Shown: piece after piece, positions 1-64,000 of the stretch
Numbering within the stretch: the first letter of the stretch is position 1
Layout of the letters: every line of letters starts with the position of its first letter
Source of the DNA: Cyanidioschyzon merolae
Taxonomy: Eukaryota
Direction: 5' to 3' (one strand)
Length of the DNA: 64,000 nt
Assembly (NCBI GenBank): GCA_000091205.1
Contig: AP006501.2
The notes under the pieces: generated by a model
What the model was told of the DNA's origin: nothing
Databases searched by the model: none
The model's input: the letters and a program-made list of their open reading frames with translations, nothing else
Made by a program: the position numbers and the translations under genes

Positions 1-540
1 GCGAATACCCATACGCGTTCCCGCGTTTCGTCCAAAGCAAGCCCCATCGACTGAAAAAATAAATCGACGTTCATCTGCTTCATACCGAACGCGATATTCT
101 ATGAACGCTGTCGTTGCGAATTCCGTGGAATACGGCCGTCCGTGAACCACGACTTGTTTGCGACTGCATCCTAGTGTTTCCAGGGCCACACGAACAAGCT
201 GTTGAGAAGCAGAGACGTCCATGGCGGCTACCATCGTCACTTCTGCTTTCCGTAAAAGGTAAGCAACGGGCCATTTTCTACCATTGACCGCAAGCAGTGT
301 TTCAGATTGTCGTTTTTCGACGCTGAGCGCATTTCCTTGTTTCTTTCATTCATCTGATATCTGCGATATGACTGACCTGAGAACGCAACGCAGTCCTTCT
401 TGCACTGGTCAGTAAACAGTCTATCATACAGACAATTTGTCAACGATCTATTCGATACAATGCATCGTGATTTCGATCCCCTGCTCTACAATGCACCGGG
501 TTTGAAACAAAACCGAGCTGAATGACTTGAGCGATTCATA
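1..540 (-). mobile_element. Unclassified dispersed repeat (family R3), window-truncated copy
   Basis: The reverse complement of 1..540 aligns along its length, at about 75% nt identity, with 44455..45060 (+). Frameshifted ORF pieces on the minus strand (237..443, 80..274) resemble translations of 44383..45164. I recognise no domain. Confidence 0.55.
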
Positions 541-955
541 TCGGCAAGCGATCCACGTCGTGCGTCTGCGATCAACTCTAGCGCCTACTCGCTTTAGCGC
601 AAGGCTCGGTGTCGAGAGGCTTTAGTCGCGTACCTAAAGCGTCCGTGGATCGGACTCCTGTGAGAGGTTTTCTTGGACAAACAGTTCACTTGCAGCAGAG
701 CGTCGACGCTCTAGACGTTGTGGCTAGCGGAGCTAGGAGCGCTCGAGCGGGCCGTGATCGCTGCTCTGGCTAGCAGTAACTGTGACGCACTCGGCAGAGC
801 CCTGGGCAAACTCTTCGATCTCATACCATAGAGGAACTAGGGATTCAGAGGGCTCGCAAGAAACACTGAATACCAGCGATCTTTCAACAAGCGCCGATTG
901 GTGGCGGCTTGCGTACACACGCATAACCGAGCGCATAGCTTCCACAGCTTAACCC

Positions 956-3169
956 ATGGAACACGAAGCGAACTTGAACGATCTATCACTCGACGACAGG
1001 GGCAAACGAGAGCGTCCAGCACCTGAATCCGAAGCTCCACCCTACGTGAACCATCGGATCAGCTGCTGGGAACGTTTCCGCCAACACAAACAAGGCACAC
1101 TGCTGGGATCAAACGGCAGCAGCGACGAGATTTTGATCAAGCTACCCGATGGCACGAGTACTCGAGGCAAACGGTACGAGACCAGTCCCTGGGATGTGGC
1201 GCAGAGCCTGGGACGTGACCTTGCAGAGCGCTCGGTTGTGGCTCTGGTCGACGGGGAGCCCTGGGACATGAACCGACCGCTAGAGGCTGACTGCAGCGTC
1301 GACTTTCGCTCGTTCGATACTCCCGAGGGTCGAGCTGTGTTCTGGCATTCGACAGCGCACATGCTCGGAGAAGCGATGGAGTACAAATACCACGGTGAAC
1401 TATGCATAGGGCCTCCTGTTGAAGACGGTTTCTACTACGACATCTTTCTCGGTGAGCGAGCGATCACTCCGGAGGACCTCGCCGACCTGGAGCGAAGGAT
1501 TCAGCGCATCATGAAAGACAAGGGGCGTACCTTTGAACGCATGGAGCTCACCAAGAGTGAGGCGTTGGAAATGTTCGGCTACAATCGGTTCAAGTGCGAG
1601 CTCATCGAAAAACTGGGCGAAGGGGAAACAATCACTGCGTATCGCGATGGGCCTTTTATCGATCTATGCCGAGGGCCGCACGTCCCATCCTGCGGCCGTG
1701 TCAAGGCAGTGAAGCTCACCCGCCTCGGACAAGCGTACTGGCTGGGAAAGGCCCAAAACCCGTCGCTTCAACGAGTATACGGTATTTCTTTCCCCGACAA
1801 GCAGCAGCTGAAGGAATGGGAGCGACGGATAGAGGAGGCAGCCAAAAGAGACCACCGCAAAATCGGACGCGATCAGGAGCTGTTCTTTTTTCACCCGTAC
1901 AGCCCCGGAAGCTGTTTCTTTCTGCCACATGGGACACGCATCTACAATCGCTTGTTGGAATTTATGCGCCGCGAGTACTGGAATCGCGGCTATGAAGAGG
2001 TGCTTACCCCGACCGTCTTCGATTTTGCGCTGTGGGAGGCCAGCGGCCACGCGGCGAACTATCGCGAGAACATGTTCAGCTTCGAAGTCGAACAGAGAGC
2101 GTTCGGCCTCAAGCCCATGAATTGTCCTTCTCACTGTCTGATCTATGCGTCTCGTGTGCGATCGCATCGGGAGCTGCCGCTTCGCCTGGCCGACTTTGGT
2201 ATCCTGCATCGCAACGAACTGAGCGGAACCCTGACTGGTCTCACTCGTGTTCGCAAGTTCGAGCAGGACGATGCGCACATATTCTGTACGCCTGCACAGG
2301 TTGAATCAGAAGTTCTCGGTTTCCTGAAATTCCTCGAGCACGTCTACCAGATATTCGGCTTCAAATTTGAGCTCGAGCTCTCTACGCGACCAGAAAAATT
2401 CATGGGCGACCCAGCGCTCTGGGACCGAGCGGAGTCCATGCTTGCGCAGGCACTATGTCAGTTCACAGGCAAACAACGCGACGAACCTGGCGGCTGGCGC
2501 CTGAATCCCGGTGACGGTGCCTTCTATGGCCCCAAAATCGACATCAAACTCTTCGATGCGCTGCAGCGGCGACACCAGTGTGCTACCGTTCAACTGGATT
2601 TTCAGTTGCCAATTCGCTTTGATCTTCGTTACACGGCTGCGGGTGCCAGCACTGAGGACGGCAACGCGGCTGCAAGCGGACCGGTACTGGCACCAGTCGC
2701 GGAGCGCAGCCTCGACACCACCGATGCCACGCCCGAGGACGCCAAAGTCGTTCCCGCCTCGCACGACGTTCATCGGCCCGTGATGATTCACCGCGCGATT
2801 TTCGGCTCATTCGAGCGCTTCATCGCGATCATCACGGAGCACTATGGAGGAAAATGGCCGTTCTGGCTTTCACCGAGGCAGGTTGCTGTCCTGCCAGTGA
2901 GCGATCGATTTCTTCACTATGCGCAGCAGGTGCACCAGCGTATTCACGACGCAGGCTTCTTCGTGGACGTCGATAGCTCCGATCGCAAACTGGCGAAAAA
3001 GATTCGGGAAGCACAACTTGCCCAGTATAACTATATTCTTGTGGTCGGTGAAAAGGAGCAGGCCGACGGAACTGTGAATGTGAGAACACGGGACAATGAG
3101 GTTCACGGTGAGCGTACGATTGATCAAATCATTTCCGAGTTTCGCCAGTTGACAGAGCGATTCCAATAA
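956..3169 (+). CDS. Threonyl-tRNA synthetase (class II aaRS; TGS, editing, catalytic and anticodon-binding domains)
   Basis: Single 737-aa ORF. It has a TGS-like N-terminus (ILIKLPDGTS...), an HxxxH editing-domain motif (HSTAHMLGEAMEY), class II core motifs (RIYNRLLEF..., FGILHRNELSG, GAFYGPKIDI) and a C-terminal anticodon-binding region, with a low-complexity Ala/Asp-rich insertion. Confidence 0.9.
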   Translation: MEHEANLNDLSLDDRGKRERPAPESEAPPYVNHRISCWERFRQHKQGTLLGSNGSSDEILIKLPDGTSTRGKRYETSPWDVAQSLGRDLAERSVVALVDGEPWDMNRPLEADCSVDFRSFDTPEGRAVFWHSTAHMLGEAMEYKYHGELCIGPPVEDGFYYDIFLGERAITPEDLADLERRIQRIMKDKGRTFERMELTKSEALEMFGYNRFKCELIEKLGEGETITAYRDGPFIDLCRGPHVPSCGRVKAVKLTRLGQAYWLGKAQNPSLQRVYGISFPDKQQLKEWERRIEEAAKRDHRKIGRDQELFFFHPYSPGSCFFLPHGTRIYNRLLEFMRREYWNRGYEEVLTPTVFDFALWEASGHAANYRENMFSFEVEQRAFGLKPMNCPSHCLIYASRVRSHRELPLRLADFGILHRNELSGTLTGLTRVRKFEQDDAHIFCTPAQVESEVLGFLKFLEHVYQIFGFKFELELSTRPEKFMGDPALWDRAESMLAQALCQFTGKQRDEPGGWRLNPGDGAFYGPKIDIKLFDALQRRHQCATVQLDFQLPIRFDLRYTAAGASTEDGNAAASGPVLAPVAERSLDTTDATPEDAKVVPASHDVHRPVMIHRAIFGSFERFIAIITEHYGGKWPFWLSPRQVAVLPVSDRFLHYAQQVHQRIHDAGFFVDVDSSDRKLAKKIREAQLAQYNYILVVGEKEQADGTVNVRTRDNEVHGERTIDQIISEFRQLTERFQ

Positions 3170-3229
3170 AGCATTTCGAGTGTATCGCAACAGTACCCAT
3201 CCGCTGGACAGCGACGAACCGGCGTGCAT

Positions 3230-3850
3230 CGGATCTAGCGACTCGAGCCGGTCTCGTGCATTGACGCGTTTCGAGTACCTAGAGACGATAGCGTGTGTGT
3301 CTGTACACCGATTTGCAGACGCCCCCCCCCCCCCCCGGGTTTTGCTCTAAGGGCCCCATGCCATCGGCTTTAGTTTCTTCTCGTGCACCTCGAGCCGGAG
3401 AGGATGTCCAACAAAGCTTGATCGCCTCAGCTCCTCGGGTCTTGTGTTCAGCACCGCACTTCTCCGGATATGGATCGCAGCGTTGAAGTCTCGGTTCACG
3501 AACTCCATGCATGTATTGCCGCTGTGGTTGAATTCACCAATGCAAGGGTTGATAGGACTCGTTCCCTCTGTACCAGTACAGTCTCGTCATCTACCCGTCA
3601 GGCAAACATCTTTTCTGACATATCTCCCCTCTTCGTATGCTCATTCTTCCTGCTCTTCTTCGCTTCATAGTCGACGAGAAGAGGATATTTTTGAAGCATC
3701 CAGCGATGATGACGGCCCTGCGGGATCCCCGACTTGCAAGTCCATACCTTTTCCTTGGATTTTATTTGCACTTTAAATCAACGCACTTGGAATGCACCTG
3801 CTGTAACTCATGAAACCGCTTTTGATACCAGGCACCTGGATATGGAACAC
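3230..3850 (-). mobile_element. Short internally deleted Fanzor/TnpB-like derivative (copy A)
   Basis: The minus strand encodes ...EFVNRDFNAAIHIRRSAVLNTRPEEL..., a RuvC-III-like motif, at about 3480..3530, preceded by a conserved 5' segment at 3700..3850. That segment is homologous at nt level to 27050..27125 and 38330..38400. The short ORF is frameshifted, and there is a poly-C(13) tract near the 3' tail. Confidence 0.6.
3325..3337. repeat. Homopolymer C(13)
   Basis: A direct run of 13 C residues. Confidence 0.95.
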
Positions 3851-4167
3851 CATCGAGTTGATAGCCTAGAATCGGGGAATGGATCTCAGGGCAGCCGCCG
3901 TCGCCGCCGCTGCCGCCGCTGCATCGATCCACTCTCAGCGCAGCGCAGCAGCAGGGCGATGCAGTGCTCATCTGCAACCTCCGAAAACGTCCTACAAGGT
4001 GTTGCGTGAAGTACACGAGCACCTGTTTATCCTGGGGAATTTTCGAGGCAATCGATAGGTGTTTCTTTTTGGGGGCGGCTGCTGCGGCGATCGCTTGCTT
4101 TTTCATAGCGAGCACGGAGAGGCAGGGCTTGTCATCGGAGGGTACCGCTTGCTCCGCCCCCGTCACA

Positions 4168-4719
4168 ATGAGTGCGGGAACAAGTCCCGTCTCACGCAAG
4201 TCTGAGGAAGCAGACGTGGTGAAACCGAGACTTCCCCCGAATCTTCAGTTTCCAGAACGAAATCCTTCAGAAAAATTTGCTGAGATGGTGTTGGAGTCTT
4301 GCGCATTCAAGGCCGTAGCTGCGGCAATCGCTGGTGGCGGTCTTGGCGTTGCCCTGGGACTCTTCATCGGCGGCTTTTCAGCCGAGTTAGATCGGGCTGT
4401 CGAAGCGCAGTCGCCGTGGCGAGAGCAGCTTCGAGCATACGGGAAAGCGCTTGCGGCCCAGATCCGAACGTATTCGAAGAACTTTGCCCTCTGGGGAGCA
4501 ACATACACTATCGCGGAGTGCTCCGTGGAGAAGTACAGGGCGCGTCACGATCTCTGGAATAGCCTCATTGCCGGCTGTGCGACTGGTGCTGTGCTAGCTT
4601 CCCAGCCGCGAGCGTCCATGAGTGCTCGAACGCGCGGCCAGCAGATGTCGGTCGGCTGCCTGGGCGTCGCAGCGTTTAGCTGTGCCATCGACTACTGGCT
4701 AGAGCATCGGCACGCGTGA
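4168..4719 (+). CDS. Tim17/Tim22/Tim23-family mitochondrial inner-membrane translocase subunit
   Basis: About 183 aa from the ATG at 4168. It has GxxxG-rich TM segments (AAAIAGGGLGVALGLFIGGF) and FALWGATYTIAECSVEKYRARHDLWNSLIAGCATGA, typical of PF02466-type proteins. The upstream part of the ORF (3964..4167) is probably non-coding extension. Confidence 0.65.
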   Translation: MSAGTSPVSRKSEEADVVKPRLPPNLQFPERNPSEKFAEMVLESCAFKAVAAAIAGGGLGVALGLFIGGFSAELDRAVEAQSPWREQLRAYGKALAAQIRTYSKNFALWGATYTIAECSVEKYRARHDLWNSLIAGCATGAVLASQPRASMSARTRGQQMSVGCLGVAAFSCAIDYWLEHRHA

Positions 4720-5628
4720 ATGAATATGGTGAACTAGGTGTTTGCTGTCCGTAACGGTCACTCGTTGCTGGACCCCGCCAAGTAGGATGCGTTGGTGTTG
4801 TCGCTGGTGCGGCCAGCGCGCGACGCTCGAGAAAGCTGCACCAGGAAAAGCCCCTGAGCGATCGGAGCACATGGAGTATACCGCGGGTACCTGGTACGGA
4901 GCGAGAGCGCGGACCCCGCTGTGGCTGTGATTCGGGAATCAAAAAACGAATGCGGCCTTTGGTAGGCAGAGGTGACTTGTACCCAGTGAACGACTGTGAG
5001 GAATTTTGGAATCTGCTGAAGCATCGGAGGCACGCGGCGGACGCCCAGCCAGGACGCTGTGATGTCTTCCTCGTGCGCCATGGAGCGGGCGTGTGCGAAT
5101 GAAAGCGTCTAATCCGCTCCTATATTCGATACTTGGACGACTATTTCAGGTCTTTGTTGTTGTACGCAAACGTCACAGTGGTTTGAAATGTGCGCGCTTG
5201 CTCGTTTCGAGCAATGTCGCAGTGGCGAGCATGTCCGATCTGGAGCATTGCCCGATGCCCGGGAGCGTTCTGATCGCTCGATCTCTGCTACACGTTTTTG
5301 TTCTGAAGCACCGCTTGCGCTCGCAAATGACCATGAGGAAAAAGGGTCCTCTACGGCCGGTCTTGAACGACGCTGGTGCTTTCGATTCCCGCAGAGACGT
5401 CGTACTTTCGAATCTTTCCTTGTGACAGGTCGCGTGCGTGACGAACCGTGTAGGAATGGGATTTCGATCCAGATGATCAGCTGCGAGAGAACACAGTCTG
5501 AACCCGACGTCCGATTCATGACATTTCCCTGGGTGCTTTGCAGAGGGCTCGGCCCAGCGTCCAGTTCAAGTTCGATGCGACGGCATCGCGCATTCCTCGC
5601 AGTTCTTGGCGAGATGGGTCATGCCAAT

Positions 5629-5667
5629 GACAGCAGCAGCAGTAGCTGCTGCTGCTGCTGCTGCTTC
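5629..5667. repeat. Inverted microsatellite (CAG)4-TAG-(CTG)7 with perfect hairpin potential
   Basis: cagcagcagcag at 5631..5642 is the exact reverse complement of ctgctgctgctg at 5646..5657, separated by a 3-nt loop. Confidence 0.85.
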
Positions 5668-7066
5668 GGCACACACGGTAGATGCGATGGTGAAGAGGAA
5701 TCCTTGCCTGAGCGCCTCTGCAATGAGCAGCGTCTGAAGCGGCGTTGGCTTCGTTCCAGAATGAATGCGGGCGAAGCGGCGGCATCCGTGGTTCCCGTCG
5801 CAGCATTTGCACTGCTCTTCGGAGACGATATCCATTGAAGCTTCATCACGATCATGATGATCCAAGAGTTTTGTTTTGTATCTCTGACGCATACGCATTG
5901 TCGAGCGCTGGCTCTCGTGCGAGTTCGAATTTGCAGCACTAGATCGGCAGAGCATGTCTCGTCTTCCACAAGCGCCCTGCTATTGCCAAGGCTCCATGCG
6001 GCTTCTTTGCGTTCTCTGTCAAAGAGGCGCTCGCTAGATCACCGCCAGCAATGTAAACTTGGTGTTTGGTGTTGCGACTCTAATGAAAACTAGAGGCGGC
6101 CACAAATCGCTGCACAGAAAAGAGGGAAAGCGTGTCACACTGGTGCGACCCGTGTGCTGCCGGATAGCGCCCGAAGACACAGTATCCTGGGAGGCTGCAC
6201 GAGCCACCTCACGGTTGCCAAGTGTTGCGGAAACGTTCGCGATGTGTACTGGAGAGAATTCGACGACTCTGCCAAACACGACTTTTCGTGGATGCTTATG
6301 CGTCAAAATGCAACCGCCACTTCCCTTGAGCCGCCTCCGAACGACGCAACAGCATGTCAGAGCGCCCAACGATCCGCATGCCCTTCTTTACCTACAGCAA
6401 GTGCGCTGTTCCTAGGAGGTCTGTTCGCGGATAGAACCAACGTCTTGCAACCAGATTCATACGCTGCGGTCAACAGCGCCTAGCAAAGGATACTCATGAA
6501 CTTGTGTGAATGCCAGCACCAACTCGTTACCAATGTCTTTGCGCGAACCAAGAAGTCCTCCTAAAACCAAACCCAAATGCGACTGTAACCCACACCCAGT
6601 GTAGAATCCTTAAATCCCCTCTTTACCCGCAGCAGCCCGGCAGTGATCAGGGTCCTTCTCGCGAACAAGCGCAACTCTGCCCAAAAAGAGCCCTTCTTCG
6701 ACGCTAGACTTGCCTCGCAGACATAAAGCACGCACCGGCCACAGTTTCCCCAGCAGCTTTACTAGATCAAGGCGGAGCGCCACAGACACCAGTTCAATCG
6801 ACGTCCTAGACGTACATATTCCATGCGAACACCTCTTCCGTATTTTACAGTGCTCCAGCTTTCGACTATGCTACCGCGAACCTTACGGATTTGCACACGC
6901 TCCCCGTATCCACACAAAATCCTGCCAATAATATCACACATTCATCTACGCCCTGCTTCGATTCATCGATCCTGCACCATCACCAATAAACACGAAACAA
7001 ACGAGAGAAACCTGCATGCCGCTGATGAAAGCGCCCCACAGGCACGGAAGCGAATCCACGCGCAGG

Positions 7067-7245
7067 TTTTTTCATGGACAAGACGTTCACATAGGCCAGC
7101 GTTCTCCGATTATGCGCATTTTTCTTTTCTTACTTTTCTTGTGTGTTTTCTTTCAGTGCGCGGTGAGGTATCCATCAAACACCCGATCTCCAACGTACAT
7201 TACCGATACCTCTTCTCGGATATTCTGGTCGTTTCGTATCCGCAT
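7067..7245. repeat. About 180-bp dispersed repeat R, copy 1
   Basis: TTTTTTCATGGACAAGACGTTCACATAGGCCAG...CTCCGATTATGCGCATTTTTCTTTTCTT...CAGTGCGCGGT...TTCTCGGATATTCTGGTCGTTTC is shared with 56122..56305. A partial copy (TTCTCGGATATTCT) lies at about 26400..26450. Confidence 0.6.
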
Positions 7246-7398
7246 GCAGATCAACGCCACGCGCGGCTGCGCTCTCGGATCGATCCGCTGTGGACGGCGC
7301 GAAACGGCGGCACCCGGCGCAGCGCCACCATAGCGGAAGGGGCGAACGCACCGTACCCCAAGTAGGATACCGGGGGCCTCCTTGTTGCGAACAGCGGC

Positions 7399-8877
7399 AT
7401 GACAGCGTGGTTACTGGCTCCCTCACCTGTCCATGCACGAAAGATGTTCAGTGCGAGCAGCCGGGTATGTGCGCTTGGAACGGGAAGGCAGCTGCCGGTG
7501 CAGGTGCCGTCGGCTCCGCAGCGAGCGGCACGGCGTACGCGCTCCCGGAAACGCCTCTCGTGCTCAACGGAGACGCACGTGCATCTCGTAGGTTTTGGTC
7601 TCGCTGGGGCAGCGTTAGCGTTTTATCTTTGTGAGCGCGCATCCCAGAGCCAACGGCTGACGATTAGTGTTGTCGACTCGGCCGGTGCGGGCTGTGCTGG
7701 TGGTGCAACGCACGCATCCGCTGGCATCCTGCACCCGTTTACGCCCCGCGGACGAAAGATTTGGCTTGGCGACGAGGGCCTCATTTGCATGCGAGAAATC
7801 CTAGGGGTTATATCTGAGAAAGACTCGTCGCCGGTTGCGCGGCGGAGTGGCCTGCTTCGTCTAGCGACCACCGACCGAGAAGCTGCGGACTATGCCGCAG
7901 CAGCAACGCAAATGTATCCGCAGCAGCTGTACTGGGATGCGGCTCGGAGTCAGCTTTACATTCCCGACGCGTGGGTTGTTGATGCGCCCGCGTACGTACG
8001 TGCCATTCGGCGGTACCTCGAGCGTAACCACTCCGACAAGCTCACGCTCTGGGAGACGCGTGAAGTGCGCTCGGTAGCCGACGAGTGCCGGCGGCTGCAG
8101 AGCCTTGCTGAGGCCAGCTGTGCAGCGGTTACTTTCCTGGTGATTGCAGCTGGCGCCAGCAGCAGGCTTCTGATTCCTTCATTGCCGCTGACATGGTGCG
8201 GTGGCCACAACCTTGTTTTCCGGAGCCAGGACTTGACGTGGCCGTCGCCCGAGTTCGCAGCGGCGAGCACGCTCACTGCCGGGTTTTCGTCAACAAGTGC
8301 ACCAGGCTCCGTGCCCCTGATCGGTCATGGGTCGTATCTGGTACCGACACCTGACGGCACTCGTGTCATTGGCGGTGCAACGAAGGAGTACGGTATGACG
8401 GCAACAGAGGTGCTCAAGGCGCAGTCTCGTTCACCGTCGGAACAGATGGCGCGAGCCACTTCGGCGCTGAGACAGCCTCTCAGTGCACTGCTTGGCAGGT
8501 ATGCAAACCTCGCAGAGCGCTACGCTGCCGGAGAGTCGCCGCTCTCGAATACAGGCATCCTGCGCGATCCGCTTGAGGCGCTCTACGGCGTTCGAGCGCT
8601 TCCGCCACGCAGTGCTCTCGGAGCGGTGCCTCTGCTTGGAGAGATCCAACATGAAGCGCTTTCCATGTTGGCAAGCACAAGCATACCAGAGAATACTCGC
8701 GTCCTGTATTTCACTGGTCTCGGCAGCCGCGGCTTAATCCATCACGGCATTATTGGCCGACTTGCAGCTGATGCTGTACTTCGCGGAGAGTCTGTCGTCT
8801 CGCTTGGCAGCGTGGCAAGTCCCACGGTACTTTCCTCGGTGCGTCGCGCGGCAGCGGCAGCTGTGGCCGCCTCCTGA
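7399..8877 (+). CDS. FAD-dependent oxidoreductase (DAO-like), probable N-terminal targeting peptide
   Basis: 492-aa ORF with a dinucleotide-binding fingerprint (VHLVGFGLAGAALAFYL) followed by DAO-family-like architecture. The N-terminus is R/S-rich. The 3' low-complexity Ala tail overlaps the convergent S17 gene. Confidence 0.55.
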   Translation: MTAWLLAPSPVHARKMFSASSRVCALGTGRQLPVQVPSAPQRAARRTRSRKRLSCSTETHVHLVGFGLAGAALAFYLCERASQSQRLTISVVDSAGAGCAGGATHASAGILHPFTPRGRKIWLGDEGLICMREILGVISEKDSSPVARRSGLLRLATTDREAADYAAAATQMYPQQLYWDAARSQLYIPDAWVVDAPAYVRAIRRYLERNHSDKLTLWETREVRSVADECRRLQSLAEASCAAVTFLVIAAGASSRLLIPSLPLTWCGGHNLVFRSQDLTWPSPEFAAASTLTAGFSSTSAPGSVPLIGHGSYLVPTPDGTRVIGGATKEYGMTATEVLKAQSRSPSEQMARATSALRQPLSALLGRYANLAERYAAGESPLSNTGILRDPLEALYGVRALPPRSALGAVPLLGEIQHEALSMLASTSIPENTRVLYFTGLGSRGLIHHGIIGRLAADAVLRGESVVSLGSVASPTVLSSVRRAAAAAVAAS

Positions 8878-9521
8878 CGGCGCCGTTCCGAGCTGCCAAA
8901 GTTCTCGACCACCACAAACCGTTTCCGTCGACTCAGCGGGCGGCAGAGTCGAATGGTGACCTTGTCTCCAAGAAGACAGCGATCCTCCTCGTCATGAGCC
9001 ATAAACCTACGCGTAACGAAACGGTACGTCTTGATTTTGGGCTCATATCGAAGTCGACGCGCGGCAACGACAACCGTCTTCTGCGGTGCGTTCGAAACCA
9101 CGACGCCGTGAATGCACTGCGCCCGACGTCGCCTCGTGAGGCTCAAGAGGCGCTTACAGAGCACCTCCTGGTTATCGGTGGGTCGCACCAAACCCCCGTA
9201 GGCCCGTAGCGCCTGCTTTAGTTCGTCGAGGCTCAGCGACTGAACTTGTTCGATTGGGGCGCCAAAGTAAGGCGCCGTATACACGGGACCCTGAACAACG
9301 CCTCTTGACTTGGTCGACTCTGAACAGTACCGAGGGAGCACAGCGTGATTCGTAACCAGCAGAAGGCCTGCTCGCCGCGTTCCACTGTCGCACAGCGGTC
9401 CAGTGCGTGGCCCCTGCAGACCTACGCCACTCGCGGAAGCGAGACTGAGAACGTTGCGCCTGACTATACGAGTCAGAGCAGTAAGCGCGCTGTACATTCC
9501 GTGTCCGTACGTGGAAACCAA
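8742..9521 (-). CDS. Mitochondrial ribosomal protein S17 (uS17 fold) with N-terminal SAP-like motif
   Basis: The C-terminal part (GVVVSNAPQKTVVVAARRLRYEPKIKTYRFVTRRFMAHDEEDRCLLGDKVTIRLCRPLSRRKRFVVVENF) matches the uS17 consensus (KTxVV..eR...Hp.Y.K.......y.aHDE...c..GD.V.I.ecRPLSk.K.w.lv). Upstream, LSLDELKQALRAYGGLVRPTDNQEVLCKRLL is SAP-like. Confidence 0.7.
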   Translation of the reverse strand: MVSTYGHGMYSALTALTRIVRRNVLSLASASGVGLQGPRTGPLCDSGTRRAGLLLVTNHAVLPRYCSESTKSRGVVQGPVYTAPYFGAPIEQVQSLSLDELKQALRAYGGLVRPTDNQEVLCKRLLSLTRRRRAQCIHGVVVSNAPQKTVVVAARRLRYEPKIKTYRFVTRRFMAHDEEDRCLLGDKVTIRLCRPLSRRKRFVVVENFGSSERRRQEAATAAAAARRTEESTVGLATLPSETTDSPRSTASAASRPIMP

Positions 9522-9806
9522 ATGAAAACGAAAGGATCCCTACGTGTTTGTATGCACGCGTCGAGCCACCACAGTCTATCCACGTACCTATGGAAATGCG
9601 TACTTGCGGATACAGGCTTTTGCGTATCCGCCAGCGTCCTTGCCGGCCGCCGCGAGTGTGTCCGATCACCGATGCTGGAGCGCGCTCGCTGCCTCGACGC
9701 GCTCTGCTCAAGCGAAGCGCCTTGTTGCGAGTTGCTTGCACCTGGAGTTGACGAGTTTGGGGTACCAGCTCCCGTGGAGGGGCACGACGGACGTGTCCAC
9801 TGCGAG

Positions 9807-9839
9807 CCAGCCAGCCAGCCAGGTAGCCAGCCAGCCAGC
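9807..9839. repeat. (CCAG)n microsatellite, interrupted
   Basis: ccagccagccagccag, then gtag, then ccagccagccag. Confidence 0.85.
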
Positions 9840-9862
9840 GTCTCAGCGGAAGGTGCTTCGCG

Positions 9863-10204
9863 GTGGAAACCCAGTTATTCATGTCCTGCCAAACAGCGGC
9901 AGACTCGATAGCAACAGGAGTTGTGGGCGTAAGTCTATTGCTTCTGGTGTACTTTTTAAACCTGTTTGGGTACCTGCATGTGCAGCGCTGGCCTGATAGC
10001 GCAGTCTACGCGTCCCTCAACGCAATCGGGAGCGGGCTCTCCGCTGTGGCTAGCGGTCTGATCAGGTACTGGCCTTTTGTAGTATTGGAAGGCGTCTGGT
10101 GTTTGACGTCTCTTGCAGGACTTGGACGCATCTTGTACAGACACTGGAAAGGAAACCATAGCACAGCGAGCGCCGACGGAAGCAACACGAAAGACACAGG
10201 TTGA
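9863..10204 (+). CDS. Hypothetical small multi-pass membrane protein
   Basis: 113-aa ORF with hydrophobic, Gly-zipper-like segments (GVVGVSLLLLVYFLNLFGYL, NAIGSGLSAVASGLIRYWPFVVL). No family assigned. Confidence 0.25.
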   Translation: METQLFMSCQTAADSIATGVVGVSLLLLVYFLNLFGYLHVQRWPDSAVYASLNAIGSGLSAVASGLIRYWPFVVLEGVWCLTSLAGLGRILYRHWKGNHSTASADGSNTKDTG

Positions 10205-10492
10205 GTGAGCGCAGCTGGTACCCGAGACACCCGCGCTGCGACCGTGTTGGCAGTAACGCGAGTGCATACATATACACCAGCGGGCCTTTCGAGACGAACA
10301 CTCGGATAGGCCCCCGGTGCAATGATATATACGCACCGACCGTGCGCTGTTTGATTCAGGGGCGACCCTTTGCTTGGTCTCGTGGTGACTAAGTTTTGTT
10401 CCTTGTCGCCGGCACCATGGCTGTCAGCGTGTGCCGTGGAGGCCGAGCTATCGATTGAAGTTTTTCTGAACGAGCGCCTCGTAGGCGCCTGT

Positions 10493-11011
10493 CTACTGAA
10501 CGGAACACCAGCCCCGCGAAAAATACGGTTTAACAACCTCCGCGGTCGTCGCCGGTTGCGCCACCGTGCCAGTGCTGGAGCCACTGGTTCGTGCTGCTGC
10601 TGCTGCTGCTGCTGCTGCTTCCTTGCTGTGGGGCAGCTTTGACCCCTTGTCCTTCTTCTTCGGTTTGGAGGCCCCGGCTCCGGTGCTCTTTGGTGCTTTC
10701 TGTGACTTGGGCTTTTTCTTCTCTATTTTGTCCGGACGACGCTGCGCCGTAGCTTTGCTTTTCCGCGACAACTTGGACTCCCGTTCTAGTTTCAACGGTA
10801 TGGGCTCCCGTTTCGCTGCGCGGGCGGCTGCGGCAGCCGCGGCGGCGGCACGAGCCGGTGTTCGTCGCGGTGTGGGTAGTGGCGCCTCAGCCGTCGTGGG
10901 GCCGGCGGGTGCCGCCCTCGAAGGCAGCGCCGCCGTTGCCGCTTTTTTGTGCGGAATTTTTTGAGATTTTTTCTCTTCAGACTTGGTGCTTGATTTCATT
11001 TTCACGGTCAT
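10493..11011 (-). CDS. Hypothetical Lys/Ala-rich low-complexity basic protein
   Basis: The ORF from ATG 11011 encodes KKKPKSQKAPKSTGAGASKPKKKDKGSKLP with poly-Ala stretches and has no globular domain. It starts directly after the minisatellite and the 3' end of Fanzor-like copy B. It could be element-associated or spurious. Confidence 0.25.
   Translation of the reverse strand: MTVKMKSSTKSEEKKSQKIPHKKAATAALPSRAAPAGPTTAEAPLPTPRRTPARAAAAAAAAARAAKREPIPLKLERESKLSRKSKATAQRRPDKIEKKKPKSQKAPKSTGAGASKPKKKDKGSKLPHSKEAAAAAAAAARTSGSSTGTVAQPATTAEVVKPYFSRGWCSVQ
10593..10619. repeat. (CTG)9 microsatellite
   Basis: Direct read of gctgctgctgctgctgctgctgctgct. Confidence 0.9.
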
Positions 11012-11039
11012 AGAGGGTTGAGAGGGCCTTTCGTTATAG

Positions 11040-11200
11040 AAGAACGCGAAAACGTGGACCAAGCGCGCGACGTAACGCATTCGTGCGTGCGCGCGCGAAT
11101 TCGTGCTTGTGCGCGCGCATTCGTGCGTGTGTGCGCGCTCTCGTGCGTGTGTGTGCGCGACGTAACGCATTCGTGCGTGTGTGCGCGCCTAGCGGCGACA
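11040..11200. repeat. Imperfect 22-bp minisatellite (about 6 units), alternating CG/TG
   Basis: GCATTCGTGCGTGTGTGCGCGC-like units repeated. It lies at the 3' end of copy B and is read through in frame as (AHTHE...)n. Confidence 0.8.
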
Positions 11201-12124
11201 TCTTTTTCATTGACAAAACGTCTCCAACTGACGTGCAGGCGCCTCCCAGTCTTTTCGGACCGGCCACCCACTACTGCTTCCAAATTCTTCTCATATAGTT
11301 CCACTTTGAGAGGTTGTCCAACAAAGTTCTCCCGTGTCAGCTCTGGAGGTCTATTCTCCAGCACAGGACATCTCCGTATATTGATAGCGGCGTTAAAGTC
11401 TCGATTCACAAACTCCATACGCTTCTTGCCGTCATTGGTTGTACTCACTAATGCAAGGAGTCCACGAACGTTCGCCCTCCTTTTCATTTGCTCCTCCGTC
11501 AGCGGTCCGTACTTTGCTATTTCCTCAGCGCTCCGCTGACACGTTTCCATCCCCACTCGCTGAAGTGTACATCCCAGTTCATGGTGTGTATACGATGTTC
11601 GAAACTCATCTATCGGTATCGTAACGAAACGCCGTGCACACTCCTTGTACGTTCTTGTCGTCGGAGCTGGCGTAGTTTTTTTTGGGTCTTCCAACACCCT
11701 GCCCTATACGCTACTGAGAGCCTCTGACTTTCATCCTCTATGAGGGCACTCAACTGATTGAAAAAGTTGGCAAACGCCCGCTGGTTACCACAATACAGAT
11801 TCATTCGCAAACGAGCCCATCTGGGCTTTGTATACTCCTCCGGCAGCGCATCCCAATGGGCAAAACGAACTTCCATGAATTTCCGGAAAGCTTCAAAGTC
11901 CGCTCCTCGGCTGGTCACCTCGCTCAAAGCTTCCAGGTGATCCTTCATTCCTGAATTCTACGTACAAATTTTCTTCCTCGCATTCATTATACCGGATTCT
12001 CGATTGTATCTCGCTCTCGAGAACCTCAAAAGGCGCATGTCTTTCTGACGTAAGTTGCCGTCAGTACCATCTTCCGCACGCTGCGGTGCTGCGATGGTGA
12101 TGATATTTGTGTTTCCGGGGTCAG

Positions 12125-12430
12125 CGCCAACGACAAAGTCGTTCTCATGCACTTTCTGCACCGCAGGACCCGCCTCCTTCTTTTCTTCATGCTTCGCCGC
12201 GTCAACCATAAAGTCGTTATTCTCCATCTCCTGCGCCGAAGGATCCGCCTTCTTCTCATCTTCATCCTTCGCCACGTCAACGACAAGGTCGTTATCCTCC
12301 ACCTCCTGCGTAGCAGGATGCTCCTCTTTGTTTTCTTCATCCTTCGTCACGTCAACGACAAACTCGGTATCCTCCACCTCCTGCATCACAGGATCCTCCT
12401 CTTTGTTTTCTTCATCCTTCGTGACGGGCG
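12125..12430. repeat. 96-bp tandem repeat (about 3.2 units) inside copy B coding region
   Basis: The unit tcttcatccttcgccacgtcaacgacaaggtcgttatcctccacctcctgc...ctcctctttgttttc is repeated. On the minus strand it encodes repeated [20 protein letters not shown] units ending in the RuvC-I motif [10 protein letters not shown]. Confidence 0.8.
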
Positions 12431-14559
12431 CGGCCGAGGGCGGGACTGGCCCATCTGTCTTCAACCGCCGGTGGTGTACACACATGGCTACCCCATCGAT
12501 TTCGATCAACCTAGTGAATACCTTTTGTTTTGCTCGAATTGAGAAGTTTGAAATCGAAGATATTCCCCCAGTACGTCTCACGGTTTTCACCGGGGAACTC
12601 TGTCTTCCTTACACCGAACTCCGGACTGATCTGCCTCATGATGCCGTGAAGGACTGCGGAGTCGATAGTCACAAAATGTGACTTGATGTTGCACAACGGA
12701 ACCACGTTGAAGCGCTTCCCCATTAGGGCAGCCCTCCGTCTCTACCACTCTTCATTTGTCTCTTCACTCAGCTTCATCTCTGCCTTGTGTTCGAGCTCTC
12801 GGTCGAGAAACACAAAATATCGCAGGAGGAGGCGATAGTATCTTTCCTTGTCTTTTTTTCAACTCTGATATCTTGTCTGTTGGATTCGCCAGCCCCAGTA
12901 CCGCACGATGCTCTTGTTTAGCCACACGGATTACAGAAGCTTCATTCGTGCTCTCGTTTGGCGCCTTCTTATCGACGAATTCGACCTCATCTTCATGCTT
13001 GCGATCGTCCGTGATGCCGTTGGTAATCGCCCGTACGCCTTTGCGATAGATGGCCCGGTACGGCGCACACACGGCGCGTATCATGAAACGTTCGAGGCTC
13101 ATCGTCAATTGGTTCTCCAGGTTCGTGAGGTACTTCATCGCCCCGTATGTGTAAATATTTCCGTCACCGCTGTATCGATTATCCTCGAAGCTGTAAAAGG
13201 GATGTTTTTCATGGAGGGCATCCACTAGCACATTTTCCTTCCGCGCTTCTGCTGTACCAAGCATCAGCTGTCGAATAAAGGTCTTGTCCAAGAAATCGTC
13301 CGGAATCTCGACCGTTTCAATATGCGCCACGTCTTCGTACATCTGCCTCGCCAAATGCATCACTCCTGACGACGCCTTGACAATGCTCTTGGAGTACTAG
13401 TCGACAAGTTTTTCGATAGCGTCTCGCAACTTTTCCGTGTACGGATTCTTGATATGTTTAAGAAGACCAGCTTTCACCACCATCTCGTCGTACAGTCGTC
13501 TTTCTTGCCGCCTTCGACGTAGGGCCTCCCGTTTTCGGTTCCTCTTCTCTTCTTTTTCTTCTGGACTCGGCACTGTTTTTTGTTTTTTTTCTAGCAGCCG
13601 GCGACCCTGGGCCTCCAGGATCGTGGACTTGCTTTTTCAAGACTTTCCTTTTCTAGTTTTTTTGGAAAAGAACGCTCCTTGAACCCTTCTGTTATACGCT
13701 ACGAAAAACACTTGACTAGACTTGTTTGAGGGTTGAAACACAAATGAACTGAAAACTTTATTTTTGTTCGAATCCTACGCGAATACAACTTTTACAGCTG
13801 AACATCACGCTAGAGATCAGGATCGCGTTTTCCTTCAACGGCGGCATGCGCATCCTGTCTCATGCTTGCCTGATCTCCCAGGAACGCTCATTTAGCGCAC
13901 TGCGTGCACCGCGCGAGACGCCTCACCGATCGATGAAGGACACGTGTCCGACACCCCGCCTTGGCACATGCGTGTTCGCATCGCGCTGGAGCGAAAATCA
14001 AGTGTCCTAGATCGTGAACTCACGTAGAACGATCTCTTGCTGTAGGCTCTGTCGCTGGTGCCGACGCTACTGCCCATCGCAGTACCGTCCTGACATACAA
14101 GGGGATGCAGGGGCCTGGTACGATACCCGTCGACGCGTCTATCAAACGCGTAGCGTTCTCTGCGGCTTACGCTTGTGCGGATGAGATATGCATCACTCTA
14201 CTCATTAGAAATTTCGTTACATTTATTGATCGTAAACAAACAAGGTACGGTAGTGTTCCCCAACACGGATACAAGTTTATTTCATTTGCTTGTTATACAT
14301 GCCGCACGGACGCTGGAATAAGGAACTAACCTGAATTTTGCTTCCACCCGGCGTCACGGGCTGGAACTGATGGCGCTTCAAGTCATTTCCATGCTGCTGT
14401 CGTTGTTCAACTTATGGTGCCTGCATCGTCCTCCGGATCCGGTGATCTTGGCCGAGGCATACCACACATATAGCGTCCAGATCTGCCACGACGTTTGAAC
14501 ATTGCATCTCGCCTGGCATGATCGACACGCTTGAGAAAAGCGCATACTGTATTCTGGTC

Positions 14560-15100
14560 TACTCTATCAGATTATATACAATTGCCTAACCCGTACATCG
14601 ACGACCGCAGACCAACAACAAACGCCTTCCAAAAGAAAAACGTTTTCGCCAGCCGTGTACAGTAGTGGCGCTCTGCGCGCCCCAGACGAAACGTCTCAAT
14701 CTACCAGTCCGCAGACGCCTCTCAGGCTTTGTTGAACGGCCGACTGGTATCGATCTCAGCTTCTCCTTGTACAATTCGAGACTGGGAGGCTGTCCCACAC
14801 CAAAGTTGACATGCCACAGCGCCACGGATCTCGTCTTCAGAACCGCACATCCCCTGATATTGCTAGCAGTGTTAAAGTCTCGGTTAACAAACACCATGCG
14901 TTTATTGCCTCTTCTTGAACTTGTCCATGCAAGGAGTCGTCGAAGTCATGCCCTCACTGCCATTTAGTGCTCTATCAGCTCTCCGTGCTTTTCTGTCGCC
15001 GAAGCGCCCCGCTGGCTCTTCTCTATCTCATTCTTCTGAAGTGTACACCCGGGCTCATCCCTTGATTTTTCAAAATGAAGAAACTTGTTTATATCTTTAA
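14560..15100 (-). mobile_element. Fanzor/TnpB-like 3' fragment (copy C)
   Basis: Minus-strand ORF 14586..14897 encodes MVFVNRDFNTASNIRGCAVLKTR...GQPPSLELYKEKLRSIPVGRSTKPERRL...ATTVHGWRKRF. The upstream antisense ORF 14915..15100 parallels 11439..11624 and 29152..29337 (zinc-finger region). The copy is 5'-truncated. Confidence 0.6.
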
Positions 15101-16009
15101 GTTGGAACCCTCCCGGAGGGATAAGCACTTGCGGGGAAAACATGACATGAGCCCCGTAATGTCACCGTGTGCTGAACGTTTCAGCGATTCGCCCCGCAGA
15201 CAAAGGACTGCTTTGCGGTACCTCTACAGACGTTGAATGCACGAGTGCGTGCATGCTTTGCATCGCCCCACGTCGCCCTAGAACCAGACCCCAGTTCAAG
15301 GCTCCCGACAGCGGCAGCGAACGGAACACTAGCCTGCTCAATCCTTGAACAGTTCGCATGCTTTGTTCTGCAAATGTTCAGGTTGAATCGCACGCGAGAA
15401 AAGCAGACCTCATTGGGTCCCAGGGTAGCCTGTGGTTGTCACCGATTTTGCAGATGATCGGACTGATCACGCACGAAGCGCAGCGGCACGGTGCGCATCA
15501 TGATCCATGGTGCGATACACCTCGCCATCATGTCGTCGGTCCGCATCGAACGACTCTGAACGAGTCTAGATGCTTGCTAGCGTTTCTTGCGTACAGCTGC
15601 CGACAGGACGAGTCATCGTGTTTCCCGCGCGTGCATGGCTAGACCTGCGTAGCGGTGCCTCTATCAAAGATGGTATCAGAACGGCGTAAGAGCGCACGAT
15701 TGTTCTCAGGCGCTAGACCGGAGTCCAAGTACGATGCGTTGCTGCGGCCTTCAGACATGTGCAGTCCTGAACCGTCATCGTAACGTCTACGAAAGCATCT
15801 CAAACGACCGAATCATGTTTGGTAGTCCATGCTTTGGCATCGCCTTCGACAATATGCTTCGTTTCTAGGTTCTAGGTACGCGCTGCATTACGCACAGCTG
15901 CATCCGCTTCTGCTGCGAAAACATGCAGTGCCGTGAACGCGTCGCGGTGCACCGCAACCTGCGTCCCGTGCCTCATCCAACAGATCCTGTGTTTCCTCGT
16001 GCTCATCAC

Positions 16010-17052
16010 TCAGACACAGAGTTGCGCTCGAGCGCGCCTGATCCATGCGTTTGGATCGAAGCCAGCCGCTTTTCGAGCAGTCTCGTTTCGTACGAGCGGA
16101 TCTGGATATCGTTCTTCGGGACTCTGAGCGATGTCAAGCGCTCGTGCACTGGGCATGTCGACCACGATTCTTTTCCCGTCGGTTGGAGAACGCTGGTCAA
16201 GCGCAGACCCGCCTCTGCTCCCTTGTGCCGGATGCACGTTGACGCGGACCTTGTCGTCAGCGCCCAGCTGTGGAGGACGCTGTGCCCCGGGCGCCTTAGA
16301 AAGCGCCGACTGCTGCGCTCGCGTTCCGCCCCTGCCGGTGTCGTTTCGGAGCGCTGCCTGCAGCCGACGTGTTCGTTCGTGCTCTTCGGCTAGGCGCCTT
16401 TGTCGCTCTTCCTCCTCGTCTTCCCGAGCTAGTGCTGCTAGACGAGTCTGCCGTGCTCGCTCATCGGCTGCTAGCTGGGCTGCTTCGGCCTGCTCTCGCT
16501 CCTGCCATTTCAGTTGGTTCCGGCGGATCAGTGCTGCGTTCTCCTTGCGGTAAGCGGCGATTCTTTCATTCGTCCGCTCGACATCGATACCGTGCACAAG
16601 ATTGAAGATGAGCTCTTCGACCATTTCCAGATAGTCCTCGTATTCTTGATCGCTAGTAAAGTCGTCCCGCAACTTGTTGAAATCGCGCAGAATGCGCCGG
16701 CGGATCGACTTTTCGCGTTCCAGTTCCTCTTCCAGACGAGACACCCAGTCTGAGGTCTGCTCCGAGCCGCCGACCGAACGCTCCATTTCGCCGCTGTTCA
16801 CGCAACCCGAACGGACTTTTCTCGTTCCACTGCTTGTTTCAGACGGGAATCCCAGCCCGAAGCCTGAACTGAGCCTGCGGCGCGGCACTTCATACAACCG
16901 TCGTTCAGGTAACTGTGTTCGATGGATACCAGCGGTGGGTACGTGCGTACATCGAGGCGTTCGCGTTCCTCACGACGGTGTCCTTGGTGCCTGCATTGTT
17001 CGCCACGCTCGTGTCGGCATAGAATGCAACGGATCCGGGAACTCGGGCGCAC
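16010..17052 (-). CDS. MAT1: CDK-activating kinase assembly factor MAT1-like (degenerate RING + MAT1 domain); putative 56-nt intron at 16757..16812
   Basis: ILRDFNKLRDDFTSDQEYEDYLEMVEELIFNLVHGIDVERTNERIAAYRKENAALIRRNQLKWQ matches the MAT1 core. Upstream ORF 16798..17052 has a RING-like CxxC...CxH..H...CxxC. Its in-frame stop can be removed by a GT...AG intron (56 nt) that joins ...VEREKS to TSDWVSRLEE.... Confidence 0.65.
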
Positions 17053-17064
17053 AGTCTCAAGGAT

Positions 17065-17436
17065 TCAGTGCATTCCATGATGATCAACACCAGCATTTGC
17101 CGGTTTGTTCTGTGACTGTTTCCGTTTCCCCCGCGCTTTTCTCAGGCTTGGAAAATACGCAGGACCTGCCTGTCCCGCCAGCTCCATTTTCCGTATACGA
17201 AGGATGTTCATTGCTGCATGAAACCCGCGACTTCTCGGCATCTGGATGTTGTCGACGCATTTCATGCACAGGCGTAAGTTGCGGTCTTCATACCGTTTGT
17301 CATTTCCATTTTCTTTGTATGCAGCCTCGGTACGCGCTTCGCAGCTGCGACTCTTGGCTGTGTAATGGTGTTCCCGTGTGCGCACCATGACTTGCGGTCC
17401 AGGCGCCGTTCCATGAAACGTGAGCGCCTGCTTCAT
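17065..17436 (-). mobile_element. Fragment of a second TnpB-like family (zinc finger + RuvC-III: RLCMKCV...RGFHAAMNILRI)
   Basis: The ORF encodes ...KRYEDRNLRLCMKCVDNIQMPRSRGFHAAMNILRI. This is homologous to 45900..46087 (RYSRLCMKCVRGIRKAQDRNFNAAVNVLRL), with 20 of 22 nt identical around CTGTGCATGAAATG. It has CxxC plus DxNAAxNI-type architecture. Confidence 0.5.
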
Positions 17437-18434
17437 CGCTCGTTACATAAAGTAGACGGGCACAGGAGGCTTTATTCCATGCCTTGCTATGGTTTCGCTT
17501 CCGGTGCCATGCCCTATGATCACGGGCTTTCTTCAGGTGAAGTCTTCGACGAGTTCTCTGTCCGCTGCGTGCGCGAGCACACGCTGTTCCCTTCAAGAGA
17601 AGATTCGGAGCACGCGATATTGTCCATGATGGAACAAGTATTGAAAGAAAAGCCCAGTCTCGAGATGCGCTCGAGATATTTCCATCCCTCCACGTTCGCT
17701 TCGTGCAAAGCGGTAGCGCACGCTCTATTGGAGGCGATCGCTCCAATGAGTGCAGAGCGGGTCCAGGTACATTGCCCATCCAGGCAGAAAAGAGGGGAGC
17801 CTCTCGGGAGCATAACGCCCGAGCGGTACCGTGATGCTGATGAATTCAATTTTTTATATATTTATATAGAGAGGATGGCATGTGTTTCGAACGAAATCGA
17901 ATATTTGACGTGAGACGTTCAGTAAACTCGCGGTACGAGCTTGTGGAAACGCCTCCAAAGAACAACGTTGACTCTATTTTCCTTCTTCCATCCAGCGATG
18001 CGGATTGCAGCGCACGCGAGTTGCCATGAAAAGCAGAGAACAAAAACCAGAAGTGCGCGTAACTCGATCTTGTTACGATTAAGGAAAAGAGAACGGAGGA
18101 AGCGTGCGCGTATGCATCGGATAATGATATCCTTCATTTTACAAACTATTGCGTCGAGAAACATCTTGATTCCGGTGACGTAACGAATACCAGCAGCATC
18201 AAGTCATATGAATCACCCCGAAAACAAAACCGAGAGTTCGGAAGCGACAGATGAGTCACCAAACCCATATTGCCATTCTTCGAATATCGAAGTTGCACAT
18301 CAAAAGAGAAACGTTCGGAAAAATCGCAAGCCAGGAACGGAGCGCGCAACCCCGAGTTCCATAGTAAAGTGGTAGGTGTGGAGGTCGCTGGCAACCGTTG
18401 TCCGCTGCTTGCCACGCTAAGCACTCGCTGATCC

Positions 18435-19211
18435 ATGCGGAGTGAGTGGCCCTTCGACTATGCGTCGGAGGCTGACGCCATGCTCCACCGGATAACGCCG
18501 GAGAACTTTGAGAAACTGGTGCGGTTTGCTGCCCGTTTGTTGCGTGTGGGCGAGATCATCGCCTTGCCGACCGACACGGTTTACGGGTTGGCTGCAGCGG
18601 CTCGCAACTCGCACGGCATTGAGCTGTTGTACCAGACGAAGCAGCGAGACTTGCGAAAGCCGCTAGCAATTGCAGTTCCTTCGGTAGAGGACGTTTCGGT
18701 ATACCTGCACACGGAACACTTGCCTCCGGGACTGCTCGAGGCGATCTTGCCGGGGCCACTGACGCTGCTTCTGCGCCAGCGAGAGGACTACGTGGGCATA
18801 GACCTTCAAGACGTGCGTATCGACCAATACAGGGGCTGGGAACGAGCCAAGCGGCTGGCGCCGAACCTAAACCTCAGGCGGGACGGTCTACTGGGGGTGC
18901 GCGTCCCGGACGCTTCCTTCGCCTGCGCGGTTTCCCGCGAACTCGGTGACCCGCTGGCGTTGACGTCTGCGAATGTCAGCGGTCGTGGAGACTGCGGCAG
19001 TGTTGATGAGTTTCGTGCGCTCTGGAGTGCATGCGCTGCAGTATTCGACGGAGGCGCTATGCCGAAACCCGTTATGCCGAGCACCGTCGTGGACCTGAGC
19101 GTACCCGGCACATTTCGCATCACACGTGCAGGCTGGATGGCGACAGACCTCGTTCGTATTCTGGAAAATAAATTCGGGCTCACGAACAAGAGCGCGAATA
19201 CGAGCAACTAG
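18435..19211 (+). CDS. YrdC/Sua5-family L-threonylcarbamoyladenylate synthase (t6A biosynthesis)
   Basis: 258 aa. Has the YrdC hallmark (IALPTDTVYGLAAAA), RKPLAI and LTSANVSG motifs. Confidence 0.8.
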   Translation: MRSEWPFDYASEADAMLHRITPENFEKLVRFAARLLRVGEIIALPTDTVYGLAAAARNSHGIELLYQTKQRDLRKPLAIAVPSVEDVSVYLHTEHLPPGLLEAILPGPLTLLLRQREDYVGIDLQDVRIDQYRGWERAKRLAPNLNLRRDGLLGVRVPDASFACAVSRELGDPLALTSANVSGRGDCGSVDEFRALWSACAAVFDGGAMPKPVMPSTVVDLSVPGTFRITRAGWMATDLVRILENKFGLTNKSANTSN

Positions 19212-19730
19212 GAGACAAGCTGCACAACTATCGATATCTGTGCTAGAGACAAGACCTCGGGCCTGGCCCAGCGCTGGTATCTGGCACCGAGGGTGGTGCC
19301 AGTGGCGCCCGCCCTATCCATGTGCTTCATGCATCGTGCATGGATCTAACACAGCAAGACATTGTGAGAGCGTAAGGCTTTGTCTTCTGGTCGATTCATC
19401 GTGGACGACGAGCGCCAATCGTCGAAATACCTACTTGGCCGTAGCGCCTCAACGACACACATGGCTGCGGAGCAAAGCACGCACCCCCAGTGCACTGTTC
19501 TCTGCAGGTGCTCTTGTCCACGGCATCGACGCCAAGAACAGCGCTCGCCAAGGCGCCTTGTGTACCTTTAGGGCCGACATCCCGACCAGATATAGAAACT
19601 TCCTATCTGGACGGGTGGGCACGTTCGAATCTCCTGTGCTGCAGTGGTCGCCTCCAGCCTCGGCGCTCCAGCGTACGAGCGGTCGCTGCCCAGCAACGCA
19701 CCGAGGCTCATCGTTGACCACATCGTGCTC

Positions 19731-20987
19731 CTAGCGATGTTCGCCGAGCGCGTGCCTCAGGAGGGGCGCACTCCAACCTAACAGCGCTGCATTCTGTAGA
19801 TGCGTATCGGCAATCATTTGAAAGAGTTCCCGGGTGCCGTGGCGTGACCTTTGGAGCCACAGCTCCAGATCCCCACGCATTTCATCGCCCGAGCGATCAT
19901 ACGCGGGCAACGCTCGCATAAGACAGGCATCCTCGAGCTGTGATTGCGTAAGAGTCTGCAGCCCGTCCCGCTGGAGCGCATCATCAAGGCACGCGAGTTC
20001 CGTAAAATGTCGTGCAAGCCGCTTCCGCAGCGAACGTGAGAACGATATCGGGAACGCGGGTTGTGCGAACAGCCTGCAGAGGGCGATCAACTCTGGTCGG
20101 CTGCACGAGCGCAGAGCACCGTCCAGCGTCTCCGCAGCGATGCTTTCAACACACGGAAAGGTTCCTAGGGCGTTCGCACTCACTTCTGGGTCGGTACGGG
20201 TAGCGAGCGCACGCCACAGCACCAGATGGGCCTCAATGTAGCGGATCCCTTGCATCCGCAATTGCATCTGGCGGTCCTCTTCGGTGGTGAATGTTGTCGG
20301 TTTAAAGCCCGGTATCGCTTCGGCTAGGACGGGGATCAATGCCGTCGAGATGAGGCTCACGGAGAGCAGCAGGAACGCTCGCAAGCGATCGTGACGGGTC
20401 TGAATGAGGAGCAAATGCTCCGGATAGGAGAGCGCCTCGTGGCCTCCTTTCGATAAACGCTTCTCCAGTTGTCCCGCCTGCTTCATATTCCGATACAGTT
20501 GTAGAGATCCGCGAGTGTAGGTGCGTGCACCTTCTCGAAATGTCTCCCATGCTCGTTGGAGGCGACGCCACCACGGTGCTGCGCTATCGCGTCCCGCGGG
20601 AGTTTGCTGACTCGGCTCTGTAGCCACTGCCTGACTCTTTTTGGCATCTCCCTCTCTGCCGCTTGCTTCACTGAGAAGTACCCGACCAGAAAACTGCCTT
20701 TCGGTCCGAACAGGACAGAACAGGCGAGGGTTCCGCAAGGACCAGCGTCCGCTGTATACCAGAGCGAGCGGCCTCCGCTGAACAAGTTCGGCACCGCGTC
20801 GAGAGCCACAACCCTCGAAACTGCCCACAACGAGCCCCAGCGCCCACTGATGGACGAACTGCCGTCGCAGCCTTGCCGTCATAGACGAAAAGCGCAAACC
20901 CTGGACAACGAGTCGGGGAACGTCAGGGAGACAATCGCTGGGAGCTCGTTTACCGCTGTGGCGGCGAGTCGCTGAGCGCTTCTGCAA
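19731..20987 (-). CDS. LETM1-domain protein (mitochondrial, LETM1/Mdm38-like)
   Basis: 418 aa. WWRRLQRAWETFREGARTYTRGSLQLYRNMKQAG, followed by a TM segment (LLLSVSLISTALIPVLAEAIPG) and further C-terminal sequence (...RLFAQPAFPISFSRSLRKRLARH...), resembles LETM1 ribosome-binding domain topology. Confidence 0.55.
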   Translation of the reverse strand: MQKRSATRRHSGKRAPSDCLPDVPRLVVQGLRFSSMTARLRRQFVHQWALGLVVGSFEGCGSRRGAELVQRRPLALVYSGRWSLRNPRLFCPVRTERQFSGRVLLSEASGREGDAKKSQAVATEPSQQTPAGRDSAAPWWRRLQRAWETFREGARTYTRGSLQLYRNMKQAGQLEKRLSKGGHEALSYPEHLLLIQTRHDRLRAFLLLSVSLISTALIPVLAEAIPGFKPTTFTTEEDRQMQLRMQGIRYIEAHLVLWRALATRTDPEVSANALGTFPCVESIAAETLDGALRSCSRPELIALCRLFAQPAFPISFSRSLRKRLARHFTELACLDDALQRDGLQTLTQSQLEDACLMRALPAYDRSGDEMRGDLELWLQRSRHGTRELFQMIADTHLQNAALLGWSAPLLRHALGEHR

Positions 20988-21119
20988 CGCGGCAGCACTG
21001 CTTCGCGTTCAGGCGTCACTGCCAGAAATCGCGGACGCGCTTTCAGGTCGACACCTGTTTGTTTGCCAGAGACTGTCAGGAAGTGAAACCATTTCGGGAC
21101 GCAAACCTGCTATCCGTCG

Positions 21120-23048
21120 ATGCCGAGACGCAGTCGAACCGCAGCGTTCACTGTCGCTGGCTCCGTGGGGCGTCGCGTGAACGCCCTGCCAACGCGAAAA
21201 CGTCGTCGACGAACTGCACCAGCGACTGCACCCGAAGCGAGTTCCCGAGCGTTGTTGGTACCCGTGCGACACCTGTCACTATGTGGCTGCGTAAAGCACC
21301 CGGACTTCAACCTCGCTAACCTGGAGCAGCGCCTTCGATATCGGTTTTCCCGGTATCCGGAGCTTGCGAAACTAGCTTTCTCGCACCCGGCGAGTTCTAA
21401 CGGTGACGGACACCAACGCCTGCTGAATAACGAGCGCTTAGAGTTTCTGGGCGACGCAATCTTGAGCGCTGTTGTCGCCGATAGTCTTTACCGACAGTTG
21501 CCAGAGGCCCGAGAAGGCGAGCTCTCCGTCATCCGAGCCGCCGTGGTCTCCCGCGACGCCTGTGCCAAGTACTTTGCCAGACTGGGCCTCGAGGAGTTTC
21601 TCGAATTCGGCCCGGTTCCACCTCCAGTGTACGAACGCCTTTCACGAACCCAGAATATTCGAGCAAATGCTTTCGAGGCGATCCTAGGGGCGATTTATAT
21701 CGACGGCGGTTACGAGGCTGCACTGGAGTTCTTTTTGATGCACTTTGCAGAGGATCTCATTCATAAACAGATCCACCCTGTGCCAAACTATAAAAGCGTG
21801 TTGCAGGAATGGGCGAGTCAGCAAAAGGAAGTTGTCACGGAACTACCTTCGTACGAGATTTTGAAGAAGAGCGGTGCAGCGCACAGTCCGCATTTCGATG
21901 TTCGCGTTTGCATGCGCGTACGCGGCGCTCCGGAGCCCATTGAGTGCCACGGGAGCGGACGCAGCAGGAAACAAGCGGAACAAGTCGCTGCTAAAGCGCT
22001 GCTTCAATTGATGGGTGTCCCGATAGACAGAAACGAACCCAGGGACAGTCAACATGAAGCTCCGTCAGCGCTCGTCGAAGCAACAGCGCCTCTGCTCGGG
22101 TCTGCGGCTGGCACCATGCATCCATCGCGCTTGTCGCACAGCAATGGTCAGCAGACGTCCAGCGCTCGAGAACAACGCGTGCTCTGGGACGGTCGTCAGC
22201 GTCGCCAGTCGATCGACGACGTTCGTCGGTCCACGGATTTAGAGATGGTCATTCCAGCGGCGTACGGAGGAGCGGCAGCCTCCTTGGCCACGGTATGTCA
22301 ATGGATTGCTGATGCGTATACGGTGCCGGTGGCAATGGCGTGTTTGTCTCACTTTGCGCTCACGGGAAGCATTGCCGCCAACCAGACCTGGATGCAACAC
22401 CCACTCATTCCGCAGCTCTTCTGGGCTGTCGTGCTGGATCGGAGTCTGCTGACGCTGGCAGACGATGCACCGGTGGAGACGGTACAAGAGATGCTGCCTT
22501 CGGGGCAACGCATGATACGAGTCTACAGTTCGTCGGACGCTGGGGATGGTGCACTTCAGCTGGACCCGCTTGCACCGGGAGCAGAATCGGCGAACTTTTT
22601 CGTTGCTCGTCGCCTGGTGGTGCCGCGCTCGGAGAAGACCTTGTCCATGGGAATGTTTGTTCGATTTCAGGGGTGTCTCGTTCCGCAGCGGAACGATTTC
22701 GAAACGGATTTTATTAGCGATGACATCACGCAGGCTTGGCTAACGGCGCTCGTAGCGACTGTGGCGCTCATGTTCGTCAACGAGTCGTCGTCGGCATCGG
22801 AGACGGCGGAGCGCACGGAGCCGACGGTACCGCATTCGCACTGGACGGGCACGTTCGTACGAGAAGCAGTGCAGGAATGGAGCGATGCGCCTGGGCAGCG
22901 CGCTTTGGCGCGATTACGGCTGGCGTGCTCGCGCATCCTTCAAGAGCTGAGCGGATACGGGTTGTTGCGCTGGAATCGTCGGAACACGGTTCTCTCGTTG
23001 CATGCATCATTGTTGTTGCAATTTGCGAGGACCTGGTTATTGATTTGA
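21120..23048 (+). CDS. RNase III domain + dsRBD protein with about 350-aa C-terminal extension (likely organellar)
   Basis: RNase III signature (NERLEFLGDAILSAVV...NAFEAILGAIYIDGG) followed by a dsRBD (NYKSVLQEWASQQKE...HSPHFDVRVCMRVRG...GSGRSRKQAEQVAAKALLQL). The R-rich N-terminus looks like a presequence. The C-terminal half has no recognised domain. Confidence 0.8.
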   Translation: MPRRSRTAAFTVAGSVGRRVNALPTRKRRRRTAPATAPEASSRALLVPVRHLSLCGCVKHPDFNLANLEQRLRYRFSRYPELAKLAFSHPASSNGDGHQRLLNNERLEFLGDAILSAVVADSLYRQLPEAREGELSVIRAAVVSRDACAKYFARLGLEEFLEFGPVPPPVYERLSRTQNIRANAFEAILGAIYIDGGYEAALEFFLMHFAEDLIHKQIHPVPNYKSVLQEWASQQKEVVTELPSYEILKKSGAAHSPHFDVRVCMRVRGAPEPIECHGSGRSRKQAEQVAAKALLQLMGVPIDRNEPRDSQHEAPSALVEATAPLLGSAAGTMHPSRLSHSNGQQTSSAREQRVLWDGRQRRQSIDDVRRSTDLEMVIPAAYGGAAASLATVCQWIADAYTVPVAMACLSHFALTGSIAANQTWMQHPLIPQLFWAVVLDRSLLTLADDAPVETVQEMLPSGQRMIRVYSSSDAGDGALQLDPLAPGAESANFFVARRLVVPRSEKTLSMGMFVRFQGCLVPQRNDFETDFISDDITQAWLTALVATVALMFVNESSSASETAERTEPTVPHSHWTGTFVREAVQEWSDAPGQRALARLRLACSRILQELSGYGLLRWNRRNTVLSLHASLLLQFARTWLLI

Positions 23049-24323
23049 ATGAAGCGATGCGTTGCACGGCGCGTAGGGTTCGGTGGGGTTTCGGCTTCTC
23101 CCTGTGGATGCAGGCACATTCTTGCTGTTCTCGATTTCCGTTGCGATGCGGTAGAGATGTGGACGCATTACGTGTGGCTTGTGGGCCTGCGCTACACACC
23201 GGGTAGAGAAGCGCACCGGGCTACATCGGGCGAGCGCGGCTTGATCAACGAAGATGCAGGTGTTTTGCTGGCAAGTGCACGGTATGTTCAGCTGGTGTCC
23301 CGTACGCTTTGCGTCTGCAGGTGGGCGCGTTGCCAAGGCAGCAGCCAGCATTGGTGATCAGTAGCTTTGCCGGCCTCTGGGCACCGTCTCGCCGTGTCGC
23401 TGGGTGCATCTGGTGTATAGGTCCAGCAGCTTGTTCAATGGATTTGTCTAGCACGCCCAGCATTCGTAACGACTGCTGCGGCGCTATACGCTCTGACGAG
23501 AAACTGCAGGGCACTGCAGAAGCCGAAACAGATCGTTAGCATACGGGGCACCCCTGCGACCTCGCGTAAGGGTGTATCCTGCTCGCGCGTACGGACCAAG
23601 AGGTTTTCCGGGGACGCGCATCTGATGTTGAATTGGCTGCGAATCGTCCCGAATGCAAGTGCGACTCCGAATGTAAAGTTCGATATACCAGGCGTGCGTG
23701 GTATCGGCCGCTCGAAGTAGCTGCTAACGCCCGCTCGCTAAACCCCATTCGTGCAGCATGCAGCGAATCCTTTGCGCTTTTCTTGTCCAGGTGTAGTTTC
23801 TCCATCATCAGAATCAACCGCACAACCTGTAGAATCTCGCATCACAGTCCAACATGATCATCAGTCAAAATTCGAGGGACCTGCCACGATTCATGCGGCG
23901 TCCAGATGAGCGGGAACGTGTGATTCGCACGTGCTGGTGCCGTCTAGCCTGCAGGTTATATTCCGCGCCGCTCGATGCAGTGAAAGAAATGTGCATTGGG
24001 TTCTCGTCCAAAAGGGAAAGGTCGGCTTCGAACACGCCACAACAACAATACGAACAACAGAGCCGCATGAGATCCCTCTGCAGCGCAAGTTCTCGCGTCC
24101 TTTCGTGATCAGCGCCAGCGTACCGACACCTGCCCACATGGAATCAGACATGCGCGGTGACGCTGAGGCCATGAAAACTACCACGGAACGCGTCCGGCAA
24201 AAGTGGTGTGCGCTTGAACCCTATGCAGAGGCGCTACGACCGCTCCTCTGCAGAGCGAGAGTAGAAAAGGATTGATGTAAAAAGTTCGCATTGGCTGCGG
24301 CTTTGGCACTCTCTCGACCAAAA

Positions 24324-26591
24324 TCACACGAACCCACGCAGCGACAAGAAACACAGGGCGGTGAGCGCGGCGGATACCGGAACGGTAACAAACCAACTAA
24401 GGAGAATGTTCAGCAGGACACGGCGATTCACGGAGCCACGACCCGTCGCCAGTCCCATCGCCACAATGGATCCAATGAGCGTGTGTGTTGTCGACACGGG
24501 CATGCCGATCTGCGTGGCCATGAGCACCGTCAACGCTGTGGATAGCTCGACACAAAAGCCTCTCGTCGGTACAAGGTGCGTGATCTTCTTGCCTACAGTG
24601 TCCATCACGGGACGTCCCCAGACGCCGAGTCCGAACGAGATTCCGAGTCCTCCAAGAACCAGCGCCCACGGCGGTACCAGTACTTCACCGGAGACCGCAG
24701 CGCTGCCGCCACTGCGATACACCGCTAAGATGCTCGCAAAGGGACCGATGGCATTCGAGACATCATTGGACCCGTGGCTGAAACTCACAAAACACGCCGT
24801 AAGCAGCTGAAGAATCGAGAACACCTGTTCAATAATGTCATGCTGACGCTTCCGAGCATACGTTGTCAGACTCAAAGACGTTGACGACATCACGATATCC
24901 ATGGTCGTTGGCACGTATTCACAGGTTGGCAAGAGCTGGATATCCTCACTCCAGTGCGCTCCTGACGAATACTCATCTTCATTTGTGCTCTCCTCGTTCG
25001 CTTGAAGCGCACCGAATGCGGCTAGCGCGACTGCGGCGGCCTCACTGGCGTCAATTTTACGCCCATTGCCGCGAATATTCTCCCGTGGGATGCTTCTCCG
25101 CACAAACTGTTTGCTGTGGATGAAGCTCGTCAGAGCGCCGGAAACTCCAGCCCCCAGCGCAGCCACACCGAAGGAGCTCGCAACAGCCTGAAACAATGTC
25201 CATCCTGTCGAATGCTCACTCTCCAGTTGCAAGAATAGAGTCAGGATGAAGAGCATCGAGCCGCACAACGTCGGCAGCCAGCGACGCATCGCTCGAGTCG
25301 GACGCGGCGCATCGATGATCGTTTGCCGGATGAACCGGAATAGCAGCCATGCCACAACGCCGCCCATCAACGGCGAAATGATCCAGCTCAGAACGATACG
25401 TAGAACTGCTTCCCACTGGATTTTCCAGCCAGAAATCATGCCGAGGCCAATAAGTGAGCCCACAACCGAGTGTGTCGATGACACTGGCAAGCCGTAGCGA
25501 GTAGCTAGACCCAGCCACATGGTGCATCCCACTAACACACAGAGCATTCCCAACATGTAGAGAGATGGCGAAGTTGCAACAGCACCAGATATGGACACTA
25601 CTCCTGTAGATATGGTCTTGGTGACTGTCGAACCAAATAGGACAGCACCAGCGAACTCGCAAACAGCGCCTATGGCAAGCGCCTTGCCAATAGATACCGC
25701 CCCGGTTCCTACTGATGTGCCAAGGGCATTGGCCACGTCATTTGCTCCAAGCGCTGCAGAGAGTAAGAACGCTATGCAAAGCGATAAGCAAACAAGCACA
25801 AAAGGCGACAAAATGTGACCGGATAGAGTACCGGCAGCTGCACTGGCAGCATCCGCCACAAGCGAGGCGTTTAAACGGAAACCACGCTGCGTCGTCTGCC
25901 GCGGTGCGGTCCAGCGAGCACGTTCCCGCAACGACTCTCGCACTCGCAGCCATGTCGGTGACAATTGAGCTGCTCTGATACCATAATTTCTACAAGAAAA
26001 GCACGAAATGGAAGAACGATGAGCGCGAGTCGACCCCGAAAGCTCGCTCCTAACTGCAAGGCGACCAGGATGCACAGGCAAACAAAGCGCCCTCTGAGCT
26101 GGTCCACTGACCACGTATGCCAGGTGAGGCGGTCGCCCGCCGCATTTACCCGGTCTCATGGACACCTGTAAGCGCCTATAGTTACCGCAAACGTCACGAA
26201 TCGCGCCTAGGCCCCTTTGGTGACACACAGCCAAACGCTTGTCCTTTTGCACGGAGCACGCACGAGACACGCATGTATGCACGCAAGCACTGCACGCACG
26301 CACGCACGCACGCACTGCGCGCAGGACGCTCGTACCACTGCCTGACGCTTTGGGTGGCGCTCGATTCGCGCGCGATGAGGCACCCATCGTTCCATCTACT
26401 TCCAAGTTCCATAACCCATACTTCTTCTCGGATATTCTTGTTGCTTCACGTCTTGTTTTGTGCAGCGAGTGCTTGCAGTGAGCTCCCACGATAGCACCTA
26501 TATCATCGGTGCGGTCGTTGCACAGAAGCAGGACGGGTTTGTCGTACCACAGATGGCGTCGGCACGAGCGGGTAGACTGATACCCACGCAC
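24324..26591 (-). CDS. PiT-family (PHO4) sodium/phosphate symporter; N-terminal boundary uncertain
   Basis: Both PiT signature repeats are present (GANDVANALGTSVG and GSNDVSNAIGPFA), with multiple TM segments. The first roughly 190 aa of the ORF are not transporter-like, so the true start or an intron is unresolved. Confidence 0.8.
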   Translation of the reverse strand: MRGYQSTRSCRRHLWYDKPVLLLCNDRTDDIGAIVGAHCKHSLHKTRREATRISEKKYGLWNLEVDGTMGASSRANRAPPKASGSGTSVLRAVRACVRACSACVHTCVSRACSVQKDKRLAVCHQRGLGAIRDVCGNYRRLQVSMRPGKCGGRPPHLAYVVSGPAQRALCLPVHPGRLAVRSELSGSTRAHRSSISCFSCRNYGIRAAQLSPTWLRVRESLRERARWTAPRQTTQRGFRLNASLVADAASAAAGTLSGHILSPFVLVCLSLCIAFLLSAALGANDVANALGTSVGTGAVSIGKALAIGAVCEFAGAVLFGSTVTKTISTGVVSISGAVATSPSLYMLGMLCVLVGCTMWLGLATRYGLPVSSTHSVVGSLIGLGMISGWKIQWEAVLRIVLSWIISPLMGGVVAWLLFRFIRQTIIDAPRPTRAMRRWLPTLCGSMLFILTLFLQLESEHSTGWTLFQAVASSFGVAALGAGVSGALTSFIHSKQFVRRSIPRENIRGNGRKIDASEAAAVALAAFGALQANEESTNEDEYSSGAHWSEDIQLLPTCEYVPTTMDIVMSSTSLSLTTYARKRQHDIIEQVFSILQLLTACFVSFSHGSNDVSNAIGPFASILAVYRSGGSAAVSGEVLVPPWALVLGGLGISFGLGVWGRPVMDTVGKKITHLVPTRGFCVELSTALTVLMATQIGMPVSTTHTLIGSIVAMGLATGRGSVNRRVLLNILLSWFVTVPVSAALTALCFLSLRGFV
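26292..26316. repeat. (GCAC)6 microsatellite
   Basis: Direct read of gcacgcacgcacgcacgcacgcac. Confidence 0.9.
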
Positions 26592-27125
26592 AGGCGCCTC
26601 GCAGTGTTTTTTGACCGGCCCTCTGCTATCGGTAGTAATGCTTGTCCGTGCACGTTTCGAGTCTGAGAGTCTGTCCCATTAAGTAAGATGGCCTAATTTC
26701 GTCAGCACTCGTCTTCATCCCCACACATCGTCTGATATTCATGGCGGTGGTGACGTCTCGGTTCACGAACGCTATTCGTGCATTGACACTGATTGAACGC
26801 ACCAATGCAATGATTGCTAGAACTCGCGTACCCAGCGCCACTGACGCCTTGTTGTCGCCCCATTCTACAAATACCTTTTCTCGTGTCTTGCCCTTCTTCT
26901 ACTTTTCATCGTCATTTGCGCTTCTTCGGTCTATTGTCGGTGGGAAGAGGCTTTTTTCGTTTTCTTCCTGCAACCGGCGATGGTGGCCCTCCTGGATCCC
27001 CGACTACCATGTGCGTACGTTTTCCTTGGATTTTTTTTGTTTCATCAAATGAAGACACTTCGAATGCATCCGCTATACACCGCGAAAAAGCATTTGATGA
27101 CATACACATTGACCTGGAACTCCAT
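26570..27125 (-). mobile_element. Short internally deleted Fanzor/TnpB-like derivative (copy D)
   Basis: Minus-strand ORF 26912..27109 encodes the 5' region MCMSSNAFSRCIADAFEVSSFDE...GDPGGPPSPVAGRKRKKPLP (NLS-like). Downstream ORF 26626..26841 encodes FVNRDVTTAMNIRRC...QTLRLETCTDKH (RuvC-III + tail). Both are homologous to copies A, B and F, and the middle of the gene is missing. Confidence 0.6.
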
Positions 27126-27801
27126 TTATGTGAAGGACTGTAATGATGGCGCTGTCGTGGCGAACGCTTTGCTTGACTATGCGATGCGCAGCGTCAGCAT
27201 GCTCACCGGTACGTCATCGACCGCCGTAGCAGTGGCTGCTGTATCAGAGCGTCCTGGAAACAACAAGGCGCTTCTGCTGGCCTCGTTCTCGAGCCGCATT
27301 TTGTGTCCCGGACGTATGGTGCCTGCAAGCAACAGTCGTTTACGTTGAGACTATCTGCCCATAGATGCCGACTGTCTAGACTCAAAGCTCGGCTAGGGCG
27401 CAAGTCCCATGAAACTCGCTGCTCTCTTGCGCCTTGTCCTCTTTGCGAGGCGCTGGATTGCCAGTCGCCGTCGTTCCACACTCAATTACAAGCGTCTCGA
27501 ATGATGCGGGCAAGCGCTACGACTCAAATGGACTACAGTTCCGTAACTGGGTGACTCGCATGCCGGTATTCGACACGCGTTAGATACAGGTGCTCAGGGA
27601 TGCCCCGAGCATGACCCCTTCAATACATCACGTGACGAATGCATTGAAGAAGAATTCTTTCGATTATTCCCCAGTAGACATGAGCATGTCGTCTCCAGCC
27701 GAACCTTTCGCTCACTCACCATTTGCTCCGATGCAATTCACGTCATGCTCGGATGTGTATATGCATTCCAGCACATGTCCAATTCGTGGCGTTATTAGAT
27801 T

Positions 27802-28833
27802 TTATTCCAGTTTAAACAGAATCTTTCCCTTACGATCCGGGGCAAACTGTGCCCGAAAAGCGTCCTCATACTTTTCGAGTGTATATTCTTGCTCCACTTG
27901 CGGCCGCATTTCACCTTTGCGAATCATATCAAGTACTTCCTCGAAAATCGTCTGCTTCTGCTTCTTCAGCCAAGTTGCGAGCCAGAAACCGCGGACAACG
28001 ATGCCCTTAAAGATCAGATCACTGTTCATGACACACGTCGGTTTGCCGCTCTGCAAGCCGTACCCGACGAAAAGGCCGCCCGGGGAGAGCGCTGCCAGCG
28101 CAGCCGAGCCCATCTCGCCGCCAACAGCGTCAACGACGGCAGCGAGCCCGCGTCCATTCGTTATCGCGTTGAGACGCTCGGCGAGGTTCGGCTCCTCGCC
28201 AAAAACGATCACCTCGTCTGCCCCGAGCTGTTTCAGTTCCGCAACAGATGCTTTCGATCGCACAAAGTTCACCGTGCACAAGCCCCGCTTTTTCGCCAGC
28301 TGGATGAACATACGACCGAGAGTCGAGTTCGCCGCTGTCTGTCCGATCCACGGGTTGCCGTGAACCGGCGCCTCCGCTTCGATCTGCTCCAACATGCCAA
28401 CCACGGTCAGCGGGTTCACTATCAATTGAGCGGCCTCTTTATCACCGATATCCTGTGGTACTTTGATACAGAGGTTTTCGTCCACCACGAGGTACTGTTG
28501 CCAGCAGCCCGAGCGATCCAAAAGTGTTGGAATCACACGCGTCCCGACAGGAAGCGAGGTCGCTGGACCTTGCGCCACAACTTCTCCGACACCCTCGAGG
28601 CCGCCAACAAACCCAGGACGACGTTCGCGCACTGCGGCTACCCCAGGGTACACGCCTTGGACGACAAACACGTCGGCAGGGTTGAGGCACGCATACCGCA
28701 TCTTCACGAGCACCTGACCCGGACCAGGCTTCGGGACAGAAGCAGTGGTGTTCAACCTAAGTGCTCCCTTCAGCGGATCGCCAAAACTTACAATTTCCAG
28801 AGCTTTCTGCGTTGACGGTATATGTGTTGCCAT
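27802..28833 (-). CDS. MDR-superfamily NAD(P)H oxidoreductase (enoyl reductase / quinone oxidoreductase-like)
   Basis: About 343 aa from ATG 28833. Has GPGQVLVKMRYACLNPADVF and a Rossmann motif (GGEMGSAALAALSPGGLFVGYG), as in zinc-free MDR/MECR-like enzymes. Confidence 0.75.
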   Translation of the reverse strand: MATHIPSTQKALEIVSFGDPLKGALRLNTTASVPKPGPGQVLVKMRYACLNPADVFVVQGVYPGVAAVRERRPGFVGGLEGVGEVVAQGPATSLPVGTRVIPTLLDRSGCWQQYLVVDENLCIKVPQDIGDKEAAQLIVNPLTVVGMLEQIEAEAPVHGNPWIGQTAANSTLGRMFIQLAKKRGLCTVNFVRSKASVAELKQLGADEVIVFGEEPNLAERLNAITNGRGLAAVVDAVGGEMGSAALAALSPGGLFVGYGLQSGKPTCVMNSDLIFKGIVVRGFWLATWLKKQKQTIFEEVLDMIRKGEMRPQVEQEYTLEKYEDAFRAQFAPDRKGKILFKLE

Positions 28834-28838
28834 AGAGT

Positions 28839-29640
28839 TTGCAAATCGGTTGCGTCTTCCAGCAACGACACCGCCAGGCCTGTGTCTGGAATCAATTTTG
28901 GGGCAGGGAGTGCGCACATCAGGCTGGCCGCGTCCACCCGCCACACCTGGACCCGTGCCGCGGTATGCGAAAGAATCTGGACTGTGGGAGGCAGCGTGCA
29001 TTCGTCAACTTTTTCAATCAGTTGAGCGCCTTGAAGGAGGATCAAAGTCAGAGGCTCGTAGTAGCGTACGGAGCAGGGCGCTGGAAGACCCATAAAGGGA
29101 CGAGGCCAGCTCCAACGACAAGAATGTATGAGGCGTGCACACGGCGTTTCGTTACGATACCGATAGATGAGTTCCGAATATCCTATACACACCATGAACT
29201 GGGATGCACACTTCAGAGGGTCGAGATGGAAACGTGCCAACGGAGCCCTGAGGATATAAAAAAGCACGGACCGCTGACGGAAGAGCAAATGGAAAGGAGG
29301 GCGAAAGTTCGTGGACAACTTGCACTAGTGAGTACAACCTATGATAGTAAGAAACGTATGGAGTTCGTGAATCGTGACTTTAATCCTGCTATCAATATAA
29401 GGAAATGTGCGGTGCTGGAGACGAGACCTCCAGAGTAGACAAGACAGAATTTTACTGGACAACCTCTCAAGATTGAACCATATGAGAAAAAGTTTGAAGC
29501 AGTAGTGAGTGGCCGGTCGAAAAAGGCCGGGAAGCGTCTGTACGTCAGTTGGAGCCTTCTCGTCCAGGGCGGGTTTTTCGCCACTACTGTATACCGCTGG
29601 CGACGTTCGACTTTAGAACGGCGTTTACTTTTGGTGAAAT
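28839..29640 (+). mobile_element. Fanzor/TnpB-like 3' half (copy E), single frame through RuvC-II..RuvC-III
   Basis: ORF 28839..29438 encodes ...NFFNQLSALKEDQSQRLVVAYGAGRWKTHKG...RMYEACTRRFVTIPIDEFRISYTHHELGCTLQRVEMETCQR...KKRMEFVNRDFNPAINIRKCAVLETRPPE. After a stop the tail continues ([34 protein letters not shown]...[10 protein letters not shown]). It fills the divergent intergenic region between the MDR gene and NDUFS8. Confidence 0.65.
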
Positions 29641-30379
29641 GAACCGCTTTACACGCTCTCTTCTTCAGAGTGTCTACGCTATACCGCAAACCGGCTTGTC
29701 GAGGTGCTGTTTTGGGAGCTGGTCGTCGCGAGCTGTGCTGGACGCTGGCCAACGCGTCAGTGCGAGTCTGCTGGGCACCAGGCAGGAGCTCCGTCTAACG
29801 CAACAGCGGGAGCAGCGCGTTCTCCGGCACTCGTTCTCGACGCAATTGAACCCTGGTGGAACAGAGCGCGCGCAGCGGTCGCTCGAGTCCCTTCTGGATC
29901 GCCCAGCGCAAGTGCTGTTCCTGACGGAGCTCTGGAGAGGCCTTGGGAACCTGCTCGACATATTCTTCGACCCAAAAGCGATGTACACCATCAACTATCC
30001 CCAGGAAAAAACTCCTGTCTCACCGAGGTTTCGGGGTGAGCACGCCTTGCGACGTTACCCAACTGGCGAGGAGCGCTGCATCGCCTGCAGTCTGTGCTCC
30101 GCGGCGTGTCCGGCACTGGCGATCACCATCGAGGCAGAGCCCCGACCAGACGGCTCCCGGCGAACAACGCGCTACGATATTGACGGCTCCAAGTGCATTT
30201 ACTGTGGGTTATGTCAGGAAGCGTGCCCCGTCGACGCAATTGTGGAGTCCCCTACGCTCGAGAGCGCCGTAGAAACCCACGAGGAGCTGCTCTGGAACAA
30301 GGAGAAGCTTCTCTCAAACGGCGATCGATGGGAGCCCGAGCTCGCCCGAGCTATCGAGGCAGATGCCCCGTATCGCTGA
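29639..30379 (+). CDS. NDUFS8: NADH:ubiquinone oxidoreductase 23-kDa subunit TYKY (NDUFS8/NuoI homolog), nuclear-encoded with presequence
   Basis: The C-terminal 150 aa are close to identical in pattern to TYKY: two 4Fe-4S motifs ([12 protein letters not shown] and [12 protein letters not shown]), [33 protein letters not shown] and [16 protein letters not shown]. The N-terminus is R/S-rich. Confidence 0.9.
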
Positions 30380-31009
30380 ACGCGGTGGAGCGGCCACCTG
30401 GCGACTCCTGAACACGCACCCGAGTGTTTGCTGCTCGCCATGCATTGCGATGGCTGCATCCGATTCGACGGGAGTCTGCATCCGCAGTGCACTGCAACGA
30501 CCGCTTGTAGCGACCAGTACCGATATCATTCGCAGACAGGAACAGGGACACGTCGCGGCATCTACAGCTTAGTCGCGGTCACTGTGTCGCTTCGGGACGA
30601 TGCGGGCGTATCGCGATCCTGCTTGCCAAGTTGTAAAGATGCACGCGAATTATGTCGCGTGAAGCGCGGCAGCAGCCTCGGATTCCTCCTTCAACAAGAG
30701 CGAGCGTTATCAACTGCTGTGCGCGGGGTTCATCGGAAGCCGCACGTGTCCCGTGACAGTTCCAAGTCGTTTGGTACCCGAAACCAACGACCTCGGAGCG
30801 CGTCTGTTGACGGGCGATTTCGCTCCGCCACGCAGCAGCACTGATGGTATCTTGTCCGTTGTGCGCGGTGGACGGACACCCAGGCACAGCGCTCAAGCAG
30901 TGCTGGTAAGCACGATACCTTGCAGGCGTCTGTATGGTACTCCTGCGCACTGGGGCTCGTGCTCAGCTGCAGGCGTTCCGCACCAGTCGTTGGCCCGCAA
31001 GAATGCCAC

Positions 31010-32146
31010 TCAGTACGTTTCATCCTCGGATGTGTCGATCGACCTGCTCTCGCCAACGACCAAGGATCGCGTTCTGGGAGGCGACTTGCGTCTCCAGGCT
31101 CGCTGCGGATGCATTGCGAGGAGCTGGTAAACGTCATGCGTCAAGCGCTGCCGCGCGATACCCAGCGTCGTTCCGCCCATCATCACAGCTAGCACAGCAA
31201 GAAGCATCAGGCACGCGACGCTCTTATAGGAAATCGAATCCATGAAACCATTCACGGCCTCGGCGAGTGTCTCCATGATCAAGCTCGCCCTATTCATGAC
31301 GAGCTGCGTCGGTGTCTGACCTGCGCACCGTTCCCAGCTTTGGCACTGTTCCCGCATGTGCGGAACAACCTGTGCATCATCGAAACAACGATTCATTTGA
31401 AAACTTCGTTGGCACTGCTCGATGTGCCGAGCTGCCTGTGTGTACTGATGCGCCACTTTTCGCGAAACGTCCGTGTAAAAGCTGCGTCCGAAAAACACGA
31501 ACACGAAGAGCAACACAGTGAGCAGGACTATGTTTAGCGCCAGCTGCACGTATCCAACGACAACATACGGCCAGTAGACTTGCTCGACGAGGGCCAGCAC
31601 GGAAGGCTCGCGAGTCGGCCTTGCTTGCGACGTGCAGGGGTCGCGTCGACGGCCTGCAAGACTTCGCTCACCCGGATACGAGGCAGGAGGAGTCAGCGTG
31701 CTTCGTGCACCGGAGCTGTTGAGGCGTTCCACTGGTACTTGATCTGGTTCACGGCTCGAAAAGGGACGTAACGCAACGTCTTTTAAAACTGGGTTAGCGT
31801 TGGGGAAAACGCCCTGCTCAACCAGCCCAACCGTTCTTCGCGGAGTGCTGATTACTCCAGCCGCAAGGCCGTACTCATCGACCAGAGTTTCGTCTCGGTA
31901 GGTTGCATCTTCATCAACATCCATCCGCTCCGTCATTGTTCCCGCTGCGTTTCGACCTGTCCAAGCCCAAGTCGCGTAACAACCCGGTAGACGTCGCAGG
32001 GCGAGCAACTCGCAGTCCAGCGTTTCCTGTGGCTGCATCTCGCAGGGTGCAGGCGATGCGCTGCTCTGCAAAGCGTTCTTCTCATCGGGTTGAATCGACG
32101 AATCTATTCTCAGCGGTATGGAGTGATGGATACCATTATTTTTCAC
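31010..32146 (-). CDS. Brr6/Brl1-like nuclear-envelope integral membrane protein (tentative)
   Basis: A TM helix, then a Cys-rich lumenal module (HIEQCQRSFQMNRCFDDAQVVPHMREQCQSWERC), then a second TM helix (VACLMLLAVLAVMMGG). This layout is typical of the Brr6-like C-terminal domain. Confidence 0.5.
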   Translation of the reverse strand: MKNNGIHHSIPLRIDSSIQPDEKNALQSSASPAPCEMQPQETLDCELLALRRLPGCYATWAWTGRNAAGTMTERMDVDEDATYRDETLVDEYGLAAGVISTPRRTVGLVEQGVFPNANPVLKDVALRPFSSREPDQVPVERLNSSGARSTLTPPASYPGERSLAGRRRDPCTSQARPTREPSVLALVEQVYWPYVVVGYVQLALNIVLLTVLLFVFVFFGRSFYTDVSRKVAHQYTQAARHIEQCQRSFQMNRCFDDAQVVPHMREQCQSWERCAGQTPTQLVMNRASLIMETLAEAVNGFMDSISYKSVACLMLLAVLAVMMGGTTLGIARQRLTHDVYQLLAMHPQRAWRRKSPPRTRSLVVGESRSIDTSEDETY

Positions 32147-34987
32147 GACTTGTGTATAGGGAAACAGTCCTTGGTGTATACATCATGTGCTACGGCCCTG
32201 CCGCATCGCTGAATCTTTCGATATGAATGCTTTATCCAGATGAGAATCCAATGATCTTTCTCATGGCCAGTGAGTTTTCATCAAGAATCTGTAGCATTTC
32301 AGCACCAAGCAGCAGTGAGTGCGAAACGATATCCTCGAAAACATCGCCGGTGACGTCCTTTCCATGGTCTGAAAGCATGAGATGGTTCCCAGTATTGATC
32401 GAGGAGTTCGTGCCTCGGTAAAGGAAAGTGATGGCGCGCAATGTTGCTGGTGGAATCATCCTATAGCAAGCACATCATCTTCGATTTCGACGCCATCTAA
32501 AGTTTGCTCTGGTTACCCTACACCAGCCTGTACATGCCTCTCTGTTTCTCCACCGGTTTGACGACGAACGTTTGCTCTTTATGGGTGTGGCTCTTCCTAA
32601 ACGCATCGATAGGAAACCTGCAGAATCCATTCCAGCGTTCGTCGTACGCTGTCGTCGAAGGAGCGCATGTTCAGAGGTTGCGCACGACAGCACGCCCAGC
32701 GCCCGAGGCTAACAATACAATGCGATGCTTGTCGTCTGTCGTTCCCGTTCCCAGCTTATTGAACGGGTTGGTTAACGCACGAGCCCTGCGCCGTGCAACG
32801 GAAACCATTGGCGACACCAATACGTTCTTACGATCGTTCGTCAGATATCACCCGTATGCGCCATTTGGACGCTCCTATACCCTCTCCGAATGAAGAGTAC
32901 CAGGCATTCCCCTGCTTGATGCAATCCTCAGATGGCTGGTACATATGCGGCCGCGGTCATACAATCTGTACCCGCACCTCCTGGCGTCCGTGATACCCGG
33001 CTCTTGATACCAACCAGCCTTTAAATATGCAGAACCGCTTCATCTGTCTTCCGTCCAGTTTTTTGATTCCGCTCTCTTGATTTGGAGGTACCGCATCAGC
33101 TAATACGCAATGAAACAAGGGATGCGAGCACACAAACCAGTCTCGCTCTTCATCTACTTTGACAGTCGAAAATGCTTCTCGTTGCTCGACAAAGGCTGAG
33201 GTTTCATAACGGGCATGCGGATGCGTATTCCGCTGGTCACAGTCATTCCTGAAAACTTGTTTCTAATTCCTCCAGGCAACTGAAAAACCTTGAACGAGCT
33301 CCGCTTCTGCCCAACTCGACGTTCAACGATTCCTATGTACTTGCTCGCAGAGACGGGCAATAGCTCACTGAGGAGACCATGCATAACAAAAGCGTCCGCG
33401 GTGGTAGGTCTTGATCTTGAATACGAGTGTTCTATAGAGTAGACGCTTCAGAAGGCGAGCGCGCTCGGATTCCAGAAGCGGACCCCGTTTGCTCTAGAGT
33501 TCTCTGTTCTGAAACATGTATTAGCGAGAGACGAATGCAAGGTCGGCAGTTGTCAAGTTTCAACGAATGTTTTAGATACGACATCCATCGGTGCACGGCC
33601 GAGAGCAACACAGCGGGCTTGGATGATCAGAGGCGACTATCTCACTCTCGTTACGACGTCCTTTCCGACCCTGTTACAGAGTCGATTTCTTCCGTCATCA
33701 ACGGCTGGCTATTTGGTGGCATCAGCACCTCAGGACTGTAGTTTCCAAGTCCGCACTTTTCTAGGCCAGTGCGGAGAGCGTGCAGAACCCGCAGTACGCG
33801 CTTCAAGGAACGTTCGAGATCGATCCTCATATGGTGATGGAGGTTGATTTGATACTTTTGGCACCTGCGTTGGGCATATGACGATCGCAGATGTGGCACG
33901 GGAACGCGTCAAACCATACTGAAAAGCGCCTCTGCAAATCTCTGATACTGCGATCAGGCCGTATTCCAGCCTCTGTGCGGAACATCAGCAGCGTCTTCAC
34001 ACCAAGGTCTGACTGAGAAGTTCTGGGGGAATGCGGACAGCTGCCCGCCCCACGTCCGAAACTCATACAAAAATCAGCTTCTCGAGATGCTTCAAGGCGT
34101 GAGAAGCTGGGCGAGGCCTCTGTGGGTAATAAGACGCGTGATCAACAATGCCATGCCGCATATAGCGTTGTCCCGAATGCGAACGACTCGTCAATGGATC
34201 CGTGAACGTCGAAATGACGTCTGGCAACGAATGACAGTTTTGAATGCATTGAACCAAGCAGAATAGGCTCGCAGCCGCGTCCACCTTGACAGTTTGGGAG
34301 GCATGGAAAGCGACGTCTTCTAGCGGCAGGACAGAAGAATGTGGGCGGTAGACGCCAAGAAGAGTGCTTCGAGGAAGCATGAGGTGTTGCGCGATCCTGT
34401 ACATCTGGTGAGTTTTAGGCTAACGCATGATATAAATCACGCCCCGGCTGATGTTATCGTCTTTATCACTTGTCGCTGCTTTACAAATAGCAGTTTGGAA
34501 CCCGTTGAGCACCCAAATACACGTCTCCCATCTGTCTCGAACAAAGTCTCATCGAACGAGACGAATACCCGTCAATCATGGGTGAAGCTTTCGGATCTCA
34601 ATACGATATCGAGTTTAGATTATCCAACGCACGACAGCCTCCCGTAGACGCGTACCCGTTTCTTTCATCATCCTCGTCTCTTCGCCAACGCTCGTATCAA
34701 AGGTGCGAAAACCTCAAATCCTGTCGCGTCTTGCATAGTATTTCATAAAGAGCACATGGTTTCGGATGGAAACGTGTCGAGATAGTCCTGGAGATGGCGT
34801 TGGATAAGCTCCGTGTATGGTAAAGGTCGTTCAGGATTGGGACAACGAGACCGGCGGTTCATCCGCCTGGTCACTCCTGAATAACAGATTTGTACCATTG
34901 ACGTCTTTTCTTTCGCAATACAGAACTGAGGGCATGAAATGTTCCCGCGACATTTCTCCAACCTATGGGGTACAATCCGTTTATTGA

Positions 34988-35752
34988 ATGCCTATGAAGA
35001 GAGCGAAAAAGAACAAAGAAGCGCGCTGCTACAAGTGCTCCAGAATTGACTCCTCTGTGTATAACAGAATCGCACCGCTTTGGAGGACAAACTGCACAGC
35101 CGACGTTATCCTCGCGCCCACACGGTTCCTCAAGAAGCCGCACCTGATTGAGGGACGACGAGTCTACCACACATTCGGGTTCTGGCTCGCTGAAACCCAT
35201 CACATACTAGAATGGAAACCGTCCATCAAGCTAGCTCGGGAGTGCAATCTAAAGTTTGAATCTCGTCCCGTCGTCATCAGCACCGTCATTTACGGGCTTT
35301 TTGTGTGGCTGCTTCTGTTTTCTCTGTTCTATCTCGCGCTTGGGATACACCGGTCACTCCATTCCCGCTGGCTCGATTTTCAGCAGGCGGGCAATGTAGA
35401 ATACAGCGTCCAAGTCCCTATTGCACAGCTTACGACTGTTGCCGACGCATTTGATGCACAGACAGGAGTTGCGATCTGCGCTTCGCTTCCTACGTTCATC
35501 ACCTTTGGGTACAGCGTCGGTGCGAGCCTCCGCAGCGATATCACTCGCTTGTGGTCATGTGTTACCGCACAGGTCCACTACAGCTCCTCTTCATCCGAGA
35601 GCCTCCTGGCGGCGAATGAACACTTGCCTCATCGCTTGGTACATGCTCTTGACAAAAAAGGAAGGCTAAACTCGATGCCGTTCTCCGTTTCCGCACCCGG
35701 CGCCCTACGCTTTGATCACGGGCTCCGTCTGGGCGACCTCCCTGGTGAGTAG
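34988..35752 (+). CDS. Hypothetical membrane protein
   Basis: 254-aa ORF with one strong TM segment (VISTVIYGLFVWLLLFSLFYLALGI). No family recognised. Confidence 0.25.
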   Translation: MPMKRAKKNKEARCYKCSRIDSSVYNRIAPLWRTNCTADVILAPTRFLKKPHLIEGRRVYHTFGFWLAETHHILEWKPSIKLARECNLKFESRPVVISTVIYGLFVWLLLFSLFYLALGIHRSLHSRWLDFQQAGNVEYSVQVPIAQLTTVADAFDAQTGVAICASLPTFITFGYSVGASLRSDITRLWSCVTAQVHYSSSSSESLLAANEHLPHRLVHALDKKGRLNSMPFSVSAPGALRFDHGLRLGDLPGE

Positions 35753-37001
35753 TCTGTCCGCAGCATGTACGAGCACGCGCTGCTCTACTCATTAGGGCAT
35801 TAGCGGAAGGCGATGTTCTTCGTGATCAGACGAGGGCTAGATGGCAGATCCAAGCTGGAGGACAAATCGCGAAATTTCTACCCGAATATGCCGCCGTCCG
35901 GCAAATCGGTTACACAGGCCCAATAGAGGCGATCGCTGCGATGACAGAAATCCACGATCAAGATCATTTTCCACGCAAGCACAAGAGCCAGGAGTCTGTG
36001 CGAGCGGATCTCGTTCGAGACATCATGCTGCTGTTGAATGTCGTATCAGAGATGTACACAAAAGAACCACACATACATGTAGAGCGGATCCATCTACGAC
36101 GTGAAAAGTTCAGTGAACTTTCGGCATGAGCTTCTGCGAAAACTCTATAACGGCCGACGTCGAGATGATGTCGTCGTCAATACAGCAGCACGACTTGCTG
36201 CGCCCGCGATTTGCTTTCAACAAGAACTTCAGCAAACTTGCAGAATGTGCGGTCCCAGTATGCTATATGTAAGGCATGGAGCAGAGTGGCGGCTTGCGCC
36301 CACGACTTGATGATCAAATCGTTCATTGTACGTACCGTTGATCGAGTGTATCGCGAATCATCTCAAATCCGGTGACTCAACAGGTTCTAATCGAAAAGTA
36401 TCGAAGCAGTCACTCCGAAAACACAACTTGGATCCGAACTTCAGGTATAAAATCGGATACCTCTGTTGCTGCACTTCGAATGTCAACGCTGTATATCTAC
36501 GACAGGGGTCGGGGGAAACGATAAACAGGAACCGATCGCGTATTTCTGTGCTCCATTTTCATTTTTCTCCGTAGAGGTGTAGGATCAGGAATCGTGGTCA
36601 AAACACCTCTAGTGCGTGAACATTACGAGTCCGTAGCAAAGTGACCGTAGCGCTTCAAGAGTCTCGATCCCAGTCCACCAGCCTCAGCGCAGTGTCCCCC
36701 GAAAGCACGGGCTTGGCCCAGCGATCCTCGTGATGTACGGCCTGCTTCAGCGCCTACTGTGCCGCCGGACACCCCGACCCCGACACACGCACCATCTTGA
36801 AACCAAAAGCGTAGCGGTGCGTTGCAGCTGTTGGATCCCAAGCGGCAACCGGACACGGAACGCGAGGCGTTTCAGATGACATGACGCAAATCGCAATTTG
36901 AATCGCATCGGAGTTAAAACAAAGCTTCAGCAGTTGCCTGGTAGTGCGCTGTCGTACAACTGGGCTGCAACGGATCCGCAGCTGACTTTTGAACGTTCTG
37001 G

Positions 37002-37808
37002 ATGGGTCAGTGTGTAAGTGGCGCTTACAATCATGAAGACGACAGCTTCGTATCCATGAGGCAGCTCCTGGAGCGATACGGGAAGTATCTCTACGAGGCA
37101 CGGCCGGATCCCACTATTCAGGATATTGTGTTGTTCTGCAAAGTTTGTAAAGTTCTACCCAGTTTGAGAATAATCTTTGAAATCCCCGTAAGCACTGGGA
37201 GAGACGTTTGGACACAAGAGACATCAAAGTCGTTTTCTGGAAGGCCACGACGAAGACGTGCACTGGCAGATGAGGAAACCGAGGTATGGATAGATGAAAA
37301 CGAGCACGTCGAGACTTGTACCCGGCCCGGAGGAAAAAGCGCACGACTCTCCTTCGATTCGAACCACGCAAACAACACACCGTTGTTCCGTCGCGTGCGG
37401 GCAGAGCTTCGTGGTCTCTGCTTCGAGGCGCGTACAAGCTGGGTGGCCACGCAGATGCATCACGTCCTGACGCAATTGCTTCCTTCTCAGATGATGGCAC
37501 AGCTATGGATCTCAGCATACAAATTAGATGGATCTGTGGTTGCGGACGTTCTCAGGCTCGAAGACCGATTGCATATAAACAGAACGCTGCTCGTTACTGG
37601 TTGGGGATGCCTGCACCCCAGTATGCGAAAAGAACGAATTCTGGAGGAGCTCGAAGGATATGCGAGGCGGCATCGATGCGGAATCTGGGCGTTCCCGAAA
37701 GAGACGAAATCGTTCAACAGCACGCCCCGCAAGCACGTCCCCAGATCACGTTGTCGATCCCTAGCAGAAAGTCAGCATCGAGCACATTTATACGCATGTG
37801 AGCAATAA
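37002..37808 (+). CDS. Hypothetical protein with N-myristoylation-type start (MGQCVS)
   Basis: 268-aa ORF. The N-terminal MGxxxS motif is seen directly. The C-terminal GIWAFPKE weakly resembles the SNase-like C-terminus (GLWA). Confidence 0.35.
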   Translation: MGQCVSGAYNHEDDSFVSMRQLLERYGKYLYEARPDPTIQDIVLFCKVCKVLPSLRIIFEIPVSTGRDVWTQETSKSFSGRPRRRRALADEETEVWIDENEHVETCTRPGGKSARLSFDSNHANNTPLFRRVRAELRGLCFEARTSWVATQMHHVLTQLLPSQMMAQLWISAYKLDGSVVADVLRLEDRLHINRTLLVTGWGCLHPSMRKERILEELEGYARRHRCGIWAFPKETKSFNSTPRKHVPRSRCRSLAESQHRAHLYACEQ

Positions 37809-37849
37809 AACGAGAATCGTTCTACAACTATGCAGGGTAAACATATATG

Positions 37850-38405
37850 TATCCATTCACAGACATCTCCCAGCCTATTTTGAACAAGCGCATGCTACCG
37901 GTTTCAGTGTTTATCCATGCAGATTTCGAGCCTGAGAGGCTGCTCCACAAAGTGAGATCGCGTCAGCACCTCGGATCTCGTCGTCAGCATCGCATATCGT
38001 TTGATATTGATTGCGGAATTGAAGTCTCGGGCCACGACCTTCATGCGTTTATCACCTTTGCTGGAACCCATCCATCCTACGATTCCTGTAACTCACACCC
38101 TCTGTGCCACTACAGTCTCGTCATCGCCCCATCGATCAGATATCTTTTCTCATCTATCTCCGTTTGGTTCTTCTTCCTCTTGTTCTTCGTTATTTGCACC
38201 TCTATGTTCGACGTTTGGCGCCAAGATGTATTTTCAGGTTTTTTCCCGGGAAACCGGCGATGATGACCCTCCTGGATCCCTGACTACCATGTCCATGTCT
38301 TTTGCTTGGATTTTTTACTTGCTCAAATGAACGCACTTCGAATGCATCAGCTACAAACCGCGAAAAAGCATTTGATGACATGCACCTGGATGTGGAATGC
38401 ATTTG
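37850..38405 (-). mobile_element. Short internally deleted Fanzor/TnpB-like derivative (copy F)
   Basis: Minus-strand ORF 38202..38402 encodes MHSTSRCMSSNAFSRFVADAFEVRSFEQVKNP.... Further down, the minus strand encodes ARDFNSAINIKRYAMLTTRSEVLTRSHFVEQPLRLEICMDKH (RuvC-III + tail). It is close to copy D and lies directly 5' of ALG14. Confidence 0.6.
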
Positions 38406-38485
38406 GCGTCTCTGAGCATGTAATACGATCTTTGTCTGGGATTTGTTGGCGGCCTTTACCCCTGCTTGGGGCTGCCAAGCCGAGT

Positions 38486-39322
38486 ATGTCTATATATGTA
38501 GGTCTTTTTGCGGTCACGGTAGTGCTAGGCATCGTGTTGATCTTTTCCAAGGGCGTGCTGCTCAGTTCCGCGAACTTGTCGCGGCGCTCGTGCTTCGCAC
38601 GGGAAGCTGAGCGTCGCCGAACGCAGTGCAGCAGCCCAAACAAGCGTGTTTTTGAGGAGCTCTGGGCAAGGAGACCTTTCGAAGAGCTGCGCATCGGAGC
38701 TGATCAGCCGTTGCACTTGCTGGTCGTGCTAGGATCCGGCGGGCACACAACAGAGATGCATAGGCTTCTCAGTCGTGACGGCGGCTTGCTCAGCGAGCGC
38801 TGGGTCGACGCCCCCGTCTGGGTGACGTTTGTATATGCAAAGACTGACAAACGCACCCCTCGTTGGATAGAGCGTTTTCAGAGTGACCTTCCTCCAGGCT
38901 TTCGCGTTCTGAACTGGGTGGCAGTGCCTCGCGCTCGTGAAGTTGGTCAGTCATGGATAACAAGTGTATTCACCAGCATCCACGCTTGTGCCAGTGCGGC
39001 GGGGTTGTTTCTTTCCAGCCACTCACTGGCAACGAACGATCGCATGCGAGCACCAGCACCTAATGTCGTACTATGCAACGGACCAGGAACCTGTGTGCCT
39101 TTTTGTCTGATAGCATTTATCGTTCGAATCTGGAACTCGTTGACGAGAACCAGACCTGCTAGCGCGTATCCAAGAATTATTTTCATCGAGACAGTCGCGC
39201 GTGTTTACAGCTTGTCTCTCACCGGGAAGATCTTGTACAGATTTGCAGATCGTTTTCTTGTGCAGTGGCCAGAGCTCGCCAGGCGTTACGTTTACGCTGA
39301 ATATTACGGACGTCTGGTGTAA
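38486..39322 (+). CDS. ALG14: UDP-GlcNAc transferase subunit ALG14
   Basis: N-terminal TM helix, then LLVVLGSGGHTTEM, NGPGTCVP and ETVARVYSLSLTGKILYRFADRFLVQWPEL, which are hallmark ALG14 motifs. The ORF part upstream of ATG 38486 belongs to copy F. Confidence 0.85.
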   Translation: MSIYVGLFAVTVVLGIVLIFSKGVLLSSANLSRRSCFAREAERRRTQCSSPNKRVFEELWARRPFEELRIGADQPLHLLVVLGSGGHTTEMHRLLSRDGGLLSERWVDAPVWVTFVYAKTDKRTPRWIERFQSDLPPGFRVLNWVAVPRAREVGQSWITSVFTSIHACASAAGLFLSSHSLATNDRMRAPAPNVVLCNGPGTCVPFCLIAFIVRIWNSLTRTRPASAYPRIIFIETVARVYSLSLTGKILYRFADRFLVQWPELARRYVYAEYYGRLV

Positions 39323-40401
39323 CACGAGCATGAGGCAGCGCACGTCGCATGTGGATGCATGCTGCTCCTCCAGTTCGCATGGCTGGATGCCACAGCACAA
39401 GCGCTGCGTGCGTTCGCTCGGCAGGCGACGCGAGGCTTGGAGTCTACTGGAGTGTTCCCAGGCAGAGGGGTGCGAGCTGCGTTTGTTTCGGCAGGTACTC
39501 TGAGGTGACGGCCAGCGGAAGACCACCATTGCATACATGGCCGCCATGGGTGTATCAGCACCCTGGATTAGGAGAATAGAGCGGTCTCGACTTTCCGCTC
39601 GCGCGAACGCGCCAAGGCATTGAGAGCAACGGGTCAAATGAAGTCACTGGGCGAAGGCGGGTACATTTTACGAACCTGAATGCGAAAATGCTCTAGTAGA
39701 ACGCATTCGACAGGCTCACCACGACTTGTGCACGGCACCTTGGCTCGCTAGAGCCTGGCAGATGCAAGTCAGTTCCCATAGCGGCTCGGTTGGTTGGAAT
39801 GCCTCCCGTGAAACCGCATTTGCAAATTGCCGAGAGAAGACTGCGCAAGCGAGAGGCTGATCATTATTGCCGACTTCGAAGGCGCTGACTCGGGGCATTC
39901 GACGAAAGCAAGACGTACCGGCACTGGCGCGCGTGTTCAGAAGAACCTGGCTTTTGCTCAGAGAGGCTAAGCTGCATCGCGTCAGAACCTTATCGGATCA
40001 TTTTACATGCCATTCTGCGGATATCCGCCGGGAAACGTTCGGCGAACCGGAAGTTGTTTTGTGAACTTAATCGACCAAACAATCATTCAGCATTGGCTAG
40101 AGAGAGCATGAAATATGTGCTGGAGTTGCATACTTAGGCGGATTGCCAGAAAGCATTTGCTCTCAGAACGAAATGCTTGCTAGCACAGCTCAAATTGCGC
40201 GATGAGGAGAATGTTCACGCCTAGGCGGGGCCTTCTTCATTCCGGGTGGCTCTTTCAACGAGCAGTGCAATGTTATAGAGACGTGAACGTCAATAATGAC
40301 CCATAGGATGTGTTATGCCTACGAGATATCTACAGGCTGCAGCCATCCGTCCCAACGCAAAGCTCAATCCTATATCTAAGCCCAACCAGAGTTCGATGCG
40401 A

Positions 40402-42246
40402 TCACTGCGCATTGTTTTGCGCGTTCGCAGAGTCTCTCGTGTCCGGTTTGTAGACGTAGACATGCGGCATAGACGCATCCGGCTGCTCTGGGATATCGCG
40501 CACAATAGGCATGCAGAAATGCTCTCCAGGTGACGGGGCGAGTTGCAAACCTCGAATACGGCGAGCTTGTGCGAGCGGATCGCCTCCGTCGAGCATGAAC
40601 AGCTCATATTCATACTCTTCCCTCATGAGCGTCTTTTCAAACAGAGATTCCTTCGTGTCTTCGGCGTACCGCTGGAAAAGGTCAGGCCAATCTTTTTGCG
40701 ATACCTCTGTGGGATATAGCATCTTTGTATCCATTTTGAAATACTTTTTGCCCATCTGCAAGAGTCGCTGTTCAAAGCCGCGACACAGGGCGGCGTGTTC
40801 CGCCTGCATGAAACTCGTCGAATACCCGCACACGCTCAGCGCCTTTTCGACGCAGATCATTTCTAGAAATCTCAAACGTTCACAGATGTCTGCGGGTTGA
40901 TAGGCGCAACGCCGCTCCTCTTGGTCGCGATACTGCAAGACGCGGACGGTCGTACGCTCAAGATCGAGCCGTTTCCGTTCAAGCGCATAGCGCCGTCGGC
41001 GATGCAGCGTCCCTGTCTCTCCAAGATACGAAGCATGCACGGTGCTTATCTGAGAACTAGCCGCTCTATCTAGAAAAATAGGCTTGAACATTGCACATTC
41101 GGTGTAGTGTTCACAGGTAAAAAGATGAAACCTGCGCGGAGCGTCCGGTGTGAGAACAGATATGAATGCCCCGGCTCGAATGGTGTGCTGGGTATCGCTC
41201 GCCTCGGGAAGCACCGACGAGGGCAAATCATGCTCTCGTACCATCTGGATCAAGCTGGCCAAGTCAAGCGGACTCAATGCCGCTCTAGATTTCAATTCCT
41301 TCATCCTATTCACGGAAGCGTTGAGATCACGTGATGATTCAGCCCCCGTCGGATGGAACAACATCCGAAAGTTGATTCTGCCCCGGCCCGATGCAGACGA
41401 TGAAGATCCCACCGCAACGAGGGATTCTAAAGAAGTCGAATAGGTTAGAGGTTCCTCAATGTATAGCTGATCCCTGTACAAGCATATCTCCTTCGAGGTC
41501 TTACTGAGTGCCCAGAAGCCGCTGGCTGTTTCTAGGAGCCAGGCACCGTGCGCGTCCACCAGGACGAAGCCTGGGGACCACTCCGTGCCTGCAGCACGCG
41601 CTGCGGCCTTTACACCTAGCAAGTCGACAATCTTCGAAAGAAGCTGGGCGGCGTGTAGAGCGGTCTTACCGAACCTAAGTGCTAGAAAGGTCAAGCACTC
41701 ACCGGTAACTTGGCCCTCCGGGGGTGTACCCATTGGCCTTGTTGCCGCAAACTTGAGTGCGACTGCAACGCCGTTCTCGTTGACACCGCTTACGACACCA
41801 TGGTCCTTTGATCCCTTATACGTCACGCACCGAAATGCTTCACGACCTTCGAGCAGCTTGGATAGGTGGGTGTTTTCGAGCTCTGGCAACAGGTTCCCTG
41901 TAACACTGTCAGAGTCTCCCGAAATCGATTTAGCGCAATCCTCAAAGAAAAGAACATCCTCGGGGCAACATAAAGAGTCCACTGCGAAAACTGTAGAGCA
42001 CGGGTCTCTCAAACTAGTTCTTTCACCCGGAATAACCCATAGAGTTTGCGCTCTTCGCAACATCGTATACCGCTTGTGTGTTTCCGCAGGCTCACATGGA
42101 GTGCGCGAAAATCGAACATGCGCATCTGGCTGGCGCCGACCGATCGCCGTCGCCAAATCAACCACCCGCGTTGCTGCCAGTGCGCCTGGTGCTTCATCGA
42201 GTTTCAGGAAGTTAGCCTCGATCCTGGTAATGTCAACGAGAATCAT
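40402..42246 (-). CDS. Secernin-like / peptidase C69-family protein
   Basis: GVNENGVAVALKFAATRP, LTFLALRFGKTALHAAQLLSKIVDLLG, FVLVDAHGAWLLETASGFWA and MFKPIFLD align with the secernin/C69 core (GANEHGVCIANEA, LVRLGLERGETAKEALDVIVSLLEEHG, YLIVDRDEAWVLETIGKYWA, IFKPFIFVDD). A possible nucleophile Cys is in RDPCSTVFAV. Confidence 0.6.
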   Translation of the reverse strand: MILVDITRIEANFLKLDEAPGALAATRVVDLATAIGRRQPDAHVRFSRTPCEPAETHKRYTMLRRAQTLWVIPGERTSLRDPCSTVFAVDSLCCPEDVLFFEDCAKSISGDSDSVTGNLLPELENTHLSKLLEGREAFRCVTYKGSKDHGVVSGVNENGVAVALKFAATRPMGTPPEGQVTGECLTFLALRFGKTALHAAQLLSKIVDLLGVKAAARAAGTEWSPGFVLVDAHGAWLLETASGFWALSKTSKEICLYRDQLYIEEPLTYSTSLESLVAVGSSSSASGRGRINFRMLFHPTGAESSRDLNASVNRMKELKSRAALSPLDLASLIQMVREHDLPSSVLPEASDTQHTIRAGAFISVLTPDAPRRFHLFTCEHYTECAMFKPIFLDRAASSQISTVHASYLGETGTLHRRRRYALERKRLDLERTTVRVLQYRDQEERRCAYQPADICERLRFLEMICVEKALSVCGYSTSFMQAEHAALCRGFEQRLLQMGKKYFKMDTKMLYPTEVSQKDWPDLFQRYAEDTKESLFEKTLMREEYEYELFMLDGGDPLAQARRIRGLQLAPSPGEHFCMPIVRDIPEQPDASMPHVYVYKPDTRDSANAQNNAQ

Positions 42247-42514
42247 TGAAACAAGCGAAGCCGTGTGGACAAAAACCCTCCTGGATAACGCTAGGGTAAA
42301 CTTTCAGCGGAACGATGCAGGCGCGAACGACTGCAAAGCAGTTGTCCGATATCACGTGGAAGCGTTGCCTATGATAGCCTCATCTATCCGGATCTGACTC
42401 GAACGATGTGCAAGCCTTGTTTCACCATCACACTTGAATAAACGTTGCAGCAAGTGTTTCATATGTGTCATCCAACTGAAGCACAATACCGTGCATTGCG
42501 CACGCGCTTGCATA

Positions 42515-43573
42515 CTAAGCGACTACACTCGAGGGTGGCGCAACCCCAGATGCGTCTCGTTCATCGTTCCGGGGCGCGCTTTCCACGTGCCAAGGCGCGT
42601 CAGTCGAGCTTCGCGATGGCGTAGCGCTCGAATTCACGAACGCATCCTCCGGAGCAAGCGCCGCTGCCTCTACAGAGGCCTGTTTCGGCGCTGGTTTCGC
42701 TATGATGAGCGCGGGACCAAGTCCAAAAGGCGCTAGCCGTTGAGCTCGTATGGTTTCAAGACAGCATTCATCACGCATCGCCTCCAGAAACTCATCTAAC
42801 GGTGGGAAGAGACGTGCGCTCCTTTGCAGATAGCAATATTCCCGAAGCCGCAGGGAAAAGAGCGCACCGAGCAAGGGTACACATGTTCGCAGAAAGAAGC
42901 GGGCGATAGGTGCTGCGATGCTGCGGCCGCGCGGTTCCGTAATTTCCAGCACCACCAGACGGCTAACAGGGTCAGTGGGGGTCGCTGTTGACGCCTCAGC
43001 TTTTTTTAGCACTCTCCAAACTTCACAGAGACCTTTCTTTCGATCTGCAAAGTTCCGAACTCCGAATCCAATAATGCAGACGTCAAATCTGTTCGTCCAT
43101 TCCTGCGGAAGTTCCTCGGCAACACCTTTCACGAGCAACACCTTATCGGATACCTGAGCTCTGGCGAGCTTCCTGCTCGCAATGTCGAGCATTCGGGAGC
43201 ACGGGTCAACCGCAACAACCTGCTTCACATAACTGCCGTATCTCTGAGCGATATCTATGGCGAGATCAGCGGTTCCCGTCGCCAGGTCAAGGACCTGGAG
43301 CTCTGCTCGCTCGGAGCTGGCTACAAGAAAAGGTTTCAGGGCAGCGTCTACTGCAGTTCGCTTCCAGCCCCTGTGGAGTCCAAGACTGATCACGTTGTTC
43401 ACAAAGTCATAACGCGGAGCAACAAGCTCAAACATCGCACCGGAGCCATCGCGAACGGTTTCCCTAGAGAGTCTTTGCCGCGCGGCCCGGCACTTGTCGT
43501 CCTGCAAACGGTAGAAGAGCACGGCGAGGAACGCTGCTAGGGCTACCTTGCGGCCCTCTGCCTCGTTCGGCAT
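42515..43573 (-). CDS. COQ5/UbiE-type C-methyltransferase (ubiquinone biosynthesis)
   Basis: Has the YDFVNNVISLGLHRGWKRTAV family signature and a SAM-binding motif (VLDLATGTADLAIDIA). Confidence 0.85.
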   Translation of the reverse strand: MPNEAEGRKVALAAFLAVLFYRLQDDKCRAARQRLSRETVRDGSGAMFELVAPRYDFVNNVISLGLHRGWKRTAVDAALKPFLVASSERAELQVLDLATGTADLAIDIAQRYGSYVKQVVAVDPCSRMLDIASRKLARAQVSDKVLLVKGVAEELPQEWTNRFDVCIIGFGVRNFADRKKGLCEVWRVLKKAEASTATPTDPVSRLVVLEITEPRGRSIAAPIARFFLRTCVPLLGALFSLRLREYCYLQRSARLFPPLDEFLEAMRDECCLETIRAQRLAPFGLGPALIIAKPAPKQASVEAAALAPEDAFVNSSATPSRSSTDAPWHVESAPRNDERDASGVAPPSSVVA

Positions 43574-44454
43574 ACGCAGCGTGTGTTCAAATAGCTCTTC
43601 TGCGGGACAACGCTATTCCCTAGTCGAGCGGTAAACACCGTTCACTGAGCCGAGTGCGTTAGCGATGCAACGCCTGCGCGGAGCGCTAGCACCGACGTAA
43701 CTGTTGTTGGCTACTGCGCTCAAGCGAGCTACCCCATGCGCAGTGACAATGCTTTGGATAACATCGACAACGCTTTTGTCGCTCGGATCCGGTTCCATTG
43801 TATGGAGCTTTCAGTTTTCCTCATTCGGCAGTCTCCACATCATGTCCCAGCAAACTGAATAGGCCTGGGCCGAGCTGCAGAGACCCATGCAGGGTCATGA
43901 AGCAGATACGGGGCGGGTGTTCTCAGGCGTCACACAGCAGCATCGAACAGCACCACATGGCCAGCTAAATTGGGTGCGAGCATACAGTTCCATGTGTCGA
44001 ACGAGGTCATAAAAAGCGGAGTTTAACGTAACTGGAGCCTCTTGCCCTGGTGCTCCGCTCCGATATCGCGTTGCCCGTGCAGGACTCTCGGAAGTGGACC
44101 CAAAGACCTCTGTCCATATGCGTGATTGCTTTTCCTGCGAAACTCCTTCGTGCGTCCCGGAGACGACGTGATGGCTGTAGCTGGCGAATGTTTTTCGTTC
44201 CAAGCACAGCGCTGTGCTGCTGTATGTTCTTCATGCAAACCTTGACCGTGAATCTCAACGAGACCGTTCATAAAAATGCAGGATGATGATCACGCTGATC
44301 ACTGTCCTGGAAAAAGATGCTTGCCACGAAACCAGAACAAGAGTGATTCCTGGTAAATGGACAAGAGCTCTCTGGACAATCTGTGGTGGAGGAAAAGAAC
44401 GCACTTTGTTTGATACATGCACAACTCGACACTGCATGGTGTTCAGTTATGCAT

Positions 44455-45300
44455 GATTCGCTTCTTCTAGTAGTCCAACGCAATCTTTTTCCGCCGGCGA
44501 TGCGGTGTCTACCACGAGATGGACATCACGTTGCAATGTACCGTATAGATCGTAGACGAGTTTCCTACAGTATATACTATGTACTGAGCATTGCAAGGAG
44601 GACGACACTCCTATTGAAGGTCGGTAGTACCACACAAGTCAGATGGTTGAGGAACACCGAAAGAAACGAGTACATGGGTTGCGCGTCAAAAACCGATATT
44701 CTCAAAGACTGCTTGGAGTCAATGGTAAAAAAGGACCCATTGATCATCATACGGAAAGAAAACGCAACGAGGCACACCACGGGCGTCTCTGTTTCTTTAC
44801 TGCTAGTTCGTGTGGTCGTGAAAACACGGAGGTACAGTCGCAAAAAATATTCTGTTTCACGCACGGCTATCTTGCACCGAAATCGCAACAACAGCGTTCC
44901 TGGAAAGTCACGATTGGTATGAAGCACAGGAACGTCGATTTGTTTCCCCAGTCGATGAGAGTTGCTCCGGATGAAACGATCGGAGCGCGAACGGGTATAC
45001 GCGGACATGGAGGCCCGCAGAATGTGCGGTCCAAGTCGAAGAGAGCGACGACATCATCTGTGCTGGCGGGAGTGGAGTCGTTTGGCGGCCTCAGTTTCGC
45101 TCGTACAGAAGGCTCATACATCGGCTCCAGCCACTTTGTCGAATCATTCAAGGCTTTTCCCTGACATCAGGCGACGTCCCTCTATTGGCCAACCTGGTAT
45201 TTCAGCATTCCCCTTGCAGTCCAGCTTTTGCCGATTCTATCAGGTTAGAGCTGCTTTTCATTTCTGCACACTCTCTGAGGTCCAAACGCATCCACGGAAT
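44455..45300 (+). mobile_element. Unclassified dispersed repeat (family R3), second copy
   Basis: Homologous at nt level to the reverse complement of 1..540. Overlapping ORFs 44383..44922 and 44643..45164 encode ...YMGCASKTDILKDCLESMVKKDPL... and ...HHGRLCFFTASSCGRENTEVQSQ..., which parallel the window-start copy. Confidence 0.55.
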
Positions 45301-45379
45301 GTTTTCTGTCGTGTAACGTAACGATCGCTCCACCGTGCGGATCGCTGAAATGTTCAGCCCACGGTGACACCAGGGCGAA

Positions 45380-45872
45380 TGTCGTCTCTATTTCGCAAGT
45401 CCAGTTTGCGCCGGAAGGGTTCTCTCCTAACGGCATGAACCAATGCGTTCATTTCCAAGAAATAAGGAATGAGCTGGGCTGTATACTCCAAAATGTCGAG
45501 ATGGAGGGAAGGTAGCCGACCGCTGCGGCGATAGAAAACCATGGAGAGCTGATAGAGCACCAAATGGCCCAGAGGGCGCGAATTCGCGGACTGCTTACAT
45601 TGACGAATTCAAGAACAGACAATAAACGCATGGAACTCTTGAACCGAGACTTTCAAGGCGCTATCAATATCAGACGATGTGCGGTGTTGAAGACAAGACC
45701 CGAGGATCTGACGCAATCCATTTTCTTGCGGGGCCAGCCTTTCAGGGTCGAAGTGTACAAGGAGAAGCTGAGACCGATCGCAGAGGGTCGGTCAAGAAAG
45801 GCTCGAAGGCGTGTCCAGGTGGGTAGCTATGTTTACCCTCCATGGCTGGGAAGCTTTTTTTTGTTGCAGTGA
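45380..45872 (+). mobile_element. Fanzor/TnpB-like 3' fragment (copy G)
   Basis: Encodes ...NELGCILQNVEMEGR... (zinc-finger region), then MAQRARIRGLLTLTNSRTDNKRMELLNRDFQGAINIRRCAVLKTRPEDL...GQPFRVEVYKEKLRPIAEGRSRKARRR. Confidence 0.6.
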
Positions 45873-45899
45873 ACGTCTTCTGTAGAACGCCAAGAAACG

Positions 45900-46087
45900 T
45901 CGCTCCGACACAAAGCGATCTAATACTACGCACGTACTCGAAGGGTGCTGATCGCAAGCAAAGCGTGGATCGCTACTCCCGTCTGTGCATGAAATGTGTA
46001 CGCGGTATCCGGAAGGCGCAAGACAGGAACTTTAACGCTGCCGTGAACGTCCTTCGATTGCTTGCAATCGATCTAAAGCGAACGTAA
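45900..46087 (+). mobile_element. Fragment of the second TnpB-like family (RYSRLCMKCVRGIRKAQDRNFNAAVNVLRL)
   Basis: Homologous to 17065..17436 (-). It directly abuts Fanzor-like copy G. Confidence 0.5.
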
Positions 46088-46700
46088 GAAGACAGTCGGC
46101 GTGAAATTCGGAGATAAACGAGAAGAGATGGAAGCATTCACAGATAACGGCCACAAAAGCTCGCGCGTTTATGACAACGGAAAGCGCCCCAAACTTTAGG
46201 ATTCGTGTCCGAGTTAATGGACATGTTCCATGTGATTCTGATACCGGTGAATAGACAGCGTAGGCAATCGTGAAATCGTTAGTAGGTATTTTGTGTGCCT
46301 CTCTCCATGCCATTTGCTGGAAAGTCGTTTTTTCCGTAACATCCGATGGAGTAATGTTTGGGCGGTTCTGTGGGCTCCGTCGTCGTCGCTGACGAAAATT
46401 TCAGTAACCACAGCAGATACCAAATCGTTCGGAAATAACTGGGTACTTAACAGTTCAGGCGGATGCGGTCCGTATCGCTGCGTGGTGCGCGCCCAGCTTT
46501 TGCCCGGTGTGGAACAGTGCTTTCTCTCCAGTGCCGCAGCGGCCGGGCGACTTGCGAGTCACGGCTGGTACGAACGAGAGTGGGTCACTCGACCAGCTAC
46601 TTCGGCAGACCAAAGCTTGGGTTGCCAAGCGTCGTTTCTGAACGTGTGTTTGTGCCACGAGACCCTGCTGCAAGAAACGCCCAAAGGCTCAGGTTGAAGA

Positions 46701-47855
46701 ATGGGAAAGACAGACTTGGAGCAAGTTGTACACGCAACTTACTACTTTCCTAGCCCAACGCCTAGTGGCCACAAGCTCTTTGGTCAGGCTTGGGTGCCAG
46801 AGAGCTGTCTTCTCGACCAAGAGAGGACTCGAGCGGAAATCGAGCGCTCGTTGGCGAAAGCGCCACCGGCTCAGAAGACTGCAAGCAGCAACAACGCAAA
46901 AGCTTCAGACTATGGGGACTTTGGGCGGACACTGTCCGTGGATGAGTTGAAGGTTTTGCGGCACGACCCGCGAAATGTTCGCGCTTATGTCCTTTTCCTC
47001 CACGGTTTGCACTCAAACTCGAGTTTTGGGACCATGGATCCAATTGCACGAGGCGAGCTCCACCGTAAGTACCAGGGCAGTGTCCCTCATCGACTGAACG
47101 AACACGGCATGGTGGTCTTCGCACACGACCACATGGGACACGGGCGCACGCTGACGGCTTCTGGCAAACACGACCATCGTGTCATTGATCGTTTCCAAAC
47201 CCTGGAACTGGACGCCCTTCAGCATATTGAACTGATTCGATCACTGGCGTCCTCTGATAGCGCTACTGAAGACAACGCAGCGATGCAAAACAAACCGCTC
47301 TTCATCATCGGAGAATCCATGGGCGGTCTCCTGGCTGTGTGTCTGGCGTTGCACCATCATGAGAAAGTGTTCCCCACGCGCGAGTCTACCGGCGGCCTGG
47401 TTTTGATCGCTCCAGCGGTGCTGCCTCCTAGTAACATGTTCGGCATTAAGGGGCGCATTTTATACCCACTTTCTGGACTTGTGTCGGCGCTTTTTCCTCG
47501 TCTCGACGCCGTCAAGATTCCAGGATGTGGTTTGTTTCCGGAGATTCAAAAAGAATTCGATTCAGATCCGTGGACAGGTCGAGGTATGCTGAAAGCGCGA
47601 CTGGGACGTGAGATCATCCAGGCACAGAAACAAGTTGAGAAACACATGAAGGAGCTGAAATGTCCTTTTCTGGTTCTTTATGGTACAGAAGATACCTTAA
47701 CCGATCCGCAAAAAGGAGCGGAACTGTTCCAGCAAGCCTCGAGCTCGGATAAGCAAACCATCATTCTCAGTGGTATGTGGCACATCCTGCTTTATGAGCC
47801 CCGCGCAGACGAGGCTCGGTCGGCAGTGTATTCCTGGATCTTTGCACGATGCTAA
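46701..47855 (+). CDS. Alpha/beta-hydrolase, monoacylglycerol lipase / lysophospholipase-like
   Basis: 384 aa. Has a YVLFLHGLHSNSSFG oxyanion-region motif, a nucleophile elbow (FIIGESMGGLLAV) and C-terminal ...GMWHILLYEP (catalytic His). Confidence 0.8.
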   Translation: MGKTDLEQVVHATYYFPSPTPSGHKLFGQAWVPESCLLDQERTRAEIERSLAKAPPAQKTASSNNAKASDYGDFGRTLSVDELKVLRHDPRNVRAYVLFLHGLHSNSSFGTMDPIARGELHRKYQGSVPHRLNEHGMVVFAHDHMGHGRTLTASGKHDHRVIDRFQTLELDALQHIELIRSLASSDSATEDNAAMQNKPLFIIGESMGGLLAVCLALHHHEKVFPTRESTGGLVLIAPAVLPPSNMFGIKGRILYPLSGLVSALFPRLDAVKIPGCGLFPEIQKEFDSDPWTGRGMLKARLGREIIQAQKQVEKHMKELKCPFLVLYGTEDTLTDPQKGAELFQQASSSDKQTIILSGMWHILLYEPRADEARSAVYSWIFARC

Positions 47856-48131
47856 TAACGCAAACACATTGCGGGCTCCGTGATCGAGAAAGTGTCGCGA
47901 ATATCTCCACGCTGCGACGTCTCGAGAAGCGCATCCAAATGCGTGACATCCATATGCTCCACGTATTTTTTTCCGGACCATAGATGTCACACTGGGCCTC
48001 GTTGTGAGCCCGATCATGTGCCGACATATGCAAACGAGCACGGGAGACAAGCCGCTTCGCACTCTGTAGCAGACGCTGGCCTGTGAACTGATGTATGCAA
48101 ATTCGCTCTTAAACACATTCCCGTAGGTCTC

Positions 48132-49355
48132 TCAAACGTCGACTCTTAAAATAACTTTCCCAATATTGCTGGATTTTTCCACGTAAGTGTGCGCGGCCTC
48201 CGACTCGCTCAATGGGAAGATCCCATTTGCATCGACGACCGGCAGCAGCACACCGCTGGCGAAGCGCGGGCTCGCAAATGTGGACCATTCTCGCACGAGG
48301 GCCTCGCGGTAGGCTAACGGTCGTGCACGTAACGTCGTTCCGACGAGACGAATATTTTTCCGGAGGATCTGGGAGAGATCCAGATTACCACGGGTACCGC
48401 CGAGGGTTCCGAAGAGGACCCATCTCCCGTGCCTTCTCAGTACCTGTGGATGAATCTCCACATACGATGATCCTACACAGTCGAGCACAATGTCGACCGA
48501 CTCAGGCCCACCGCAAAAGTCAACCAGCATTTCTACCGGCTGGGTGCGATACACCCATCCACGCGACGCTCCGAGCTGCATGCATGCCTGGACTTTTGCC
48601 TGAGAGCCCGCTGTCACGAGAACCTTCAATCCTAATTCGCGAGCTGTTTGTATGGCAGCGAGTCCAACACCACTCGCTCCCGCGTGAATGAGGACGGTCT
48701 CACCTGGAGATGCGTTTCCCAGACTCGGGTCAAATTTCAAAAGCTGGTACGCCGTCAGGAAGGCTTCGGCGATACCAGCACACGCTGCAACCCTATCAGG
48801 ACCTCGGCGCTCAAACTTTCCCAAGCTAGCATCGAAAGAAAGGTAATACTCTGGATATGGGTCCAGTTTGATAAGCGTAGCGCTGTCTGTCACCGCGTAG
48901 CTCGCATAGCCGCCGCCTTGGAGAAGAGCGATAACCTCGTCACCAGGGCGAAACGAGTCGACGTTGGAGGCCTCCACTTTTCCGAAAGCTTCAAGACCGA
49001 GGATTTCCGAAGCGCCCGGCGGTGGTGGATAGCGCCCGCGCTTCTGCAAAAGGTCTGCACGGTTGACCGCAGTTCCGAGGACCTTTAATAGAACTTGGTT
49101 CGGTCCTTTGAGCTCAGGCACAGGCACGCGCTGTAAACGAAGGACGGGGGCATCGGAACCTGCGCTCCCGTTCTCAGTTGTCGGCACAGCAGCTTGCATG
49201 ACGCGAGCACCCGCCGCAGTGGTCGACATTGCTCTCCCAACAGTCTTGTCAAATGACTTGTGAGCGGAACACGTACACCAGCTGGACGCGTACGCAGAGC
49301 TTCCGGTTGCAAGTCGTCCTGCGTAGAGTCTCAGAGGTGTCGCACTGCAGGACAT
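48132..49355 (-). CDS. NADPH:quinone oxidoreductase, PIG3/zeta-crystallin-like (MDR family)
   Basis: Has GTAVNRADLLQKRGRYPPPPG, which is characteristic of the TP53I3-like subfamily, and a Rossmann motif (HAGASGVGLAAIQTARELG). The probable true start is at ATG 49229 (MSTTAAG...). Confidence 0.8.
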   Translation of the reverse strand: MSCSATPLRLYAGRLATGSSAYASSWCTCSAHKSFDKTVGRAMSTTAAGARVMQAAVPTTENGSAGSDAPVLRLQRVPVPELKGPNQVLLKVLGTAVNRADLLQKRGRYPPPPGASEILGLEAFGKVEASNVDSFRPGDEVIALLQGGGYASYAVTDSATLIKLDPYPEYYLSFDASLGKFERRGPDRVAACAGIAEAFLTAYQLLKFDPSLGNASPGETVLIHAGASGVGLAAIQTARELGLKVLVTAGSQAKVQACMQLGASRGWVYRTQPVEMLVDFCGGPESVDIVLDCVGSSYVEIHPQVLRRHGRWVLFGTLGGTRGNLDLSQILRKNIRLVGTTLRARPLAYREALVREWSTFASPRFASGVLLPVVDANGIFPLSESEAAHTYVEKSSNIGKVILRVDV

Positions 49356-49957
49356 ACAAGACTGCGATCTGGACGCGTTGCGATGTTGTGCCTAACCAGC
49401 ACCAGCTGCACCGCCCTCTGAACTGTACCGTCGGTAAGGCACGTTGCACTGCTCGCGAACGTGTTACCCAGCTGGCTATGCTTTGGACTCTTTTGGACCG
49501 TGATTTTCGTCTGGGCACCGGTTTCGAGCGCAACCGCGTGATCACCTTTTTGAAGTACGCTGCAGGTAGATGATCTTTACCCAGCTCCTACGAGCGAACG
49601 ACAGGAAAAACCTCTGGGGTAGTCGCGCAGCTTGACGCCGTGTTGCAGAGACCAGACAGGGTGAACAAGTCGCAGCGACGAAAGCCCGAGTACCGTAGTT
49701 GTCAGTCGCCGTTTCTGTCCGAGAGAGGCATGGACATTCGTTTGGAAAGCAGGGAACGACTCTGTGGCCTTCGAGAACACGCCGGCGGCTTTCCGCTGGA
49801 GGAACCAAAACGAGGCCGCTTCGACGGGCCAGGGAAATCCGGGCTCAAACGCGTCTCGGAAAGATCCAGCTCTTACGCCGTCGATGTGGCTAGAGAAATG
49901 AATAGCGAACAGCAGGAAATTGATGAATAGGTTTAGGTCCTGGGTGATGGCCTCATG

Positions 49958-50602
49958 CTAACCATCCGCATCCATATCGGGGTTCAAGGCCCAGCTCTGA
50001 TAGTTCAGCGCCGCCGCAATAGTGGCCCATACCTGCGTCGGTGCTAAGAGTGCGGCTGCGGTTGGATTAACAGTCCAGTACATGCCTATGCTTCCAGCCA
50101 GTGTCGCATAGAAACCTCCCATAGCGTACAACGACTTGCGAATCTTGTGTTTCCCAAAAAACAAGTGATTCCATAGCGTCCCCAAACTGATATGGATGAC
50201 ATATAGACCAGTTGCAGTCAATCTTTTGAGTAACGATACATCCTCGCTTGTCCAGACGAGGTAAAGTGCTCCCGTCTGCAGCGCCTTGAGTGGAATCCAC
50301 ACTGCCGGAAATACCCAGTTCGGCGGGTGAAACCACGGCTTGCGCAGCGATCGGTACCAGGGATCCGTTGCCGGTGACGCAACCTCGTTCATTGTACCGT
50401 TCCCTTGGGTAGATTTGCCTTCAGCTTTCTGTCCACCTCGGCGGTACATGACCAGGTTATCGAGGACAGAGGTACTGGACACAACAGCGGCTGCTGCTAC
50501 GGCGTACAGAAACTTCTCCTTCGACGACAGGATGCCCGCAAGTCCATTGGATCCTTGCTCACTGGCAAACCAGCTCGACCACTTTTCACGCAAAGCTTCC
50601 AT
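49958..50602 (-). CDS. TspO/MBR-family translocator protein
   Basis: Trp-rich TM protein. WYRSLRKPWFHPPNWVFPAVWIPLKALQTGALYLVW matches the TspO consensus (W...L.KP.W.PP...F..VW..LY). Confidence 0.8.
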   Translation of the reverse strand: MEALREKWSSWFASEQGSNGLAGILSSKEKFLYAVAAAAVVSSTSVLDNLVMYRRGGQKAEGKSTQGNGTMNEVASPATDPWYRSLRKPWFHPPNWVFPAVWIPLKALQTGALYLVWTSEDVSLLKRLTATGLYVIHISLGTLWNHLFFGKHKIRKSLYAMGGFYATLAGSIGMYWTVNPTAAALLAPTQVWATIAAALNYQSWALNPDMDADG

Positions 50603-50866
50603 GTCGAAGCTGTGACGGCTCTGGTAAAAACTGCGTAACCTGAGGTCGTGAAACCTTCCGTTGTGAGCGCCAGCGAATGAATCGAAGCCAAGCGTGCAGA
50701 CGATGAGGCCTGCGCCGCCTCATCGGCAGCGGATCCCGTGTACCGCGCTTCGCGACAATGTACAATATATGAAAGAATGGTCTACTTTTGTCGTAAATTT
50801 TTGCTGCCGACGGCCGCCGATACCCTGCCCGGTGACGCGCCGCAGTGGGCTGAATTCTGTGCGAGC

Positions 50867-50868
<2 letters not shown>

Positions 50869-50901
<33 letters not shown>
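50869..50901. repeat. (GCC)11 microsatellite
   Basis: Direct read. Confidence 0.9.
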
Positions 50902-50902
<1 letters not shown>

Positions 50903-52728
50903 ACACAGGCGTCGACTCAGAGCACCCGGATGCGCGATCGTCGCAGGCAGGCGCGTCCAGCGCACAGTCATACCTGTTCGAATATGAATGCGTACGACAA
51001 GCTCCAGACCTGTCATTCTTTGAAGCGTAAAGAGGTTATTCGTCGATGACGTTGGTGCCGATGTTGTTGCGGATACCTCTGTTGGAGCTGGATGCACCGC
51101 TTCGGACGAGGTACGGAATCAGAATCGCCGTGCAGTGTCGATGTGGGGTGTCGGCTCAATGTATCTCGATGTGGCATGCATCTCCGGCAGGCGTCCGTTG
51201 ACGAGCCACCTTCATTCAGGCTGCGGCGAACTGCGGCTCTCGCGAATCCAATTTGATATCGACGGGCGTCGAGGCAACATGCCATGCTGTTCGTGTGGAC
51301 GGCTGCCTGCGTCTGTTACCGGAGTGCACGGGTACCATTGTCCATACGCATTTTGCGAATGCGAGGTTAGATCAAGTGCATTCGACGTGAGTGATGTATG
51401 TCAGCCACGAGAAACATGCGAAATGAAATAGCGGTCCGTTCATGGAATGCAAACATCATCGTCGATTCTCGTCTGCGCATATGGAGAAGAGTCGTCCCAA
51501 CAACACTGCACTAGCGCAATCAAGTGCCGCTCTGGGGAGTTTTCGTATTTAGTGAGTAAGCCGCATTCGATTACCTGGTTGCTAGCCAGGAAGTACTGCC
51601 TGAACCAGTGGTGTTGTCGTGACGGACGCGCAGCACGAGACCAGGGTCCTCGATACTGGCAACGCTACGTACTCGAAACGGCATGGCTGACCCCCAAAGC
51701 TCGAATGGAATCGAGACGTTGCCAGAATGGTCCATAAGGTAGATTTACCAATGCGTACGAGCGGGAAAAGAGGCTTTTCTAGCTGTAAACTTCGGCTATT
51801 TATCCCGCATGCCCGCTGTGTTCACGTCAGGAATGTACACAAACATGTTCGCAAACTACAGCTTACATCGTAGTGAAACTTCTTGCTGGCGGACCCTGCG
51901 TGAAGTGACGCTGCGAAACGCTGATAGCGAGAAACCGGCGACCGCGACATGGCATGTTCAGGTTTTACCCCAGTGAACCAGGCTACCATCACACCAGGGC
52001 GGCCACGGAGTGCACTCGTCTCCAAATGCTTCAGCATGGTCGTCTGCAACGCTATTGTTCGTGTACATATTGCATAGGGCAACCTGTCCAAGTAGCTGGA
52101 AAGCGGTGATTCTGAGCACAGGACCAAACCTCGCACCTTCTCGGACTTTATTATCGGAAGACACACAAACACCAGTTGTGGACGAAGGTTGCTCAGCGCC
52201 GGCTTGCAACGCATGCGCTGCTTGTTCCTGACGCCGCCTGTGGTACTATGCTGCCGCTTCTGGGCCACAGATTCCCGCCACGATCTGGACGCGTGCATGC
52301 TCCATTCTCTCGAGCGCAATCCAACAGGTTCGCAACCGGTTCCACTAATCAAGCCACTTACTTTCCCATATTCGTACATGTACGTTGCTCATTTCAACTT
52401 AATGCGGTACGCTCTCTTCCAGCTTCTTCGTGCACGCTGCAGTCTCCTCCTCCGAAGATACGGGAGATCACCCGCCTGCGTATTTTTTTTTCGAATCCAG
52501 CACGCCCTTGGATTTTGTAGTCTTTCGATTCCACAGTGCGCCCCTCTGTATTGTAGAGTTTTCTCTAACACAGCGCACGCTCTTGGATTTCGCGGTCTTC
52601 ATATAAGGCAATGGATTACCCGGCATGATGCTTTTTTCATCTAAAGCAGTGCATGCTGTTCCGCTGGTCCGATCATCACGTACAACGCACGCTGGTGCCT
52701 CGCCATCCGTGCAGCAGGAGGCAGCGCA

Positions 52729-55695
52729 GTGCGCGCGCACGCGCCCTACCTCGGGACTGGACTCGATGCACACGCGCACGCATGTCGCCGCTGGATGCAT
52801 GCGTGCCGTGTCGATGCACCGCCGGATCCCGCAGTTGCCGTCGCTGCTGCTGCTGCTGCTGCTGCTGCTTCTGACGCTGCAACCAGGACACTGTGCATGC
52901 CAGTTTGGTCACCTTCCGCGTTCATCCCTCAGGTGAGCCCTCACGGGTCCTGGCTAGCCACTCAAATAAAGTACGGCCTAGGTAAGGATCTTGTCTGCGT
53001 GAGGAACGGCGTTGCCAAAAGACCAAAACTGCGCAGAGCTAGCCGTGTGCGCGACGGCGGGGCGCTTCCGGTCCGGTTGACAGCAGAGGTCGGTGCTGGT
53101 CAGCGTGAACAGGAATTGGACGCTTTGATCGTGAGAAATGGGAGCTCGGGTTTGAGGCACGCCCTGACTGCTGGGCCAAGAGTTGGATATGCAAACTTCA
53201 AAGAGCTTCTGCTTACCCTCGTTTGTGGCATGGTTGTCGCACTGGTGCTTTGGCCGACGCGCAGGCCCCGGTTTGTGCACAGTGCGCGAGAATCAATATG
53301 GACCAAGGTTCTCTTTTCGTGCAGATCTTCGGCACTCGGTTCTCGGAGAGAGCCAGTGGCTACTTCACGTCGCGTTGAAGTTCCGAAAAGCCTACTGGCG
53401 TGTGCCTCGCCAGCGCCGACCGCGATACAAACCACGGATATCGCGAGCGAGCGAACGCTTCGCGGGAAGCTGATCAAAGTGGGGCGAGAAGCCACTCATT
53501 TTGAAATGCATGAACCTGTCGCAGACGCATTGGCGGTGCTCATTGCGACGGTTATTGTGGTACCGATCATGAAGCGATTGAGAATGTCGCCGATCTTGGG
53601 GTTCCTTCTCGCTGGGGTGGTCATGGGCCCGAATGGTTTGAAAATTGTGAAGGAAATCGGTGCGAGCAAAGCCTTGGCAGAGCTTGGAGTTGTCTTCTTC
53701 CTTTTCGAAATGGGACTTGAACTCAGCGTAGCGCGCCTCAAGTCACTGTTTATGGATGTGTTTGGTCTAGGTCTTGCACAGTTCGTCGTGACTGGTGTTG
53801 CACTCGGATTCGCTTGTACAAGCGCAGGCCTCGATATTCGCGCTGCTTTTGTAGTAGGAGGTGCGCTTGCCCTATCTTCATCAGCATTCGTGCTTCAGAT
53901 GCTGAACGAGAGAGGCGAGATCGGAACGCGCTTCGGCCGCGGTGCTTTTGGCATCCTGCTGTTTCAAGATCTCGCTGTGGTGCCGCTTCTTGTTGTAGTG
54001 CCGCTCTTGGGCGCCAGTGGAGGCGGCATGTCGTTGGCGACAGCCTTGAGCGTCGCAGCAGCAAAGGGTCTTATCGCTCTCGTGAGCATCTACTTTGCCG
54101 GGCATTTTCTATTCGATCCCGTCTTCAATGCGACTGCCGGGGCGAAATCGCCTGAGGCGTTCGTCGCCACCATCCTTGCCACTGTTCTCGGTATGAGCGC
54201 GCTGACCGAAGGCTTTGGCTTGAGCGACACACTGGGGGCATTTCTCGCAGGCACGCTTCTGGCGGAAACCAGATATCGACACCAGATCGAAGCAGACATT
54301 ATGCCCTTTCGCGGGTTGCTCTTGGGCTTGTTTTTCATGACTGTTGGCTTCGGAATCGACATGCGCTTGCTGGTGGGAAATCTGCGAGTGGTTCTGCTCC
54401 TCATTCTCGGTGTGTTAGCGCTCAAAGCAGGGATCATCACGGCACTCGCTCGACTATTCGGTTTCAGTTTTGCCAATTCACAGCGAACCGGTCTCATTCT
54501 TGCCCAAGGCGGTGAGTTCGCGTTTGTCGTCCTCGGACTTGCGCAGCGCAGCAGCGTTCTGGATCCTGCACTGACCCAGCTTCTCAACCTGGTGATCGCT
54601 TTAAGCATGGCGTGCACGCCGATACTTTTCGCTCTGGGACTTCGAATCGCGTCTGCAATTGAACAGCGACGAGGGTTAATCGGCACCCGCTCCGAAGATG
54701 TTAGCGCTGCCAGTGATTTCGTGCTCGTGGCCGGGTACGGCCGAGTGGGACAAGCGATTTGTGACATGCTCAGCGCGCGCTTCATTCCATGGGTGGCATT
54801 CGATACGAGTCCCACACGTGTTATTGAAGCGAGAAAGAAAGGTCTTCCCGTCTTCTTTGGTGACGCTTGCCGTCCTGATGTTTTACGGACTGCGGGTGCG
54901 GGAAAAGCGCGAGCGATCGTGGTCACTGTGCGAGATCCGGATGCGGCTTTCCGTGCAGTGACCGCCATTCGCCAGGAATTTCCCGAAAAACCGGTCTTTG
55001 CGAGAGCGCGCGATGAGCGCCATCGAAAAATGCTGTCTATGGCCGGAGCGACAGCCATTGTACCCGAGATTCTCGAATCCAGTCTCCTTCTCGGAGGAGC
55101 CGTCCTTCACGCCTTCAATGTTCCAGCGGAAGAAATTTCTCGTCTGATTGAGGATGCACGCAAACGTGCCGTCAGCGAATTCGGACTCGAAATGTTTGGT
55201 GAACTGTCTTCAGAGAAGATGGGCATGTGGCGGTACAAGGCGGAAGAGACATCACGCCAGAGCCCGAATGGCAGCATCTCGACAGCAGCTAGTGCAGTGG
55301 GCTCTTTACTGGCTGCCGCACCTACTGCACAGGCACATGGCGACCGAGACGGTGACTTTTCTGAAAGCACAGATTCTCAGCTGGAAAATGAAGGTAGAGA
55401 CAAGTCCCGCTCGACTGATGATGAGCAGAACGGAGCCGACTCCGATGCTGGCCGTGAGCGAATCCGAGCAGATACGCATTTGGACGTAGAAACGAGCGAC
55501 GAGGAACTCGAGGTCGATGAGGGTGAGCTCATCCCGGAAAGCGCCCTTCGCATGCCTGGACCCATCACACCGTCAAGCTCCAAACAAGTTCGTCACGAGG
55601 ATGAATATCCCGAATACCCTCCGTATCCACTGGACGAGGACATTTCGACAACCGGCAGCCCGGCCGACGCACGTCGAGAAGGAGGCAATTTGTGA
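52729..55695 (+). CDS. KefB/KEA-type K+/H+ antiporter (CPA2) with RCK/TrkA-N domain and acidic C-terminal tail; start uncertain
   Basis: CPA2 membrane core starts about IATVIVVPIMKRLRMSPILGFLLAGVVMGPNGL and includes GILLFQDLAVVPLLV. It is followed by a Rossmann TrkA-N motif (FVLVAGYGRVGQAICDML). The N-terminal about 250 aa is an extension carrying a (CTG)9-encoded poly-Ala stretch. Confidence 0.8.
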   Translation: MRAHAPYLGTGLDAHAHACRRWMHACRVDAPPDPAVAVAAAAAAAAASDAATRTLCMPVWSPSAFIPQVSPHGSWLATQIKYGLGKDLVCVRNGVAKRPKLRRASRVRDGGALPVRLTAEVGAGQREQELDALIVRNGSSGLRHALTAGPRVGYANFKELLLTLVCGMVVALVLWPTRRPRFVHSARESIWTKVLFSCRSSALGSRREPVATSRRVEVPKSLLACASPAPTAIQTTDIASERTLRGKLIKVGREATHFEMHEPVADALAVLIATVIVVPIMKRLRMSPILGFLLAGVVMGPNGLKIVKEIGASKALAELGVVFFLFEMGLELSVARLKSLFMDVFGLGLAQFVVTGVALGFACTSAGLDIRAAFVVGGALALSSSAFVLQMLNERGEIGTRFGRGAFGILLFQDLAVVPLLVVVPLLGASGGGMSLATALSVAAAKGLIALVSIYFAGHFLFDPVFNATAGAKSPEAFVATILATVLGMSALTEGFGLSDTLGAFLAGTLLAETRYRHQIEADIMPFRGLLLGLFFMTVGFGIDMRLLVGNLRVVLLLILGVLALKAGIITALARLFGFSFANSQRTGLILAQGGEFAFVVLGLAQRSSVLDPALTQLLNLVIALSMACTPILFALGLRIASAIEQRRGLIGTRSEDVSAASDFVLVAGYGRVGQAICDMLSARFIPWVAFDTSPTRVIEARKKGLPVFFGDACRPDVLRTAGAGKARAIVVTVRDPDAAFRAVTAIRQEFPEKPVFARARDERHRKMLSMAGATAIVPEILESSLLLGGAVLHAFNVPAEEISRLIEDARKRAVSEFGLEMFGELSSEKMGMWRYKAEETSRQSPNGSISTAASAVGSLLAAAPTAQAHGDRDGDFSESTDSQLENEGRDKSRSTDDEQNGADSDAGRERIRADTHLDVETSDEELEVDEGELIPESALRMPGPITPSSSKQVRHEDEYPEYPPYPLDEDISTTGSPADARREGGNL
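52844..52870. repeat. (CTG)9 microsatellite
   Basis: Direct read. Lies in the N-terminal extension of the antiporter ORF. Confidence 0.9.
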
Positions 55696-56121
55696 GCACA
55701 GAGTCTGCGTTCTTAGAGTGCTCGCACTGGGACTTGTACGCGTGCCATCGGTTTTGGAAAGCGGTCCAAGGTACGGTCCTGTGATGTATATGCGCGCGCA
55801 CCATGTGATAGCTTTGGCGCAGGCTCTACGAAGCGCAGTCAAGTCTGGATCACGATGATCTCCATATCGCGTGCGCTCTCGTGTCTGTCGTGGTGATTTT
55901 CGCCTTTGTAAAAAGTGTTCATGCAATGCCTTTCGGAGATTCGTCGCTTCTCAGCCGACGCGCGCTCATATGACCTCACAAGAACTGCTGCGGCCAGAGA
56001 ATCCGCACTGAACGCTCCAAAGGCTCCGTGTCCGCTTGCAGAATCTGTACGTGACCTGCAGGCCGCAATCCCGCCGAATGATGTTGCAGCACGGGTAAAG
56101 TAGCCGCTGCGCTGCATCGGA

Positions 56122-56305
56122 TTTTTTTCATTGACAAAACGTGTGCATAGGCCAGTGCTCTCCGATTATGCGCATTTTTCTTTTCTTTCTCTTTTATTTT
56201 GTGTTTAACTTCAGTGCGCGGTAATGTATCTATAAAGCCCCCTACCTCCAAGTTACATTACCTATGCTGATTCTCGGATATTCTGGTCGTTTCATACTTC
56301 CTATC
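56122..56305. repeat. About 180-bp dispersed repeat R, copy 2
   Basis: TTTTTTTCATTGACAAAACGTGTGCATAGGCCAG...TCTCCGATTATGCGCATTTTTCTTTTCTT...CAGTGCGCGGT...TTCTCGGATATTCTGGTCGTTTC is shared with 7067..7245. Confidence 0.6.
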
Positions 56306-57903
56306 GTGTGTGCCTAGAGCCTGCCTTTCCGCATCCGCCGTTGCGCTTGAACCGCTGGAGCAGATAGTTCATAGAGCTAGAACAGCTTTTCTATACCCCA
56401 GAGGGCGTCGGCTCGAGGGGTGCTTCACCCGACGTAGAATCGGGTCTCGTCGTCAGTTTGTGCTCGGACAGTCTGCGGATGCAAGCTCGCCTTCGCGGCA
56501 CGACACGCTGGAGAAACTTGGCTGTTAGGATAAATCCTGGGAGTCGCCTCTCTCCTTCGTGATCATGCATGGAATGCGTTGTTGTCGGTTGGCAATGCGG
56601 GTTTGTGCTTGACGCTCACCACAGTGGATAGGCGCAGAAAGCATACTAAACCCGTGTGCGCATCCGATTCGCTGGACCTTGCGCCTAGAAGGTAGCATGT
56701 GAGTTTATTCGCCACGAATGAGCGCTGAGGCTCGGTTAGCGGACCACCAGTTGCCAGTGCTGCACTCAGAGTGAGTGTCCGGCCTTCGACTATCACGGTG
56801 ATATCCAGCTGATGCCGTCCTTCAAGGAGCTCGCTGCGCTCCTGCTTCCAGCGCGGGCACTGTAACAGTAAATATGTCAGCGTCTCGGGGTTATCGTCTC
56901 CACAGCAGGGACATTGTGATTCTCAGTGCAATCCCAGTGTTCCTATACGGCTTAGAGTCGGTGCTGCTAGCCAGAAGCCACCAACGCGGATTTTGGCGCG
57001 CCACTGGCTACCGCGCGCAAGTCCCGGGAGCTCCAGCGCCTCCCACCAGTACTTGCATGTGTATGCCGGGTTCTAGTTCCGGTATGGAGTCAAGACGGGC
57101 GTTACTGGCGCGACTGGTTCCGTGTCTACGTTCCCATATTGCTTTCTGGACGGTTCGCTTGAGGCGGCGGGAGCCTTCTACATTTCCGGGAAACGATTGG
57201 AGAGCGTGTCTTCGCCTACGGAGAGATCAGATTGCGCGCACGCTCATCGCCGCTGATTGAAATTGGCCCGTTCGCGCGTCATGACCCGTATCGTTGACAC
57301 GCGGGTCATTCTGAAGCGCGCATCGCGCCTGCGCCCGCGCCGCAGCGGCCGCAGTGCTACGTGTCCACGTATCGAGCGATCCGCATGCGTGCGGTAAACG
57401 GATCAGCACGTGCGTTCGTTCGTGCGTGACAGGGCATCGAGCGAAAACGGATCCCCGCTGAGGCCAGTAACGTCGATGCCTGAAGCAACATGTCAATGAG
57501 CCTGGTCCGTCGATGACGTTTCGTCGGAGGTGTTGGCCTCCCCAGAACGTCGTTGTATGCTCATGTACGGGTTGATATTGGGTTAGGTTTAGGTTCGAGG
57601 TCAAGTCAACTGTGCCTGTTATCTGGTTCGCCATTGACGTGTGGCTCGGTATCGCTGAGCGGTACCCAGCGCTGTGGGCCACTGTGTGCATATAGTTGAG
57701 GTGCACTTTGGGGTCCTCGAGGTTCGGTGGAAGTTGCCTGTTTGCAACTTGTTACTTGCACACAACGATTACGCACCGTTTCGAAGGCGAAACGCCCTCG
57801 TAGCGCCACAGCGAGTACGCGCTTGTAGAACAAGTTCACGGAAAGCGTCTGCAGCCGAGTCGTCTGGTGCCTGTGCGCAGTCGGCTCCGAGTCAGAGCCA
57901 CCG

Positions 57904-59780
57904 GTGTGCTGCGTTGACGCGTGCGACAACGCCGATCGCCGTCCTTCTCCGCGGAAACGACTCGCCACGCTATCGCAAGTTGTGTCGGATTTTCGTTGGA
58001 GCTTGCCCACTGGTACCGCCACCATGCAGCTACGCGAAAACGCTGCAGGCAGCGGACTACTCACGGATAATGCATGTATGGAGATCCATCGACCGGTCCC
58101 GGGTACCGCAGGGCGAGCATCGCCAACGTTTCACATCCTCGTGCCGCTAACCGATCCACGGTACGCTGACGCAGATCCGGGCGGCTCGAAGCAAATGCGG
58201 CTGCCTCTGGTGGTCGACGAGGCGACCGCGTTGCCGACACCACCGCCAAAGTCCGCGATAACCTCGCCAGCGACCCCACATTCGCTGCAACAAGAGACCT
58301 CTGATGTCGTCGACGCCCGTTACCAAAGCGGCCCGCTGCGTCGTTCCCTGAGATTGTCACCGTCGGGCAGCCTCCACGGCGATGAGCTCCTCGACAAGAT
58401 CCTGCGGCACGCGGAATGGCTGCAGGCCTTGGGCGCCGGCGCAGTTGGCCTGGTGCTCCTGTCTCGGTGGTTTCCACAAGTTGCGATCAAAGTATCTCTC
58501 TACGAAACCGGATTTCGAACCGCACTCTTCATGCACCCCACGCGAAGCGAGCCGGCTATGATGCGTCTACTAATGAGGACGCTCCTGGTAGGACGGGCAA
58601 CCTCGCATCTTCCGGTTCTTTTCGGGGAGCGCCACGATGTGCCGTTGTCCGCGCTGCGCATCCCCGAGGCCTTCTGGCGAAGCGGTACCGCCGCAACCGA
58701 GCTTCGTCAGTGGATAGAGCGGCGTTAAAACCGCGATCCTGAGCGCTGCAGTATTCTCGCATGGAGCGTTGCACCGGTGGAACGCTCTTTCACGCCCTCT
58801 GTCGGGGCACTGCACCGGGAATCGACATTTCGGCCGTGCGTGAGCTCACTTTTCAGATTGTGTTCACGCTTGCCGTGCTTCTGCGCTTCCATCCGAACTG
58901 GAAGCATAACGACCTCTCGCTTGCCAACGTTATGCTTCGACGGCGTGGTTCGCTCACGACTGCGTGCCTTGGCACGTGTCAGGTCTTGGTTGGTCTCGCT
59001 GGCGCTGGTGCACGGACACCAGCATCGACGCTGCAGCTGGTGCGTCCATCGAGCGCCCCAGAGGCTGGCCCTGTGCGTTACCGCCGATACGCGTTTGAAG
59101 GTCACATTTGGTATCTTGGGTTGCGCCCCGAACAACCGTACGAGGCCGTGATCGCCGATTTTGATTTTGCCTGCATCGAGCCGCTCATCAGCAACGCCAC
59201 AGTAGACTTTTTCGAGCGTCAATCCCGTTACCACTGTTATCGGATCAACAGTGAACGAGACTGGTATGGCGACATCCAAATGCGGTTAAGCAATCTCCGT
59301 GAGGTCGTCCAGCACTTGATTCGGCGCCGCTGGGAGACGCAGCGGCCATCAGGGACCTCGGCGCTGTCGACCTCGGTGGAGCGAGGCGCTCAGGACATGC
59401 TCTTGCCCGAGGAGCGTGATGCCATGGAGTTTTTCGAGCGTTGCGTTCATCCCAACTGCCGCGATACAGCAGATCGCTCACTCCGCGGTCGCCTACCGCC
59501 GAATACTGTAGATCTCGACGAGCGCTACAACCCGATCCATATGCTGCTTTTCGATCCGTATTTTGATCCATTCTTACGAACGCCAGAATGGGGTTCGGGA
59601 GCGATGCTCGAAGCATCTTACGCTTGGCCAATCGAGTGTGCAGCGAGTATCGATGCCAACGGGGCAAGCCGCGTCGAGGGTGCCGGTCTGAGGACTCATG
59701 CCTCACTTTGGAGCGCATCCTCACCGATTCGTTGTGACTGGGAACACATCCGTGGCTCCTGGGCAGCCGACGGTGCCTAG
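57904..59780 (+). CDS. Protein-kinase-like protein, predicted pseudokinase (HND/DFD variants); putative 59-nt intron at 58685..58743
   Basis: Gly-loop and VAIK region (LGAGAVGLVLLSRWFPQVAIKVS). After removing the GT...AG intron, a hinge (LQYSRMERCTGGTLFHAL), catalytic loop (HNDLSLANVML) and activation segment (IADFDFAC). The in-frame stop at 58726 lies inside the proposed intron. Confidence 0.6.
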
Positions 59781-60353
59781 CGCGCTAGCCCCCGTCTCGC
59801 ACGTCAATGCAGCAAATCAGCTGTAAGGCGAGTTTGCTTGGCGCCGGACTGGGCGATATGCGCTGACGCAAGAGTTCTGTGCTACGGGCAGGGGTTTTGT
59901 GTCATCGATTGCATGTCGCAAGTGTATGCTCCTGGGGGAACGCACAGAGCATCCTCGTCGCCGTCTTCGCGGGTGCTTCTCCAGGAGACATCGCGTCCAT
60001 TAACCGCCTTGATGTTCAGCGACAGGAGTCGTCGTCGTGGCGTTCATAACAGTGCAGCCTGATTGTATCGCGTTTGAGCGAGCGCTCTCTGGAATACGCG
60101 CGTTCTTGACGCGTCCGTGACCAGGGACAGCCCCAGACACGTGTAGCCTCAAAATACGGTATGGGCGAGCATAAGCCTCTGGCGGCTTTTCCGTGCTATT
60201 TGATCAACAAGTCCAGTATTTGAGCTCTATTTGCGCAAACGGTGTCAGTTACCAGACGATAAACGCTACCTCTGCAGTGCAGGCTTCCATCTCTCACGAC
60301 TAGTGCAACCACCAGCGGCACCGGCGCGCACGCACGACAATCCTGCGATTCGA

Positions 60354-60385
60354 CAGCAGCCGCAGCAGCCGCAGCAGCCGCAGCA
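60354..60385. repeat. (CAGCAGCCG)3-4 compound microsatellite
   Basis: Direct read. Confidence 0.85.
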
Positions 60386-61511
60386 TCATCCGCTATTGGT
60401 GAGTTTCGCTGGCGGGCTTGCACACGTGAGCGTGGCTGCTACCCATGGTGGTATCAGAGATCATCATTGCTCTGACCGTTGCATATTTGGGTCCAAAAAG
60501 ATCATATCGACTGGTTCTCAAAGGAGAGCGATACCTTTTCCACAAGAGCTTGCTACGGAACTGGTTATGCCGGCGGCGGCGCGAGGGCGGACTCGCCGCG
60601 CATGCAGCCTGCGACTTTCCGCAGTGTCAGTGTTTCCCTCACTTGTTCATTCGTCGAATATTTCATGGTGCATATAGGTTGATGAATCGATCGCATTTGC
60701 GGCGTACCGCGTCCGAGCTCAACGCTGATCGCGGGCCTGACGGAAGCGACTCCAGAAAGGAGTAGCGCGCTGTGTGTTCCAGGGGCGCACGTCCGAGTGC
60801 AGCTGCAAGTTTTGTCTTTCATCTAGTCATATTAGAGCCCTTTGATATTCTGCCGAGCACAGTGTACGTAGCGCTCTTGGGGCCGCAGTTGCACGCCTAC
60901 CCAACGAACGCGTCTATGCCACTGGCGAAGAGGCAAAGTCGCTCCTGCATAGCACGAGCCGCAGCGCATCGCTCGATATGCGTAGACATTCTTCGTGGTC
61001 TGTTGCGATGTCATGGCGCTGAAAGCGAATATCGACAATCGAAACGGACCCATGAAAAGGTGTTGCATGTTCAGAGATAATCGCTCGCATGTTTAAGAAA
61101 CACTGAGTTTTTTGGAATGTAGACTTGTTGAGATACGAGACGGTGATCCCCGATTCCGCAATGGGTATCGGCGTCCGTGAGAACACGTATCGCCGAGAGG
61201 TTTTGTAAGCGTTGCGAGAGCGCACCATATCGGCATTGGGACGTGCAACGATGAAGCAGTTTCCAGCTTGCGCTGCTGCTGCGCATGCGGTTGATGTTTG
61301 CAAATGGAGACGGCGTATTACGTCGCCTCACTGGATACAATGCTGTTGCAGCGCCCCAGAGGTAATGCGCGAGATGCGTGTGTGATACCTGCCTTCCGAG
61401 CACTGCGCCGAAGTGCATTCCACTCGAGACCATATCTCGTACGGTAGGAATCCGTTCTCAGGGTTTTAGGTATCACTGGATTCACTCGCCCAGAGAATGG
61501 GACATGGGAAT

Positions 61512-63773
61512 TCAAGAGCGCGCCGACATCCGTCGCCGTTTCGTTTTGGAACCGGATCCGAACGACGTCCCTGTGCCGTCCATGCATTCCGACGTCGTTC
61601 GCAGCATGAGTTCCTCGGTTTCGGCTAACAAACTCAATGCCAAAGAATCATCGTCTCGATCGCCGTTAGCATCCGGTGGTTGCTTTTCTGCACCACTGAC
61701 CTGTGATGCTCCTGCGCTTAATCCATCGCAAGCCAACTTTCGGACGGCATTCTGAAGACGCGTTGAACGAATACGTGCAAAGCGATGCGGCTGGAAAAAG
61801 GAGTCGATGCGTGTCTGGCGCTCACGATGTCGCTGAAACGCCTGGACAACAGGACCAAGCGCTTGCTCTAACTTGGCCGAGTCCCAGCCGAACAGATCAT
61901 GACAAAATGCCCGCAAAGCGACTGGATCCGGTCCGCAATTCGGAAAAAGTTCGCGACGCCGATGAAGCCAGGAGGTGTCCACTTGCGGCCGCAAGAATGC
62001 TTCAATGACGTGGCGGTTCGGAAACGTCTTGTCAAGTAGGTTCCAATTGCGCTTCATGTTGATGTGGAGCTTTTTGAATGCGGCGCGTCGCGGCTCTGGA
62101 TCGCTCACACTCGCTGGATCATCGCCAAGATGAACAGCGTCTAGCCATTCGCGAAAATCTTGCAGTCCGCGAAATGGCTCGCGTTCGGGACTTGTGTCTG
62201 GACAAGCAGGGTCAGGGTCTCTGCAAAACGCCTCCACGATTTCGGTTGCGTTCACAATCCCAACCCCGTAGACGCCGTCACTGTAATCGCTGCCGAGCAA
62301 CAATCCCAAGCAAATAAGCTTGTCACGTGATAGGCCCATGTTCCGTTCAATGCGATTCATCTCGTACTCCTCTACATATTTTGAGTCCTCAAAGATGTGC
62401 CTGTAAACACGACTAGCGCCAAAGAGGAAAGCGTCAGAGTCCTCCGTCACGACGGCGTCGACGATGCCAGCGCGATCGAGGAAAGCGCACTGTGCTTCCG
62501 CTTCCATCGCTGCCTCAATATACGGGATTCCAAGCAACTGAAGCAGTCTCTTGGTGTCCGCGAACATTTGCTCCGTTACCGAGTCAGCGTGTCTGGCGGC
62601 AGCGGCATATTCCGAACGAAGTTTGGCGAGATCCATCTCCTCGTGCTCAGCAAACATGGGCTCCATGCGCTGGCGCTCAGTGGCGTCATCCGCCCGAGCG
62701 TTCATCGCTAGTGCACCACGATGCTCACCGGTTCCGGCGGCGTTGTTTGCCGCTTCCGTTGTGTCCATCAGAAACGACCTATGCGCTGGTATGAGGCCTC
62801 TCGCGGCTCCAAATTTGGCGCGTTGCTGCGAGCGCCACTCGGAATGATCGCACTCGTGATGCGTGCGCGCTGCGATGCCGCCGTCGAGCGTGCCACACGC
62901 ATCGACCGAGGCCTCTTGTCTTGAATCCTCTGAGCGGTCATCAGGTGATATTCCAGCATCCGATCCAGGTGGCAGTTCTTGCGATATTGAATTGCGCCCT
63001 GGTTCGTGATATGCGGCGGCATCCGCGGGCGCTGCCGAGTTCCAAGTGTTAGCGGCGACTGGGCGGCGACAATCTATCTGTTCATCGGCAAGCAACGGCA
63101 CTGCACGGACGTTCGAAGACTCGCGTGCAGGCTGCGTCGCTTCGAAAGCGGCTGGTCCGACAGCATCGTTTGCTGCGCTACCGATATCGATGCTGGGTGT
63201 GTCCGCAGTTTCACGTGGCTCGATTGCGGGTCTGGTGAGCGAATCTGCGTGTTCTGTGGATACCATCTCAGTATATTTTGCGACAGAGGACAGCTTTTTC
63301 ATTGGCGCTTCTGTGTTTGACTCTGCACCGGATCTATCCAGCGTAGCGTTGCTCAAGTGCTTCGCTTGGGCTGTTCGTTTCTGAAGGTTGTGCTCGCTCG
63401 ACAGGCGTCTGTCAGTCAGTTCCTCCGCGGACGCAAATTGCGCTTCCTGATCAGAGCCCTCGGTAGATACTTCATTCCATTCAATATTTTCCAAGAATTC
63501 AGCATCGCTCTGTTCATCGGCTCGGGCCGGTTCCAAGCGGCCGTCGGAAGAGGGCGCCTCGTTGCTCGTCGTGAACATCGTTCGACGGGTATCCTGGGGC
63601 ATGCCTACGACGTCCGAGGCGCTCAACTCGGCGTGACGCACTCGATGCCTGCAATCGGCTGCTGCATCTCCATCACGCGCATCGTGTGGCGTTTTCAGTG
63701 CAAAGCGAAAGCCGCTCGAGATCTCGCTTGCCCATTCGGTACCCGAAATTGCGTTCACCGTCATCGACTGCAC
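61512..63773 (-). CDS. XPG/Rad2 (ERCC5)-family nuclease, spacer + XPG-I domain + C-terminus; N-domain not in this ORF
   Basis: The XPG-I signature (LLQLLGIPYIEAAMEAEAQCAFLDRAGIVDAVVTEDSDAFLFGASRVYRHIF...LGLLLGSDYSDGVYGVGIVNATEIVEAF) is preceded by about 380 aa of acidic low-complexity spacer. The XPG-N domain must be upstream, beyond 63773 or the window end. Confidence 0.7.
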   Translation of the reverse strand: MQSMTVNAISGTEWASEISSGFRFALKTPHDARDGDAAADCRHRVRHAELSASDVVGMPQDTRRTMFTTSNEAPSSDGRLEPARADEQSDAEFLENIEWNEVSTEGSDQEAQFASAEELTDRRLSSEHNLQKRTAQAKHLSNATLDRSGAESNTEAPMKKLSSVAKYTEMVSTEHADSLTRPAIEPRETADTPSIDIGSAANDAVGPAAFEATQPARESSNVRAVPLLADEQIDCRRPVAANTWNSAAPADAAAYHEPGRNSISQELPPGSDAGISPDDRSEDSRQEASVDACGTLDGGIAARTHHECDHSEWRSQQRAKFGAARGLIPAHRSFLMDTTEAANNAAGTGEHRGALAMNARADDATERQRMEPMFAEHEEMDLAKLRSEYAAAARHADSVTEQMFADTKRLLQLLGIPYIEAAMEAEAQCAFLDRAGIVDAVVTEDSDAFLFGASRVYRHIFEDSKYVEEYEMNRIERNMGLSRDKLICLGLLLGSDYSDGVYGVGIVNATEIVEAFCRDPDPACPDTSPEREPFRGLQDFREWLDAVHLGDDPASVSDPEPRRAAFKKLHINMKRNWNLLDKTFPNRHVIEAFLRPQVDTSWLHRRRELFPNCGPDPVALRAFCHDLFGWDSAKLEQALGPVVQAFQRHRERQTRIDSFFQPHRFARIRSTRLQNAVRKLACDGLSAGASQVSGAEKQPPDANGDRDDDSLALSLLAETEELMLRTTSECMDGTGTSFGSGSKTKRRRMSARS

Positions 63774-64000
63774 CGCAGCGCTCCGCGAAGGCGCATCAGG
63801 AACGCTCGCACGAACGCATGCACCGGGGCGCTCCGTGCCGCGCGCATCTGCGGCTAGATCCCTGTTTCGGGCGGTATCCAGATTGCGCTCATTCTCTACA
63901 AGTACGTATTCACGAGTTGCGTCCGATGCAAGGCGCCTTCCGAGATGCGTCCCATGAGAGGCCCTCTGCCGAGCGTCCCGTAGTTTCGACCTGAGTTGGC

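Follow-up and report, generated by a model that had tools for sequence, protein, structure and literature searches.

A short, internally deleted subfamily of CMe-1 Fanzor1 elements in Cyanidioschyzon merolae

Fanzor1-related copies in the window

The window analysed here is a stretch of 64,000 nucleotides from contig AP006501.2 of Cyanidioschyzon merolae (assembly GCA_000091205.1); its G+C content is 55% and it is intron-poor. Near its beginning lies a threonyl-tRNA synthetase gene (956–3169), which JGI hot-spring metagenome contigs with 99.4–99.7% identity to the window carry without change. The features of interest are three short Fanzor1-related units, designated A, D and F, together with longer and truncated relatives of the same group. 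They are listed below, with equivalent positions in the published CMe-1A consensus where these apply; sub1 denotes the stand-alone class of short unit.

1–478, minus strand: copy H (partial), the module X part of a G-like element, with the tail just beyond the window (same-species contig L001, 274–1523)
3255–3872, minus strand: copy A, complete short (sub1) element; the unit is 3255–3864, with homology to ~3872
~3713–3872, minus strand: 5′ module of copy A, CMe-1A 788–~969
~3550–3712, minus strand: K/E-rich remnant and deletion junction of copy A
3305–3546, minus strand: Fanzor tail of copy A, with RuvC-III NRDFNAAIHI
3321–3338: poly-G run inside copy A
3255–3304, minus strand: short-type 3′ end of copy A with terminal hairpin
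7188–7238 and 56241–56694: other TE-N2_CMe-like pieces
11212–13887, minus strand: copy B, long CMe-1A-type Fanzor1 element, CMe-1A 671–3107 at 84–90% identity
14623–15192, minus strand: copy C, 5′-truncated derivative with long-type 3′ end; 14623–15058 is CMe-1A 2737–3169 at 72%
26393–26568, plus strand: TE-N2_CMe-like fragment adjoining D, CMe-1A 82–255 at 72%
26570–27136, minus strand: copy D, short (sub1) element without the terminal hairpin
26912–27109, minus strand: N-terminal ORF remnant of copy D, 65 aa
~26656–26829, minus strand: tail of copy D
28963–29623, plus strand: copy E, 5′-truncated CMe-1A copy, CMe-1A 2506–3169 at 87%
32539–32790, minus strand: isolated internal Fanzor1 fragment, residues ~596–665 of relative P0001
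37799–38414, minus strand: copy F, complete short (sub1) element
~38231–38414, minus strand: 5′ module of copy F
~37922–38119, minus strand: tail of copy F
~37799–37840, minus strand: terminal hairpin of copy F
44510–45870, plus strand: copy G, ~1.35-kb derivative in which a ~950-nt non-Fanzor module X precedes a Fanzor tail that starts at CMe-1A 2737 and has a short-type 3′ end

A second TnpB-like repeat in the window (45842–46087 and related sequence) gave no Pfam match. The first-pass annotation began copy D at 26570, as we do, but D runs to 27136, A occupies 3255–3872, and F occupies 37799–38414, the earlier limits having left out about 50 nt of its 3′ end. Copy D has itself lost its last ~45 nt where its 3′ end abuts the TE-N2_CMe-like fragment. 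Copy A is additionally present on same-species contigs L001–L003, L005 and L009, and C, G and H have a further ~130 nt upstream in common. Copy B is a pseudogene with frameshifts and stops, giving a translation of ~800 aa only across the frameshifts; it contains three 75-nt tandem repeats (12124–12426), and low-complexity repeats stand in place of its last ~60 nt.

A single Fanzor1 family, CMe-1A, has been described in C. merolae (Bao and Jurka, 2013; Mob DNA 4:12; PMC3627910). It is 3169 bp long and present in ~150 copies with ~80% identity to the consensus, without terminal inverted repeats (TIRs) and with target site duplications (TSDs) left undetermined; the authors left the CMe-1 family unclassified. 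They also described TE-N2_CMe, a 635-bp element identical to the 5′ 635 bp of CMe-1A. Both the CMe-1A consensus and the CMe-1 protein used here come from the supplement of that paper (supplementary file 2). The ~80% identity that characterises CMe-1A is reached by copies B (84–90%) and E (87%). Copies A, D and F match the consensus in two segments only, at 70–77% (79–80% for their own consensus), and thus form a related but separate subfamily.

Judged from its sequence, the parent element is a genuine Fanzor1 and the Fanzor-like element of the window belongs to the known CMe-1 family. Scans of the window ORFs and their close relatives against Pfam and PHROGs gave no matches, so the Fanzor1 identity was set by a wider profile compared with PDB structures. 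An exhaustive profile search yielded 1405 relatives. The RuvC residues D484, E656 and D725 (P0001 numbering), in motifs of the forms GxDPG, DEFRT(S/T) and RDxNAAxNI, are invariant in 45 of 45 aligned relatives, and the copy B translation carries NRDFNAAINI, with frameshifts. A profile of 45 family members matched PpFz1 (9cf0, E 2.7e-20), SpuFz1 (8gkh, E 4.4e-11) and GtFz1 (9cer, E 2.3e-6), and the published CMe-1 protein falls in the same family. These matches, with the identity of B to CMe-1A, bear out the earlier view of the parent as Fanzor-like. At the zinc-ribbon site, PF07282 appeared in one distant relative with E 0.0023, below the cut-off, and no Pfam match was seen there in the window ORFs or close relatives; between RuvC-II and RuvC-III CMe-1 reads ..THHELGC..MEKC.., not the canonical CxxC..CxxC. 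An AlphaFold2 model from a 15-sequence alignment had a pLDDT of 31. In the sample of 27 distinct long copies no ORF is intact, and the longest spans 600 aa.

Layout, junction and ends of the short units

Copies A, D and F are collinear end to end, all on the minus strand and each ~0.6 kb long. In a BLASTN comparison of the window with itself, A and D are 67% identical over 520 nt (E 2.7e-33), A and F 67% over 487 nt (E 8e-40) and D and F 69.6% over 562 nt (E 2e-59). Each fuses Fanzor1 5′ UTR and the first ~50 codons to the last ~90 codons, which contain RuvC-III, followed by a non-coding 3′ end. In element orientation the units start ~20–45 nt before an ATG and encode a remnant of MSSNAFSR(F/C)(V/I)ADAFEV.SF..DPGGP..KRKK; the K/E-rich stretch that comes next runs straight into ..LALV..KRMEFVNRDFNAAINIRRC..PLRLE.. 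and then the non-coding end. The modules are best read in copy D, with MCMSSNAFSRCIADAFEVSSF..DPGGPPSPVAGRKRKK and, ~90 nt further on, ..FVNRDVTTAMNIRRC..LRLETCTDKH. Copy F has the same peptide modules with frameshifts, and the 5′ side of copy A is more degenerate. In tblastn searches with the full-length relatives P0001 and P0020, all residues find a match in copy B, whereas in A, D and F the matches are confined to the N-terminus and residues ~693–752. The direct joining of a 5′ module to a RuvC-III/tail module, reported in the first-pass annotation, is thus seen both in the quoted minus-strand peptides and in the alignment. As Fanzor1 genes the short units are defective, for the three RuvC motifs are not all present and the surviving modules are broken by stops and frameshifts.

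Aligned with CMe-1A, the sub1 consensus covers 788–969 at 79% and 2840–3084 at 80%, with weaker homology back to ~2777. In the CMe-1A consensus the missing segment is flanked by GAGATGG at ~1047–1053 (between ..YDEM and VV..) and ~2777–2783 (between ..VEM and EKC..), and across the join the sequence of the short units is GGAGATAG; an extra deletion of ~18 nt after EK.. is common to all of them. One deletion of ~1.73 kb flanked by microhomology plausibly produced the junction; its precise breakpoints and its mechanism are deduced from consensus sequences that are ~20% diverged from each other and in which the GAGATGG microhomology is not exact. The two modules had been placed ~1.8 kb apart in copy B. 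They are indeed separated there, but by ~2.0–2.2 kb, ~1.73 kb being the spacing in consensus coordinates only; B is wider because of its extra 75-nt tandem repeats.

The ends of the short units are not those of the long element. Long elements begin ~130 nt farther upstream (GCGCACCTGGGAGATC.., CMe-1A ~655), and 34 long copies start at model position ~2. The stand-alone short copies show homology to the long 5′ region from model position ~125–135 in nine of 11 cases, and from 107 and 148 in the other two. They therefore lack CMe-1A 655–787, the 5′ end of the long element, and their own 5′ boundary lies inside the long-element 5′ UTR, ~117 nt before the ATG. At the other terminus the last ~60 nt differ: after GGGAGGCGTCTGC the short units have GGGTA..TACCC and then GGTCGTGAAACG-TTTA-TCGTTTCACTGACC, whilst the long family has ..TGGAGACG..GGGCGCG..CGCCACTAC..CGTCGTTCGACTTTCGAACGGCG. 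The first ~130 nt being missing and the last ~60 nt different, the short units do not retain both ends of a copy-B-type element, contrary to what had been supposed, and need not have cis signals in common with any extant long element. No full-length element in the sample of same-species contigs described below has exactly the short-type 3′ end; L084 and L073 show partial 3′ similarity only.

We found neither TIRs nor TSDs at these ends. When the first 45 nt of each of ten copies were compared with its last 70 nt, the best inverted match was always at chance level and its position inconsistent, and no asymmetric TIR of the Helitron2 type exceeded chance in the short copies. An inverted match of 11 of 15 positions between the 5′ terminus and a hairpin arm, noticed by eye, failed the per-copy test. 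Among ten copies scanned at offsets of −12 to +7 nt around the 5′ boundary and −8 to +11 nt around the 3′ boundary, no direct repeat of 2–6 nt rose above mismatched-pair controls, the age of the copies limiting the power of this search. No target or flank motif is evident at the short-unit boundaries, and the 5′ flanks show no TTTT or T preference.

Same-species copies, founder and age

A metagenome scan with a tail peptide alignment of four sequences gave 80 loci, ~0.9 Mb in all, from the same species; these loci were picked by tail match and are biased and partly redundant, and copy numbers from them are not genome-wide. Across the window and this ~0.9 Mb, an nhmmer profile built from A, D and F returned 22 full-length matches, which reduce to 16 distinct insertions with contiguous 5′ and 3′ modules, 13 of them beyond A, D and F. 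Eleven, including A, D and F, are the stand-alone sub1 units: they are 565–616 bp long, their boundaries coincide to within a few bases, and their 300-nt flanks are mutually unrelated on both sides. The other five (sub2) are the 3′ parts of ~1.45-kb elements with the ~950-nt non-Fanzor module X in front, the same module that forms the 5′ part of G and H. A by-eye likeness of the region upstream of the sub2 units to the 5′ end of the long element was not significant, this region being module X. Neither random boundaries nor a confinement of the contiguous arrangement to the window was thus observed, and the sequence evidence supports the short units as a discrete family at unrelated sites that would have multiplied without coding capacity of its own. 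The earlier description of A, D and F as ORF-less, internally deleted, non-autonomous derivatives agrees with these 16 units, all of which have the one junction.

The short units have a single origin, and it does not lie in the subfamily of copy B as the first-pass annotation had assumed. All 16 short copies are nearer to a leave-one-out short consensus (73–84%) than to the long consensus (58–77%), and all 27 long copies show the reverse preference; the two consensus tails differ at 57 of 233 sites, which are diagnostic. The tail of the short consensus is an open frame of 78 codons with dN/dS of 0.18 and dS of 0.88 against the long consensus, and is ~24% diverged from CMe-1A with substitutions of a coding type. 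Such coding-like divergence implies a founder from a Fanzor1 sublineage with a long history of protein constraint apart from CMe-1A. Of the long copies, L084 matches the short tail best; it is divergent (77% to CMe-1A), encodes P0020 and has a 3′ end resembling those of A and of the short copy L054.

The subfamily is also old. Sub1 copies have a mean pairwise identity of 64% and are 77% identical to their consensus, with similar divergence in the 5′ UTR-like, N-terminal and tail segments; the 3′ end is least conserved (51% pairwise). Such even decay along the units is the signature that one old burst followed by neutral decay would be expected to leave. D and F had been taken as the closest pair and as a sign of recent activity. 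They do have in common a 2-nt insertion to which the DKH reading is due, and may be sisters, but their identity is only 66% in the family alignment, where A and L054 are closest at 69% (BLAST gives ~70% for D and F); RLE.C.DK is a consensus motif of the entire short family. With identities of 66–70% recent activity is not indicated, and the short units look like very old, neutral relics, now inert and too old for activity.

Our preferred reading, to which we assign a probability of roughly 0.7, is that A, D and F are members of a non-autonomous CMe-1 Fanzor1 subfamily, old and now inert, that descended from a single founder and later multiplied. On this view a full-length element of the diverged sublineage gave rise to the founder by losing its first ~130 nt and, in one event between two GAGATGG repeats of 7 nt, ~1.7 kb of internal sequence; the 5′ UTR and ~50 N-terminal codons would thus have come to lie directly before the last ~90 codons, which are followed by a non-coding 3′ end that closes with a stem-loop. 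This ~0.6-kb unit would then have been copied to many unlinked sites, presumably in trans, by whatever machinery moves CMe-1 elements, which lack TIRs and TSDs, a machinery that may depend mainly on the 3′ end; after this spread the copies would have decayed neutrally. We infer transposition solely because the copies are dispersed with unrelated flanks; neither a transposase nor an empty site was found.

Two other origins of the common structure deserve consideration. Separate full-length insertions might each have lost the same segment in situ through GAGATGG, the short element never having been mobile; the 7-nt direct repeat flanking the lost segment in the CMe-1A consensus would favour such events, and internal deletions of other sizes do exist (L010, L027). 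However, all copies have the common 5′ boundary (CMe-1A ~788) and the alternative 3′ end, together with the ~18-nt deletion after EK.. and the 57 diagnostic substitutions, whilst no full-length copy of the short lineage occurs among the 27 long copies, and we regard recurrent deletion as scarcely credible. Alternatively, the units could be retroposed cDNA of a spliced Fanzor mRNA, the 5′ boundary marking the transcription start and the deletion an intron, a scheme with which a boundary inside the 5′ UTR and the frequency of 5′ truncation in the family would agree. Yet there is neither a poly(A) tail nor a TSD, ~60 nt of structured non-coding 3′ end are retained, and a cut within GAGATGG gives at best GT..TG; read from the consensus, GT–AG splicing is impossible at the junction. 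The chance that retroposition is the explanation is therefore, in our estimate, minute.

Mobility, 3′ hairpins and comparison with known systems

The case for a subfamily moved by way of its 3′ end draws on the wider CMe-1 group. Several classes of 5′-truncated elements each start at one and the same position at different loci (CMe-1A 2093, ~2237, 2665 and 2737), the 5′ part can be replaced by module X or TE-N2, and solo 96-nt 3′-end fragments lie ~750 nt upstream of long copies. Because one and the same tail recurs in several derivative families whose 5′ parts are truncated or exchanged, dependence on the 3′ end suggests itself, and the mechanism is probably either initiated or terminated there; rolling-circle transposition is possible. 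All derivatives, whether short units, module X plus tail or 5′-truncated copies, have the last ~330 nt in common, a pattern suggesting that the cis-acting core lies in the 3′ tail and terminal stem-loop. The family thereby forms a natural deletion series that limits the region in which the transposition signal and the C. merolae omegaRNA need be sought, in an alga that is tractable and poor in introns.

That the short units are non-autonomous rolling-circle elements of the Helitron2 type is an idea about the mobilising machinery only and is compatible with the single-founder reading. The lack of TIRs and TSDs, the 3′-terminal hairpin, the variable 5′ modules, and the over-representation of 3′ sequence, with 5′ truncations, internal deletions and 3′-end fragments upstream of long copies, all suit it; on the other hand asymmetric inverted repeats are at chance, the 5′ flanks lack a TTTT or T preference, and Bao and Jurka did not classify the CMe-1 family, so that we think this assignment unlikely. 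A different proposal concerns why the units were kept, namely as guide-only satellites whose omegaRNA-like transcript would be loaded by Fanzor1 in trans for RNA-guided homing or retention. A similar role has been proposed for ORF-less IS200/IS605 derivatives in bacteria, and the TnpB/Fanzor guide scaffold extends from the ORF 3′ end across the right end of the element, the guide starting at the boundary, so that the retained region coincides with the scaffold position. Fz1 scaffolds are short stem-loops adjoining the guide (PMC11423790).

The short unit ends in two stem-loops, the terminal one with a 13-bp stem. In this terminal stem-loop 70.8% of cells pair, against 34–55% in slid controls, and ten of 13 pairs change on both sides; the covariation score is modest (0.347 versus 0.281, with 19 of 500 shuffles reaching 0.347). 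G:U mismatches outnumber A:C (29 versus 15), which hints at pairing of the sense strand. The long family has two variants of its terminal hairpin, CGTCGTTCGA/TCGAACGGCG and AACGTTTTTC/GAAAGGCGTT, in which both arms differ and pairing is kept, whilst its two internal stem-loops are invariant and hence give no covariation signal. Folding of the aligned 3′ modules, put forward earlier as a check, yielded no consensus structure: RNAalifold on the 295-column short-tail alignment gave −0.4 kcal/mol and at most 3–4 pairs, on the long tails a weak fold (−16 kcal/mol, 311 columns) that misses the expected hairpins, and on the long 3′ ends at most 3–4 consensus pairs. Folding z-scores for whole 3′ ends are weak (sense −1.0, antisense −0.7), and an Rfam scan of the window gave no match.

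By position, then, an omegaRNA role of the short units is possible, although a DNA-level signal would account equally well for a hairpin at the end of a transposon. The uniform divergence, with the 3′ end least conserved, is as neutral decay predicts, and the absence of an intact ORF from all 27 long copies also tells against retention for guide function, which we consider quite improbable. More doubtful still is the broader suggestion that the short units and the other tail-bearing derivatives are ORF-less carriers of Fanzor1 guide RNA, protected or re-homed by Fanzor1 from full-length copies; if it were correct, tail, 3′ stem-loops and flank would together constitute a functional omegaRNA gene, and the 3′-centred amplification would reflect that dependence.

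Compared with CMe-1A, to which B and E belong, the single-founder subfamily has the 5′ UTR/N-terminal piece and the tail at ~80% and, like the published family, neither TIRs nor detectable TSDs. It differs in its last ~60 nt and in lacking both 1.7 kb of ORF and CMe-1A 1–787, where the TE-N2 part is followed by the ~130 nt with which the Fanzor part opens. TE-N2_CMe is likewise short, TIR-less, non-coding and Fanzor1-associated in the same genome, but contains no Fanzor-derived sequence. We considered whether A, D and F are copies of it and ruled this out, since they have no match to CMe-1A 1–787 and the flank of D alone (26393–26568) matches TE-N2.

In Chlamydomonas reinhardtii the Helitron2-borne Fanzor1 elements CRe-1/2/3 show frequent 5′ truncation, internal deletions and over-abundance of 3′ sequence (PMC3627910), and this pattern of truncation and 3′ abundance recurs in the CMe-1 group. 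The CRe elements, however, have Helitron2 ends, with asymmetric TIRs, hairpins at both ends and insertion after TTTT, and a RepHel partner; such ends are not seen in the short units, which resemble Helitron2 in their 3′ subterminal hairpin. The term MITE-like, applied earlier, holds in so far as the short units are below 0.7 kb, non-coding, multi-copy and discretely bounded and derive from a larger element by internal deletion; it fails in that they have no TIRs, TSDs or parental 5′ terminus. A survey of MITEs reports none in C. merolae (PMC3964958).

Taken by themselves the short units are an ordinary transposon decay product of the expected kind. Bacterial PATEs, the ORF-less derivatives of IS200/IS605, are comparable as gene-less members of the TnpB family that keep the right-end guide region, have hairpin ends and lack TIRs and TSDs. 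PATEs retain both LE and RE, with subterminal hairpins recognised by a known TnpA, whereas the 5′ end of the short units is not parental. CMe-1A and TE-N2_CMe were already known; what is new is the short CMe-1 Fanzor1 subfamily.

Recurrent truncations and arrangements of CMe-1A

Separate 5′-truncated copies of CMe-1A, the published C. merolae Fanzor1 transposon consensus, have identical start points, at consensus positions 2093, ~2237, 2665 and 2737, which implies that the truncated forms have themselves been amplified. Examples with common starts, given as positions in same-species metagenome loci, are L073 552, L072 903 and L049 560, and L067 3551, L082 5400 and L069 3596. Long copies are also repeatedly preceded, at a distance of ~740-850 nt, by a piece of the 3′ end of CMe-1A, which measures 96 nt at four loci and 436 nt in the window.

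Upstream 3′-end fragments
Window 14623-15058: copy C, 436 nt, 747 nt upstream of the long copy B
L004 5802-5895: 96-nt fragment
L065 796-891: 96-nt fragment
L044 923-1018: 96-nt fragment
L023 1234-1329: 96-nt fragment

This repeated order of 3′ end, spacer and element at long copies suggests tandem or read-through copying. The long copies differ in length (2.0-2.4 kb), which is explained by differing numbers of a 75-nt repeat; copy B carries three in tandem (window 12124-12426), situated between the REC-like region and RuvC-I and encoding acidic, KDEE-rich units. In copy B, low-complexity 20-30-nt repeats (CGCATTCGTGCGTGCGCGCG..; window 11065-11187) stand in place of the 3′ end. An internal piece of Fanzor1 (aa ~596-665) stands isolated at window 32539-32790 (minus strand), with neither the 5′ nor the 3′ module.

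Module X and the short units

Module X, a non-Fanzor sequence of ~950 nt, is joined upstream of Fanzor sequence in two arrangements: with the Fanzor tail only (G, H and L045), or with a complete short unit, in the copies termed sub2. No solitary module X was seen in the sampled loci.

Module X
Window 44510-45465: copy G
Window 1-478: copy H (partial)
L076 8197-9160
L064 7631-8586
L067 5959-5012
L045 4990-3669

Two of the 11 stand-alone short units adjoin a copy of the non-coding element TE-N2_CMe, with both junctions near TE-N2 position ~255: D at its truncated 3′ side (window 26393-26568), and the L060 unit on its upstream (5′) side. These junctions may mark a recombination or insertion hotspot. 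The short copy A has a poly-G/C run (window 3321-3338; counterpart region ~4380-4400 in L001, L002 and L003) in place of the family's GGTCAAAAAAGGCTGGGAGG. Its unit shows length differences of up to 9 nt across the near-identical metagenome strains, possibly located at this run.

A second repeat family and the CMe-1A 3′ boundary

A second family of repeats, whose C-terminus looks like that of TnpB/Fanzor (..YSRLCMKCVRGIRKAQDRNFNAAVNVLRLL..), lies directly after copy G in the window. It is not matched by the CMe-1 profile, and a Pfam search found nothing.

Second family
Window 45842-46087, plus strand
Window 17083-17589 and 35276-35785, plus strand
Window 45956-45999

More than 50 long copies have a semi-conserved, G/T-rich stretch of 8-9 nt in their 3′ flank, directly after the published 3′ end of CMe-1A (..GAAAGGCG), with variants TTTGTTGT, GTGGTG.. 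and TTGATGG (for example L044 4479 and L016 10262). This points either to an element that extends a few bases past the Repbase consensus, or to a target or flank preference.

Follow-up and report, generated by a model that had tools for sequence, protein, structure and literature searches.

The stretch of DNA analysed here (hereafter the window; 64,000 nucleotides) belongs to a nuclear chromosome of Cyanidioschyzon merolae 10D, and three of its open reading frames (ORFs) are identical to the 10D proteins BAM82821, BAM82823, and BAM82830 (1,282,939-bp record). We found that housekeeping genes, MAT1 among them, flank a minus-strand element, in agreement with the eukaryotic nuclear setting recognized in an earlier note made from the sequence alone. 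A nearby transposase was looked for and rejected, as none is encoded by the ORFs neighboring the element. About 200 bp downstream of it and on the same strand lies a K/A-rich ORF (10493-11011), which has no Pfam match and is absent, by exact look-up, from a collection of 15 billion proteins. The features of the locus, and two further fragments of the same family, are as follows:

11212-13898, minus strand: CMe-1A-type Fanzor1 transposon remnant, delimited by blastn and pairwise alignment against the consensus of Bao and Jurka
13641-13898, minus strand: 5' untranslated or leader part of the element (consensus ~649-905)
11212-13640, minus strand: degenerate Fanzor1 ORF with a TTG start, four indels, three TAG codons, and the stop codon lost
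12489-12506, minus strand: WED-domain "IETDGV" motif, here IEIDGV (T>I); the TDG aspartate is invariant in 42 relatives
12128-12421, minus strand: in-frame 75-bp tandem repeat detected by TRF, 3.9 units versus one in the consensus, directly upstream of RuvC-I
12111-12128, minus strand: RuvC-I GADPGN, Asp codon GAC at 12122-12120; the D is invariant in 42 relatives and aligns to SpuFz1 IDPNKRD
11691-11717, minus strand: canonical RuvC-II strand SVAYRAGCW (consensus VVAYGAGRW), acidic residue absent
11593-11616, minus strand: PIDEFRTS with the shifted catalytic glutamate, codon GAG at 11607-11605; the E is invariant in 42 relatives and aligns to SpuFz1 LLDEYKTS/E541
11407-11592, minus strand: degenerate zinc-ribbon (TNB/NUC) segment with two Cys only
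11377-11406, minus strand: RuvC-III NRDFNAAINI, Asp codon GAC at 11400-11398; aligns to SpuFz1 NRD (D606)
11063-11187, no strand assigned: 20/44-bp CACACGCACGA-type tandem repeats at the place of the element's 3' tail, foreign to the family consensus
14605-15058, minus strand: second, older CMe-1A 3' fragment (consensus 2737-3169, 72% identity) with the two-hairpin 3' tail kept
28963-29640, plus strand: third CMe-1A 3' fragment (consensus 2506-3169, 87% identity) with the two-hairpin tail present

Comparison by blastn and pairwise alignment showed that positions 13898 to 11212 of the minus strand correspond to positions 649-3107 of the 3169-bp CMe-1A consensus, with 86.4% identity over 2456 aligned columns, and the same ends were obtained against independent copies of the element (L001 and L003-L006). 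The earlier note had placed the gene at 11008-13700; the reading is indeed present there, but the element itself runs from 13898 to 11212 and thus reaches beyond 13700. CMe-1A was described by Bao and Jurka (2013, Mobile DNA 4:12; PMC3627910), in the paper that first described Fanzors, as a family of ~3-kb elements devoid of terminal inverted repeats (TIRs), with ~150 copies that match the consensus at ~80% identity, and its consensus DNA (Additional file 2) and protein are given in the supplements of that paper. The identity of the window copy, which covers most of the consensus length and comes from the same host genome, lies above that level. Its protein reading matches the published CMe-1 protein (MEKEVEDPGGP…WRRFV), and the copy-number and divergence picture and the absence of TIRs and of a transposase are likewise shared. 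Relatives of the reading were retrieved by tblastn and phmmer with E = 0, far beyond chance. At least nine further CMe-1A family fragments lie within the 64-kb window and at least 471 related stretches in metagenome contigs; the family is thus eukaryotic in host, multicopy, and transposon-embedded. We conclude that 11212-13898 is almost certainly a decayed, immobile copy of CMe-1A, a Fanzor1-carrying element family of this red alga. The suggestion of an undescribed Fanzor lineage is not supported, since family, host, copy number, and consensus are all already published, and the window copy is real but ordinary.

In contrast to the CMe-1A consensus, the window copy has neither the 635-bp TE-N2_CMe module at the 5' end nor the final 62 bp, and it carries three extra 75-bp units and eight lesions. 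Similarity begins at consensus ~649-671, and the flank upstream of it is unrelated; judged by this alignment, the copy is either 5'-truncated or of a subtype without the module.

Translation of the minus strand recovered the reading where it had been reported, together with all the motifs quoted for it. The window copy has preserved the codons for three residues, namely the DPG aspartate, the glutamate in its shifted place (DEFRTS), and the aspartate of RuvC-III; in consensus numbering these putative catalytic residues are D431/E603/D672. Among 42 relatives, the equivalents of the first two (D232 and E404 in relative P0005) are invariant and that of the third (D473) is nearly so, and in the profile alignment the three positions fall on D383/E541/D606 of SpuFz1 (numbering from PMC10432273), in agreement with the D/E/D arrangement that the earlier note had asked to be checked. 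Its assignment of RuvC-II to "ALIEDE" was mistaken, as the canonical strand is SVAYRAGCW and the glutamate resides in PIDEFRTS. In Fanzors, the canonical RuvC-II position is non-acidic and the working glutamate is shifted C-terminally (PMC10530073); the window reading shows the same combination of DPG, non-acidic canonical strand, and shifted glutamate. Of the proposed N-terminal NLS-like segment, the in-frame text ...ARKKTK/VPSPEEKEEKRNRKREALRRRRQERR is still basic, but the NSAESRRKRRE part is out of frame across the frameshift at 13593.

A zinc ribbon between RuvC-II and RuvC-III is found in many, not all, Fanzors and TnpBs. No CxxC…CxxC pattern was found at 11592-11407. The degeneracy noticed earlier is real, but it is a clade-wide trait rather than decay of the window copy: the ribbon is lost in ~40 of the 42 clade members, its cysteines being kept only in P0023 and P0300.

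The 75-bp repeat unit encodes VxKDEExKEExPAxQEVEDNDxVVD, and the repeat region forms a 225-bp insertion relative to the CMe-1A consensus. Between one and five units are found in relatives, and the region is disordered in the structural model described below. About 75 residues of the ~850-aa protein assembled earlier come from the three extra units; the family consensus protein has 734 aa.

The reading is interrupted, falling into the ORF pieces 11008-11697, 11610-11948, 11958-12590, 12511-12723, 12764-13363, 13397-13573, and 13458-13640, and the window copy does not retain an intact open reading frame. Relative to the consensus, the start codon is changed from ATG to TTG (13640-13638), four 1-bp frameshifts are present (+1 at 13593, 12859, and 12531; -1 at 11678/9), and single-base substitutions have turned the consensus sense codons TCG, GAG, and TGG into TAG (13399-13397, 12744-12742, and 11960-11958). 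The final sense codon is GTC at 11214-11212; the stop codon is gone and so is the 62-bp 3' tail of the consensus. ORF 11008-11697 overruns the true C-terminus (…WRRFV, 11212) because of this lost stop codon. The dN/dS of the window copy versus the consensus is 0.38. None of the ORF pieces is annotated or found by exact look-up in the 15-billion-protein collection. The broken ORF makes the window copy a pseudogene of the family rather than a non-member. To speak of a near-full-length gene was an overstatement, given that eight lesions disable the copy and that its 3' tail is missing. In place of the "three or more frameshifts" counted before, the full tally gives four frameshifts along with three stops, and the start is lost as well.

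The kinship with Fanzor1 became visible through relatives. Neither the seven ORF pieces nor the 802-aa reconstruction gave any relevant match in Pfam, and phmmer of the reconstruction against PDB sequences returned none. A profile of close relatives only (A1) matched SpuFz1 weakly (E 0.076), the AlphaFold2 (AF2) model built on that shallow alignment was uninformative (pLDDT 33), and a renewed homolog search with A1 filled up with near-identical Cyanidiales copies, leaving the diversity unchanged. This silence of Pfam and PDB and the poor first model are what one would expect if the motifs were a chance run in repeat-derived sequence with no TnpB or Fanzor kinship. The profile of CMe-1 and its relatives (A4, 42 members), however, matched exclusively solved Fanzor1 proteins in the PDB, with E down to 5e-22 (PpFz1, 4.8e-22; SpuFz1, 1.4e-14; GtFz1, 1.3e-8), all else being silent at E<1. 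A model was obtained for relative P0005 (pLDDT 76, pTM 0.71), which stands in for the broken window reading and is 70-77% identical to it over the aligned pieces; Foldseek of this model against the PDB placed SpuFz, PpFz, and GtFz entries in the top seven (E 1.9e-12 to 5e-7, probability 1.00), followed by Cas12 and TnpB. The Pfam family PF07282 is matched by six of the 42 family members, among them P0023, which also matches SpuFz1 directly, and the CMe-1 family stands in the founding Fanzor alignment. We therefore reject a chance assembly of motifs, refuted by the profile and fold searches and by our estimate barely conceivable. The absence of an HMM match, named earlier as grounds for dismissing the reading, is formally true of the single sequence in Pfam but is overturned by these searches. 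What lies in this eukaryotic nuclear genome is, as the earlier note held, the remnant of a gene for a Fanzor/TnpB-type RuvC nuclease; the Fanzor1 membership of CMe-1 holds on the profile evidence and on the predicted WED-REC-RuvC(-NUC) fold of P0005, both obtained via relatives.

In principle, introns, programmed frameshifts, or errors of assembly could make a functional Fanzor gene look broken in this way. Of the four 1-bp indels, three (13593, 12859, and 11678) lie in or beside A-runs, as sequencing errors would, and Fanzor genes of other eukaryotes have acquired introns (PMC10530073). Yet the stops are base substitutions, the start has changed, and neither the stop codon nor the 3' tail is left, while each frame break is a 1-bp indel inside a continuous alignment with the consensus, so that nothing lies in between that could be spliced out. 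C. merolae, moreover, possesses no more than about 27 introns, and its 10D genome sequence is a complete, finished one. We also identified orthologous loci in hot-spring metagenomes (L071, L075, and L077), which are 97-99.5% identical to the window locus, flanks included. The -1 at 11678 is reproduced in independent metagenome assemblies of the locus, and the remaining lesions show a nested, stepwise pattern of presence and absence among them: two of the stops and one frameshift of the window copy are missing from L077, and a single stop is missing from L075. This stepwise build-up at the same locus indicates that the lesions are neither sequencing errors nor introns; both were rejected as causes of the frame breaks on the consensus alignment and the metagenome loci, and a functional gene is very improbable. 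Equally improbable is that a piece of the remnant or its transcript has been domesticated by the host, for example to act as a regulatory RNA or to provide ORF 10493-11011 with its promoter/5'UTR. Several environmental populations have kept the insertion at this locus, and it lies close upstream of that same-strand ORF, but any neutral insertion would be expected to persist over 1-3% divergence, the lesions build up freely between strains, the ORF pieces are unannotated and absent from the protein collection, and the downstream ORF itself is without a Pfam match or a counterpart in that collection. The reading as a decayed CMe-1A copy is the one that we retain.

The CMe-1 protein shares with SpuFz1 (8GKH), PpFz1 (9CF0), and GtFz1 (9CER) the WED-REC-RuvC architecture, the DPG aspartate, the DE(F/Y)xTS glutamate, and the RD.NAA aspartate. 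Yet identity to them is only 12-17%, these proteins have the zinc-ribbon cysteines that the CMe-1 clade lacks, and the window copy is a pseudogene. The bacterial TnpB proteins of IS200/IS605 and IS607 share the RuvC fold more distantly (ISDra2 TnpB, 8H1J; Foldseek E 1.3e-2, probability 0.99) and, like CMe-1, are encoded on the 3' side of their element with a structured RNA-like sequence at its right end. In contrast to them, CMe-1 has a shifted glutamate, a long N-terminal extension with a basic stretch, no TnpA, and a eukaryotic nuclear host, and the window sequence matches neither OrfB_IS605 nor OrfB_Zn_ribbon (PF07282) of Pfam, the latter being reached only by distant relatives.

As its relatives show, the intact family protein is a Fanzor1, i.e., a eukaryotic TnpB-like RuvC endonuclease with WED, REC, and RuvC domains. 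By analogy with SpuFz1, GtFz1, and PpFz1, its predicted partner would be an omega-RNA encoded at the element's 3' end, with which it would cut guide-matching DNA. We found that about 50 independent family copies carry a conserved 3' tail of ~75-85 nt following the stop codon, which in intact members consists of two hairpins with ACTACTGTACAC between them just downstream of the stop. Pairing reaches 84% of cells in these tails, compared with 31-70% in slid controls; folds of the sense strand are also more stable than those of the antisense strand. Covariation in the hairpins is modest, coming from related sequences, and the mean z is only -1.5. RNAalifold recovered hairpin 1 only, since hairpin 2 occurs in two sequence variants that the alignment does not bring into register, and hairpin 2 was assessed by per-sequence folding and with a hand-given structure. 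Rfam at gathering thresholds gave nothing in the whole window. As a candidate for the 3' portion of the omega-RNA, or else for a cis-acting element in transposition, the two-hairpin tail ranks first. It is missing from the window copy, simple repeats being in its place, and with its start lost and frames broken this copy can neither bind such an RNA nor cut DNA; it is a molecular fossil between housekeeping genes.

We found no literature after 2013 linking Fanzor to Cyanidiophyceae, nor any on DUF8286, and the literature searched contained no assay of a CMe-1 protein. It is possible, if rather unlikely, that CMe-1 and the wider DUF8286 (PF26935) clade form a large zinc-ribbon-less Fanzor1 branch that still acts as an RNA-guided nuclease, with the tail (hairpin 1, ACTACTGTACAC, hairpin 2) as the guide-proximal end of the omega-RNA. 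If so, C. merolae, a thermoacidophile, would harbor heat-tolerant eukaryotic OMEGA nucleases in its intact copies, and continuing activity would account for the 75-bp VNTR by RuvC-I and for the "mini" internally deleted copies as by-products; the window copy would remain a fossil only.

The value of the locus as a discovery is small, as its family was published in the Fanzor-defining paper and the copy is a pseudogene. It illustrates that a Fanzor is recognizable from motifs alone by tool-free reading, even where Pfam is blind, and it documents how a single insertion has decayed in place, step by step, in natural C. merolae-like populations. At the family level, we did not find the clade-wide loss of the zinc ribbon, the two-hairpin 3' tail, or the in-frame VNTR before RuvC-I described in the literature searched; these features could guide tests of a Fanzor from a thermoacidophilic alga.

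Overlapping ORF pieces lie in series on the minus strand from about 13640 to 11008, as seen in an ORF scan, and when joined in order over the frame changes they yield an 800-aa TnpB/Fanzor-like protein. All motifs quoted in the earlier note were found on translation, and the minus-strand Fanzor/TnpB-like reading is therefore confirmed. The feature is flanked by ordinary eukaryotic housekeeping genes, among which there is no transposase.

Genes flanking the feature, and sites within it (window positions)
3964-4719, Tim17, flanking gene
7399-8877, FAD oxidoreductase, flanking gene
8742-9521, minus strand, ribosomal protein S17, flanking gene
11406-11377, minus strand, NRDFNAAINI, checked by translation
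11400-11398, GAC, surviving triad codon
11616-11593, minus strand, PIDEFRTS, checked by translation
11607-11605, GAG, surviving triad codon
11960, premature TAG replacing the W485 codon
12128-12111, minus strand, GADPGN, checked by translation
12122-12120, GAC, surviving triad codon
12744, premature TAG replacing the E299 codon
13399, premature TAG replacing the S81 codon
16010-16897, minus strand, MAT1, flanking gene
18435-19211, Sua5, flanking gene
19731-20987, minus strand, LETM1, flanking gene

Three long window ORFs each match a C. merolae 10D protein at every residue: BAM82821 (threonyl-tRNA synthetase), BAM82823 (DadA-like oxidoreductase) and BAM82830 (ribonuclease III-like protein). 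A K/A-rich ORF of 172 aa (10493-11011, minus) lies some 200 bp downstream of the element and shares its strand. This ORF contains runs of poly-Ala and, at 10566-10640, a (TGC)9 microsatellite; it neither matches Pfam nor has an exact counterpart in the protein collection.

Fanzors were first described by Bao and Jurka (2013; PMC3627910), who reported a single Fanzor1 family in C. merolae, CMe-1A, present in around 150 copies that each share about 80% identity with an approximately 3-kb consensus; it has neither TIRs nor a transposase, its TSDs are undetermined, and its 5' 635 bp are common to another repeat, TE-N2_CMe. Using the consensus given in the supplements of that paper, 3169 bp as DNA and 734 aa as protein, we found that window 13898..11212 (minus) aligns with consensus positions 649-3107 at 86.4% identity, and in independent copies on metagenome contigs the similarity to the window stops at the same two points. 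Thus, on sequence grounds, the feature is one copy of a family published in 2013 and not, as had been proposed, an undescribed Fanzor lineage. Among about 5.8 billion proteins searched, 22 were close relatives, with 57-80% identity and JGI hot-spring metagenomes as their sole source; one more, P0023, was a distant relative (32% identity).

Nor is the gene near-intact. Relative to the CMe-1A consensus, the start codon is changed from ATG to TTG (13640-13638), single bases are inserted at 13593, 12859 and 12531 and one is deleted at 11678/9, and three TAG codons interrupt the frame. The stop codon is lost, so that reading continues into 20/44-bp CACACGCACGA-type repeats (11063-11187), which stand where the element's final 62 bp would be. 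What remains is a pseudogene copy of a known Fanzor1 transposon, in a red alga used as a model organism. A dN/dS of 0.38 against the consensus (728 codons) fits a lineage under purifying selection until the death of this copy; such selection on the family was likewise remarked by Bao and Jurka (PMC3627910).

Introns or assembly errors, considered as the cause of the frame breaks, are ruled out by three metagenome contigs (L071, L075 and L077) which carry the same locus and flanks at 97-99.5% identity and were compared with the window over 10012-12883. The deletion at 11678 is common to all three; L071 has the same lesions as the window, L075 has one of two of its stops, and L077 has GAG and TGG at these two positions and lacks the 12531 insertion. 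Since orthologous loci differ in the lesions carried, these are real mutations, gathered stepwise in place. Taken with the window, the contigs record, as a small time series, how a pseudogene decays.

The copy also has three units more than the consensus of a 75-bp in-frame repeat (12128-12421). ORFs of the family (P0001-P0154, regex count) hold between about 1 and 5 units of this repeat, which directly precedes RuvC-I, and each unit duplicates NDFVV, with which the RuvC-I strand begins; the region is predicted to be disordered and represents a VNTR tolerated within a nuclease gene.

Searched singly, the ORF pieces and the reconstruction gave no Pfam match, and a single-sequence search of PDB sequences gave none either. 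The earlier note held that a lack of significant family matches would refute a Fanzor; the lack of a single-sequence Pfam match stood, but its implication was overturned by deeper profile and fold searches. When 1.84 billion cluster representatives were searched with a profile, 2752 relatives were recovered at E<=1e-3. The profile of 42 diverse members, two of them CMe-1 proteins, has exactly three matches in PDB, all Fanzor1: PpFz1 (E 4.8e-22), SpuFz1 (1.4e-14) and GtFz1 (1.3e-8). Six of the 42 reach PF07282; P0023 matches this Cas12f1-like TNB domain at E 2.9e-5 and directly matches SpuFz1 (E 8.6e-4) and GtFz1 (E 6.7e-3). The AlphaFold2 model of the relative P0005 (70-77% identical over aligned pieces), made on the 42-member alignment, has a mean pLDDT of 76 and a pTM of 0.71, with disorder limited to the repeat insert and C-terminal tail. 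Its top seven Foldseek matches in PDB are SpuFz, PpFz and GtFz (E 1.9e-12 to 5e-7, probability 1.00), followed by Cas12o, Cas12i, Cas12b, ISDra2 TnpB, CasΦ and Cas12f. Profile and modelled relative together show Fanzor1 homology and a predicted Fanzor1 fold for the CMe-1 family, bearing out the proposed family assignment. In precomputed annotations, the wider clade carries Pfam PF26935/DUF8286.

The catalytic triad is conserved in the family: across the 42-member alignment neither the DPG Asp nor the DEF Glu varies, and the RD.NAA Asp is nearly invariant. By HMM alignment these positions correspond to IDPNKRD, LLDEYKTS and NRD of SpuFz1, motifs that hold D383, E541 and D606, which bind metal in the cryo-EM structure (PMC10432273). 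The canonical RuvC-II strand is devoid of an acidic residue (VVAYGAGRW in the consensus, SVAYRAGCW in the window), a hallmark of the 'rearranged' Fanzor site (PMC10530073; also Yoon et al.); therefore, the assignment of RuvC-II to 'ALIEDE' was wrong, while the other two motifs had been placed correctly. The zinc finger, described as degenerate, indeed retains only two Cys between the shifted Glu and RuvC-III (11407-11592). Yet zinc-ribbon Cys are equally few in the consensus and in about 40 of 42 clade members, in which the D/E/D triad is kept, and CxxC…CxxxC is retained only in P0023 and P0300; the loss is thus a clade trait and not decay of this copy.

We compared the 3' ends of 80 metagenome loci (query: C-terminal 171 aa of the consensus) and two further window fragments. 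In intact copies, a conserved module runs about 75-85 nt past the stop codon. It comprises hairpin 1 (a variable loop on a GGCG…CGCC stem, whose base contains the TAG stop codon paired with CTA), single-stranded ACTACTGTACAC, hairpin 2 and GTTnGnTG, after which unrelated flank begins. Hairpin 2 has two sequence variants, each of which folds: CGTTCGA-CTT-TCGAACG, which G·U pairs lengthen, and CGTTTTTC-TTTT-GAAAGGCG. RNAalifold recovered hairpin 1, in which 15 sequences carry a CG<->GC swap; when the two-hairpin structure was given by hand, 84% of cells pair versus 31-70% with slid partners, with double changes at nine pairs. Folded individually, sense sequences average -22.7 versus -18.3 kcal/mol for antisense (mean z -1.5). 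These results, drawn from sequence comparison, give modest support to the conservation of an RNA structure on the sense strand at the element's right end, where Fanzor and TnpB omega-RNAs end (PMC10432273, PMC10530073). The tail could equally be a cis-acting element of transposition or an omega-RNA end; it has no Rfam match. The window copy lacks it; within the window it is kept only at 14605-15058 (minus) and 28963-29640 (plus). In one metagenome locus (L038), CCGCCACTACTGTACACGCCCGACGTCGTTCGACTTTCGAGCGGCGTT occurs twice in tandem, a duplicated linker-plus-hairpin-2 module.

CMe-1 fragments in the window are mostly 3' pieces, a 5'-truncation bias that might stem from the element's way of moving, with 3'-terminal fragments at 14605-15058(-), 28963-29640(+) and 45469-45700(+). 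Three old 'mini' copies (3352-3853, 26581-27127 and 37850-38404, all minus; 67-70% alike) have an identical internal deletion joining consensus ~832-969 (5'UTR and first ~21 codons) to ~2850-3020 (RuvC-III region), which suggests a non-autonomous derivative subfamily, of which we found no mention in the 2013 paper (PMC3627910). At 7188-7238, 26393-26568 and 56241-56694, all plus, there are pieces of the TE-N2_CMe module (consensus ~82-534), which makes up the CMe-1A 5' end, with no Fanzor part attached.

Fanzor1 genes within Mariner elements are known from other eukaryotes. The same arrangement is seen on an ENA metagenome scaffold (L002, 220-3036), where P0023, whose zinc ribbon is intact, comes immediately downstream of a Tc1/mariner-like DDE_3/HTH_38 transposase.

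Since the transposon family had been published before and this copy is a pseudogene, the feature is of low interest as a discovery. By analogy with characterised Fanzor1s, the intact CMe-1 protein would bind RNA from the 3' end of the element, the complex would cut matching DNA beside a TAM, and such cutting may favour retention or spread of the element.

Follow-up and report, generated by a model that had tools for sequence, protein, structure and literature searches.

A non-coding block at the right end of a CMe-1A-type Fanzor1 element as a candidate omegaRNA scaffold

Two decayed Fanzor-like gene remnants (copies C and E) in a 64,000-nucleotide stretch of Cyanidioschyzon merolae DNA, the whole of which is referred to here as the window, share a block of nucleotides downstream of their coding tail. 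Judged by its sequence, this block, ~75 bases long and non-coding, forms the right end of a Fanzor1 transposon family of red algae. It is attributed to a CMe-1A-type element and most likely encodes the scaffold of a guide omegaRNA, a reading to which we assign a probability of roughly 0.65. The reasons for this reading are that the associated protein is assigned to Fanzor1, that the block appears to be non-coding, that it stops at an abrupt boundary, that its predicted fold is confined to the sense strand, and that its layout resembles that of SpuFz1 (PMC10432273).

Fanzor-derived sequence recurs throughout the window: a tblastn search of the 64 kb with ORF pieces of the most complete copy (B) as queries detected seven Fanzor-like C-terminal remnants, A to G:

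3338-3523 (-): copy A, found by tblastn
11008-13573 (-): copy B by tblastn; near-full-length Fanzor1 unit, 11008..13878
14586-15056 (-): copy C by tblastn; remnant 14613..15192, from the RuvC-II/III region to the right end
26656-26823 (-): copy D, found by tblastn
28965-29567 (+): copy E by tblastn; remnant 28965..29633 (669 nt), full 3' block present
37922-38119 (-): copy F, found by tblastn
45468-45824 (+): copy G by tblastn; remnant 45337..45835 (tblastn, blastn)

B is the only near-full-length Fanzor1 unit in the window, and the remaining six copies consist of the 3' part of the gene alone. These 3'-anchored fragments (6/7 window copies, ~190-670 nt) keep the RuvC-III region and the tail and miss the 5' part, which suggests either 5' truncation during insertion or copying that began at the right end. 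In the case of C, blastn similarity to G reaches 15192, and similarity to other copies extends down to 14611. C and E had been described as otherwise frameshifted; on translation, both prove to be pseudogenes with in-frame stops and 5' truncation, i.e., dead relics without an intact nuclease adjoining. Copy B carries the motifs GADPG (RuvC-I), DEFRTS (RuvC-II) and NRDFNAAINI (RuvC-III), and its decay comprises one in-frame stop and several frameshifts. The coding tail that the sequence-only reading had reported for B, C, E and G is present in all four, with the exact motif in B (which reads GQPLKVELYEKNLEAVVGGRSEKTGRRLHVSW) and E, and a looser version in C and G (GQPPSLELYKEKLRSIPVGRSTKPERRLRTGR and GQPFRVEVYKEKLRPIAEGRSRKARRRVQVGS). 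When all seven 3' ends are aligned, conservation holds in each copy up to the codons ...GRRLHVSW; past these codons, C and E have a common block, F and G have another short tail, and B diverges.

Repeat tracts were noticed within the remnants. In copy B, an acidic tandem repeat (unit 75 nt, 25 aa; 3.9 copies; 12128-12421, -) lies within the ORF immediately before RuvC-I (FVVGADPG); its units end in a sequence resembling the strand that precedes the catalytic Asp, and its copy number varies between homologues (e.g., P0001, P0002, P0004). Inside remnant A, downstream of the threonyl-tRNA synthetase (ThrRS) gene, a poly-C tract (~3322-3336) ranges from 5 to 15 C across near-identical metagenome samples. 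The ThrRS-adjacent insertion is also present in other metagenome samples, and the window sequence itself was found on a JGI metagenome contig. The genes of the window are densely packed, single long ORFs, and its ThrRS, which shares 80% identity with the enzyme of Cyanidiococcus yangmingshanensis and 62% with the Porphyridium one, places the host among the Cyanidiophyceae red algae.

By sequence, the protein family is Fanzor1, because the family profile matches solved Fanzor1 chains. The profile comprises 18 members, taken from 1152 relatives that were retrieved by an exhaustive HMMER search, many of them full-length (600-700 aa) at ~40% identity. Its matches among solved structures are 9cf0 from Parasitella (E 5.6e-20), 8gkh, which is SpuFz1 of Spizellomyces (4.4e-15), and 9cer from Guillardia (3e-4). 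A profile of distant relatives was required for this assignment: a single sequence searched against the sequences of solved structures gave noise only, and Pfam returned nothing convincing for the window ORFs and their close homologues. In the 18-member alignment, D197 and E369 of the RuvC triad are invariant and D438 is nearly so. The segment between RuvC-II and RuvC-III (window 11400-11560, -; family alignment) reads TSYTHHELGCTLQRVEMEKCQ and is devoid of the usual CxxC pairs of the TNB; Pfam Cas12f1-like_TNB gives a weak match in only 1/18 relatives. With the CxxC pairs missing, zinc binding, if any, would therefore need His and Cys in an unusual arrangement. Distant Fanzor1 relatives terminate close to the canonical stop site of this family, and the few near-intact ORFs elsewhere, in metagenome loci, encode 778 aa (L009) and 772 aa (L077).

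The central observation of the sequence-only reading, that C and E keep a nucleotide block after the coding tail, proved correct. The 16-mer core CGCCACTACTGTACAC occurs without mismatch in C (14655-14670, -) and with one mismatch in E (29579-29594, +); the only other match in the window has three mismatches, the chance expectation at <=3 mismatches being 0.3 matches. A covariance model of the 3' region, built on 42 copies, likewise identifies C (14613-14746, 85 bits) and E (29506-29633, 128 bits) as the only window copies with the full block. In B, the match is partial (11165-11270) and extends only up to the first hairpin, H1, and in D, F and G only the coding part is matched. A contig scan added 80 hot-spring metagenome loci, derived from a handful of samples, nearly all of which show the same sequence after the coding tail, GGAGACGUUUCGUCUAGGGCGCGGUUGCCGCCACUACUGUACACGCCCGACGUCGUUCGACUUUCGAACGGCGUU; together with the window, they yield 86 matches to the model, 63 of them distinct. 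No solo blocks apart from Fanzor tails were found in the window or the metagenome loci, and scans of the window for Rfam families and tRNAs returned nothing. Among more divergent copies, P0118 and P0040 have truncated blocks, and a 44%-identical relative offers too little 3' flank. The block contains two short hairpins (H1, H2), an invariant CCACUACUGUACAC stretch and a terminal hairpin (H3) of 10-12 bp, and in C and E its features and flanks are located as follows:

14684..14696 (-): H1 of C, AGACG-UUU-CGUCU, overlapping the last codons
14667..14681 (-): H2 of C, GGCGC-GCAGA-GCGCC
14655..14670 (-): near-invariant motif of C, CGCCACUACUGUACAC, predicted to be locally single-stranded
14621..14644 (-): terminal hairpin H3 of C, AACGUUUUUC-UUUU-GGAAGGCGUU, 10 bp with 3 G-U pairs; last conserved feature
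14601..14620 (-): flank 3' of the right end of C, TGTTGTTGGTCTGCGGTCGT; its first 0-11 nt may be element
29551..29625 (+): 3' block of E, with H1 at 29551-29565, H2 at 29568-29582, the motif at 29579-29594 and H3 at 29599-29625
29626..29645 (+): flank 3' of the right end of E, TACTTTTGGTGAAATGAACC, running into the Fer4 start codon at 29639

In most copies, the block begins at the canonical stop. Of 34 non-redundant copies, 18-19 have a TAG or TAA stop at one fixed site, which falls inside the 3' arm of the first hairpin; in C, this codon is mutated to TGG (14682-14684). Because the ORF ends at the same stop in these copies, the remaining ~60 nt of the block are, by sequence, non-coding in the ancestral state. 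Identity to the consensus is 0.83 in the block versus 0.88 in the adjoining coding DNA, and for C alone 0.73 versus 0.68. The block is thus conserved no better than the coding DNA next to it, so that shared descent of transposon copies suffices as a cause; its conservation proves membership in a repeated unit, not selection on the block. The proposal that the block is a candidate omegaRNA scaffold therefore stands as the best explanation, but the argument from conservation on which it had been built is weak, since any part of a transposon shows such conservation.

The other window copies end differently. A (3100-3340, -), D (26330-26620, -), F (37600-37900, -) and G (45800-46080, +) have a different tail after the coding end, in which a GGGUA-N-UACCC hairpin precedes a conserved stretch resembling YCYAUAGUUGUGAA and, after that, a T-rich run with TTGCAG at its end. 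This second tail type could be another scaffold type or a short GT..AG intron; few copies of it are available. B has lost the block after H1 and carries instead a 20-nt tandem repeat (CGCATTCGTGCGTGTGCGCG, ~3.8 copies, 11063-11187, -), a replacement that is also seen in five metagenome counterparts of B (L001-L005, 96-99% identical).

According to structure prediction, the block folds stably on the sense strand only. For a 128-nt region that starts in the coding tail, both strands of the 34 non-redundant copies were folded and compared to shuffles: the sense strand has a mean energy of -49.5 kcal/mol and a mean z of -2.19 (z < -2 in 18/34), versus -37.6 kcal/mol and -0.93 (z < -2 in 4/34) for the antisense strand. 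Copy C follows this pattern (sense -51.5 kcal/mol, z -2.82; antisense -31.4 kcal/mol, z -0.15), and the sense fold of E is no better than shuffles (z 0.10). Extending the fold by 130 nt of upstream coding sequence was uninformative. H1 is 81% paired across copies and has the variants GGACA..UGUCC and AAAAUU..AAGUUU, and the GGCG/CGCC stem of H2 (family form GGCG-N7-CGCC) is 93-95% paired. H3 reaches at least 8 bp in 32/34 non-redundant copies, with a mean of 1.9 G-U pairs and energies of -10.9 kcal/mol on the sense versus -6.5 kcal/mol on the antisense strand. It exists in two versions, 1a (GACGUCGUUCGA-CUU-UCGAACGGCGUU) and 1b (AACGUUUUUC-UUUU-GAAAGRCGUU), between which one pair changes from G-C to U-A and other pairs from C-G to U-G. 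A further compensated variant converts UUCGA/UCGAA to UUCUA/UAGAA; E carries the half-changed form UUCGA/UAGAA, and its H3 stem contains one G-A mismatch.

In most copies, although not in C, the motif CCACUACUG is complementary to CAGUAGUGG in the coding tail, ~85 nt upstream. The resulting long-range stem, for which two registers were tried, is 91% paired with zero compensatory changes, and in a hypothetical model it would close a multi-branched domain. The sequence-only reading had looked to compensatory base changes and a predicted structure as a check. The predicted structure was obtained; the covariation result depends on the alignment. On unbiased MAFFT alignments, no measure of covariation exceeded column shuffles, among copies of a young family that are ~20% diverged and mostly decaying, which leaves low power; the proposed pairs are 83-85% paired in these alignments, compared with 30-57% when the partners are slid. 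RNAalifold found almost nothing on the MAFFT alignment (-0.39 kcal/mol), partly because the two versions of H3 sit out of register. On a model-fitted alignment, which is biased towards the structure, 17/21 pairs have changes on both sides and 0/500 shuffles reach the observed values.

The block ends abruptly. Per-column pairwise identity drops from ~0.8 to ~0.3 right after GGCGUU, similarity between copies reaches background 0-11 nt past the terminal hairpin, and the flank holds at most 0.46 bit of information per position and ~0 beyond +11. Its first 11 nt carry a weak signal rich in T and G (TGGTG; one subgroup has TGTTTCCAGGGG), and the true element end may therefore lie a few bases beyond the hairpin. 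In one metagenome locus (L033, 629-800), the distal block, from CCGCCACTACTG to the terminal hairpin, is tandemly duplicated straight after GGCGTTT, an arrangement that is consistent with an element ending at this sequence. If the block is an omegaRNA scaffold, the candidate guides would be located at ~14601-14620 (-) in C and ~29626-29645 (+) in E.

The left end is more heterogeneous. A shared core starts near 13878 and opens with a hairpin of its own (GCGCKSUC..GAGCGC or GCGCG..CGCGC), and upstream of it there are at least three classes of sequence: a ~720-nt module, a ~700-bp repeat that also occurs alone, and unique DNA. The ~720-nt module (13879-14596, -) separates the left-end core of B from the right end of C, with C ~21 nt upstream of it. 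Full Fanzor units in at least six other loci (L014, L016, L020, L036, L037, L056) have the module upstream as well, at ~79-87% identity, and in L014 it again follows a C-like right end; the order of C-like tail, module and full unit is found in other loci at ~80% identity. The arrangement has the appearance of a head-to-tail composite or of an alternative 5' module. The ~700-bp repeat (Y-repeat; L008 1062-1760 and many other loci) is frequently found directly next to the left-end core, but it occurs by itself too, and in either orientation; the window contains a weak fragment of it (56243-56443, 67% identity). Mapping of the element/flank junction, which had been proposed as a route to the guide-adjacent region and a target-adjacent motif (TAM), was successful for the right end, to within ~10 nt; the alignment of left ends across copies, in which the 5' edge of the ~700-bp repeat is fuzzy, fixed no left end and yielded no TAM. 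Terminal inverted repeats were not found in these elements, and no transposase gene was seen inside or beside them.

The surroundings of copy E bear on the history of the insertions. E sits between an ADH-like gene and a Fer4 (NDUFS8-like) gene, its right end 5-13 nt ahead of the Fer4 start codon, and this intergenic region (28834-29638) measures 805 nt in the window versus ~245 nt in Cyanidiococcus and another relative. Both relatives keep the syntenic gene order (Fer4, ADH, PHO4, RNase III, LETM1, Sua5, MAT1; L089-L092), and the 20-kb syntenic stretch of Cyanidiococcus yangmingshanensis (GCA_013995675.1) and of the other relative contains no Fanzor-derived sequence. Several of the window remnants lie among these syntenic genes, and the comparison points to a lineage-specific expansion. 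A search for the empty site gave no base-level junction, the orthologous intergenic DNA of the two relatives being too diverged.

Elements of this kind have been described before. CMe-1A of Cyanidioschyzon merolae is a ~3-kb element with ~150 copies at ~80% identity to the consensus, without inverted repeats and with target-site duplications that could not be determined; its 5' 635 bp equal a separate repeat, TE-N2_CMe (Bao and Jurka, 2013; PMC3627910). The window elements share with it the occurrence in Cyanidiophyceae, the length of ~3 kb, the many ~80% identical copies, the lack of inverted repeats and of determinable target-site duplications, and a 5' module of ~635-700 bp that doubles as a separate repeat, TE-N2_CMe there and the Y-repeat here. 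They belong to a CMe-1A-type family, matched by description rather than against the CMe-1A consensus, and the ~700-bp repeat is probably TE-N2_CMe. The 2013 description predates the discovery of omegaRNA and makes no mention of the 3' block (PMC3627910).

[quoted passage not shown] Other Fanzor RNAs extend further upstream: the omegaRNA of GtFz1 overlaps 17 codons (PMC10432273), and conservation of fRNAs reaches into the coding region, with which co-folding has been proposed (PMC10530073). Fz1 omegaRNAs have 2-4 stem-loops ahead of the guide (PMC11423790). SpuFz1 and the family described here have in common a Fanzor1 protein, a scaffold with few stem-loops, a variable flank beyond it, and a similar identity between copies (~82% in SpuFz1). 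However, in Spu-1 inverted repeats of 30 nt are clearly present and a conserved CA precedes the left end, unlike in the elements of the window, and the SpuFz1 RNA has no sequence similarity to the block. Moreover, expression, binding and cleavage have been shown for SpuFz1, whereas the present block is a candidate identified from sequence and predicted structure. A comparable arrangement is found in the omegaRNA (reRNA) of TnpB in IS200/IS605 elements such as ISDra2, where the scaffold overlaps both the nuclease gene, at its 3' end, and the right end of the transposon; a subterminal end hairpin, the lack of inverted repeats and target-site duplications, and strand-specific structure are shared as well. 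IS200/IS605 elements are prokaryotic, however, and are accompanied by the HUH transposase TnpA, of which none was seen here; moreover, the protein matches structures of Fanzor1 rather than of TnpB, and no Rfam family was matched. With Fanzor1 in Cyanidioschyzon known since 2013 and the 3' omegaRNA of Fanzor loci since 2023, the element family is not new, and an omegaRNA at the 3' end of a Fanzor locus is expected and will not surprise specialists. In the literature searched, no paper was found that links an omegaRNA with a Fanzor1 of Cyanidiophyceae.

If the block acts as an omegaRNA scaffold, the element would be transcribed in the sense of the ORF, and the RNA, as far as sequence and predicted structure indicate, would span the last ~30 codons up to the element end. 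In its predicted fold, CAGUAGUGG may pair with CCACUACUG in a long-range stem around H1 and H2, after which come a linker and the terminal hairpin H3 (10-12 bp). By analogy with SpuFz1, GtFz1 and TnpB, the transcript would continue for ~15-20 nt into the flank, and this extension would serve as the guide that directs Fanzor1 to cut a matching site beside a TAM. The same DNA, H3 especially, probably also acts in cis as the right end of the transposon. The most that copies C and E could do is provide RNA in trans for one of the few near-intact copies located elsewhere in the genome.

Part of the evidence would also fit a block that is solely a DNA-level right end, recognised by the transposition machinery, with no guide RNA made. 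The family has neither terminal inverted repeats nor detectable target-site duplications (PMC3627910), the left-end core also opens with a hairpin, and HUH single-strand transposons typically have subterminal hairpins at both ends; the block is conserved to the same degree as the rest of the element, and strand-specific G-T pairs would also suit a single-stranded DNA intermediate. G-T mismatches, however, lend a DNA hairpin much less stability than G-U pairs lend an RNA hairpin, a transposase gene was found neither within the elements nor beside them, and every OMEGA, TnpB or Fanzor system tested so far takes its guide RNA from exactly this region (PMC10432273, PMC10530073). An exclusively DNA-level role is therefore considered unlikely, and the roles of guide RNA and transposon end are in any case not mutually exclusive. 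The position directly after the stop codon, on the sense strand and with a stable hairpin at the end, could also be that of a plain 3' UTR, or of a signal for 3'-end processing, in the Fanzor mRNA, without any guide function. This is very unlikely: there is no need for a 3' UTR to stop precisely where the element does, a poly(A)-type signal was not found, the architecture fits known Fz1 omegaRNAs, and a UTR would account neither for the conserved motif of 14 single-stranded nt nor for the complementarity that reaches into the coding sequence.

A role of the block in the protein is barely credible. The frame is open across the block past the canonical stop site in most copies, 9 of the 34 non-redundant copies have no in-frame stop at all within the region examined, and the resulting longer C-terminus (...VQGAVAATTVHARRRSTFERR) is part of some predicted proteins (P0001, L077), as expected for a coding extension reached by read-through of the stop. 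Yet the stop is the majority state and occurs as both TAG and TAA at one site, which implies that it is maintained, indels in the block are not limited to multiples of three, the read-through copies are decayed, and distant Fanzor1 relatives end near the canonical stop. That the block is neutral element sequence, with hairpins that are leftovers or products of chance, is highly improbable, although its conservation is the same as that of decaying coding DNA and covariation is not significant in unbiased alignments. The family-wide z-scores on the sense strand are hard to reach by chance, and chance is also an unlikely source of an H3 of 10-12 bp in 32/34 copies and in two compensated versions, and of a near-invariant 14-nt motif.

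The preferred reading, an omegaRNA scaffold at the right end of the element, raises the more interesting question of how a family without a recognisable transposase moves. The lack of inverted repeats, target-site duplications and a transposase, the hairpins at both ends and the strand-specific pairing lead to the speculative suggestion that Fanzor1 units may spread without a conventional transposase, either by copying from the right end through omegaRNA-guided breaks and gene conversion, or by a single-strand, rolling-circle-like mechanism. The prevalence of 3'-anchored copies (6/7) and the position of one full unit ~20-27 nt downstream of the right end of another copy are further grounds for this suggestion, which we nevertheless regard as distinctly improbable. 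Now that the right end is placed within ~10 nt and a candidate position for the guide has been proposed, empty sites and TAMs become searchable in the genomes of Cyanidioschyzon and Cyanidiococcus. Thermoacidophilic red algae live at ~40-56 C and low pH. If confirmed, the block would provide the guide-RNA scaffold for a Fanzor1 family of these algae, and a eukaryotic RNA-guided nuclease that is adapted to heat and acid and has a short scaffold (~75-130 nt) would then be of practical interest.
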